Assembly: GCA_973851085.1 (NCBI GenBank)
Contig: OZ316776.1
Location: forward strand, 9,920,001-9,984,000
Reading direction: 5' to 3'
Length of the DNA: 64,000 bases
From: Ptychomitrium polyphyllum
Taxonomy: Eukaryota
Under the pieces are notes generated by a model. It worked only from the letters and a program-made list of their open reading frames with translations. It did no database searches and was not told the DNA's origin. Both the position numbers and the translations under genes were made by a program. Shown here one piece after another: positions 1 through 64,000 of the stretch (positions within the stretch are counted from its first letter, which is position 1; each line of letters opens with the position of its first letter).

Positions 1-514
1 TTGAGCTTATTATTCATTTCATCAATCAAAAAAGTGTAAAAGAAGACAATCTAAAAACAATACCTAAAAACTTTCAATTTCTTCAATTACTCTCTATAAG
101 ATACCAAGATAATTTGTTCCATTGATTCCTTTCCATGATAGTTTCACATTAGGATTATCAAAGTTTTTATAAGTCTCACTTTTGTTTTTTTTTGTATGTT
201 TTGACTATATGTAAGAGTAATTGCATTTAGCATGTAATATCAATTTGTTTATTTTGAAAATAACATACAAAAGATGTATTATGTCATGTCAAATATATTA
301 ATCTTGGCACATAGTAAGAATAAACAAAAAAACATTGTAAAAACATATCTTGTTAAATTTTTATTGGCCTACCAATTATTATATCATATTCTCTATTTTG
401 AACGATCTTTTAAGCTTTTAAATTCAATATAGATGTTTTGATAGTAATGAATTTTTAAAGTATAAAAATTAAATAATAACTTTATCTTTGAATACAAATA
501 TGTTGACTATGCAT

Positions 515-1047
515 TGAGGTGTAAATTGTTGAAGAATAATTGTCAACATCAACTACCACATAATTCCAATTCCTTTGTAACACAAAATATTCTTAATTGT
601 TATGTATATCTAAAATTACAAACTCTACATCTATAATTCCATAATTTTACATAAATTCCATAACACTTCATAAATTCCACAATACTTTTTTTTTATAAAA
701 TACAAGGTTGGCAAATGATTCTCAAGTCCTTGTGCATTTGGCCAAAACCTCCTTATATTGGAAAACTCATGAAGAGTTTTCCAATACTATTCCCATTATT
801 CTATTATATTTTTAATACAAAGTCATGTAAACTTATTTTAAGATTTGTCACTGAGTGGATTTTAACTTCCTTGCCTACTATAAGTTAAGGCTTTTATACA
901 AGCATCTTCAAAGCTACAAGTATCTTTGCAGCAACAAGTAAATTCAACTTTATGTTGTCTTATATTAGATGAATTAAGTTAGCTCATTAATTCAAGTGGC
1001 TCAAAGATGGTTCATTTGTTTGGGTCCTTCAAAAATTAATAACTCAT
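515..1047. repeat. Left terminal repeat of the 515-7173 element (reverse complement of the right repeat)
   Basis: 515-574 matches the reverse complement of 7114-7173 at 57/60 positions. Clear similarity continues to ~1047 versus ~6175, and weaker similarity to ~1090. Confidence 0.93.
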
Positions 1048-4000
1048 ATGTTCTCGAGCTAACACTCATATATTTTAGTGCTAACATATCCCTAGACTTA
1101 ATCTAAATTCCGCCCTTGGAATTAGAAAGATTGCGCATGAATACTTCATGATCAACATAGACCTTCTTCAAATTGTCATGATTCATCTTTTTTGAATAAG
1201 GAAAACCATCTAAATTTCTCAAATTTTATGTGCTATTAACTTCAAATACCTTAATGATTTGATATGGATCAAATCTTTTATGGCAAAAGCTTCTTATAAG
1301 TTTGATTGAAATGCTTTGAATCATAAACCATCACCAAATCTCTTTTATGAAAAATCTTGGCTTATTTTTGAATTTGTTTATTCCAAGCCTTCTTCATTTT
1401 GGCTTGAGCAACTTCAATAGCTTGTAGTTCTCATAATTGCAATTCATCAAGCTCATTTAACTGGACCAACCATTTTTTTTTAGATTTGTCCAAATCCATC
1501 CTCAACTGTATCGTTGTTTGCAAGGTCATAATTTCAAAATCAATTGGTAATACTGCCTCCAATCCATAAGCCAATGTAAATGATGAATGCCCAATTGCAG
1601 TCTTGAATGTGACATTATAAACCCACATTGTATGATGTGTCTTTAAATCCCAATCATAAACGTCCACCCTTGTTTCAACCTTTTTTGCAAGTATAGAACA
1701 CAATGTCTTGTTGTTTTTCTCAATAGTTCCATTAGAACTTGGCTTATATGTTGTTGTAAAGCGATGCTTAATATCTAAATATTCCACCATATTTTTCACT
1801 ACATTGCTTATAAATTGAGGTCCTTGATTAGAGTACGATTTCAATGGTACTCCAAAATGTATAGCAATTCTTTCTTATATAAACCTTGCAACTTATTTCT
1901 TAACTAAAGTTTTGAATATTTGCACCTGTGCAAATTTAATCAAATAATCTATTGCAACAACAATGAATCAAACTCTTTGTTTTGTAAATAACAAAAATTC
2001 CATCAAATCAATTTTTTATTTTTTAATGGTTCCAATAGAGAAATTAGATGCAACTCACTGCTAATTGTTGACTTATTAGCATAAACTTGACACACTTCCC
2101 ATTTCTTACAATGGACATAAACAACCTTGAATAAAGTTGGCCAATAATATCCTTTAATTAATATATTCTCTAGAGTGATGCGCCTGTAAAATATCTTCCA
2201 CAAAACCCTTCATGAAATTCATATAAGAATTTTGACACTTCTTTTTAATCCACTGCACGTCGTAAAATTCCATTATTTCTACAAAAATACACCAAATTGC
2301 CAACCAATATATAAGATTGACTTTTGCGTATAATCTGGTCCTTCATCTGCTTTGTAGCATCTTTGGAGAATTTTACTTCATTCAAAAATTATATAATATA
2401 TTTGTATTCTTCTAGTTGTTCTTATACATTAATTATCATCAAATCTGGAAAGTCATCACCTACTAATATTTCTCCCAGCTTTGTGTTGATTTGTAATAAA
2501 AAATTTGCATTAACATAATTGACACTTGTCATGTGCTTGATCTCAACATTAAATTCTTGCATCAATATTATCCATTGAAATTTTTTTATTGTAGCATTGG
2601 ATTTATTGATAAAATAACTCAACGCTTGATGATCTGTCTTGATAGTAGCTTTATTTTCCAATAAATAATGACAGAATTTCCTCAAGGCAATAACAGCCAA
2701 TCCTTCTTTCTCTGTGGCTATATAATTCCTTTCAGTTGATGTCAATTGCCTACTTGCATAATAAATTGCATGATCCTGACCTTCATCAGCCAATTGTGAT
2801 AGTGTAGCATTTACACCTTCTCCAAAAACATTAGTGTATACAATAAATGATTGTGTCCAATTTGGAGGCTTCACAATAGGAGCTTTTTAAAACTTTTCTT
2901 TCAATGTTTCAAAAGCTTTCACAACTTCAAGTGTCTTTTTAGGTATTGCTGCATCATCTTTCAAAAACTTAATCAAAGGTTTAGAAATTATAACATACAT
3001 TAAAATATTATGCTAATAATAACCAGTGATTTCCAAAAAAAGCCTTATTACTTGTTTAGTCTAGGAAAATAATATCATTTTAATGGCTTTAGTTTTTGCT
3101 GGATTAGTTGCAATTCCATCTTTAAATATAATATATCCAACTATTCTTCCTAATAGAAACGATACATTGATCTTCCCAGCACTTAATATTATTTAAGCAG
3201 TTAAGCCTTTGAAAGGTCTTTTCCAACTTCTCTAGGTGTTCCGTTCAACTTCTATAAACACCAAAAACATTCATGAAGACTCTCTCAAAGACACCAATGT
3301 AAGGTTCTTACACCTTGTTTATAACTCTTTGAAATGTTTCTGGAGCTTTGCATAATCCAAATGGCATAACAATATAATAAAAAGTACCCAATTGTAAAGT
3401 AAATGTTGTCTTAAGTTGATCTTCAACTGCAATTTTTACTTGATGGTAACTACTATATCCATTGCAAATGTATACATGTTATGTCCAACCACCTCCTCTA
3501 ATATTTCATTGCAAAATGATATAGGATAGTTATCTTTTTTGGTAGCTACATTAAGTTACTTGTAATCAATGCACATCTTTGCTTCCAATTTTTCTTTGGT
3601 ACCAAAGTAATTGATGATACCCATTCAAAAATTTTCACTAGTTTCATAAAACCTGCTTCCAACAACTTATCCAGCTCTCCTTTCACAATAGCCATGTAGT
3701 TGGAATTCATATGATAAGGCTTTTGCTTTACAAGTTTGGCATCCAAAAGTAATTCAATCTTGTCAACTTCTATGTTCACATCCCGTAAATCTTTGTAACT
3801 GAATGCAAAAAGATGCATTCATCATGCCCCACAGAAGATAATTCATTTCCTATCTAAATTTGAGAAATTCTTGCTTTAATTTCTGCTTCAATCAAAATAA
3901 AAGTTTTTTCAGCCCCATCTATGATCTTAGCTTTATCTGCACCTTCATCAATAAACACTTATTCATTTTCTGATTTAACTTCCATTGCATAGATTTCCAT

Positions 4001-6174
4001 AACATTTATTTCTATTTCATCTGATAAATCATCTGTATAAATGCCCTCTATTTCTGAAGTATTTGCTTCAGATGAATGGAAGTTTGATTCATCATTGCTC
4101 AGTGTTCCTCCTCCCAAAAGTGTAAGTGATAACTTTTTTCTATTAGAACTCTTCTCAATGGTCATATATCCTTTATCCTAGTAATTTCTAATATATGGCT
4201 TTGTAAGCTAGAATCTTCCAAGTATCATTGGATAGACTCCATCGTCCTTTGCTACCACATAAAAATCTACCTGTATAGCTACTCCAAGCATACTAACAAC
4301 TACATTCATCACATCATCCACAAGTTTACAAATCTACTTGTTTGCCATTTTCAATGTAATACAAGACAATTTGTCAATATTTAGTCCCAAGTATTTCATG
4401 GCTAGACTTATCATAACATTCACTTTTGTTCCTCCATCTACTAAACTCCTTTCAACATTGTAGCATTACAATATACATCAATAATAGGATCGTATTTTTG
4501 TTGGACTATAATGGCTTGTACAACTTTAGGAATAGTAGAAGCATTTTTTGCAAACAATCCCTTCCTGGATTCTATTTTGGCAAAAGGTACCATAGCTACT
4601 AATTGCCCAATTGTAATATTAGCTTTTTTTGAACTTACATCCTTTAAAACAAAATAAATACCTTGACTCTTGGATATATCAAAATCTTGAAATCCTAACC
4701 TTGATCTTCTTGTCTTCTTCTTCTCACAAGCCATCTCTTGCAACTTTTTCATAGATGATGATGGTCCTTCCTTTCTTTCAGCTAGCCTTTTTTGTGCCAT
4801 AACGTCTATCTTTATATGCAAAAAGCCTTCATTTCACATAAAGGCCTTATTTCTATGACTGGACTGCATTTCAATGAGGTTTATTTGTCATTTTCCCTTC
4901 ATATCTCTCTTACTTGAAAAAACTCTTTCATTTGCATCTTTGAGACAATTTCTTCAATAATATGCATGCTCTTTGCAGTTGTATTATTGAATATGCAATA
5001 AATCCCGAGCACAACTATAATTCTTCTTTTGTGGTTGAAGCATATGTACATTCAATTCACTCATTTGTTTAACAAGAAATTTCATGGCTGATTCAATCTT
5101 ACTTGGCACTTTTGATGGCTTTATTACCGTTGCTTGGGTAGCAATCAATTCTAAAAATTGAATAATCACCTGCTGCTCTACACTTGATCTTAGAACAATC
5201 TCCATGCTTTTTTCCTTTCTTTTAGCAATGCGTATAGCTATTGTAAAAGTTTTAGCTGCTTCATAGGTTACTTGTTGCTTAATCTTTGACAACAATTTAA
5301 TCACATAGTATTTTAACATCCATGAATCAAGACCTGTAAATACTGGAGCATTTTTTTCATATGCTTGCATCCTCATAATTTTAGCAATCTTTGTAGCCAA
5401 ACCTTGAACCCTCTCTGTATACTCCTTCACCTTTTCTAAAGTTTCTTGCTTCACTTGGCTCAAGTCACAAATCAAAGTTTCATAGACATAGACATATGCC
5501 TTGCTATATTTTTAAATCAATGCTATACTCATAAGCGCCCATGATTCCTTCTCCTCTGTGATTTGTTTTTCATACCATTAATGAACTCTTTCCTCTAATA
5601 ATTCTAAAAGAAAAGTTGCCTTCATCTTTGTTATTATACTTCCAATATTAATATATTTTTTTTATGTTCTTTTTAAAAAACTTCAAGATCCTCATCTTTC
5701 GTGCCATTAAAATTGGTATAGATATCATTTTGTCACCTTACAATACTTTATTTTTATTTTATCTTTTCTTCTTATACAAATCTAGATATTATTACTTTCT
5801 TGTAATAACTCTCAAATTCCTAGAGCTATATTAATCACAAATTACATTATCTTTTCTATACTCACATATTTTAAAGCTCTAAAGGTATTTAAAGTTGCTT
5901 TTACTCGTATTTGAAATTCATACATAATCCTAACATCCACATGTTCATTATCAAAAGTTCCACCTAAAACAATTATATCTTGGTTATTTCTATTTTGTTC
6001 AACCTTTAATCATATAACACTATCCAAAATATCCTCACTTTTTCCACCAATTCTAAAAGGTTCTTTTGGATTAATTTCTCTCTTCTAATGTGCATTTATT
6101 TTTGGATGTATAAGTGGACTTGGTAGCTCCAATATTATTGGTTCCAATACATATGACTGTTAATTGTAGAATAA

Positions 6175-7173
6175 ATGAACTATTAACTCTTGAAGGACCC
6201 AAATAAATGAACCATCTTTGAGCCACTTGAATTAATGAGCTCACGTAGGTCATCTAATAAGACAATATAAAGTTGGATTTACTTGTAGCTGCAAAGATAC
6301 TTGTATAAAAACCTTAACTTATAGTAGGCAAGGAGGTTAAAATCCACTTGGTGACAAATCTTAAAATAAGTTTAATTGATTTTGTATTAGAAATATAATA
6401 GAATAATGGGAAGAGTGTTCAAAAACTCTTCATGAGTTCTAGTATATAAGGAAGTCCTGGCCAAATGTGTTAAGGACATAAAAAACAAAAAGTCGAAACG
6501 AAGTGTTGCCCAAGAATTCATTTCGAAAGAGCTAATGATTAACAAGAATTTGATACAAAGACTAGTACAAGGCAAGATACAATATGATCCACAACTTGTG
6601 TTGGCAAGACTAAGGAATACCTTGTCTTGCCTCCTATTTATACTATGACGCATGTATCTCTTAGAATACTTCTAAAGAAGCTTCCTAGAAGGCTTAAGAA
6701 TGTTTTAGAAGTCTATGGAACCTTTTCAAGAAGTTTTCTAAGATATTGGTATTGGAATCTTTCTATAAAGTCTCCTGAGATGATGGAACCTTCTTATGAA
6801 GTTTCATGAGGTGGTGGAACTTTCCTAGGAAATTTCCTAAGAACAAAGAAACGGCTATGAAGACATTTGAAAGTATTCTAAGAAGCCACTATAATATACC
6901 AAAAGGTTTTAGAAGGTTCTAGAAGGTTGTAAAGACAATGTTGCATAATCTATGTCCGTGACAAATGCACAAGGATTTGAGAATCATTTGCCAACCTTGT
7001 GTTTTATAAAGAAGAGAGTGTTGTGGAATTTATGAAGTATGATGGAATTATAGATGTAGAGTTTGTAATTTTAAATTACAATATATAAAGGTTGAGAGTA
7101 TTTTGTATTACAAAGAAATTGGAGTTATGTGGTAGTTGATGTTGACAATTATTCTTCAACAATTTATACCTCA
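6175..7173. repeat. Right terminal repeat (inverted), interrupted by a solo LTR at 6468-6963
   Basis: 6175-6467 plus 6964-7173 is the reverse complement of ~515-1047. Example: TGAAGGACCCAAATAAATGAACCATCTTTGAGCCACTTGAATTAATGAGC versus left GCTCATTAATTCAAGTGGCTCAAAGATGGTTCATTTGTTTGGGTCCTTCA. Confidence 0.92.
6468..6963 (-). mobile_element. Solo LTR of the chromovirus family seen at 37645-44005, nested in the right terminal repeat
   Basis: TGTTAAGGACA...TGTCCGTGACA termini and colinear similarity to 43530-44005. AATG is duplicated on both sides (6464-6467 and 6964-6967). The empty site is preserved in the left repeat (reverse complement GGCCAAATGCAC). Confidence 0.92.
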
Positions 7174-8256
7174 ATGGATTTTCAATGTCTTGATATAAAT
7201 TGCATCTCTTGTTCCCTAAAAAAAATATTTGTATACGCATCTCTTAATTGAATTTGCTTCTTATTGTTATGGCCTCCACCTTTATTTGTTCAAACGTTTA
7301 GAATCTGCCTGCAAGCTCACCAAGCCCACTTTGGTATTCAACATTAGCAAAAATTATTTTGGAACTCTTCCATCATCTTAAAGAATAAAGCTTAAAGTTC
7401 TTTTATAATTCTTAGTTCTTGTACTTTCTACCTACAATATTGATAGTAGAACTATATTTATTCTTTATTTTTCAAAGAAGCCTAACGTACCATGTTATGT
7501 TTAAATTCTTGATTCTTTTTGAAATTTCCCAACACCTCTGAAGGAAAAAATCATGTTATAAGTGAATCTATTTAGAAATTTTGCCTAAATAAAAAGTGAG
7601 CAGATGATTTGAACGCGAACTATTATAACATATATGATATTCTTCTATAAGGTTAGCATTTCCTACAAGTTGATATCAAACACATAGTCCATTTAATTAG
7701 AATTCTAGTTCTTAAATTAAAAGGTTAACACTTATTTTTTTAACGTAAAGCTCCAATTGCTTGTTTGTACCCACCAACTATCAAGAGATACAATATCAAT
7801 GAACTCGAATCAAATTTTATATCATTTATATATTAAATTTGAATCATACTTTGGAGGTTTTCAAACCTATTGATCTAAAAATCTAGGCTTTCATTATTAC
7901 AGCCTTGGTTATCACACTTAGAAAAGGCCAAGGTTTTTATTGGCCAGCCAAGGTACTTTTGAATATATGTTGTAACTCTCTTATTGTTCTTAGTATTACA
8001 ATTCATTGGAGAAAGTTTCACAACCACTAATGAGTATTATAATGTGAGTTTCTTGGTGCATTTCAATGAATTCTCTTCATTTCAAATAAATATAATTAAA
8101 AATTAAATGAAACTATATTAAATTACTTTAAATTAAGACTTCAGTATTTAGTTTTTAACAATCTAATTCTTTATCGCTAGATTGGCTATTAATATTTTCT
8201 TTTTGGATTATTTGGCTGTCTATTTCCTATTTTTTCCATATTTTTTTCACCAATAT

Positions 8257-8370
8257 CTATACACACACATATGTACATATGTACATATATATATATATAT
8301 ATATATATGTACATATGTACATATGTACATATATATATATATATATATGTGTAAACATATATACATACAT
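8257..8370. repeat. Compound (TA)n/(TACATA)n microsatellite
   Basis: Runs of ATATAT interleaved with GTACATAT units. Confidence 0.9.
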
Positions 8371-11300
8371 GAGATGGAAATTTTATTTTGGATGAAAATG
8401 TACATACGGATCAAGATAAAGTACAAACATCTATGAAAAATTATTATATGTTGCCTTACTAGCCATAATAAAATATTGATGAAGACTAATGAAGACCAGT
8501 GCCACAATGAGAAAGCCTTCACATCAGCCTGCCAATGCAGCCATAAGCTAATTCCAGTTTGCATGCAAAGGATGCACAATACTTTTTGGTCCTGGGTTTT
8601 GGCATACTGTAGATCAAAGCAATCTCATTGAGCTAAAGGTGTTGGTTCCTTCCATCATTACAAATTAAAAGCTTTGCAACTTTTGGCAGCTTCATCATTA
8701 ACTAAAAGTATTTACTAAACTTTTTACATGCTTGTGTAAACTTTTTATAGATACACCAATTCTTACCATTACTCTAAGTCACAGCTATGATGTATTTGCA
8801 CAAGAACTTTGGTTTTTGAATAAAGTGTCGGTCACAATTATTAAAATTTCTTACAAGGAGAACATCTTCCCATATGCTTTACTACAATAATAGCACAAGG
8901 TCATACTTTCAAAACATGTTATAATAGGTATAATGTAGTCACCATTTAGTATCTATACCAATGTAAACAAAATAATATTCAATTTAAAAATAACCTCTTA
9001 AAAATTCAATGTATGATGTTCATTATTTTAAAAATATATTCTCACACCATGTCAAAAACTCTCTTTCAGAATTAGTATGAACATTGGTATAAAATCTTAC
9101 ATTATTGGGTAGCAATTGGTATTGATGAGACACCATATGCATATTATGAGCATAAATATATATTAATATTTATAATATTGCATTTCCTAAGCATTTAAGG
9201 TCATTTAGATCTTGTCCAATTATTCACAGAATTTTTTTTTATGTGAATGGAAAAATGAGTTGGCTATTTACATAAAAATAATTATTATGGTATAATCTTC
9301 TTCCATGGACCATTTCAGGAATAATCTTAGGATGGCCATTCAAGAGCTTGTTCATAAGAGGAACACTCTTCCATTGAATATTATTTTGATGTCTTCATTT
9401 TTACTTGTGATTTATCTTCTACCTTAAAAACCCATATATTAAGCTAATTGAAGAGGACAAGGTGTGGAACGGCCCACCACTGACACAGGGAAGCCGGTGT
9501 TATTTATTTATTTTTATTATTTGAAATAAAGAAATTTCGGTTTGCATTAAGAAAAAGAAAACACCTTATCCCATTGCAGCATACTCTATGCACTTCTTAG
9601 AACATTCTAGCCTAGTTTGATTGTCTAGCATCTATAATAAATCTCATACCAACCAACCAGTTCAGAATATCATTTATTACATGTGACACATGTCTATAAA
9701 TTTTCAGTAGGTTGTTATGGTACACTTCATCAAGATCGAGAATGACATTTCAAACACAGCAGTACAACTATAACAAAAGAATGTGATTTATACATACTGG
9801 TCTTTTCAAAGTTACTGGCCAGACAAACCTGCACCAACTCCAATTGCACTCCTTATGGTGACACAACCTGACTTGAATAAAAGAAATGACAAAATCTACT
9901 GTGATACTACAGCTTGCTAGCTTGCAAAACCCCGCTCTATGCTGGCTGTATTAGTAGTAAATTTCTTGCATATATAGAAGTTAGTTGTGCAAAAAATTAA
10001 TTAGATTTAGACTAAAATAAAATAAAAATAAAAACCCTACTCTATGTTGTAACCTTCATTGACGAAGCATTTCAATATCAAGCAATCCCATCCTTATCCA
10101 GAACAGTTTAGCACAAGCAAGTCTTTATTGCTTTGTGACAAACTGGTATAAGACCAAAATGGATTATCAAATGTTGAATTTGATTTTTTTCACAAAAGAC
10201 AATAAACTTACCAATCCATAAATTAACCAAAAAAAAATTAAAGATCAAATTAAGAAATCTAATGGTGATTTGTATTTGATATGGATTTGAAACCGTTTTA
10301 AAGTTTTTTTTAAAGAAAAAGGTGCATAATATGTTGTAGAATTAAAAAGTATCATAACCTTTAACACCACAAAATTATTAATCTAAATAAGCTATGAATT
10401 TGAAATTTGCATGATACAAAAAAGACAATGAATTAATTGTACCTAAAATTTCCAGGTGATTTTCAATGATTTAAGATTTATGTTTTTGTATTTGTAAGGT
10501 AGTTTTAGTGGATTTGCACTTGAAGTTTCATATAAAATTTCTAAATTTTAAAACAACTGTTCAATTATTTGAAAATATGTTGGTGGGTTGCTAATATATA
10601 ATTATCTCTATAATTTTATTTAATTTATAGACCAAAAGATTATAGATTGATATAATTCAAACTCAAATATTACAATTAGTTTTTTTTTTAGCTCGAAAAT
10701 TTGTATTAGGATTTAAAATTTATATTTTATCAATTCTTCTTCAATATTATATATATACTTTCAATAGTTACCGTCTACCATTCCTTAATGATAGCCAACA
10801 AATAAATTGTTATTTTTGGACTTTAAAAAGGTCCTCAAATAGTTAAATATGTAATTCTTTAAAAAATCAAAAATTAAATAAAGGTGCATAATATGTTGTA
10901 GAATTATAGAAAACAAGATTTCATTGACTTTGAATTTAAAATTTTTCAAAAAAAAACTTTATAATTGATTCAATGCTAATGAATGTTAGATCCATTGCAA
11001 CCATAGACATATTATTTGTAAAACAGTAAGGTGACAAGTTGCCCCAATTTGTTGATATGGAAAAATTAATATAAAAATACTACATAGAAGAATGTTTTTG
11101 GAATTATTCCAATGAAAATTATAGATTTTGAATTTTAGATTTTATGCACAAGATTAAATATGTTAATGCTAGCACCAACATTATATTGAGTTATATTTAA
11201 GACAAGATTTAAATTCTTTTTAAACTAATTATAAAAAAACATTAACGTTTTTTGAAAGAATTTTTTAAAAAAAATAAATTGAAACTATGTATAGACATGT

Positions 11301-11875
11301 AATGCTTTCAAAATGAAAAAATTGTATAGCTTGAACCGAAGGTTCTATTTTTGCAAGGTCATTCTAAAACTAAAGCCATTGCAAACTTGCTTTAATTAAT
11401 TTTTTCATATACAATTTGTTGTTTAAATTTTAATGAGGCAAGTATTTTGATGATATTAAATTCAATAATTGATAAAGTAACAACTTGATGATCTATTACC
11501 AAATAATGCTTTAATAATAATAATATTTATGAAGAAAAAGCTTGCTAAAAGACATATAATGCAACAGATCCAAAACATGGTAATTTGAACTACATCAAAT
11601 AATACAACCTTATTAAAAATTTGTTAATATTTATTACTTATGTTTTAAAAATACTATAAATAGAATACAATTGCTAAAAGATATAATAAATTCTTTATTT
11701 GGGTTCTATTGCATTTTACTCATGTGTTATTAAACATTCTTCAAAATTTCCTATATTTTGTAAGTTGGTTCTTTTTAAACAAAAAAATATTATTGATATT
11801 TAATAATAGAAAATAATCAAATAAACTAAAAGAAGCAATGCAAAGATTTTTAAAAAAAAAATTAGAAGTATTTTT

Positions 11876-12294
11876 TGTATTAGGGATATGAAAAACAAGG
11901 AATTAGACAAGAAGTGGTTTCAAGAATTAATGTTTTAAATGCTACCAAATAATTAGAATTGATGCAAGAATTAGAAACACAACAATACTATGGATAATGT
12001 TCAACAACTTGTATTGGCAAGAATGAAGTGTACTTCATGTTGCCTTTTATTTGTATTATATAGCCTATATTTTTTAAGCTACTTTAAAAAAAATTTATAA
12101 CACAATAGAATGTTCTAGCGGTCTACAAAGCCTTCTTCAAAAGTTCCTTAATCTAAAAGAAAGGTTTTTAGAAACTATTAGAAGATGTTTGAAAGTTATT
12201 AGAAGCTATTGGACAATAATAGAAGCTATTAGAAGGTACTTAAAAGTTATCAAAAACTACTAAAATGTTTTTGAAATATATATTATTGGTGTAC
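11876..12294 (-). mobile_element. Old, AT-eroded solo LTR related to the chromovirus LTRs
   Basis: Colinear motifs shared with 6468-6963 and 43530-44005 (AAAAACAAG, CAAGAATTAAT, ACAACTTGTATTGGCAAGA, AGAAG-rich 3' part). Boundaries approximate. Confidence 0.65.
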
Positions 12295-15200
12295 ATTTGT
12301 AATAGTTTGTGGTGCAAAAATTATTTTTGAAATTAATTCAAAATTTATTGAAAATATTTATAATAATATTTTGATTTTTAACCTAAAGTTTTTTGGAATT
12401 ATAGATTTGTATATACTTTACATATAAAACTTAAAAGTAATGTATAAATAAATATGTATCTTATTTTGAATTCTATATCATAAGATAAATGATATTGATG
12501 TTTAATAAAGTATTAAGGGTATATTTTATTTTTGAAAAAAAGAATTATTTACATTACAATGTTTTAAGATTTAAATTTTTTTTAAATGGTTTATTTTATG
12601 TTTTTGGTTAAAAATGACTTTAGGCTAATATTCCATACTATATAGCTTATTTAGCAACAATTTAAGAAATTTTCACAATGAAGATATGTATTTTAAAGTT
12701 TATTTATATTGATTTTTAAAATCCAATTTTAGAATTGGATTTAATTTTTGTAGGCACCAAGTATTAAGTTGTTTAATTTTGGAAAACCAAAACTTTAAAA
12801 AGCTAACTTTTCCCTCACTTTGCATTTATAAGCATTATTATATATTGAGTTGGATTCCACGTTAAATCTAATTGACATAGTTAAATCTTGTTTTAGTCCA
12901 AAGTATTATGGAGTTTCACAAAACATATTAAAATAAGGATTCAATCTTATCCTATATTTATGTTGCAGTGTCTCTCTTTTAGAAGAATATATGTCCCATT
13001 ACATTGTTAAAATGATTCTAAACAATTTAATGGTTGAAAGTTATTTTATTGAAGTGGAATTAGTGATAGATTTTCATCTCTAACGTGTTATATTAAAAAA
13101 CCTATGTTGTATTGAAACATTATTATTTTCCAATCTACAATTTTTATAATACAATTGGCATATGATTCCAAATTTGATTTAGGTTTTTTACAACAAGTCT
13201 ATTACAAGACTTTATGGTTAAGATTTCTAAATTTCATATCCATTTAGATCTATAATAGTATAAAAAAATAACAAATTTTAACTTTAAAAAGATCTAAACA
13301 TTAAGGAATTAGGAGTTAAGGTATTTAAATTAAAGATACATATTATATGTTGAATACTTCAGAATATCATTTTCTTGTAACATTAACATAAATTTACTTA
13401 CTTTATCCTTGTAAAACTTTGAAAAAATTTATTAAAAAAAAAATACATGTCAAATTTTAACTATCCACAAAAATCCAATGTGGTAGTTGCTATTTTACAT
13501 CAAATTATTTAAGATGTTGTGCATTCTAAAACAATGGATAGAATTACTATTTTGAAAACTAGATATTATAAAGATTCTTGTGACATGAAGTTTTCTAAGC
13601 TCATGAGGAAATGCCACATCCATTGCTTTATACCATTGCCCAGGATTATATCATCAGTTATAAAATCAGAATTTTTTTCTTACATAACAAGGGTGGAAAG
13701 TGCTAACGTACTTGATAAGCAGCATATGAACGTTTATTGTCGCAACAATAGCTCAACACTGTGCAAAGAAAGGAATCCAAGGTGAAGGAATATTGTAAAA
13801 CGCCAAATATACACTACTGTAATGCAAGGTTACCGAATTACAGGAATATTCACTGCACTCCAATTTTCGAACCTGCACGCTTATCAAAATCTATATATCT
13901 TCGGTTTCTCTATGCTAGAATATAATTGGGCTTGAAATGTATCAAATATAACCAAAAATGACAAGAAAATGTTCTAATTAAAAGATTTTTTACCTGGATA
14001 CAAAATATTCTCTATAGTCTAACAACATCATTGTAATAATTGAAATCCATCTTGGCTTTTACTAGTCTAGTACAGCAATGGATAACATTTTAGACCAAGT
14101 GTTAAGGTAATTTTTCATTTCAAAATCTCTTAAATGGAATTAAAACATATTGTACCAAAGTTCTAATAGGGCATAGCATTCTTCAATGATCCCCTTGAAT
14201 ACCTTTTGTCAAAAAAATTATTACATCTTTTATACATTCATTATTACAAACTTTCACTATCATTTATTGTAGATTTTCTACTTTAAAAGTGGAAGGTGAA
14301 TTGTTCAAGTGCTCAAAAATGATATGTGATTTGAAAACTTAATAAAGGTTTCAATATGGCCATCAATGTAAAGGACTACATGTGAGAGGTGAAGGAATAT
14401 ATATACTCCATCATATTAAAGAAAACATTAAGAAGTGAAAGAATGTATAAACTCCATCATACTAAATTTTTTTTATAGTTAATAGTGATTTGTCTATTAT
14501 AGTCAGGAGACTATCTATACATCCATTCAATATGAATGTAATGTGGAGTAATATGGGTGATGAAGTATGTGCATGTGTGATATTCATGAGATTACAATGT
14601 CTTATAAAAATAAAAATAAACTTCTTTAGAAATAACATATGAAAACTTTACCATTTATAGATTGTATTACACAAGGTGTAAAATTTGAACTTCCAAATTT
14701 ATAAAAATAGCCCTCATATCAATAAATTTATGGTTTCAAATTTCACTGGAAAGTCCACATGTAATGAAAATCCTACTGCTGGTCTCCCATGTATGAAAAT
14801 TGCATCATATGTGCACATGGAAGTTGAAGGCATAGAAATAACCATGGTAGAAATATACATGCTTTTCATATTCCAAAAAAGATTTTTAAAAAATAAAAAA
14901 TAAAATACAACGCTTCTTTGGACGAAATTGTTTAATAATATCCTCAGGTTTACTTTTTAAAATTATTTTCACTCATAGAGCAAACTTGGCTTTTATTGCG
15001 AAACTGCTTATAATGACTTTGACAAGAATTTCGAAGAAGATGATGTCGGAGGAGGCTGGCAACCTCCAACAAGTTTTGCATGAAGGCAGAAATTTGGTAA
15101 ATGTGCCATCCTCACGAGAGCATCTTCCTTCTGTATTTTGCCAATTTCTGGCTATTAGTCACATATGAGTGCATTCCTGGAGAAAAATTGATGACCCTAA

Positions 15201-17172
15201 ACCAATACAAGCAATTAGTAGTTAACTACAGTAGTGAGCAGACTGTTGAATAGATAGGATGAGAATCTTTCAGCTAGTCTACACGCAAAACAAAAGTGGA
15301 AAGCAAGATAGCAGATACAACAACAAAGGAGACATACATACCTGTACACAGAAAATGCCATTAATCTGACTGCCCTTTGACTGAAGATAACACACAGAAG
15401 ATCTTCTGAATTCTGCATTGGTATTGAGTTACAAGCGTGTTAAGGAAGACAGAACCATTTCTCCTCTGGATCTTAAGCTTAGGTGTAAGCTGTAAACTTA
15501 GCATCCTATCACTAATCCGTCTACTAAACCAGTACTTGGCGACCGTTTTTGATCCCAGTCCTTGTCCTTCCTTTTCTCCAGGAAGTAGCTCCCTGTAAGA
15601 TGCAGCTACTCATTCAGGAGAAAGTACATTAAGTTCGTATAACATACTTGCAAAGCAACATAGTATTCAAACAATTTGCATTGACAGAAAACAAGCTGAT
15701 ATATTACCGTGCAGAAAGGACCAAGTGAGTTCAGCGATGTCTACACCTTTTCCAGGTCGGTGAAATCTTTTATCGACGTGTGGCTCCAACAGCCGGAGAA
15801 AGATGCTTTATTGACTTGTGCCTGCAACTGTTCACAATCGTCAAGCTGCAACCAAGTCGTTAAAGGTTTCTGCCCTTGTTTCGATTTATTCCATTTTTAC
15901 TACAGTTCCATTCACAACCAGTTGCTGCTCCAGTCCTTGTCTGTCTGCACTCATCAAAGACCTGCAACAATCTAGTGAAATGCCTGGAACATCAAAAGAA
16001 CACATACTTTCAGATCAGAATATGAAGCACAGCTTTTCTAGATACCAGGATGAGAAACAAAATTAATGTTGCAGTTCCAAAATACTACACAGGAACAAGT
16101 ATTCTTCAGGGATATACTGATAACACCACCACTGCCATAGGCTGCCGCCGCATTGAGTTTGTATCGTCCAACTGACTCTGGCAAATTACAGTGGTTACAT
16201 GCAGCAAGTCATAACAATTGGCAGACATCAATGATGCCTGAGATGTTCACTACTCGCTGCTGCAAAATTTCCATGCGACATACTTCGCTGTAGCGCTTTG
16301 AAGCGACCAAGCATCATTTACACCTACAGTATACTACTATGCATTTTAAATTCTAACAAAGAAAGGGAAACTTTAATCACTAGGTGTAAGCCGAGGACAG
16401 GAATTGCTGGCACTCTCTAATACTGCCACCCTCGCCTCTTTAAGGTGAGCGTGAATCAAGATTCTATTCTTTCTACACATGCATTCTGTATAAAATTAGT
16501 GATCCACGCCCAGTGAACCTGGTGTTTGGGTTGCAAAATTCTCTGGCAGGTACAATTTAAGTGAAGTAGACGAAACAAGGACATGATACAAATTCATCTA
16601 ACGCTTTCGTTGAGCGACGGTGACGACTTCTCACTTCTATCCCCTCTTTAGAGCTATAAGTTGGAATAGCAGTCACTGGAAATACGGATCTCAGGAAATT
16701 GGGTTAGTGTACTGTACTTCTCGTTGATTGCGAAAAAGTCCGACGACTGCATTGGGGTGTTAGGCAGGGCAGTTGATTAAAATGGTGGAGATTCACGCTA
16801 ACAAACTCCTTTCTTGTGACACTCATTCAATAATGTACCTAAAAAACTGTATATCCATAATGGAGTAGAAGAATCTCTCCAAATTAACATGTATGTGATG
16901 ATAGACATGGGTTAGACAGCCGATATTCACTTAGTCATTGGACTCTTTACATATGCCAACCAGTATTTGAATGTAACAAAACCTGGAATGCAAAGTACAA
17001 AACAGACAATTGTTTTTTGAAAAAGTCTACAAGTCCAATTGATGATTGCACATCAAACTGATTGGCACAGTTCTTAAACCCTTACTACAAGTAGTTTCGA
17101 AAGATGATCACCGCATGTTATTTCAAAAGTCGAAACTTCAATGAATACTGCAGGACCTCAACGCAATGACAT

Positions 17173-18692
<1,520 letters not shown>

Positions 18693-18863
18693 CGAGCTCG
18701 CCTGCTGCCCTATCGTGCCGACTTCGAATTCCAAACAACTCGTCCTCCGCAACCGAAACAAGAAACCCACAGACCAAAAGAGCTCAAAGCACTGTGTTGC
18801 ACAGAAAACAACTGGGAGTTGCAGGAAGAGCAGATTCTGGGCAGCTGGGTCGAGCCAGAAGGG

Positions 18864-18869
18864 TTTATA
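18864..18869 (-). promoter_or_regulatory. Candidate TATA box of the glutaredoxin gene
   Basis: Minus-strand GCTATAAACCC about 170 nt upstream of the ATG at 18692. Confidence 0.45.
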
Positions 18870-20237
18870 GCACAGACTGGCAGAGGCAGAAGATGCGGAA
18901 GGAGAACTGCAGAAGGGCACAGGCTAATGGATGAGGTCCATAGGGGGTGTTTAGGCTCTGCTCTGGAGAAGGTTACCAACGTTGATTCCACACTCTTACC
19001 CATCTAACGATCACGACACCTCCCCGTATCAATTCTACTAACCTGGTCATGTCCTTCGTTGTATCCTGTTCTTGAGGTGTGTATTGCAAACCGTCGCTGG
19101 GCCCAAAACTGATATTATCTGCCGTACTGCGTGCATATTGAAGTTTAAACTCGAATTTCGGATATAAGAGGTCTCATGGCACTGTAGCTTAGGTATTCCA
19201 GAGCAATTTTCGTTGACGGACGTGTTGGGACGCTCATGCAAGAGCTCATCTCGTCTGTACAACTAAAGACGACTTCCAGTAGTGAAAGTACAAAATGAGC
19301 CTAGAGAAAAAGAGGAAAGAACTGATCAGTGATGTAATCAGATCTCGGGATTCAGAAAGCCAAGAGTAGTTGACTCAACAAGGCCGTTCTTAAATACTCA
19401 AATACTCAAGAATTTTCAGAGGTGATGTAGTTCACACTTGTAAAAGGCAAGCGTACTGCTCTGGACATTTAACGTGGGGAAGCAAAAAGTCGAGACTCTA
19501 GGTTTGAACTCGCAAGCTTTAGTGTACTGCAAATACAATCTTTAAGTGAGATCCTATATTCGTACTCATCAGTTCTCTAAATGTGGTAGGTCAAGACCTG
19601 CTATGATTCGAAAACCTCATACACTGGGAATAAAATCACTTTACAGGACTCAACTCTAGCCAGCGACACCTGCACTATGCATCTCACACAAGAAGTACGC
19701 TTAGGACCCTCCACCGACCCAAGAACCCTTCTCAGAAACAATGTAACAGCAACAAATCAATGATGCATTCATTCTCCATATAGACAATGACATTAGAAAA
19801 CAAACAAAATAAAATTGACAGAGGATGGTTACTGAAACAAACACTAAATTAATCTGCTACAGTTATAACGTGTACGTTTAACTTATTCACATCTGACGAT
19901 ACTTGCAACTTTTTAAAAAAACCAGACCCTGCTCCAAACAATTTAAAATCAAGAGAATGCCAATGATCGATCACACTCCTTTTAAAAGCTGCCTTCAAAT
20001 CCTCAATGCTGACACTTGCATTAAAGTTCCACTATTAAATCTATCATTCCAACCTCTTACATCCCTTCCCGCCCTAATTTTGAGGGATGCTACAGTGTCA
20101 TCTTAACCCATTTTGTAGCTAGAGGAAAAAGGCTGTTTAAGCATTGTATTCATTCAAAAAGCCATTTTGAGTCAATCACAGAATCGTACACTCACATACA
20201 TTTTCTGTGTATAATCATAGTCTTTCACTGCCTTCGT

Positions 20238-21235
20238 TTACTGTCCCTTGGTGAACTCGTTCATGCCGAGAACCTTCTGGAAGGTGGGGCGAGTGGAGAT
20301 ACTAGTCCACCATGCGCTCACATGGGGCCGAGAGGTTAAAAGGTCGGCTTTGCCTGCCGCGTTGAAGAGCATGTTGGCATAGGGTAGGTGGGAGAGATCC
20401 GCCAGGGTGAAGGAGTCGCCAGCCAAGTACTTGTTCTTGGACAAGTGCGCCTCGTATACGTCCAGCACACTTTCCAGCTTCGCCACCTTCTGAAAAACAA
20501 CCTCGTCGTTGCACTTGCCGCCGAACATGGGTGAAAACACCACCTGGTACACGATCTCGGACGCTGAGGGGTTAAAGTTCTGTGCCTCCACCTCCCACCA
20601 TTGGTTCACCAGCGCCCTTTCTTTTACATTGTTGCCCAAGAGAGCCGTCCCTTGCCCCTCGAACTTCTCGGCTAAGTATCTGGCGATGGCCCGCGACTCT
20701 GCATGATGCACAAAACAGATAATAAGAACAATCGAAACCGTATAAAGCTTTATACAAAACCGTATAAAGCTTTACACCCCTCCATCAAGAAAATACACAC
20801 AGCGAGCATGGCAGAGGCGGTCTTACCAAAGAGGCAAAGATCTCCATCTTTAAGCACCGGGATCTGTCCAAAAGGCTGCATACATAGTACCACCCCCCAG
20901 AAACATCAGAATGCAACGCAGTAAAAGCCACCGACCTCCTAGCCCTAAATTTACACAATCAAGCCTTTCTCGCGCCATTGCTCTGCACAGGCCAGAACGG
21001 AATCATATCCAAAACCTCGCAACTCAAGTCAACCTGCATTGCTAGTCCTCACACAACAGGGCTAGGACATCAAGGGATCCAATACCTGCATCTGCAGGTG
21101 CTCGGGGCTCTTGTGCACGCCTTTCAACATATCCACGAACTCCAGCTTCCAGTCATCGACGTTGAGCTCACCGAGCGTGGTGAGGATACGCTGCGTGCAG
21201 GTCGAGTACCCAGCTCCATGCACGATGAGCGACAT
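20238..21235 (-). CDS. GSTF: Phi-class glutathione S-transferase, 219 aa; exons 21235-21086, 20875-20827, 20698-20238
   Basis: MSLIVHGAGYSTCTQR...HKSPEHLQMQ|PFGQIPVLKDGDLCLF|ESRAIARYLAEK...YLAGDSFTLADLSHLP. Typical phi-class three-exon structure with a 49-nt middle exon; 660 nt in frame. Confidence 0.96.
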
Positions 21236-21986
21236 GGTGCCTAGCTGTACTAGCTAACACAGCTTCTAGAAAGAATAACTACACAAGCTGGATCAGAAAC
21301 AGCGACAGAGACTAATGACACTAAATTACAACACTGTACGAGTGCCAGGCTGCAGAGATGGAATGCTTCCAAGTGTGCAGAAGGCCTGTGGAGGTTACAG
21401 CAGAAGTGGCAAAGTTGGGGGCATTATACCGCGTGCCGCTGGGGCGAGATCGGCGGGCAAGGGACGGAGGGTGCTCCGAGGGCAGCTTCGTATTGCGACC
21501 AAAGATAGAAACTGTGAGCTTTGCCTCGCTCATGGTCGCTTTGAGCATTCCATCCGTCGTGGGGAAGTTGGACTATACCGCCAAGCGGCTCACACAGATT
21601 TCGTCCTTCTCCAGCTTTAGACCTGAGCCCTTTATGTGCTAGAAGATGGTTTTGTACTTTCTTATTCCAACAGAATTAGCAAACTCATTCAGACAATTGA
21701 GTTGGTTATCTTATGTTATTTTCAGTTCCAGTTTCTTGTTCAAATTTTGGTTTGTGTGTTTACTTCAACTTCCTTGTTCCTTTAATCCCTACGTATTCAT
21801 ATGAAAACACCCAACTTTCCAAAGTTCTTCTATGTACCACACAGGTACATTGTGTGATTTATTGTTTTCGTATAAGTTTTCAAATTTTTGGATGTACATG
21901 GGTAGTTAATTTTGTATTTGCAATTTTGTATATAAATTTTTTTATATGTGTAAATTTATGAAGCTTATGTTTAATTACCCTGAGTA

Positions 21987-22080
21987 AATATTATGTAGAA
22001 CAATATTATCACACATAATATTGTAATGAGTAAATTTGTAGAATAATATTATGTGTGATAATATTGTTCTACATAATATT
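21987..22080. repeat. Perfect 36-bp inverted repeat with a 22-nt spacer
   Basis: 21987-22022 AATATTATGTAGAACAATATTATCACACATAATATT is the exact reverse complement of 22045-22080. Confidence 0.9.
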
Positions 22081-24630
22081 GTTCTACAAATTTATTCTTA
22101 CTTTGGGCCAATTTATTTTTCTATGAATTTTTTTTTTTTTCCCAAATTTGTCAATTAAACCATAAGTGTCCAAAGATCTTTCTTCATTTTCATTTCTATA
22201 GTTTTAAATCAAAGTTTTACTTTGAGATTATTTAAAATCATGCTTTTGAGATTATTAAAAATATTCCTTAAATCAAAGTTGAATTAAAAATTGTTGAATT
22301 TAATTGGCCAATTCATCACATTTCTCCATTATTTAAAAATAACTCATTAAAATTTCATCTTTATATTATTATTTCTATTCTACTTTAATTTGGATGAAAA
22401 TAATCAATATGATAGAACAAAAACTAATGGATTTATAATCAATCACAGGTTTTTTTTTAATCTTTGATGATATTCAATTTATCAATCTTTATTTTAATTC
22501 AATTTTGATTATTTTTACAACCAAACAAGTTTGTTAGGATAACATTGCAATTTGTATAGAATTTATAATTTAAAAGATTAGTTAAAAACAAACATTTGTA
22601 CAAAGTTATGCTTTAATAACTTAAATGTCATTTTAATTCATGTTGGATATTTAAAGAATAAATTTAGTTCATAATAAGAACAAAAACGAAAAATAATTGC
22701 ACATTTTAAAAAATAATAAAGAAGCATTTGATTGTTTTTTATATAAAATAAGTAACTTTGATAAGGTGAATCATTGAAACAAGTACCTTGTGGTATTCCT
22801 CATGCCTTCATGTTGATAAAGTACAAGCCAAATATTCTATTTAGAACTTTTTACTTAAAGAAAAATTACTTAAAAAATATTTTTATTAATTCTTGCATGC
22901 AATCATTATCCATATAAGAATAAAATCAACAATTTGACAATGATGAGTCATGCACACTTTTGAAGTTTGGATTTTAGTTTGTTAATCTATGTGCCAAATA
23001 AAAAAACAATATTGCACTTTAAGCCTTATATAATTAAAACTTCTATGGTTTGGAACATAAATAGAGATTTATTGAATGGACATATTTTTTTGTACAAAAA
23101 GATTATGATGTTGTAAGATTGCTTTGTACCATTTGAAAGGCCATGTATGAAGGCCTATAAAATAGACCAATGGATCTCATGCCCTATTTACATTGGCTAC
23201 CCAAGCCATTACTTCAACTAGCATTTTTTATAATCTTAAGAATAAAGTAAACAATAAAATAAACATTTAAAATAGACCAAAAAGAAGAAAAAAAGAAAAG
23301 ATGCTTATTGGACTATTGACTAGTATGGCCTTGCTATTAGTAATCACCTCATTTTTATTTTTAAATAATATTCTCTAATAATTATTTAAATAAATTTCTT
23401 TCAAAGATTTCATTTTAGCACCTAAAAATACCATTGAATTATCAAAATCTTATTTCATTTAAGATAGAAGGATCTTATTTGCCAAATTACAAAACTAAAT
23501 TCATATCTTCATATATGTGGTGCCATATGCAAATTACATACCTTTACTTTTATATATTATTAAAATTTCACTTTCAACTAAAGTTGTATTACTCCAATTA
23601 TTAAAAATGTTATGAAAGTTGACAATTAAGTCTAGCCATAATCCTAAGCCTTATTAATGCTTTACTATGGTGATTGTTATAATTTAAGGACTAAAACAAA
23701 TATTTAAAATCCAAAATAAGCAAAGTTGAACAATTTTTTATATTAATAAATAGACTTTTTAAAATATTTTTCTTGAAGGAACAATGTCATTTTCCAAAGA
23801 AGAATATGAATACTCAACTATTTTTGTAACAAAAACAAAACAATTATCAAAATTATAAATTTAAGTCTTTACATGCTATACTTTAGTGGATAAAATTTCA
23901 CCATTATGTTTTCTCTACATAAACAAATGCAATTGCTAACATCCCACATTAGTTTTTCCTTAAATAGTGAGAATTGAATAACTTATCATAGAACTACAAT
24001 TAAGCTCATTGGCTTTTCTTGGAATATACATTCCTCTTCTAAAATTCTTACAATGAAACTTAGTTCTAAGCTGAGGTCGAGAGGAGTTGTTCTAAGCTTG
24101 GATGTACAGTAAGGTGAGCCCCGGGTGACTAAAACATTGTCCATTCCACGTGAGTACCTATCAAATAAACAAAGACGCTTCTAAGCATGAGTTTCTCACA
24201 AGTTCTATCTGATATTAAGGGCTGATGGAGTATTGAGGTCTTGACCCACAATCCTGCCTTCCGACTAAAGAACCCTCTGTTAGCTGTTTGATCATTTCAC
24301 TAAAAATCTCTCACTGCTTGCTGCCAGGTTCCCACAGCACTTCGTGTATTCCACTGACAAGTAATGCAATCTCTGTCCCCATGACCCCTGTTCAGACTTT
24401 CGTACATCCACCCTGGACTAAAAGTGTACCCTCTGGTTATCAACAGGGAAAATATTTTGAACTTATCAAATCCGTTGAGTCGATCATTGAGCATAGGATT
24501 TTTCGTATCAGATATTCTGATAATCATTCCCGGAAACACACTCACGCCATGTAAAGCACAGAATCTCGTGCTTGGGGCAGTGCTTCACCCCACACCTTCT
24601 CACCATTTGAAAAATCTGATTATAGCCTCC

Positions 24631-26703
24631 TCATCTCGGTGACACACACATCATTGAGTCACTCCAAATTCCACCACTTACAGGGCTTTCATGTTTGGCT
24701 TTGGAGAGCCGATAAGGTGATAATATTGGTGTGGAGATTTCACTCGAAAAAGTATCCACGTGGGACCGACCCAGCAGCTCCAAGTCACTCACCACCTCAC
24801 CCATGGTGGGTCGCCTCTCTGGCATCTCTCTGCAGCAGCTCAGGGCTAACTCCATGAACCACTCCAAGGCTTCTGTAGAATAATGCGCTATGTGGGGGTC
24901 GACCATTGACAACAACGTCCCCTTCTTAACTTTCTTATTTGCCTGTTGATTCATCCAGCCAACCACTACCAACACATCAGCTTCTAAGGCCAGAATTTGC
25001 TAGTCCATAATCCGTTTCATCTCCTACCCACAGAGTTCATGTATTTCATTTTGAATCCATATTTTGTAGTCTGAACTGAAAAAGGATGAAGTGTTGTGAG
25101 ATTCTAATTTAAGTGCAAAAGATGCCTTGAAGTGAGTTACTCATGCTAATGGCCCATTCAAATCAAAACTTTCTATGGGAGAGTACACTAGAATTAAGTG
25201 AATGCGAGAAAATTTTATTAAGCTTGAGAGAAACTTTACCTCTCGAACGATATTCTTGCCCTCGGAGATTGCTCGCATGCCAGTAATGAGCTCCAGCATC
25301 ACAACTCCGAAGCTGTAGACATCACTCTTGTCGGTTAGTTTTTGAGTCATATAGTACTCAGGGTCTAGGTATCCTGGCGTGCCTTTCACGACGGTGGAGA
25401 CATGGCCAGGTGTGATGCCCTCCATATCTGGCACTGGTGCCAAGCATGACAGTCCGAAGTCTGCCACTTTGGCCGCCTTCCGGTTGTCTAGCAATATGTT
25501 GCTGGCCTTAATGTCTCGATGGAAAATGGGCGGGTTGGCTTCTGTGTGCAAATAGAAAATCCCTCTTGCTGAATCCCGTGCAATTCGCAAGCGGGTTGGG
25601 AAGTCCAATGGTATGCCTGACAATGCTGCGAGAAATAAAAAGATCACTTAGATTATGCAATCAGTAAATCTCTGTCAATAATTAATAACTCTTCAAGATA
25701 CGAAGTTCAATTGGATTAATTCTTACCAGATAAGTGATCCCGGAGAGTACCTCCCGACATGAATTCATACACCAACATCTATAAAATCAACAAAGATGTC
25801 CTTTAGTCACATCATCCCCGTAAGAATAACCATGTTTTGTCACCAAAAACACGGAATCTCCATGTGTCCTATAGAACGAGATCAACTCGTTTAAAATGGC
25901 AATTTCTAAACCGCAAAACAGATACTACATAATTCTGAATATCTACCAAAATCTAGTGAATCTACAGAATTATTGAATATGACCATATAAACTGCTCAAA
26001 CAGAACCGATAAGTGCAAGGCTTTCACAGCTATAGCAAATTGCCCACCTGGTGGCCCTCTTCATCGCAGTAGCCCTCAAGGATCACAAGGTTACGGTGAT
26101 GAACTCGAGACAGGAGCTCAATTTCGGTGTAAAACTCCCGGGCTCCTTGGACCGATCCCCTTTCAGCCCGCTTAATAGCCACTAGCTTTCCATCTTGGAG
26201 CTTGCCCAAGTACACCTTGCCATAGCCCCCTTCGCCAATTTGCTTCTCATCGCTGAAGTTATCTGTCGCCTCAACTAGCTCTTCATAAGTGAAGGCTTTT
26301 ACTCCAGCTACTTTCAACGCTGGATTGATCCTCTTTGTCACGTTCAACGACGATGAGCTGATTCTCTTTGTCCTCACTTTCACTCTACTCACTGCCACAA
26401 AACAATATTAGGATAAGTTGCCAAAAAAGGATCTGACCACAAATTGGAGGGAGCAAGCCTGACTAAAACAGTCTCAAATTGGCCCTTGAAATTTGTAAAC
26501 TTAAAAAACAATCCACGATTCTCATCATCATCAGATTCAGTTAGCAAACACAAACACAAGCACAAGCACAAACACACACACACACACACACACACACCCC
26601 AAAAAACCGACAACTTACAGCGTTTATGAGCTTGAAGAGCCTTTAGCTTCAAAGGCTCATGTGCATGAGCCAAGTACAGATACATTATTGCGCAGATTAC
26701 CAT
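24631..26703 (-). CDS. Ectodomain-less tandem paralogue of the LRR receptor kinase, ~392 aa (hydrophobic N-terminus plus complete Ser/Thr kinase); exons 26703-26619, 26391-26048, 25778-25727, 25625-25240, 24942-24631
   Basis: Same intron positions and phases as the 3' half of 28892-34587. Motifs [26 protein letters not shown] and [10 protein letters not shown] are intact; 1179 nt in frame without a stop. The start codon is uncertain. Confidence 0.8.
26546..26597. repeat. (CA)n/CACAAG microsatellite in an intron of the truncated kinase
   Basis: AAACACAAACACAAGCACAAGCACAAACACACACAC... Confidence 0.85.
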
Positions 26704-28891
26704 GGTTGCTAAGGCAGCAGCAAAGCATAGTCTCTCAACTTCTAAACCAATAAACTAGATGCTACCAAGCAAATAAAATCTGTGAGAAGCTAACAAGAGC
26801 GACATCAACGATAGTCTCCTGAACTAGTAGATGCAAACCATTATCGTCTTTCCCATATGATATATAAGTACTGCATAATGAGAGTTGGAGGCTAGGCCGC
26901 TTCAGGTGAGGGCAGGGGTGAGGGCACCCTAGTGCTGAGAAGGTTCCCAGCTCTGCAAACGAACTGGTTTGCTCAAGGATGGGTTACCTTGAGACCATGA
27001 GGTATTCTATGGAAGCCTCTGTGGAAGGAGGTGGGTAAGAGCTTCCACGAAAGGTGTCCGATATAGAGGCTCTGGAGTTGCAGTATTTCAGATGTTGTGT
27101 CTGTGACTTAGACAACTTCGTAGTCGTTGTCAAAAGCTGCCACCTATGTTTACTTTCCGCCCCCAACTCCTTGTAATGCTTCAAAATTCAAATGTATTTC
27201 CACGCCCCTGGAGTTGCAATAGCACTGTGCATAACGTTTTTCTTAGCAGTTCCATGTATTTTCATCTTTTGATACTTGAGATCTATATTTAGGCTGTTTG
27301 ATTGCCACATGACATCATAGAACAACAGGAAGAGAATCTGTGTAAAATTTTGTACACAGATGCTATTTTTCAATTCAAAGTTAACTCGACATTCTTTGTA
27401 CTCATGATGAGCCTAACAATCATCGATACTAATCTAAGAAAGACACTAAATTTCAATGAATCAATTCTTTTTCATCCAAAACCATATTTTAATAAAAATT
27501 ACCAAATTGAATTTTAAAATAAGTATAGTTGTTGTAGGAAAAATCTCACAACAATCTGCCATTGTTGTAAAATTTGGGAAGCATTTTAGTACAAAGAATT
27601 TGGTTTTGAATATCCATTTGTTTTGAAAAATTTGGACAATGTTTAACATTAAAGGATCATTTAAAATATATTGTTTTGTTTGAACAATGTTTTGCATTAC
27701 TAAAGTGTTTTAAAATGAGAAAAAACAACTTCTTAGTTGAAAGGGATTTAAGTGGAGTTGATTTAATAAAAGAATTTTAAATCCAAATTGCCAACAACCA
27801 AATTTAATAGTTATTTTTTAATATTTAAAGATTATGGTCTTTTAATCTATAAGGCTTTGCGACTTCAAATTTGGTTCAAATTTGGTGTTATAAAATCAAG
27901 GTTGTTACATCATTTACATTAAGTTTGCAATAAAATTGTAAGATTGAAGTTTTCATATATCATTTTTATTTACACTTATGATACTTCAAAACTATTTTAA
28001 AGAATTAATCACAATATGTAACATCCAATTATATAACAACCTTGATTTTACAACACATTTTTATGCAACACACTAATATGTTCAATCTATTTGGACGCCT
28101 TCAATGTTTAGACAGCTTAATTTAGACATACAATGAGCAGGTTTACTTCTAAATACTTCCCTACCTCTTAATGATCCACGCTTTCTTAAATAAGTTTTTC
28201 CATCCTGGCATGCAGTGCTTATTGTGGCAGTTCTAGATAATTAACTAATTTGTTGTTGAGCAACAAATACAGTATTATTTGTTAGTACTATTATAATTTC
28301 ATTCATACCACACTTCAGCTATTTCGCATGAACACCAATTACTCGTGTTAGTCAACCTGATTCTCTTGTGGAAATTGCAACTTTGGGCTTGCATCAAGCT
28401 CAGGTGTGATGATAAAATTCGTGTTCAACGTGGAGATTCCCAACCTGAGTCCGTTAAATACAAGAATCTTTTGTTGGGCACGACCTAGCTTCTCATCATC
28501 TATCCACACAACTATTCCAATCTCTTGCCTGGCTTGGTTCACCTCCACTACCTTCCACCACGCTGGAGAACCAGGCAGTAATAACTTTCCTACTGATGCT
28601 ACGACCTTTCAATGTATACAGTTTAATTATAACTACATTAAATTCCAACACCAAAATGCCAGAATCATAGGAAAACCATGATCTACCATGCTTCGAAATT
28701 CTCAGGGAAACAAATATCAATCTCTAGCTAGCAAAGATTATCTTCAAATGGAACATTTCCAGAAGCTTAAGGCTTCCAGGCTCCTCACAGCAATAACAAT
28801 GCACGATCTATCGATGGTGCCCTCCAAGACTATCCTGGATTTTCACTTTCAATAACGCTCTGCACCATTTGAAATAATGATGATTTCCGGC

Positions 28892-31800
28892 TCACCTAGG
28901 AGCCACATGCATCACAGTGCCACTCAGGAGCTCACTGGTGTCGGCTGAGCTGCGGTCATGGGCGCTGTAGGGGAAGCTTGTGGGGAGAGATGTTCTGCCA
29001 CTGGAAGTGGCCATGTCCATGGAGTACCCATGTGGGAAGATATCTGCATTCCTACGCCCCAGCTCCTCCAAGTCTCGCACCACCTCAGCCATAGTGGGTC
29101 TTGCCTCAGGCATATCGCTGCAGCAGCTTAGGGCCAATGTCATGAACGCCTCCAACGCCTCGGTTGGGTAGTGCGCTATGTGGGGGTCGATCATAGACAA
29201 GCTATGCCCCGCCAACGACCTTTGATGTGCCTGCTCATTTAAGGTTCCAGCCAATATCAGTGAACCAATTAATTCCTAGAGACACACCGTTTGCAGTGGT
29301 AATCAAGTCATCACTTGTGTCAAGAAAAAATCAAAAACAAAATCAAAATCCAACTCCCATAGAAAACCTTATTACCGACAACCGCAAAGAGAATATGCTG
29401 ACGTGGAGCATTTACCTCTCGAACAATATTCTTGCCTTTGGAGATGGCGTGCATGCCAGTAATGAGCTCCAGCATCACAACTCCGAAGCTGTAGACATCA
29501 CTCTTGTCGGTTAGTTTGTGAGTCAGAAAATATTCGGGATCCATGTAACCTGGCGTGCCTTTTACAACGGTGGAGACATGGCCAGGAGTGGCGCCCTCCA
29601 TGTCCGGCACGGGTGCCAAGCGTGACAGTCCGAAGTCTGCCACTTTGGCCACCTTCCTGTTGTCTAGCAATATGTTGCTGGCCTTAATGTCTCGATGGAA
29701 TATGGGCGGGTTGGCTTCTGTGTGTAAGTAGAGGATTCCTCTTGCTGAACCCAGTGCAATTCGCAAGCGAGTTGGGAAGTCCAATGGTATGCCTGATAGA
29801 GCTTTGCAATACAGGAAAAAAAAATCATTTTTAGAGCTAAATAAATGAACTCGTCTTTACAAAGCGTGATTATCTAAATCCAAGAGAAGATTTGTAGGAA
29901 AAATAACACTTACCAGACAAATGATCCCGGAGAGTACCACCTGGCATAAACTCATACACCAACATCTACATAATCACCAAAGGTGTTCGTTAGTCACTTC
30001 ATACACCTAAGACGGACCATGTTTAAAGACTATATTCCACAAAAATTGGATAGCAGAATATAAATTGGAACTAATGACAAGTTACCTACCTGCTCGCCCT
30101 CGTCGTCACAGTAGCCTTCGAGCATCACGAGGTTACGGTGATGGACTCGAGACAGGAGCTCGATCTCGGTGTAAAACTCATGGGCGCCTTGGAGTGATCC
30201 CTGTTCAGCGCGCTTAATAGCCACTTTCTTTTTACCATCGTAGATGTTGCCCAAGTACACCTTGCCATAGCCACCTTGGCCAATCTGTTTCTCATCACTG
30301 AAGTTATCTGTTGCCTGTGCCAGCTCCTCAAACGTGAAAGCTTTGACACCAGTCACTTTCAAAGCTGGGTTCCTCTTTGCTCTATTCACTGTGCCACAAA
30401 CATGAAGTTTACAACAAAATGAACAAAACAGGTAGACTTATTCTTGCCAGCCTGCATAATCAAAGATGATCAGTTTTTTTGTTGACAAGAGAATAAAGAA
30501 GGTCAAAAAACTTACAGCGGTCAATCTGGGCTCGGAGGGCAGGTGGAAGGTTTTCACGACGTCGATAGAACATGAACAATATCAAGGCCGTGACTGCCAT
30601 TGCCAAGACAGCAGCTCCAATGACGATGCCAGCAATCGCTCCTTTGGACAAACCGCCCTTTGGTATCTCATATACTGTAAAATACACCAATCAAACCTTG
30701 ATGATTAAACTGAATAGCTCGGATCAACAAGCATTTCGAATGCCAAGAATGTAATCCAAGCTAACCCTGGTATCACGTGATGCAAATGAGAAACTGGAGT
30801 TTGTTAAAGCGAATGCCAGGAGAAACACACTACACTAGTGCAATACATACATAAATTTACATCTTTACAAGATTTTGATTTGTAAACTTCTTTGATAACG
30901 AACTTGGATCAATCCAGCATACAATAAACGAGTAAAATTGACGGTTGAACTTCATACTTCTGGTGAGGTGTGGTTATACTCCAGTTTCAAGACATGAGGT
31001 TTTGAAACACCCATTTCAACATATTCTGACCTTAAAAACAAGTATAGAACAACAAAACATGACTACCTGAAAGACTTCGGGGATCAAACGAAATAAGCTC
31101 GTAGGGTCCAAATATGGGACTGTCTGGAATCTTCCAAGCCGAGAAGGTGAAGTACAGCCTGTCGAACTCCGACTGGTTAAAGGTGTTATTGCCAACTGGA
31201 TAGAGCCGAATGGTCATGGCCAGCCGAGGCCCAATTTGCCACATGTAATCTTGCAGCACCACTTGGTGTTGGTTTAGATTCAATCCACCTGAGAGGTAGG
31301 ATAAAAACTCCTGGTTGTATAGGTCAAAGACTGAAAAGCCCGGACTCTTGAGTCGATAGCGAACAGTGATGTATCTGCAAGTTGTGCATGTGTTTGGGGG
31401 AATCTCCACTGGCACACTGTCGTCATAAGGATATGCAAAAATGTCGAAATTGGGGATGCAGACTGGGTTCTGGCCTGTATTAAATTTGCAAATCGCTGGA
31501 TTTCCCGAGAATCTAATGGAATCGAAATATGTATTTAGCAACATACTCAATATAATAAACTACCAGACTAGTTCAATTGAACTGTACAGATATAATCTCT
31601 CTGCCTCGATGTAGCAGTCACTTTCAACCAAAAAGAACAAAATGATAATGAATTCAAAAACTTAATCATATGCGATGCAAACCATAAAAGTGCCACTATG
31701 TATAGATGAATCTTTTGATCACATACCGAACATGAGTCGTGGAATTGCTTTCTAAAGCCGCCAAGGATTCATTGAAGGATGCGAGCTGGTTGTTTTGGAG

Positions 31801-34587
31801 GTCTCTGCACATAATGCAGATATCACGCTTGACCACATGACTACGTCAAAGTACAAGTATCAACCTGCTAATAAAAAGATGATCAGAAGTAAAGCATTGA
31901 TGCAGTCAATGGCAGTCGTCGATTCTTACATGAGTTTAATTGCTCCCGATCGATCATGGAAGGTTTTTCCTGTTCCCAAATTTGATGGAACAACACCACT
32001 GAGTTGGTTGTCCCTTAACAACCTGTTAACGTTGTGTAAGATCAGTTAGCACTCATTGGCACTATTGCCAAGTCGTCTCCACTTCCTGTTTCTAACCTGA
32101 CGGAGCGACTTTTAAACAAGAAAATCTTAAAAAGGAATTTCTAAAAGTGGCCTCTGGATCGATATATGCCATTTTCGTCACATACAATGACAATAAAAAC
32201 TTACAAAATCGACAGATTCTGCAGGTTCCCAATCGAATCAGGAATTTGGCCAGTCAGCTGATTGTTCGACAGATCTCTGCATGGATTCATCATTTGAGTG
32301 TTACACATGTGGTGTATGTAAGAAAACATTTCATTCTTACTGGTAACTGACCTCTCAAACTACTTCTCAAACTCTAATGCGATGCAAGGTTTTGTGCATT
32401 CATAGAAAATGGAGAGTTGAGGTGACATACAAGGATGTGAGATTGGCAGGGAATGCAGATGAATTAGGAATAGTGCCTTTGAGATTGTTGTGACTCAAGT
32501 CCAACACTTCCAATTGTGTGAGGCCGCCGAAATCTGGAATGTTCCCCGTCAACCCACAGTTCCGCAAACTCCTGCAAAAAAGAAAAGTTTGATCTCCATC
32601 CGAATCGCCATCTTTTTTCAATGCGAGATCCGGAAATGCATATAGTTTGCGACTTGGAAAACTAGAAATGCAGAGGATGGTGAACCCAAAAACACAAGAA
32701 AAGAAAAAGTCATGTAATCAAGTCAAGCTTGGAAGTGTTTGAGGCGGTTTTTGAGTATTTGATCGAGAGAAAACTTACAATTTCAATAGTGTGGACCTGT
32801 TGCCCCATGACGCGGGAATTGTGGCATCGCTTGAGAACTTGTTGTTATCAAGCTGGCTGCAATCAATATTCACAACGCTCTTCTAAATTCAACTGAAGAA
32901 GCTTCAAAAAAGGTTTCCACCAAAAAACCACTTGCACTTCTTAATCACCACAGCTTCTAGAGTTCGGAGTGAGGAAATATATCCAACATAAACGTGACGT
33001 TGCAAGCGTTGTTAGACCAGAGGATTCCTTGATTTGAAAGGAGATCCAATTCTCAAGATTTCAGTACTCAAGCATGTATGAACCCTAAACGAACAAGGCT
33101 CCAGGATACTTACATGATGAGAAGGTTAGGCGCGTTGGCAATTTCAGGTGGCAAATATCCAGTTAGGTTATTGTTGTCCATTAATCTGCGAAAATGTACA
33201 CATTTGGAATTAGTACAGAGTCTGGACACAAAAATTCACGCAAAACAATTCAAAAAGTACTAAGCGTGTGGCTTTTCCAAGTGAGTCTTGTGCAAGCTAG
33301 TCTTACATGTGGACCAGGTTTGGGAGCGTGCCCAGCTCTTTTGGAAGGCTGCCGTTCAAGGTGTTGTTGTTCATATGCCTGTATTCATGTGTTCAACCAA
33401 CAAAATACAAACTTCGTTAGTCGTCTTCCGAAAAACACTCAGAGTTGAAACTTAGCATGAAGTGTCAGCAGGATTTAATGGAAGTTAAAGGATTTTGCAG
33501 AGAATTAAACTGCAGGAGCTTTTATAGTTTCTTGAGATAATTACAAATGTCGGATTGCTGTCAAGCCTTGAAACTCCGTTGGAATAGGCCCTGAGATTTG
33601 GTTTTCGTCGATTTGGATTCTGTTCAGCCCTGACAAGTTGCCGAGCTCGGGAGGCAGGATGCCAGTGAAGCGGTTTCCATTCAGCAACCTGGTAGATCAA
33701 AATGCAAACACTAGTAAAATGGAACAATTTCAATCATCATAAAATCAATGAAGAGTTAACAGGAAGTAGAAGTCTTGCAGAAACTGAAAAACAAGTGTAC
33801 TCAAGAAAAGATTCGAAGTCTTCTTACAAGAGATACAAGTTCGTCAGTTTCCCGAAAGAAGACGGAATGCTCCCTGTCATACGGTTCCACATCACGTCCC
33901 TGAAAAGAGATGAAAGAAAATAACTATTAACAAGCATTTACGACCACAACCAAAAAAGAGCTTAATATGAAAGAGAAGAGACAGACTACTCAGGTTTCAT
34001 GTTTAAGAAAATTTCAATGTGTACTCACAGATACACAAGTTTGGTGAGGTTGCCAAGTTCTGCTGCAAGTGCACCCCCAAGGTTGAGTTGAAAAAGACGT
34101 CTTCAAAACACAAACACACACAACTTCAAGTCTTCAACACCATTCAGCAACCTCATGCATGTTACATTACTCAAATAAAAGAGTGACAATTCAAGAAAAA
34201 GGATTGTTGCCCTTGCAAAGCTGACTCACAATTCCTGGACAAATGTGACATTGCCGAGTCCCTGAGGTTCAGTGCAAATCACTCCCCTCCACGAATTTTC
34301 GCAAGGGTTGGTCCCCCTCCAGCTCCTCAAGTTGCCACTCGGGTCTTTCAAAGTCTTGTAGAATGCTTGAAGCGCCAGAGCTGCAGTTCCACAAACGCTC
34401 ACCAATTCTTAGCCTGATCTGGAGGAGACTTACAGGAAAGCAAAAACATTAGCTTTTCTAGAATTGAAAGTGGCTTCAGAACGTGGCTTAACTTACTATC
34501 AATTGGGTTTGTGACAGCGGCGGTAAGGGAAAGCAACGGAAACAGCAACGCCGCGATCAAAACGGCATATCTCCTAAACCCCACCAT
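28892..34587 (-). CDS. LRR receptor-like Ser/Thr kinase (LRR-VIII-1 / At1g06840-like), ~938 aa, 18 exons: 34587-34497, 34380-34230, 34100-34029, 33899-33828, 33688-33545, 33378-33307, 33185-33114, 32856-32779, 32571-32431, 32276-32205, 32022-31930, 31804-31727, 31512-31067, 30674-30516, 30388-30090, 29965-29914, 29801-29416, 29230-28892
   Basis: Signal peptide [29 protein letters not shown] ([16 protein letters not shown]); 72/144-nt LRR exons; juxtamembrane YRLKSPGFS...GPRL...IFGPYEL typical of LRR-VIII-1; TM segment [25 protein letters not shown]; kinase with [19 protein letters not shown]. Exons sum to 2817 nt, a multiple of 3. Confidence 0.95.
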
Positions 34588-35584
34588 AGCGCCAACCCTC
34601 CCCTTTCCTGAGAGATAGACTGTTGACCACTAAGTTACTATCGCCATTAAGTGACTGCAGATCTTAACGTCGGCTGTGCAGCACTCCGCGAACTTGGAAA
34701 TCTAATTTCTGAAAGGCAAACTAAAAGACCATCGACGCGGCGCTTTGAGTGCTCAGTGCTGCAGGGATATTCGCTCACATAAGGTACATGTATGCGCTCT
34801 ACTGATTCATGGTCGCCTCACTAGTACTACGACTTCTGGAACCCCTCACGATTAAATTATCCTTACACCGCCAAAAACTTAATTAGTTAGCAAGCCGCAC
34901 TAACACAATTGGATCAAAATGACCTCACACACGCGCACATACACAAAATCGAAACTCTAACCAAGCCCAGCTCCGTTGGAGTCATGCACAACGTGACGAA
35001 CCTCATAACTGAAAACCTCTACAGAACGAACAATTCTTCTAGACAGGCGAGACAAGCAAGACCAGGTCGATTTTGACGACGACCTAGTCTGACTCGCTCC
35101 TTCGAAAGATCAACCACAACTAGACGACAATCAACTCGTGCACCAACGACAAGATGATCTATGAATTCAGAATCGTCGATGTCCAGTACTACTTCGAAGG
35201 GACTTTCAATCATACTTCGGCGCTTGAATTACTACTCCTACGTATACTCCCTAGTTGCAGTTTGGATATACAGAGCTCCAGCCACACTAAATTACGGCTA
35301 AGTCCGGCGACTGATATTTGCTCGGTCAAGATCGCGTTAGCCACATAAATGATGAAGAAATTTCTAACGCAGAAAATAAAGAAGTGTTCATCTAGACAAG
35401 TTCTAGATTTTTCAATCGCGATAAATTGATCCGAGGCGCGATTGGGCCGCAGTCGTCGCAGTTTCAACGCAAGAGGTGATGGCCGACCCACTGCCCACTC
35501 CTTGCATGGCCTACCTGCAATTTTAAAGTTCGGACAGTAAAACCGGGGCAGCTTTTACCTATACTAACATTTCTTAATGATTTC

Positions 35585-35866
35585 CACGTGTCACATTTCT
35601 AATGGGTTTGACCTCTGGAACATGGTTTGCAATAAAAATCCTTAATTGTTTAATACTGAGGAAGGCCAACCACGTGCACGAGGTGGACCGTGTAGCGGCC
35701 ACTCACAGTATCCTTCATCTACGGTGATTTATTATTACCAGCATTATTCGTAACTTACAAGCAGGTAGAAAGGTACATTCCCTGATGTTGTAGTGTAACA
35801 TTAGAATTTTATCACATCCCCTACTGTACGTATATTCACATAGCATCATTCTCACGACGCCACGTG
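35585..35866. promoter_or_regulatory. Cluster of three G-box (CACGTG) motifs upstream of the LRR-RLK
   Basis: CACGTG at 35585, 35671 and 35861, 1.0-1.3 kb upstream of the ATG. The first is CACGTGTC, which is ABRE-like. Confidence 0.4.
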
Positions 35867-37644
35867 TAGGAAAGAGGTAAATTTTTAGAGTTGATTAGTC
35901 AAGTTTTCTTCATTAACAAGCCTTCCCTAAACAAGAAATGAAAAGCTAAGCAAACCTATAACAACAATTCTAACAAATGTGACTTATTTAAAATAGTGTA
36001 TAACGTTTATATTATTTTTAGTAGATAAATGCTAAGATACAAAAATCAATGCAAGTTGGATTAAACTTTTCCAATTTAAAGTGAAATAGTTATGATTTTG
36101 TAAAGATATTTTTATAAAAGACATTATACGAATAGTAGATTAATCAATTAACCATTCTAATTTTAACTAATGAACAACACTTCATGAATGTACAATTCCT
36201 AAAATTTTATTCAAAATCCATTATGGATCAAGCCTATGTCCATCACATAATTTGCTTCAAAAGCTAACTATAAAATTCATCATTCTTTTTATTAATACTA
36301 CTTTGGAAGTCTATTGCATCCAATTTCAACTCCATTTCCACTTTATAATTCTTAATGTAATACTAAGATATATAAAATAATTAAATTTAATATATTTAAA
36401 TTATGTCTTATTAATGTTAAATAATTTTATTGTAATATTGCAATGAATATCATTTGGAAATACATTACATAAAAGCCAATATATATTGTGGTATTAGATT
36501 CTTCAATTTTTCAACAATTTGCAACAGAAGAATAAATGAAGTGATTTAAATGTTTTTTAATGGCGAAGTGAAGGGAGCTAATTTATGTAGTGAATTAAGA
36601 AGTTCCTAAAAAATTTCAATTCTCATAAAACTTCAAATCAATATGTTATACTTTTCATATTCAACCTATATGTTTCTATGTTGTATATATGAGCTAGAAT
36701 TTTCTTCAATACAAGTCTTAACAAATGAATAGAGGCTGGATAGTATATAGGAATTTGTCAGTATCATTTTATAGTCATGGAAGGATGTATCTTTAGGAAT
36801 GATTAAGGTTCTTATTGCTAACATGAGTTTCCATATGAAGGCCATATTTATTGCTAGCAATAATGGCATTAGATGGTAGATAGTGAGTTAAACGGTCCTA
36901 TTGTTGTTTGATTTTAAAACTTCATTGTAACAACTTGTGATGCCATTAAAGTAGACTCAATTACCTTTCCAATGCACATTATGATTTATGATTTGGACCA
37001 TTTCAGAGCCCTTGATAGCAAGGAAAATGTTCTTACAATGTCATGAAAGAGTACAAAAGCAGCCTTGCATATTGAGGAGATACGAAGCTTCTAGGACATT
37101 GTGAGGAGGGCATCATGTTCTTCAATCCATGGTTCCAGGATACTGAAGGCATTACACAGAATGCACGTGGAGACCAGCATAGAACCCACTGCTGTCGACA
37201 TTGGAGAAATTTCTGTGTTTGCATTTGAGTCTGGGCAGTAGTCAAATGCTTAGTAAAGAAAGTGATGAAAGTGATGGGAAAGGTGTGGAAATTGCACAAG
37301 TAGCTCGTGTATGGCTGTAACAGGACTGTTAGTCACCCTAGAATAATGTGCTCACCGTGGGATAAGGTGGTAAGTATAAACATTTTCAATTTTGACTATT
37401 TTCAAACTTATTCATATGGTGATTAAATGACATGTTAAATTCTGTTGAATTTTTCTTCAAGGATATGAATCAATAAAGAGATTTTTGCTTATGAGTATTA
37501 ATTAGGTTTGATTGTGTTGAAGCCATGGTTATGGGTGTGGCTACTAAAGGGTGATCATTTCAAGTGCTAAAGAATGTTAAGGACATTTATGAAATACATG
37601 CATCACTAAATAGTGCTAAAAAATAAATTTAAGGCAACAATTTG

Positions 37645-38121
37645 AATTAGAGAAACAAGAAACAAGAAGTGGAACCCAAGTGTTTCACAAGAATTAACTT
37701 CCAAAGAACTAATGATTAACAAAAATTGATATAAAGACTAAAACAAGGCAGAATATAATATGATTCACATCTTGTATTGGTAAGACTAAGAAATACTTTA
37801 TCTTGCTCCCAATTTATACTATGACGCTTGTATCTCCTAAAATACTTCTAAAGAAGCTTCCTACAAGGCTTAAGAATGTTTTAAAGATCTATAGAACCTT
37901 TCCAAAAAGTTTCCCAACATGGTGGAAACTTCCTAAGAAGCTTTGACCAAGTTAAAATCTTCCTTGGAAGTTTCCTAAAGTGATACAACCTTCCTATAGA
38001 GTCTTCAAAAGAGCTGGGAACGGCTATGGAAAATTAAAAAGTAATTTAAGAAGCTACTATAATATACCAAAAGGTTTTAGAAGCTTTTAAAGACTATGTT
38101 GCATGATCTATGTCTGTAACA
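37645..38121 (-). repeat. 3' LTR of the chromovirus
   Basis: Direct repeat of 43530-44005. The outer end is eroded; the inner end is TGTCTGTAACA. Confidence 0.9.
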
Positions 38122-41100
38122 TCACCTCCTCCTCTAGCAAAAAGTTCCAAGAGGAGCTCTTCTTGTGGCTTGCTCGTTACATTTCCACAAATTATAAAAC
38201 TTGTCAAAGAAGAGAAGCAACATATTCCGCTCGTTGTTCTTTGCCCACTGGTTTGATTTATCCTTGCAAGAAGCGCCGATGCCCATAAGCTAAGACTTTT
38301 GTTGTTGAAATGTTCAAGCCCAAGATTTGATCTTGAATAAGCCCTTTAAAACATCCTCCAAATAGGATCTCAAGTCCTTTAAGAATGACTCTTCTAATTT
38401 CTAACAAGATGACTAGAGCATAAGCATCTGAATCAAGAGTAGAACGTGAAGGGCAACTAGCCAATACTTTTGCACCAGGTCGCACTCGACGTTGGAATGT
38501 CTCTCTCATATTTTGGCTAAAATCCTCTAATATTGAAGGTTGACAAAGTTGAATTAATTCAATAGGTGTTGCTACTGAAGAAGGCACGACCAATTGCTTT
38601 TCACGCATATCCATAATAACACGAAGATTTTACATACTAGCTAGGATTTGAAGATGATTTATCTAAGAAACAATGCTGCATACAATTAGAGGTTTTGGTA
38701 TCTCTCCTCTTGTCTTATACTTATATATGAAAAAATCTTCTTTGTGAAGCTAACGTCTACTAATAATACGTCATTTCTAACCTCATTTTTGAAGATATCT
38801 TTGATGAAATTTGTATATTTTCTCATAGGCATTTGTTACGTTCATCAAAAGTTCCCATGTTTGGTCATTGATGCAGTATCCTTGCCAATGTACAAGGTAC
38901 TCCACATGCCCATTCTTGATGTATGAATGTAAAACCTCTTTGACTTCATACTCCATTTTATTATTGATTTCCACCAAAGGAGGTGGATGAACAACCTATT
39001 TCAGTATATTTGAATTGTTGTAGATTTCCAACAAAAACTTGTAGAATACTGGATGAAACTGTATGGTTGGTAGTTTTTTTAAGGCGATAATTGATCACAT
39101 TTATTTGTTTGCTTATCTCAAATGGTTCCAACCTTTAATATATCAACTTTTTGACGATTTTTTTTTTTGTATGTTTTGTCGTAGGAACCATACGCTATCT
39201 CCAACCTTGAATTCTGAATGGTCCTTCCAATGACGATCTACATAAGTTTTGTATCGATTTTGAGCTTATTGTAATTAGAAAACAAATTCTTGATGAATTT
39301 TATTAAATTGAGTTACAAAATATACTGCTATAGGACTTTCAACATGCTTCACTTGAAATGAATTTGCTCAAGGATGATGACCATAGTTTGCAAAGAATGG
39401 ACTCTGAATTGTTGAAAAATGCATCGTATTGTTATAAGCAAACTTTATCAAAGATAAGAGGTCCATCTAGTACTTTTGTTGGTAGTTTATGCTGCAACAA
39501 AGGTATTATTTCAAAACTTCATTCACACGTTCGGTTTGACCATCAATCTATGGATGGTGTGCTAAAAGAAATGTTGATCTTTACGTGGAATAGCTAGAAT
39601 AGAGCCTTCCAAAAGATGCAAATGAATTGCGGCACTTGATTGGATACAATATCATTTGATAGTTCATGTATGCGATAGACGTCAATTAGGAACAACTTGG
39701 CGATTTCTTCTCTTGTTACCGTCTTATTGCCGTCTCATTGCATGGAATGAAATGTGCCAATTTGGTAAACTAAACCACCACTACTAGGATAGAATTCTTA
39801 TAATTGGAGTTTAGAAGGTCCGTAATAAAGTCCATGGACAATTACAACCATAGACCTTTTGACACTAGAAATGGATGGAGGAGACTATGAGGTTAGTATC
39901 TTGATACCTTGGCTCTTGCGCAAGCGTCACATGATTGAATAAAGTCCTTTACGTATTTTCACATTTGCAGCGATGAATAGTCTCTAGCAATCAACTCCAT
40001 TGTTTTATTGAATCCAAAATGCCTTATTGCTGGAAAATCATGGCGTGCTTGAAGGATCTTCAATTGCATAGGATCTAGAGGTAGATACAAAAGTCCTTTA
40101 TAATAAAGTAGGCCCTATTGGAATTCAAAGTCATCATTGTTATTTGAAGGGTTTCTACATAATTTGAAGCCCCTCCTCATATTTAAAACAAAGATAATAT
40201 TCTTCAAAGCCTTCTAAATTTTGTTGAAATGGGATGTTGTGGTAGTAATCACTACTTTCAATTGAAGATTTTGTGGCTTCATTAAAACGGTTCTTAATTG
40301 ATTCAAAACATCATCCATAGCTTGAAGAGCTAAACAAGATCTTTGAGCTAATGCATTGCTTACCTTGTAGGCTACTAGATCAATAGGTAATGACAAAGTC
40401 AAATCTGGAAAGCAACATACTCCACTTTGTTTGACGGCAATTCAAAACGCACGCACTCATGAAATATTCTAAGTTCTTGTGGTCTGTATATATCGTGATG
40501 ATATGTTCAGCTTCTTCCAACAAGTGTTGTCATTCCTCAAACGCATCCACAATTGCAAGTAATTCTTTATCATGTATATCATAATTGATCTCTACCACTG
40601 ATAACTTCTTTGAACAAAAAACAATAGGGTGGAGTCTCCCGTCTTCATCATATTGAAAGAATACTAAGCCAAGTTCATAATTTGAGGCATTCCTTTCCAA
40701 GTAGAAAGGCTTTGACGGATTTGGATGAATAAAAATTAGAGCCGACATGAACAACTTCTTAAAACCTTAAAATGCTCTTTCCGCCTCTTCATTCCAGGTG
40801 AATTTTTGCATCCCTATAAGTCGTATCAATGGTGCCACAATCTTGGAATAGTTCTTAATGAGTATCCATTAGAAGTTTGCAAATCTCAAGAAGCATTGAA
40901 TATCTCAAAGTGATCTTGGCGTACTCCACTCTATAACAATGCTTATCTATATGGATGACTCTTTTAGAGATGATGTAGCCTAAAAATTTAAGCAAAGATT
41001 CATGGAAAATGCAACTTTCCATTTGGCATATAATTCTCATTAGCATATTTTATCTAAGACTAGCCGCACATAACATTCATTGTCTTGTTCATCTTTTGAA

Positions 41101-43529
41101 TATATCAAAATATCATCCAAGTAAATGACTACAAAATTGCCCAAATATTCATAGAAGATATCAGTCATTATATGTTAGAAAATTGCAAGGATATCAATAA
41201 GGCCAAGAAATATGACATTGTATTCAAAATGGCCATACCTATATTAAAAGGCTGTCTTCCATTTGTCTCCTTCTTTGATGCATACAAGATTGTATGCTTG
41301 CTTAAAATCAATCTTAGTGAAAATCTTTGCTTAGCCAAATTGATGTATGAGTCTTGAGATTAATGGTAATAGATACCAATTCTTCTTGGTCATTTTATTA
41401 AAGTCTTGATAGTCCACATACATACGTAATGATCCATCCTTGTCCTTTACAAATAGGATGGATGTTCCAGCGGATGATTTAGAGTATTGGATGAACTCAT
41501 TCCCGAGGTTTTTATCAATCTATTCTTTCAAGGCACTCAATTCGGTTTGTGATAGATTATAAACAAGTCCAAGAGGTAATTGGACTCTTTCTTGCAATTC
41601 CATGGCACAATTATAAGATCGATACTTTGGTAATATGTCCAATTTTTTTTTCAAAAATATCTTTATAGTCTTGGTATTGATGAGGTATGCCCTCTTTATT
41701 CTTTGCCATAGAGCCGGACATTGGCATAGCATAAATGGCATAGATTGGCTTATCCTTCACTGCTCTCATGAATGCCTTAACTCTAATAAATGATGGTTCA
41801 AGATTTCTTATATCTTGACGTGTTTTTCTTGAGACCACACTCCATGAGTGCCAATCAATGTTTGAATTATGTAATTCAAACTAAGGAAGGCCCCAAAAAA
41901 TAGGATTCGTTTGACATTGAATGATGATGAAGACAATCTTACATGCTTAGTACCCTAAAACAACCTCCAAAGGTTGAGTTTCTTCAATAACATTACCAGA
42001 TGTAAGAGATCTTCCATCGATAATTTCAACAGATGCAGGGTGTTATTTATTCTCAAGCACAATGTGGTGTTTGGTTGCAAAATCCTTGTCAATGAAGCAT
42101 GCCTTTGTACAAGTGTCCAAAAATACTTCACTAATTAATTCATCATCTAATAATTTAATTTTGATAGGAAATGTTAAGCAAAAAGTAAGGGTTGGAAGTA
42201 GTAAGAGACCTTGATTTAATGGTTGTTTTCTTATAGTGTCCAATCGCATGGTTCCTACTATGATCGGACATCCTTGTTTCCAACTCCATCATTGTACTTT
42301 GAGTCTTAAAAGCAAATCCTTTGATTTGGCAATTGCGCACTTTATATCCAGAATTACTACAATACAAGCATAGGTTTCCTCTTTGACGCCTTTCTTTTTT
42401 TTTTGGAGTCAAATGTCTAAATTTGGAAATATCAATTTGTGTAGGTTCTGGTCCTTGTGTTTGGCTCTCCGATACTCTTTAAGAAGTTGTTGGCATACCT
42501 TGATATTTTGGTCACCATCCCAAGCGTTGTTCTTGGCACCTCTCAAATAGTCTATTGTAATATGCTATTATTTGAATGATGAATTTGTCCAACATTTCAA
42601 CCTTTGGCATTGTGAATAGCAAGTCCTTGACATTCTCTCTTAAGCCCCATAAAAATTGTATAATCAAGGCTTTGTCATTCCAATCAAGGTCGCAAGCTAG
42701 TTGTCAAAACTTTGCAGTATATATAGCAACCAAGCATTGTCATCGTTGTAGTCTTTAAATCCTTGTATCATCCACTCTCTCTCAGACGGTGTCTCCAAAA
42801 GTAGATATCAACGCTTCTATAAGAGCATTTAAGTTGTTCAATAATGGTGACTGCTTCTCTATTAATGGTGCAAATTACAATAGTGCGTTGTTTGATAGAA
42901 GAGTGGCTACAAATCTCACTTGAATTATGCCATCATGATAGCGAGATTGAGGCAAACTAAAGAAGAACCTTACTTATTGAACAAATCCTTTCAACTTTGA
43001 TCTTGATCCATCAAACTTGTCTGGCATGCTAATCTTTGGCTCTACATGGTTTTTACGTAAGCCTTCTCTTCTAATATTGGCCTCTTGCAATCAAACAACC
43101 TCTTAATATAGATTTTGAATATCACCATTGGATTCTTCAGCTTGTCAAGTATATTGCTTGAAATTGTTGGTAGTGTTGAAGTGAGCAAGTTCCGTTCGAA
43201 CTGTGTTTAATAACTCTTGAAAGTCTGCAATAGTTGCAAACCTATTTTCTGATGTTCCAAGCATGTTATCCATTACTTAAGACCGTCAATGATAAGAAGA
43301 CTATAAATACCTTGAAAAGAAGGTACTCCATGTCTTTTAAAAGATTGATTCTTTTTGAAAAAGAAGTAGCACCTGCTTTTAGAAGGAGAAATCAACTTTA
43401 TGGTAACAGATTAGAGGAAGGTAATCCGCAACTTCTAAGACACAATGGGATCTTAAAAAAGATGGATAATCCACTATTTTCTTTAAAGAACCTTAGCTTT
43501 GATAAAAATGAAGAGTAGTCTTGCTAAAT

Positions 43530-44005
43530 TGTTACGGACACAAGAAACAAGAAGTAGAATTCAAAAGTTTCCCAAGAATTAACTTCTAAAGAACTAATGA
43601 TGAACTAGAACTGATACAAAGACTAGAGTAAGGCAAGATAGAATATGATCTATAACTTGTGTTAGCAAGACTGAGGTATACCTTGTCTTGCCTCCCATAT
43701 ATACTATGACGTTTATATAACCTAAAATACTTCTAAAGAAGCTTCCTACAAGGCTTAAGAATGTTATAGAGGTCTATAAAACCTTCCTAAGAAATTTCCC
43801 AAGATAGTGGAACCCTCATAAATAACTTTTAAGGAATTGAAACTTTTCTAGAAATTTCTTAAGGTGGTGAAATCTTCCAAGGAAGTTTTCCAAAGAGGTA
43901 GAAATGGCTATGGAAACATTGATAGTATTTTAAAAAGCTATTATAATATACCAGAAGTTTTTAGAAGGTTCTAAAGACTATGTTGCATGATTAATGTCCG
44001 TGACA
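43530..44005 (-). repeat. 5' LTR of the chromovirus
   Basis: TGTTACGGACA...TGTCCGTGACA termini; minus-strand TATA at ~43697-43703. Confidence 0.93.
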
Positions 44006-45737
44006 ATTTGTAGGATTAAGGTGTACTTATGATTTATTCATAATTTACAAAGCTCAAGTAATAACTTACATAAGTTAGGCTCATAGAAGGACATTGTAGT
44101 AAGCTACAAATTTAATCTTAACTTGGCAAATTTTGAATAATCTTACTTAACGTACCTTTGAATTTAAAGATAGAAGTAGAAAAGCAAAATCATTAGTGCT
44201 TTGTAATTAGACACAAATTGTTAGTGATTTTTTAATTTCAATAAAGAAGGAAAAAATATGAGTGGCTTAAAGTTAGAAGAAATAAATTTTATTTTCATAT
44301 CCAATCTTTTGAAGTCAAATTTTAAGTAAAACGAATTATTACATTAAACTTGATTAAATCAATTGAAATTCCATACAAAAAAAATTAGAAGGAAGTATAT
44401 AAATGAAACATGAAAGGTATTGACATGTCTTAATGGATTCTATTAACAAAAGTAAAACTCTTTTAAAGGATTTTGGCTAAAAGTTCATGCATAAAGTTGG
44501 CTACAAAAAACAAGAGATATTATCATTACATGTTTGGATATTGCCATATAGTTTTTGAATATTTATAATTAAAATAAGAAAATTTTTCATTCATAGTCAT
44601 TTTAAATGATAATCTTTTTATACAATTACAAATGTGTCTAATAAAAGAAAAAAAAAGACATAAAATTGAAATGTAAAGAAAAAAGCTTGAGATTAGCATT
44701 ATGAAGTTTAAAAATTCAATTAAGAAGTTTAGAAAACTTTTAAAAACACAAATCTTTATATTAAGATGCTTAATATTTAATAATTAAAGGATGTATTGAA
44801 AGTTTGGATTTTATTTAATAGATGTAGAAATAGAAATTTTTAAAATCAAACTTTATCATTTTTGGAAGATACCTATGATTTTTGTTCAAAAAAAGATGAT
44901 TGTAGAATTATCTTACATTTGCTTTAAGAAAAAATTTATTTAATTAATTTGAATAATAAAGAAGATCCATCATGTTATGTCATATGACAATTAAGATAGT
45001 TAGGTTTATTTTTAGAACTTAATAGAAGTTTAAAAATTGTGGAAGTTGAAAAGTTTTAGAAATTTAAGAGTATTAAAAGTTTGAACGAAAATAAAAATTA
45101 CTTATTTATATGTTAAAAACCTTACTTTTTCCTTCCCTTCTCTTCCTTTCTTGATTCTCTTAAATTTTTGCTTCAATTATTTAACTTCTATAGTTTATTT
45201 AGCTTAATTAAATTATTGTGGTTGAAGTTTAGGAATAGAAAGCTTTGCAAGTTTTGATGTAGATGATGGAAAACTTGCCTATTTATTAACTCTAGGTTAT
45301 TTTTTTGTTAGCTTCAATTGTTGAGTAGTAGAAACTTAAGTTTAAAACTAATTTCTTGCTTACAAGTATAAATGCTTGTTGGAAGTTCTTTAATAAGTTA
45401 TTGTTTGTACAACAAGTCTCTTGACATTTGTTAGGTGTTATTTTTATTTTCATAAGTAACACAATTGTTGAGTAGGTTTAAAGGAAAATAAAATAAACAA
45501 GACAATTAATACCATGCTCTAATGGCCAGCATCCATGGCTTGCAACAACAAGCTTAGGTTTATTGTTATCGGATTGCGGGAACTCAATGGTGGGTCCTCA
45601 ACAACAAGTGTTGGCTGTGCAACGCTAGGTCTTTGTAGGATCATCAAACAAAAGGTTTGAAAAATAAGGAATAAATTACATATAAATATTTACTTTATAT
45701 GTTAATATTTACATTCAAATAAACAGGTGAGTGGAAG

Positions 45738-46884
45738 CTAGCACTGCCAAGAACTCCTGAACTGCATTCTAGTTTTCCATGTAATATTCTCAAATGAATC
45801 ATCCGATGATGAGCCCACATTTTGCCTCATTGAAACAGATTTCCCACTATAGTAGCTGTCTGTAAGGTTATCAACCTCAACTCCAACCTTTGGATGCTCC
45901 TGGCACTCTTTTAGAAGTCGCTGTGCAACCAACTCAAACCCCGATGTCGGACAGTCCTCCAAATAACCCTTCTCTAAGGCAAAATGGAACACATTCTGAA
46001 TCTCAGTCGCGCTAAAAGCCTCAAAGTCAGAAAACTTCCTAGTGTATTGAGCTCCATTCGACTTCACCTCCTCAAGAAGCTCAAATTTTCTCTTCCGATT
46101 GCTTGGCTCCACAAACATTCTAGAGCCCTTTTCTATCCCCTGAACTTCATCTGTCAAGCATATCACGTCGACATTCACTGCATGGCAAGAACTCGCACTC
46201 AAAAGAACAACGATGAAAATACCCAACCGACCAAGGTGAATGAGAACTCCACACTGGGTGCACTACCCTGAAGCAGCTCGCTGCACCCACTGGAACCTAC
46301 TCCTCACGAGACTACAACAATCTAGTGCATGGAACAAAGGTAACCACTCAGTACATAAGAAACAATGCCCAGAAAAGCAATAACAGCAAATAACAATGCA
46401 CAGACCAGAGTGACGATACAGTGCACCAAGGTGCACTCCCACTCACACTCATGGGCACTCATCCCACACTATCACAATCCAGGGCACGGAAGGAACGACA
46501 GCACTCAGTCCATGCAAAGGCATAAGCTATTGAACTGACAATAATCAACAAAGTAATCAATCACAATCACAAGAGTGAGCATCCACTCCACCCTGGGTGC
46601 ACTGCCAATCAGGACTGCACTACATCCAAGTACATTGTGATTCAAACAAATTCTGCAAAAGCAACCTCTCCTTCCACTTGCAGCCGCTGATCCGGGATGT
46701 TTGCCTCATACGCTGATAGCTCATGAGCATACTTCCTATGATTGACAAGACCATCTTTCCGCTTGAACGAGGAATTGCCTGCTTCAATCTTGCATCGCCA
46801 AAGTTTCTTATCATCCCGAACCCAGTGAATATTAGACTCCACAAGATTATTGTGCAACGTTGCGGGCTGCTGCATAGGTTGCAT
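45738..46884 (-). pseudogene. Possible orphan gene or pseudogene with a degenerate C2H2 zinc finger (46642-46884) and a downstream coding-like exon (45738-46151)
   Basis: WRCKIEAGNSSFKRKDGLVNHRKYAH fits C2H2 spacing, with the second Cys replaced by Gly (GGC). Downstream ORF has an NLS-like SNRKRKF. The region is a GC-richer island between TE remnants. No complete splice model was found. Confidence 0.35.
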
Positions 46885-47399
46885 ATCCTACCTCATTGCA
46901 GTCCTCAGTGCAGCGGAATGACCAATGGTGTACTGCAATGATCTGCAAAGCAATGCAATGATGTCTGGTGCACTAGCAAACTCTGACCGTAAATCCTAAT
47001 TCTCTCTTAACAAATTGAGCTCATATTACAAATTATAAGAAATCAGACAACAGAGTTTTATGGACAACGTAATGTTACTCGGAAATGTAACCTTTTATTT
47101 TAACTGTTGAAAAATATAAAGTTTCTTTCTCAACCACAACATTCTTGTCCAAGCTTCATTGCCAATATAAACAAAAGCAACTTTTTAGCTCCTTGACCAT
47201 TATTATGGTCATATGAAATTCTTCATTTTGCTTGGATAGAGTTTTAGTCTTGATCCTCAATGCTTCAAGGGCATTTATGATTGAATCTAATTTTGCTTCT
47301 TTTGAATCTGTCATATTGATCTCTTCACTTCTTAATATGGAAATGACATAAAAATAAATAAATATTGCTAAATAATAATAAAAACTAAGGAAAATTCAA

Positions 47400-47929
47400 G
47401 AAGCAATATTAATTTGGAAGAAAGTAATCCGCAACCTCTAGAGCTTTATAGTACTTCCAAAAAGAAGAATGATCCACTCTCTATTAAGAAAGACTAAGCT
47501 TTGATATTGTTATATAACAATCTTAACAAGTTGTTATAGAAAGAATAACAACAAGGCAAGGCTTTTAAGACTCTTAGATGTGGAATAAAGTATTTTCAAG
47601 GTATATTAGATGCAAAGAGTTATAACAAGTAATAGAGACGGGGTTAGGAGGTTTGAACTAGGCCATAAAAGATGTATTATTGAGGCTAAAGATTTCTTTA
47701 GCCTCAACTCCTATATATTAGGATTGTAAGCTTTAGAAGCTTTTTGAGAAGCTTCTAATACAATACTTTGTATTTAAGCAACCTCGGATTGTTTCTTTAA
47801 AAGCTTCTTCAACCAAAGTAAGTTCTATAAAAATCTCTTGAATCAAGGAAATTTCTTTAGAAGCGTCTTTTATCTTCTTAAACCTTCTAAGAACCTTTCT
47901 AGATGCTTCTAATATGTATGTCCGTGACA
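47400..47929 (-). mobile_element. Truncated chromovirus-related element: 5' leader remnant plus LTR (~47532-47929) of a different family
   Basis: Ends in TGTCCGTGACA at 47929. 47417-47530 (GTAATCCGCAAC...GATCCACT...AGCTTTGATA) resembles the leader at 43415-43529. The left boundary is approximate. Confidence 0.7.
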
Positions 47930-50900
47930 CCTCATACTAATCACATTTAACCATTGTTTACTCTAAAATTTAACTCTTAATCCAATACTTGATGGAAACT
48001 TGTCTTTTTTTCCACTATATCAAGTTATATTGCATTTCTATTGGTGTGAGCTTTTCAACCATAATCTAACTTAGTATCATATCTAGCTTATAACTTCTAA
48101 TCAATCTAATTTGGAGAACTTGTCCCTCTTTTCTTAATTCAACCATTTCTTTATTAGGACCATAGGACCAGATTATGGAGATAGTTAATTATTAAGGGAA
48201 TTACACTAAGATGGTCATTGGAAATTTTATACAAGAGGCGTGTCTTGATTGCGGCCACTGCCATAACTGCAAGTCCAAGGGTGGGCAATCAGGAGCATTT
48301 GCTTGTATGCCCAGTCTCGTCTCTAAATCTAAATTGGGGGTAATCAAGGTTAGACTGTGGCGGCTCAAGTGCCACGAGGGATTCCACGACCGACTACATA
48401 GTTACAAGGCAGACTGGTATGTATCGCTTGGTTTGCAAGCTTGGTGGTCGAGGTTGCGTGAGTCTCTCTGGTTCCAAGCCCTAGTGTTGATAAGAATTCC
48501 GAGGAGCGCCCATTGCTAAGGCATCCCAGCTTCATCTACTATTGTTCTCGTGCTGCGTGAGGGTGAACGTGCATCTTTCATGTTCCACTGTTATAGGAGA
48601 TTCCTTTGCGCGTGCAGACATAACATAAGCAAGAATGAGTGACATGTTGGAGCGTGCGTGGTGGATATGATCACCTTCGGTCATGGCAATGTGTGGCCTG
48701 CTTTGCATTGCATCCTGCGGCTTCATGTTATAGCGTGGCTGTGTCCAACTTAGGCAAACCTAGCAATAACAAGACCATCAGCAATACAACTACAAAGCAG
48801 TCCGACTGAAAATGAGGACAGTAACAATGGAGCAGTGGAGGTGGAGATGGCAGCAGTGATTTAGGAAGCATCCTGTCATCGATTTACAGTAAGAGCAATT
48901 ACTTGGAGGAGACAACTATTGGGCTGCCAGGTGGTTAGGAGAAGTTGCAATAAGATAATTAAAGGGAAGAAATTGGACTTCATTTACAACAATAGCAACG
49001 GGCTTCATTTACAATTAGGTCGTTCCTTATTAAACAAATTTCAATAAAAATAAAAGCTCATGTAGTGATAAGATTCCTAGTACAATAAATAGAATTAAGA
49101 ATTAGTAGAATTGTTAAAATTTAAATTATAATGCAATTTAGGTATTTAGATATTCACAATTAGGAGTGTGTGAACGGATAAAACTTCCAAATTATAAAGG
49201 AATTTCATTTGACTTTCAATTAACAATCTTGAATTGTTAGTTCTTCATCACAAGTAAGGTTGTATGTGAATTCACTATTGTGAAAGAAACCATTCATTGT
49301 AAATAGAGTAGACTAAATTAAGCATGTTGAATTATACTACAAATGTAAAATCTATACTTGACAAATCATGAAACTGTGTGAGGCTATGTTCCTTCTTATT
49401 AGAGGAAGTTTTATTTGATTTATATTGGAGCAAATATTAATTAAAATTTAAGTCCATTTTGAATCTAGGTGATTACGATCATAGTTTGCATTTGGTTGTT
49501 GAGGTAATTAATTGATGATAAATTTTGTCCTCAATTGCTAAATTAGTCATTCAATTTAAAACTACAACACAATTTATATAACATATAATTATGAGTAGGA
49601 TTGTGTGAAGTAGTAATCTTCTAATTTGCAAAAGTTTTATTTAGCTTGCATTTAAGAAGACATCAAATTTTCTTTTGCTGTTCAATTTGTAAGGACAAGT
49701 CATGGTGACCTTGTTTCTAAATGGATTTGTTTTAGATTTGTATAAACTAATTATAAAATAGGTACGCTTAAAATACAATCTAATGGCAATATATAGAGAT
49801 GCAATAATCTTCTTTGCAATTTTTACCACTATAATTGGATCTATATACGTAGAGTCATGCTTTATAAAAGATTTGTTGTAAAAGCTTTGGTTCAAGAGAT
49901 TTATTTTGAAGTATCAGTCAATTGTACAAAGTAATACAAATTACTTTCAATAAATATTTTGAAGGCTTAAACTTTGGCTTAAGGAAATAAATTGTCTTCA
50001 CTAAGAATGGAATGTCATTCCACGCATCATCATTACTTCAACAAACTTATAAAATTTATTAACAAAACTTTAAATTTTTATTTAACTAAATATTTTTTTA
50101 AATTATACACTTTGTTGGATTGAACAAATAGTGAGCTATGTATTAAAAAGAAGGTCAAATGTTATAAGAATATGTGAAAATATTGTATTTTGGTCTATTA
50201 TTATAATATGGATTTGTACATTATACTTTGATTATTAATGGCCCATATAAACGATTCTATATAAATATACATATATATACTAGTTTTTTTCTTTTTATCA
50301 TTTAACTTTTTTTGAAAAGTATTAATCTCAATGTAGCATATTAAGAAGCTAGCCAATTAGACTACTAGCATATAATTAACATATTGGAAGTGTCTATGAT
50401 TATGATAGAAAAATAGTAATGTTAATAGATGAATGATTAAGAATTTTATCAAATTTTAATACAAATACATGATAGAAGATAAAATGGATTGATAATGCTA
50501 CAAATAATTTTTAAAAAATATTTTAATAATGTCTACTAAATTTCAATTTTAAATACTATCACATAACATTTTTTTTAAAACTCTATTTGCATGGATTTAT
50601 TCATCTATGATTTATTTGTGATAAATTGGAGTGAAACAAAAATTATAAAATCAAATGATAAGCATTAGTCAAATTAGATGTTACTTCATAACAAAGCTTT
50701 TGTTTGAATAGCATAGCAAATTAAGTTTTAGAATGCCATATTTGATGAGAATCATGAACAATATTAAAAACTAACTCTTTATTTCCAACAACTTCCTTAA
50801 ACTTTGACAAAAGATGTTTCTAAATAAATTAAGCTAGTGATTTGATGATTTAAAATGATCTCTTTTGTCATAGCAACCATAGGATCTTCACCTCTACAAC

Positions 50901-53900
50901 TTTAAAATCCTATAGGAAAAAAACATTAGAAGATTTATAATAGACTAGATAATTTAAATATTTGATTTAAGAGAATTAAATCATTTTTGTGGCCTTGAGA
51001 TTTTTTCTGCTTTATATTATTCTAAAAACAGAGTACAATAAACATTCACTCATGAATGCAAGTGTGGCTTCAATCCGATTGTACAAATTTTTCATAGAAT
51101 TTATTATGAATTTTTTTCCTTAAAACATATTGTGATTAAAACCTATAATCAAAAATTTTCATTATGAAAAACTTAAGATTTGCAATAGACTTTAAAATGC
51201 ATCAATTATTATTTTGTTAGATCTAACATTAATCCACTTGTAAGGAAAATTATTAGAATAAAAAAATTTATAATGAAAGTTTAATGAGATCCAATCTTGG
51301 ACATTTAAGCATTACATGATTAAAGAATGATATTTTGATTTTAAATTGGCAGTACAGAGATTAACCTCACTTCAATCATGACCAATAATAGTAAGAAACA
51401 TTTTGATTGTACTTTTTGATCAAATTAAAATCTTTGTTCACATGATGATAAAGTTGTCATTGCTAGGAGCTCACTAAACTTTTGAATTTCTCAAACTACA
51501 TTGAAAGAATTTCAGCATGACCATCAAGACAGATGGAGGAGTATCAAAAAATGAGAGTAAGCACATAGAATATGTACAAATTATTCCATCAAAGCAACCT
51601 CTTCACATGATGGTTAGCGTCACTCTAAGTTAACTAGTCTGGAGCTCTTTAAGAGTACAGGAGGTGATAGCTAGTAAGCTCCACTTTTAACACAACCATG
51701 ATTCATCCATGCTCAGAATAACTTACTATCAGCCCCTAACATAGGTTTACTTAGATGCCAAGAGTGCAAGCGTTAACCAAGAAAATAAATTTTCAGTTCC
51801 CCACTCATCAAGTACTTCCCATGATAGTTCAATAGCCATGCCTTGCTACACTAGTACTGGTGTACCAAGGCATGAAGCCTCATTGAAATTTAAATACCCA
51901 TAATAACAAGTCAATGTTGCCTGAGTAACCAATATGTCAGAGAAGCCCGAAGCTTGTTATTCCTAGAATTTGGAATCACAAATGTGTATTTAACTTTTCT
52001 TTTTAAAATAGGTAAATAAATTCAAGTTTTTAATTTTATGAATCATGTGAGTTCATTCTAATTTGCCAAGTAAACTCACTTGACACGCCCTTGTGGTGTT
52101 ATCTAGACTTTGAACACAAATAAACTTAGCAATATAAAATATTCATAAATAGACATGTTCGTTAAGAAAATAAGTTGGTTATGGATTAAGTGTTATCCGT
52201 AGATTTTTTAGTCCATGGGTTAAGCACCTCATATGTTTGCACATATCATAGGATCAATAATGTTATACTTTGGCTAACATAACATTCTTTAGCACTTTGA
52301 GGTTGTTAGATACGACAAGTCTCAAAAAATTAAAAATTACTTGTTGTATGACAAACCTTTTAGACATGACAAGGAATACAATAAACATGAAAAATGTTTT
52401 TCAAGTATCCTTGAATATTCATGGATAATTCAAATGTTCTTTAGGATTTGTAATGGTCATGATGGTTGTTGAATTTAACAACCATGCCCTTGAGGCAACA
52501 AACCCATAACCATATCTTTAAGACAAGTGAATATGATTATTAATAATAAATCACAAATTTCAGTGAATTGATCCCTATCTTCAATTTTCAATCTTTAGGA
52601 GGGAAGGTGTCCAAAGGGTCAATCATGAATGCTGTGTTAGCAGGCTTGCTAAACAGGCTTGTTAACAGATCTAATTTCATGTCAGACTGGCTCCTCTTAC
52701 AAAAGCCTTGTGAACCTGGAAGCAGGAAAAGAAAACAAGACTCAATTGGCTCTAGAAGCACATGTCAAATTACTATCCTACAGTTCAAATCTAATTTGGC
52801 GTTTGCAAGCACACTTACCAAAACACAGCTCATATCTTTCAGGCTGCATCATAGATGTAATCCTTTATCATACAAGTATCATTCGTTAGAAAGGGATTCG
52901 AGAATTTAAGACTTACGAATGCACAGAAGGATGAAAATAAAAAGTACTCGCCCACAAGGATTCAACAATCACGTTTCCTAAACAATCTTTCATAACTGCA
53001 TAGCACTGGCGCTAGACTGAACTCATCTTCTCATTGGACATCTTAAACGCAAAAGTGAACCGATCAGCATCCCAAGACGGAGACCTTAGACAAGGTTTCT
53101 ACCAAGAGAACTGGGAATAATCCAGCACAAAAGGAGAGCATAAAATGATCACAAGCAAACTTGATACCTTCGGTTACAAGTAAGAAAATAGATCTTGCGT
53201 GGAAGATGACACAAAAGATGGAGAAAAATGATACAACTATCCCAAATCGTGCAAGCTGGAAAGACATCAACTGCATGCAGAGCACAGCTGTTCAAAACAT
53301 CATACTGTAGTATAAACACGTCACCATAACCTCCACAATACCTGACATAGAACACATAGAATAATAAATTTTGTAAATTCTAGATGTTAAGTGGTCAAAA
53401 GATAAGTCCCCAGGAAACAACATTAAGTTTTCTACTAGGGATCTTGAACAATTTAGCCTCAACTATACTATGCCCAACAAACGGTAAGTGCAAAATACAG
53501 AATTTTATGTTTCCAATACGACATCCCCGCAAAAGTTTGGTGGCCAACAGTGGAAACGCATCCGAACAGCTCAACCTAGGCAGGAAAATGTAGAAAAACT
53601 TCAGATCAAACTTGAATGGAGTATCCTTGGTCTTTGTAACAACAAATCCTCCTTCAACCAAGGACTATCACTGCCGACACGAACATTGACCAGATACAAA
53701 GTGGTGCCGCTACACCATCACTACCTTCCACCTGCCTGCAAGCCGGTAGGGTTTTCCACCAAATAAACAGTCTGGATAACTTAGGGCACCTATCTTCCTC
53801 CCTATATGCATTCCTTGCAACTGTTTCCTCAAACTTACAGGGTGCTAAGGTTTTAGCTCTGAGGCTGTAAGACTTTTTACTCAAAACAAATGTATCAAGA

Positions 53901-54007
53901 TGAGCCAATTGGGCACAAAGGCCACAGGAGTTGTTGAAGTCAATCGAGCGTTCTTGAGGAGTTCCAGGCAACATGCCTTCCAAGCTACTTGGCTGCAGCG
54001 GAAGGGA

Positions 54008-57000
54008 TTATGAAACAGTACGCCCGTAACTTACAGCTGCAATGTAAAGATTCTTGGACCATTTCTCCTGTTGAAAACCAAAACAAGTAGTTAGCAAACA
54101 AAAAATATATATAAGCTTTCTTGCTAAATCCACATAACGACTGCATGAGCATCTGAGAAAAAAAAGCAAACTCACCTTCACATGTGTGCTTGGGAATGCA
54201 GATGTACGCAACGTTTCTTGAGTTTCATCGGCCGGTTTCCTGCGTGGGACACTCAAAACAAAAGCAGCCTGGTCCCATGTAGCAGCTGTGGAGGTTATGC
54301 GATATCCACTGTCCCATCGCCTATGAATGCCTTCACTGGGATACAAAAAGTCTAGCTCGACCACCTGTAGAGAAAAACGTCAGTCATGGAACAAGAACAC
54401 GAGTCATAATCTGCAGAAATAAAATTAGTCAAGCAAATATAAAAACTGAGTAGACTGTAAAATTACCTGGTCTGAAAACCCTGCGTTTCGTGACATGACA
54501 ACACCCCAACGGCTACCTGCTGTGGCCATAGACGTCACATAGAACCCTTCTCGCCATTTCTTGTTGATCCACTTAAAGGGAAACGAGTCGCTGACTTTGT
54601 AAGATTGCTGTGTATATGATGTACCTGGAAACAAAAGGTAGCAAGAGATGATGTGATGGAAGGGGAAATACATAGATAGTCAGAAAATATACTGGAATTG
54701 AAAAGTATGGCGCCGTGCTGAAACTCAGAAATCTCTGGTTCATAATAAATTCAAACATTCACCACAAAACTTTGAAAATACCTTTGGACATGACAACCAG
54801 AGAGCTCCCATTATTGGCACCAGCAATGGCGCTGATGTAGAAATTCTTTTCCCACTGTTCCATGATCCACTCCTGCAAGACATCACAAAAATATTAACTT
54901 TCATATTTAGGGTACGTGACTGGCTATCCTTATTAGAAAACCAAAAGTTGATTGAACCTTCAGTGAAAACAGGGATCAACAAGTACAAACCTTATGGAGG
55001 AAAACATGTGACAGTTCATAAACTTGCGCAGTAAATCCAGTCCCCGCATCCATGATAAGAGCCCACAGGTTTGTACAAGAAGCCACACTGCTTATATACA
55101 GGCCATCTTCATTACCCTTTTCCACATGCTGCGTGAGCCGAGAATCAGCCACATTGTAATGATACCTGCCATTTCAAGCATGATAAGGTCACAATTTGTT
55201 AAACTACCACACTTGTAACACCACTGTCAACGAAGAGTTGTCAGAACTCATTCGAAACAAAAAATGGATAGACTATCAATTTACATAAGAAGCTTTAAAC
55301 ACCATCTCTGAAATTCTGAATTGCAAAACAAAAAATGCCAGTCTAGGTTTATAGTGGACAACAGCAACCCTTAAAGGACCAAACCTAAGTATCTATTTGA
55401 CATCTTCATAACAGTCGAAACATTTCAGCTGAATGTTGCCATCGTACTAGGCCATACCTCTGCTTCATAGGTCGTCGAGCATTGTAGACGGTAATCCATT
55501 GAGTTGCAGGCATTCCCAGACGAATTTTCTTCTTTGGTTGGTCATCCTCATCCTCTTCAACACTAATTCTACCCCTCTTCTGGCCAACCTGTATGGAACA
55601 CTGGAGTCCTGGAAAGTCAATAATGAAAACTGAAGGATGATAATATTACAATAACACCAGCGGTGGCACACAAAAACCTAATATTGAGTAAAAGATGCTC
55701 ACCTTTTGAGCACCATCTGTGTTGATTGGTCTGACGGCAGGATTGGGGCCTAAAATAGAATCAAAAAGTACAACAAGTTTGCCATAATTTGGCTCTTCGT
55801 CAAACTTCATATTTACGACCATCTCAAGAAACTGCTTGAAGGGAGGTGGGCAGAAACAGCAAAGCATCTCAGGTGAAGTTGCCATTTTCTTCTTGCACAC
55901 AAGAAATCCTTTGTTGTCACCCTACAAACCATAAGATAATGTTGAGAATAAGGCGAAATACAGCAGGATCTGAGCCTCGGAAAAATAAGAATATTTTCAT
56001 ATAAACTACGACTATCTGATCCTTGTCACACCTACAGCTTCAAGTGGTAACCCATACCTGATAGCCCTGCCAAGGCAAACGACCTCGTAGAAGGAAAACC
56101 AAAGTATAAGCAAGAGACTCCAAATCATCCCTCCTACTGCCAGTCCTTCCCAAGTGTACATGCACACTTGCATAGCGGACTGTTCCACTGCCAAAACAAA
56201 CATAGCACAGCTTCAGGGATAAGTTCTGAAATAGGCACAATCAACACTAATGACAACAAAAACGCAGGAAGTACTGAGCGGCGGAATCAAAAATCTCACC
56301 GAAACACGTCGGGCCTTTGGTCATATTCCACATGTTGACCAGTTGTACCATCCCTCCATCGAGTGGCTGTACAGAACAATGTCACTAATAAAATGCTGAG
56401 AACATGAAACCACAATACTATTGATCAAAATTACTACTGACTCTACTACAAGCAACTCATTCAGCACTACGACGTAAACTACAATGGTAATATCAGATTT
56501 CTGAAAGGAGATAATGGATACAGAGTTGCAACAAAAATTTAAAAACAAAAAATTTAAGAGTACTTCAACTCACCTAGACCAAGATCCACAAGAAACAGCT
56601 TCTTCTCATCGGGTGTGTTTGGCTGTCCCAAGAGAAAGTTTTCAGGCTTCACATCGCCATGTACATACCTGGATCAGGCCCACGTTCAATAATAAAGATG
56701 AGAAAACTTGGAGAAAACAACTAATAAAAACAAAGAAAGAAACCACCACTTAATTCACAACCTTCTGAATCACAAAGAATGAACATACTGAGTTAAACAG
56801 AAACCATACCCTCTAGAATGCATTTTCTCAAGGATTGAGATGGACTCCACGGCAATGCAAGCCACCATTTCAGTGGACATTCTGCAAATACATTTTCCAA
56901 CCTTTTCAGTCTCAGTTATCCAAAGAGATAATAGAGTCCCATTAAGAACAACAGAAATTCAACAAAATGAGCTCCTGAACGCATGTCTGCTTACGCTTGA

Positions 57001-58679
57001 CCAGAAGTGTTCCAGACGTCCCAAAGACTAGGTCCAAGCATATCCATAACCTGCAAAAGCAAAGAGCAAAACATAACAGAACGTCAGATTCCAGAAGAGG
57101 CACAACAGAAATTAGGAAAGAATGGTAATCGTGAGATATATCCGAAATCTGAAAGAAAAACTGTTAATAAAACACAATAAATTACGCACCATGACGTAAT
57201 AGTCCCCTTGACGACCTTTGTAATGTACCCGAGGCACACCATGACTGCCACCTAAAGTGCTGTAAAAGACAACCAAACCAACACTGTGAGAATATTATCC
57301 ATATTTTAAAGAAGCATAGACCTGCCATATTGGAACGCAAAAACTTGGGTTCTCTATTAGCACAAACTACATGGATATCAAGGACGCACTTGTAAACCTG
57401 CCACTCGTAAGGAGGACCATAATTGCATCCTTTGCTGCTCCTGTGCTCAAACTTCAATGCTACCTGCAAGCACAGGCATCATTACATTCTTCAATAGAAC
57501 AAAGAACATGGCAACATAGGATTAAAACATACGGATAGAAAAATATTAACACAAAATTTTCAAGACCTCTGCGACATGTAACATGCAGCAAAAACATGCG
57601 GCGAAAGAAACACGGAGAAGTTGGATGCAACAAGTACCTCCACAGCCTGTGGACCGGTCCGTTCTGAACCACCACTTAAACGGCGACCAACATAGACTTG
57701 ACCAAAGCCACCCTTGCCAAGTTTCCTCTCAATCTTGTACACTGGTGAGCCACCAACTTGAACCTGCACGTTGAGCATATTAGCAATCAGGAATCCGAAT
57801 CGCACAGGCAAGCAAGAATCTGACGACATGTCACAATTGTTATTTGACAACAGTACGATACCCTACTCCGCGAGAATGACTGATATACGACATGTATGCT
57901 CAGAGACATCAAAAAAGATACAGACTACATGAATACGCATCGAAAGATCTTAAATCCAATAGGCAGCAATGCAGAATCAACCTTGAACATCTCGCATTCC
58001 GCAAAGTACAGACCCCAATGCAAAAAACAACCAAAAAAGAAGGAAAACGCGAGTGTGCGACGTCAATTACCCTCTCTGGAAGGGGGGCAGCACTTCCATC
58101 ATCATCTCCCGCTCCCGGGAGCTTCTCGGCACTCCGTCCAGCGCTTTCCTCTTCCATCTCCCTGATTTCCTCAGCCCCTTCCTCCTGTTTCTCTTCCCCT
58201 AGATCTAAATCCTCTTCAATGTTGTCCTCAGACGTGCAGGGATCTTGCAACGGTTCCTGCGCTGGAGAATGAGATCTAGAAGGCACCTGCTTGCCCCGTC
58301 CCGCGGCTTTCGCTTTCGATGCAGGCACTGCAGCCTTCGGCTGCACAGTAGGTTTAGTATTCCTCGCCTGCTTCGCAACCCGTCCCGTCCCAGTACCCGC
58401 ACCCACACCAGCACCCTTTCCGCGGCCGGCAACCCTAGGCGTCACAACCGCTGCCTCCTTCGCGACCGCAGCCCTCGTCCTAACCCGATTTCCCACGGGC
58501 GCTACAACCACAGCCTCCGCAACCGCACCACCAGTCCCTCGACCCGCACCGCCTACTACTCGTCTCCTAGGAGTCGTTCGCCTTGTCGGCACCGTCTCAG
58601 CGCATGCACGAGGCGCAGCTACTGCCGGCACCGGAGGTGGAGAGCGGGGTTGGCGCGCTCCACTACGCAGCTCTGGCAT
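54008..58679 (-). CDS. MLK: Plant-specific casein kinase 1-like kinase of the MUT9-like/PPK/EL1(HD16) family, ~773 aa, 16 exons: 58679-58071, 57763-57638, 57463-57390, 57259-57190, 57050-56995, 56881-56810, 56668-56574, 56366-56300, 56187-56058, 55921-55703, 55588-55458, 55165-54991, 54872-54782, 54624-54467, 54364-54176, 54067-54008
   Basis: Family motifs: MPELRSGAR start, [65 protein letters not shown], and the C-terminal domain ending YGRTVS*. Exons sum to 2322 nt in frame. Confidence 0.97.
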
Positions 58680-59104
58680 CCTTCACCCATGCACTCCACC
58701 AACCTCTGTATTCCCTCCTTCCTCCGGATCATATCTTTCCTCACTCCTCGCCCCCCACGCACTCCTTCTCACAACTCTACCAACCCCCTCTCCTCCCCTC
58801 CTTCCCTCCAACGACGAAACCCTCGCCTCTCCACCTCACCGGATCTACCTCCCGCTATATCTCCCCTCGCCTACCTATCCGCAATGCAAACCTCATCTCC
58901 ACATACTCTAAACTCAAACCACACCCCCGCACACACAGACAGATACAGAGACACACACAAGCAAGTTCCTCTCTCCTCGCTCTCTTCTTTCCTCGTCTTG
59001 TTCTCTTTTGCAGCCAGCTCTCTCTGCGTGTGGTTGTTGCTAAAGAAACGGCAGCTTCGGCAAGGGCAGGAAGGCTGGTGCTGTGGTGTTGCTGCGGCCT
59101 ACCC

Positions 59105-59142
59105 TCATCACCACCACCACAACTTCAACAACAACAACAACT
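59105..59142. repeat. CAC/CAA trinucleotide tract upstream of the MLK gene
   Basis: TCATCACCACCACCACAACTTCAACAACAACAACAAC. Confidence 0.7.
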
Positions 59143-62100
59143 CAAGCAAACGAAAAAAATGTAAAAATGCACCAAAGCGGGCCTTCTCCAAGTCTGCTCC
59201 CGGACGAATAACCGGCCCGGACCCGGACTTACCCGGACCAGCCAAGATCCACCCACCCGTCCGGATGCGTGCCCGCGTTCTCCAACATCACCCGGCGCAG
59301 TTGCTTCGTTCCCGAAGTGGGACAGGCGTAGAAACCGATAGGAGTTTGTATCGGGAACGAGGACCTGGGAACGTATGGAGAGCGTTGTATGGGAACCAGC
59401 GGGTGAGGGGAGCGGGCATAGGGTCGTAGAGAGGGTGGGGGAGCAGGTGGTGAACCGCGCGGTAGGTGTGGAGTGGAGCACCGTTTTGGTCGCCAGTCGA
59501 ATACAGTAACTTAGTCTAGGGTAGCATGAGGGCTGCATGTGTGCATCAGTCCATGCCCTGTAAGGGTATGTGGTTGGCTAGGTTGGGATTCATGGCATGC
59601 ACTGCTGCAACCACAGCCACATTGGAGTTGTCCCCCTTGGTATATTCAGTCTGGTTTGTTACTATATTATTGGCCCTTCGCCCTGGGTACAGGCCCTTCG
59701 AGATTGCTTGAGATTTGGAAATCACATGAAATGAGTATCAGGACTAAATTGCTCCAATATGTACATTGAATAGGGTATGTAGATCTACCCCACACAGTGA
59801 GTTGTCGCCTCACCTCTGTCCATGTTTCGAAGTTGGAATCCTTATGTAAGCCTCAACCTTGGAAGTGTCTTGCAATGGAGATCCAATATATTGTCCATTA
59901 ACTTAACTGCAAATAAAAGTCACTTTGGTTTTGCTGCATCCTTATGTTGACATAATGGTGGGAGGGAGTAAAAATCTTGGAGAAGGTGTAAGTTTTTATT
60001 ACAGTGCAGATGTACAAATTCCCTGCTTGATCTGAGGTTAACTTCTTGTAAAGCTCTACCTGTCAAGTTGCATAAAATTATAGTTGCCTTATTTACAAAA
60101 AAATTATTATATAGTATGGCGTGTCAAGATATTGCAGAAAGTCATTCAAATATACTATTTAATGTACACCATTCACCGTATTTACTTTATACATATTAAT
60201 TCTTCATTTATTTTATATCCATTAACTCCATAATCCTATAGCAATTGAAAATATACATGTAACTTCAAATAATATGCATATTATTCATGTATATAATACA
60301 ATATTTAAGAAACATTCTCATATTTGGAGATGGTATGTAACCTATATAAATGTATACAAGTATTTTTCTAACACATGGACAAAATTTCAAGCCATTTATC
60401 TTTTTAACTTCCTAAAGTTTAAATTTTTCTTTGTTGACTATATAGGTGTCACTAAAATACAAGAATTTTACATAATTCTTATTTATTGGTATGTCTTTAT
60501 GAGTGTTGTGTCCAAATAAATATAGAAATAATAACTTGTTGCTTTAAGGGCCACTTTTCTTTAAAATCGTTAAATAATCATTGCCTTAAAAATTGCCTTA
60601 AAGTGACCATCTCATTAACATATGTTTTGGTTTTATGCTATTCATATTATTAATGAGTCTTTTGGGATGGACAATGGTTGTGCTATGATTGAATTTTCAT
60701 GTCCACCCTATTATAACTGTATAAACTTGTTCTTACATGCAGCCTTAATTACTTCTTAGGAATTGTATGCTTTAATAGAATTTGAATTAAATGTCAAATT
60801 ATGGATCAAGATAGAATATCAACATAAAAGTACTTGAATGATAAGCTTCAAAAGAAATGCAAGGTTTTTTTAAAACCTTTAAATTCTTACTTTTAATTTA
60901 TCTTCTTTTTCTTTTAATATTCCAATAACAAAGTGGAGTTAGCTTGAAGTACTCCAATTTTTTCTTCACCAAAATCTTACATGACTAAAAATGGACTATT
61001 AGATGTTAAAATTAAATTTCTACAAGAAAAATGATAAAACTAGTATTTTGTGATAATTTTTTTAAAAAAAATTAGAACAAAAATAGTCTAAAATACCATA
61101 AACCATAAGATGAAATTTTTTTTAATCTAAATACACTTTAAACTTGAAATTTGTATGGTACAAAGGAAAGTATGAAATGATGCTACCATATTGTTTTTGT
61201 AGATTTTGTGTTTTTACATTTTATTTTTTTGTATTTATATAATGTATTTAGAAACTTTTTACAATAACTTCTAAAATCCATTAAATTATAATTTTTTGGA
61301 TTGATTATTGATTAGGAGCTATGATTGGTTTTTAATTTAGTTCATAATTATAAATATAATTTTGTTAGTTTGGAAAGAGATTTTGATTTTGATTAAAAAT
61401 ACACTATTAATTGATTTTGCAATTTCAACATGTACCATTGTGCTTATTATGATACGTGTTTAGTTATGGTAATACCATTCTATTATATCTTATGGGCATA
61501 GACTAAGGATGTTGAAAGGATATATGTATAATTTACTAAGAACCTTTAAAAAAATTATAGTTTTATGTTTTCCATAATATATGAAGTATTAAAAAGAATT
61601 GTAGTTTTGCTGCAAATTTTGTTGGAAATTGTTTCAAGCAATAGTTTGCAAGAAATTGTTATGAACTTGGATTACTTTAGTATTATGTAGAATGTGGAAA
61701 AAAATATTGTAACAAGGTGTAAAATATCAAGGTGTGAGGTGTCCATGCAAAAGTTGTTCTATCAGTTGTAAATGATTGTAATGCTATTAAAATCATTGAC
61801 ATGCCCCTTGAACCTATACCAACTTATTTCTTCCCAAGTGCTTATTTAGATCTAAGCATCTTAGTTCATTTCCATCCAATCAATTCAATGTACTTTTATT
61901 CTAGTGAGACTTTCCATTAAACAAAGATTATTTCATACATCCATGTTGTTAAGAGCAATCTATATTATTTGAAACTACTTCAATTAATATTTGCTAATCT
62001 CATTAAGAAACCTACATCATTTGAGAAATTTCAGGTCTTGTATCATTTGATATTTTGAACAAAATCTGCCCTTTTTGAATCATGAATGACTACATAATTT

Positions 62101-64000
62101 AAAAACTCACATAATTTTAGATCTGAAGTGAGTTTCATGCTTGAGGGATAAGTCTTGAATGCTTTAGAAGATGTGTTCAAAAAATTGCATGTATTGTACA
62201 AATTGAGTGGCTCATAGAAATTTCATTGGTGATCATTTTGATTAACTTGGTTGCGAGTATGTATGCCAGTTAATGCAAAAATCAATGAGCAGATTGGAAG
62301 TTTATAAGGTTTTGCTCCAAAAATAGCATGTCAGTTACTATCAGAGTTTTATGGCAATGAGAAGCACATTGCAGAAAATAGTACCATTTGTACCTACATC
62401 ATGTAAAATTTCATAGCCATACAAGCATTCACAAGGATTCTCAAAAATACCACAGATAAAAAATTCTCAACTGTGACCGGAAGACACCAGCTCAGCTGAT
62501 TAGTCCACTTACTAGAAATTTGTCTTTGCAAATAATCATGGTTGGTGTTATCATATAGCTCTGTAAGCGCTGAAGTTTAGGGATAAAGAATACAATACAC
62601 TCATCTACAACTCTAGCAAACCATCCAAAGAACCTAATTTTGTAGTGGAATTGAACAGCTCAGGGCCAATCACTTGTCTTTGCTTGGACTTAGAGATCAA
62701 AGTCTAGGTGTGCTGTAATCTCATAATGAAAACTCAACACCAGAATAGTAATATTCTTTGTCCAATGGAAATCAACTTACTGGGTTATACGTCAATTGCT
62801 GTCAATACAGTTCTACAACTGCTGCAATCCACAGACAGATTAAAAGGTGATTCTTTTAGAAAATAGCAAGTTTGCAAATTTGTGCCAGTCCTTGCAATCA
62901 TTCTAAGCATAATGACCCTAAAAAACATAAGGTTTCTATTTTCTGATAATGCACTCTCTGACAAGATTATAATATAACAACCAAACATTAATGTCCAGAT
63001 TGAAAATGGTACATTGACACCAATGCAACCCATCACCACAGGGCCTTGTTTAAAATGTAATGATTTCAAAGACCAAGTTCAAAGGGAAACCCTGGGATTT
63101 AAATCTACACAATTTGTGGTCCCCAACTATTCACAAGCAATCAAATAGCCACTGCATATGAATATAAACAGGTCTGTGTTGTAATTTGTACTTATGGTCA
63201 CCAAAGCTTTGGAACTGTAGTTCAGATGTCAAAGACCTATCAACTTCAAAGGGTAGTGGAATGCTGACCTGCAAAATCTAGGTCACTATTTGCTCAACTA
63301 CCATAATCATCATGTCCAAGAAATGGCACCTTAGTTATAAAAAAAATTTCATAAGAAGGTGCATTTCTTTGAAAATCAAATTATGATGTTGTGTGGCACT
63401 CATGTTAAATTACATAATCCTGATTATGAGTTATCAATTTCAAGAAAACCTGAAAACACAAACCAAAACTCATTATCCTTTAAGGGCCAGAAAATCCTTT
63501 TAGAAATAGGATGGGTTGATATGGGATCTTTTAATTGAACATTGTATTATTTCATAGCTCATATTTTTAGAAAGAAAAGTGTGGTAGACTTATTCTGCTT
63601 TGTTGTTAATGAATGAGTTCCTTCTCAATTGTGTGTCTTATTCTTACAGGGACAAAGATGGGGAGTCAAGGAAGCACTCTATTTCAGCCAGCTTCAGAAG
63701 ATGCCAACGCTCTTGTGAGATCATTCACCTAGTTTCTTGGACAAATGGAGGGATTGGCTTAGAACTTGGAAGTTTTTACCTGCTGTCTGTACCAGGGTGA
63801 AACACATGAAAGCTCCAGTCAGCCTAATTTTACACTTGATAAGATTGGATTTGGATTCAAACTAAGACCCCCTTTAGGGATTGAGTGAACAGAATTGTTT
63901 GAAAGCCAGAGGTACAGATGCAAGCGGTAGATTATTCCTTATAGACTCATGACTTTCACTTTTTATTAGTTTTATTACTTTCATTTGCACTATTATTTAC

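What the first reader, a model, noticed from the sequence alone, without database searches (positions are those of the whole stretch)
509..7179. Gypsy gag-pol retroelement with long INVERTED terminal repeats and a 6-bp TSD
Seen in sequence: a complete Gag-PR-RT-RNaseH-integrase cassette is bounded by ~530-bp repeats in inverted orientation (57/60 identity over the outermost 60 nt, reverse complement). The ends are TG...CA, flanked by ATGCAT and ATGGAT. Established knowledge: Ty3/Gypsy elements carry direct LTRs because strand transfer during reverse transcription needs them, and plant ones usually make 5-bp TSDs. Inverted repeats with an RT occur in DIRS elements, which use a tyrosine recombinase. 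TIRs with a Gypsy-like integrase occur in Ginger and Polinton elements, which lack an RT. The combination RT + DDE integrase + long TIRs fits none of these. Inference: the TSD suggests the whole unit integrated in this configuration, so it may represent an undescribed TIR-bounded retrotransposon family with a different priming or strand-transfer route, or one mobilised cut-and-paste by its integrase. Tools that look for direct LTRs would miss it. The alternative is a one-off inversion of one LTR.
Basis: partly seen in the sequence, partly recalled or inferred. Interest (0 to 1): 0.92.

Follow-up and report, generated by a model that had tools for sequence, protein, structure and literature searches.

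The report
Gypsy copy with one flipped LTR
This is a long-dead plant jumping gene whose two terminal repeats face each other, most likely because of a copying slip that recurs among its relatives, rather than a new kind of transposon.

Summary
The inverted repeats are real: arms 512-1086 and 6121-7176, 89% identical, the right one interrupted by a nested 496-bp element. The cassette is heavily decayed, not intact. The 6-bp TSD is ambiguous: other copies in the same sample end about 3 bases further out, and this clade makes 4-bp TSDs.

The arms are ordinary LTRs. The integrase-side arm is a normal 3' LTR; the gag-side arm is a flipped copy that replaces the 5' LTR and primer site. In source-sample contigs, none of 7 listed joints links gag to an arm, and 7 contigs leave the inner arm end elsewhere.

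In a related family, 16 of 18 loci with a gag-side LTR have it direct. Two are flipped, at different junctions, each closest to its own 3' LTR; one has a perfect 4-bp TSD.

Best reading: a recurrent reverse-transcription template-switch by-product of a direct-LTR non-chromovirus Gypsy, dead on arrival. It has the layout once proposed as the precursor of Ginger1 transposons. This scan noted similar inverted-LTR by-products before on other DNA.

The parts
509..514 (.). Left flank hexamer ATGCAT (palindrome); candidate 6-bp TSD; 512-513 is where other family copies carry the terminal TG
   Evidence: loose ends at 514 and 517
512..1086 (-). Left arm = 3' LTR in coding orientation. Starts TGTTAG with 22-nt tandem units at the inner end; the U5-type end points outward. 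This copy's shared end is at 515 (or 514)
   Evidence: it starts 97 nt after the integrase NHD motif against 72 nt in relatives, and has the same sign of GC skew as sense LTRs of relatives
1087..1099 (-). Decayed PPT-like stretch directly before the 3' LTR (inferred from position)
   Evidence: compared with the PPT of relatives; it fails a strict 11-of-13 purine test
1160..2330 (-). Integrase (zinc-binding part, rve core, GPY/F-type tail), broken by stops and frameshifts; no chromodomain seen
2551..2922 (-). RNase H
   Evidence: RT_RNaseH E 2.6e-24 and RT_RNaseH_2 E 2.8e-22
2923..3820 (-). Reverse transcriptase, in at least four frame pieces
   Evidence: 66-68% nucleotide identity to relatives
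4190..4480 (-). Aspartic protease remnant
   Evidence: motif; nucleotide match to relatives; no Pfam hit
4700..6100 (-). Gag remnant, probably missing its N-terminus
   Evidence: Retrotrans_gag E 1e-5; tblastn to relatives 5679-4705, E 1e-49; upstream extension to 5988 is weak
6121..7176 (+). Right arm = inverted copy of the LTR, U3 facing gag and U5 end outward, in place of the 5' LTR and PBS. This copy's shared end is at 7173 (or 7174)
6468..6963 (.). Later insertion of an unrelated TG..CA element, probably a solo LTR, with 4-bp TSD AATG/AATG
   Evidence: 77-78% identical copies at 37575-38121 and 43530-44005
7174..7179 (.). Right flank hexamer ATGGAT; candidate 6-bp TSD (5/6)

Best explanation
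This is a decayed non-chromovirus Ty3/Gypsy copy whose gag-side repeat is an inverted copy of its own 3' LTR, likely made by a template switch during reverse transcription and likely integrated in one piece. SHOWN: two inverted arms, 89% identical, sharing a non-family end; no primer site at either junction; relatives mostly with direct LTRs and 4-bp TSDs; the same flipped layout in 2 of 18 relatives. INFERRED: minus-strand DNA, extended from the 3' LTR into the start of gag, missed the normal second strand transfer. It jumped by microhomology onto minus-strand DNA at the PPT/U3 boundary and copied U3-R-U5 again, giving a linear DNA with two U5 ends. Integrase would join both U5 ends to the chromosome. 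Without a 5' promoter or primer site the product would be dead on arrival, and it has since decayed.
For: Arm polarity matches a 3' LTR on the integrase side. The gag-arm junction looks private to this copy: depth falls to 52 at 6070-6109 against about 35 for a single copy, 163-249 in the gag region and 341-3800 on the arm. None of 7 listed joints links gag to the arm. Seven contigs (3+4) run a median 255 nt from the inner arm end with letters like the left arm's inner end. In the related family 16 of 18 gag-side LTRs are direct, with 4-bp TSDs. L029 and L050 are flipped at different junctions with 2-5 nt of microhomology. Each flipped LTR is closest to its own 3' LTR: 0.963 against next best 0.925, and 0.93/0.90 against 0.81. 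They are not sisters in the tree. L050 has a perfect TSD, CACA/CACA. Fold-backs in L050 and L024 sit on U3 hairpins. The window's arms share 9 of 24 minority letters (P 0.006-0.036 under assumed rates of 0.15-0.2). HIV-1 integrase prefers U5/U5 pairs in vitro (PMC8742673, passage). Template switching makes complex insertions with TSDs in grasses (PMC1950507).
Against: The window's TSD is not clean. A 6-bp reading breaks the clade's 4-bp rule, a 4-bp reading (3/4) leaves ends without CA, and both ends fall 2-3 bases short of the family end. The inverted match runs 9/12 into the flanks, as a genomic copy including flank would give. No full-length copy of the window's own family was read; the read laying tables are cut (345 and 58 loose-end rows not shown). 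One listed contig (record 6) and most arm copies could not be assigned. L050 has one U5 and one U3 tip, so it is not the same product class. L029's left tip is off its contig. No microhomology could be fixed at the window's own junction. A profile of the relatives' LTRs does not find the window's arms, so polarity rests on position and composition.
Confidence: 0.55

Rival explanations
1. An ordinary direct-LTR copy was rearranged after insertion. A replication or repair template switch copied the 3' LTR plus about 12 bases of flank in inverted orientation and deleted the 5' LTR and leader. The TSD is then only copied flank.
For: The inverted match extends 9/12 into the flanks (chance P 0.002, and compatible with 89% identity, P 0.14). 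It explains the shared non-family end without special integrase behaviour.
Against: Only 4 of 6 bases match beyond the palindromic hexamer (P 0.07 by chance). The same layout recurs in relatives at element-internal junctions and U3 hairpins, one with an intact TSD.
Confidence: 0.22
2. A second LTR of the same family inserted in the opposite orientation into the start of gag, and a later deletion removed the true 5' LTR. This is the route Bao et al. sketched for Ginger1 TIRs.
For: The arm is abundant in the sample, about 100-fold single-copy depth at its conserved parts. The arms differ at 11% of sites, and at 10 of 24 diagnostic sites only one arm departs from the family.
Against: Neither arm has its own TSD under the six end choices printed. 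Both arms share the same non-family end and 9 of 24 minority letters.
Confidence: 0.1
3. The host carries a real family of RT plus DDE-integrase elements bounded by long TIRs, copied by another priming route or moved by cut-and-paste.
For: Arm depth is highest at the outer tip (3411 at 498-613) and lower at the inner end (284 at 962-1077), as in TIR families with deletion derivatives. The flanks fit a single integration. A Gypsy with DIRS-like repeat layout exists in Klebsormidium (PMC5890265, section 9).
Against: No second contig joins gag to an inner arm end. A second depth peak lies mid-arm (3803 at 6270-6309), which also fits conserved LTR blocks. No PBS and no internal copy of the tip were found. 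The sister family has direct LTRs in 16 of 18 loci.
Confidence: 0.1
4. The inversion is an assembly error.
For: No listed contig spans the whole element, and the best-holding runs may be the assembly's own source.
Against: The arms differ by 56 substitutions, and only one carries the nested element. The gag-arm junction and the left outer junction lie inside contigs with 0 differences.
Confidence: 0.03

Closest known systems
Non-chromovirus Ty3/Gypsy elements of non-seed plants (Phygy, Selgy; Neumann et al. 2019, PMC6317226); nearest named protein OAE20976.1 of Marchantia polymorpha (P0019)
   Same: Gag-PR-RT-RH-INT order, no chromodomain, no extra RNase H seen, short internal region. It groups with P0019 (98/94) and with the metagenome family (100/99). 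Relatives make 4-bp TSDs, as Phygy (100%) and Selgy (96%) do (supplement rows).
   Different: This copy has inverted LTRs, no PBS and an atypical flank. No Phygy or Selgy reference sequence was in the tree, so the clade name is not fixed.
Complex LTR-retrotransposon insertions made by template switching (Sabot and Schulman 2007, PMC1950507)
   Same: An abnormal reverse-transcription product inserted as one unit, with related outer LTRs and a TSD.
   Different: The part read (1 of 2) describes three-LTR tandem products in direct orientation. Here the switch changes strand and gives inverted LTRs.
Ginger1 DNA transposons (Bao et al. 2010, PMC2836005)
   Same: Gypsy-type integrase with a GPY/F tail between inverted TG..CA ends. 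The paper proposes that Ginger1 TIRs came from two LTRs in opposite orientation around an integrase.
   Different: Ginger1 has 40-270 bp TIRs, 4-bp CCGG/CCGT TSDs, multi-copy families and no RT. This copy keeps gag, RT and RNase H and shows no sign of moving again.
GingerRoot (Cerbin et al. 2019, PMC6839031)
   Same: Integrase-related enzyme, TIRs, 6-bp TSD; reported in a clubmoss, with reads in mosses.
   Different: GingerRoot has 100-150 bp TIRs, mostly TA..TA ends, and is a DNA transposon. Here the arms are about 570-bp LTRs and the pol is an ordinary Gypsy pol.
DIRS-1 type retrotransposons
   Same: RT between inverted terminal repeats.
   Different: DIRS uses a tyrosine recombinase (abstract listing) and an internal complementary region (recalled). 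Here the enzyme is a DDE integrase, and no internal copy of the tip was found.

Membership tests
Ty3/Gypsy non-chromovirus LTR retrotransposon | Gag-PR-RT-RH-INT order with integrase last | tested here: met
Ty3/Gypsy non-chromovirus LTR retrotransposon | No chromodomain after integrase | tested here: met
   no chromo hit (decayed sequence lowers power); the LTR follows 97 nt after the NHD motif
Ty3/Gypsy non-chromovirus LTR retrotransposon | Two LTRs in direct orientation | tested here: not met
   inverted in this copy; met in 16 of 18 relatives with a gag-side LTR
Ty3/Gypsy non-chromovirus LTR retrotransposon | PBS after the 5' LTR | tested here: not met
   no match to the relatives' PBS-like motif at either junction; other PBS types were not searched systematically
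Ty3/Gypsy non-chromovirus LTR retrotransposon | PPT before the 3' LTR | tested here: inconclusive
   PPT-like letters at the homologous place; strict purine test failed
Phygy/Selgy clades | Grouping with REXdb reference domains | not testable with these tools
   no REXdb sequences held; the tree has none
Phygy/Selgy clades | 4-bp TSD | tested here: inconclusive
   window reads 3/4 (4 bp) or 5/6 (6 bp); relatives give 4 bp
Ginger1 / GingerRoot DNA transposons | Integrase-type transposase without RT or RNase H | tested here: not met
   RT and RNase H present
Ginger1 / GingerRoot DNA transposons | Multi-copy family bounded by TIRs | tested here: inconclusive
   no second gag-arm junction among 119 contigs laid, but the tables are cut and there is no assembly
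DIRS | Tyrosine recombinase | tested here: not met
   rve integrase found; no recombinase hit in the pieces scanned
DIRS | Internal region complementary to the termini | tested here: not met
   best local scores 19 and 23 against shuffle means 19.6 and 20.8

The most novel reading that the evidence does not exclude
This Gypsy clade spins off inverted-LTR, two-U5-ended copies at a rate near one in ten, and in this host such a copy became a TIR-bounded element that its own integrase re-mobilised: a caught intermediate between Gypsy retrotransposons and Ginger1 DNA transposons.
Probability: 0.1. Interest if true: 0.85.

Novelty: new variant of a known kind. Interest (0 to 1): 0.4.

Why it matters
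Standard LTR finders require direct repeats, so copies like this are missed or filed as TIR elements. If about 1 in 10 copies of this clade carries a flipped LTR (2 of 18; 95% interval 1-35%), these genomes record a strand-changing error of reverse transcription tied to U3 hairpins. That error makes, in one step, the structure that Bao et al. 2010 could only guess at as the precursor of Ginger1 TIRs. The route from retrotransposon to DNA transposon then becomes testable in assembled genomes. As a single dead copy it has no likely function.

Tried and rejected
No host genome is held, so family copies could not be read whole. An exact 28-nt arm pattern found 0 matches in metagenome contigs. Viral contigs gave 0 relatives among 123 pattern matches. 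Run X3 laid nothing; this is no evidence. The joint 686-1782 has only a 36-nt side and was not used. The identical depth figures at 6021 and 6157 were judged a coincidence, since no joint is listed between them. Homology between the arms inward of the TGTTAG start was not above shuffles (P 0.92). Gag homology upstream of 5730 was at best P 0.07 per locus in 18 loci, so loss of the gag start is only probable. A profile of relatives' LTRs did not find the arms. A DIRS-like internal complementary region was not found, and relatives show no split-repeat layout. L027's extra inverted LTR is not closest to its neighbour (0.890 against 0.905-0.914 for others) and was not counted. ARAGORN found no tRNA in the window. 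Look-ups of earlier findings by place and sequence were empty. Paper searches listed no description of an RT plus DDE-integrase family with long TIRs; the library lacks Repbase Reports and most subscription journals, so this is weak evidence.
Full report
Observation. The repeats are there. Self-comparison gives inverted matches 503-740 with 7185-6962 and 735-1071 with 6467-6151, and no long direct repeat around the cassette. The outer 60 nt match 57/60. Over the arms 466 of 522 aligned bases are identical, K2P 0.117; at recalled plant rates near 1e-8 per site per year that is several million years. The gap in the right arm is a later 496-bp insertion at 6468-6963 with TG..CA ends and a 4-bp TSD; relatives of it lie elsewhere in the window. 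The minus strand holds gag, a protease motif, RT, RNase H and integrase, with 33 stops in 8 pieces counted and many frameshifts. The host was not determined; a bryophyte is inferred from the nearest named protein.

The ends. The flanks ATGCAT and ATGGAT match 5/6 directly (chance P 0.012). But ATGCAT is a palindrome, so they also match 5/6 inverted, and that match extends to 9/12; a 4-bp reading TGCA/TGGA is possible too. Laying source-sample contigs on 150-3600 at 80% likeness (384 laid from X1, 342 from X2, 0 from X3; X1 and X2 are one sample) shows 13 contigs leaving the arm at 514 and 18 at 517, with loose letters ending in TG and TGTCA. So the family tip is at 512, and both arms of this copy depart from it in the same way. 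That points to a common origin of the two arms but does not prove a TSD.

What the arms are. Read from the inner end outward, the left arm begins TGTTAG 97 nt after the integrase NHD motif, against 72 nt in 8 relatives printed. It follows a PPT-like stretch and has positive GC skew (0.21; right arm parts 0.13 and 0.47), like sense LTRs of relatives (0.29-0.37 in 8 of 8). It is therefore read as the native 3' LTR, and the right arm as the same LTR reversed. No PBS-like motif lies at either junction. Relatives have about 590 nt of gag and 1260 nt in all between the 5' LTR and a conserved gag block (3 loci); here about 390 nt separate that block from the arm. The leader and gag start are thus probably lost, though upstream homology is weak.

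Is the layout family-wide in the host? On 5150-6320, 119 contigs of X1 were laid. This copy's own contig bridges the gag-arm junction with 0 differences. Summed depth, about 35 for one copy, is 163-249 at 5790-6029, 52 at 6070-6109, 341 at 6150-6189 and 3803 at 6270-6309. None of the 7 listed joints (1 more was dropped at a repeat) links gag to the arm. Seven contigs run a median 255 nt from the inner arm end with letters like the left arm's inner end. One gag-bearing contig continues 406 nt past 6018 with no listed joint to the arm. On the integrase side the 116-bp bins stay at 188-284, though bins of that size could hide a short dip. Depth is not a copy number and 58 loose-end rows were not shown, so this is good but not final evidence that the gag-arm junction is private.

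Relatives. The closest proteins are 49-53% identical; one clusters with OAE20976.1 of Marchantia polymorpha. A metagenome scan kept the best 80 of 296 confirmed loci; 61 of the 80 match one family at length, about 65% identical to the window in pol. In an RNase H tree of 42 rows the window joins the Marchantia group (98/94) and that family (100/99); its own branch is long. After merging duplicates, 18 loci show an LTR on the gag side. Sixteen are direct: L003, L006, L007, L008, L012, L013, L019, L028, L030, L033, L039, L040, L042, L048, L057, L067. Two are inverted: L029 and L050. Loci that end inside the element or are 5'-truncated without an LTR were left out, and L040 and L067 may be collapsed assemblies. 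TSDs are 4 bp: GTAA/GTAA in L007, 3 of 4 in L012 and L057, unclear in L042. This agrees with Phygy and Selgy (PMC6317226, supplement rows).

The flipped relatives. L029 has an inverted LTR joined to mid-gag, starting about 30-40 nt inside U3; its outer tip is off the contig. L050 has a whole inverted LTR plus PPT and 48 nt of integrase end joined to the leader, a fold-back in its 3' U3, and a perfect TSD CACA/CACA. Each flipped LTR is closest to its own 3' LTR among 34 LTR pieces, as are 6 of 8 normal 5' LTRs tested. The two are not sisters in the tree. Junctions show 2-5 nt of microhomology, and the fold-backs of L050 and L024 lie on U3 hairpins. So strand-changing switches near the PPT and U3 recur in this clade at different points, which fits accidents of copying, not a fixed architecture.

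Mechanism. Inferred: minus-strand DNA that had reached the start of gag primed on minus-strand DNA at the PPT/U3 boundary and recopied U3-R-U5, giving two U5 ends from one template. That explains the shared end and the 9 of 24 shared minority letters (at 10 other sites one arm has the family letter, and 5 sites are gapped or carry a third letter). Integrase use of U5/U5 pairs is shown for HIV-1 in vitro (PMC8742673, passages). Template-switch insertions with TSDs are known in grasses (PMC1950507, part 1 of 2). Inversions occur at low rate among HIV-1 proviruses (PMC9278108, passages). A genomic inverted duplication after insertion remains a real rival because of the 9/12 flank match.

Comparison. 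It works like, and descends from, a direct-LTR non-chromovirus Gypsy (PMC6317226: passages, section 9), but this copy fails the direct-LTR and PBS tests. It is not Ginger1 (PMC2836005: part 1 of 5, passages, Discussion), GingerRoot (PMC6839031, passages) or DIRS. The Ginger paper does propose this layout, two LTRs in opposite orientation around an integrase, as a possible source of Ginger1 TIRs. A Gypsy with DIRS-like repeats exists in Klebsormidium (PMC5890265, passages and section 9); relatives here do not show that layout. PMC11899658 has no main-text passage on inverted structures. PMC12885004 names Phygy in a liverwort (passages). Searches listed no TIR-bounded RT plus integrase family. 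Earlier notes of this scan report inverted-LTR by-products in fish and algal DNA; they are unchecked leads, not support.

Verdict. A real structure and probably a single event, but most likely a dead by-product of an ordinary family. Its value lies in the recurrence among relatives and in the link to the origin of Ginger1. Interest 0.40.

Noticed in passing
window 6468-6963, 37575-38121, 43530-44005, 11876-12145 and an end motif at 47929: A second TG..CA family of about 500 bp with 11-12 bp inverted tips, probably solo LTRs. Only the nested copy has a clean 4-bp TSD.
   Followed up: partly
L024:5734-6001: The 3' LTR stops after about 200 nt and ends in a palindrome of the U3 tip, so the element ends with a U3 tip on the right.
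   Followed up: partly
L027:4967-6060 (same site as L028 and L031): The 3' LTR is followed tail-to-tail by a whole inverted LTR, and the 5' LTR is cut to about 140 nt. L024 and L027 both have ATACCA after the outer U3 tip.
   Followed up: partly
L007, L008, L012, L030, L033, L057, flanks of the 5' LTR: The bases before the U3 tip are often TGG or GG followed by A/T, hinting at a target preference in this family.
   Followed up: no
L013:9379-10828: The 3' LTR runs straight into a second leader, a tandem element sharing one LTR.
   Followed up: no
L077:222-6503: Three 1.3-1.8 kb repeats, one inverted, next to a pol of another clade.
   Followed up: no
window 8245-8372: (TA)n microsatellite mixed with TATGTACA palindromic units.
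   Followed up: no
window 20238-20771 and 24767-31559: A glutathione S-transferase exon and a tandem pair of receptor-like kinase genes, about 80% identical.
   Followed up: no
window 21987-22101: A palindrome of about 100 bp.
   Followed up: no
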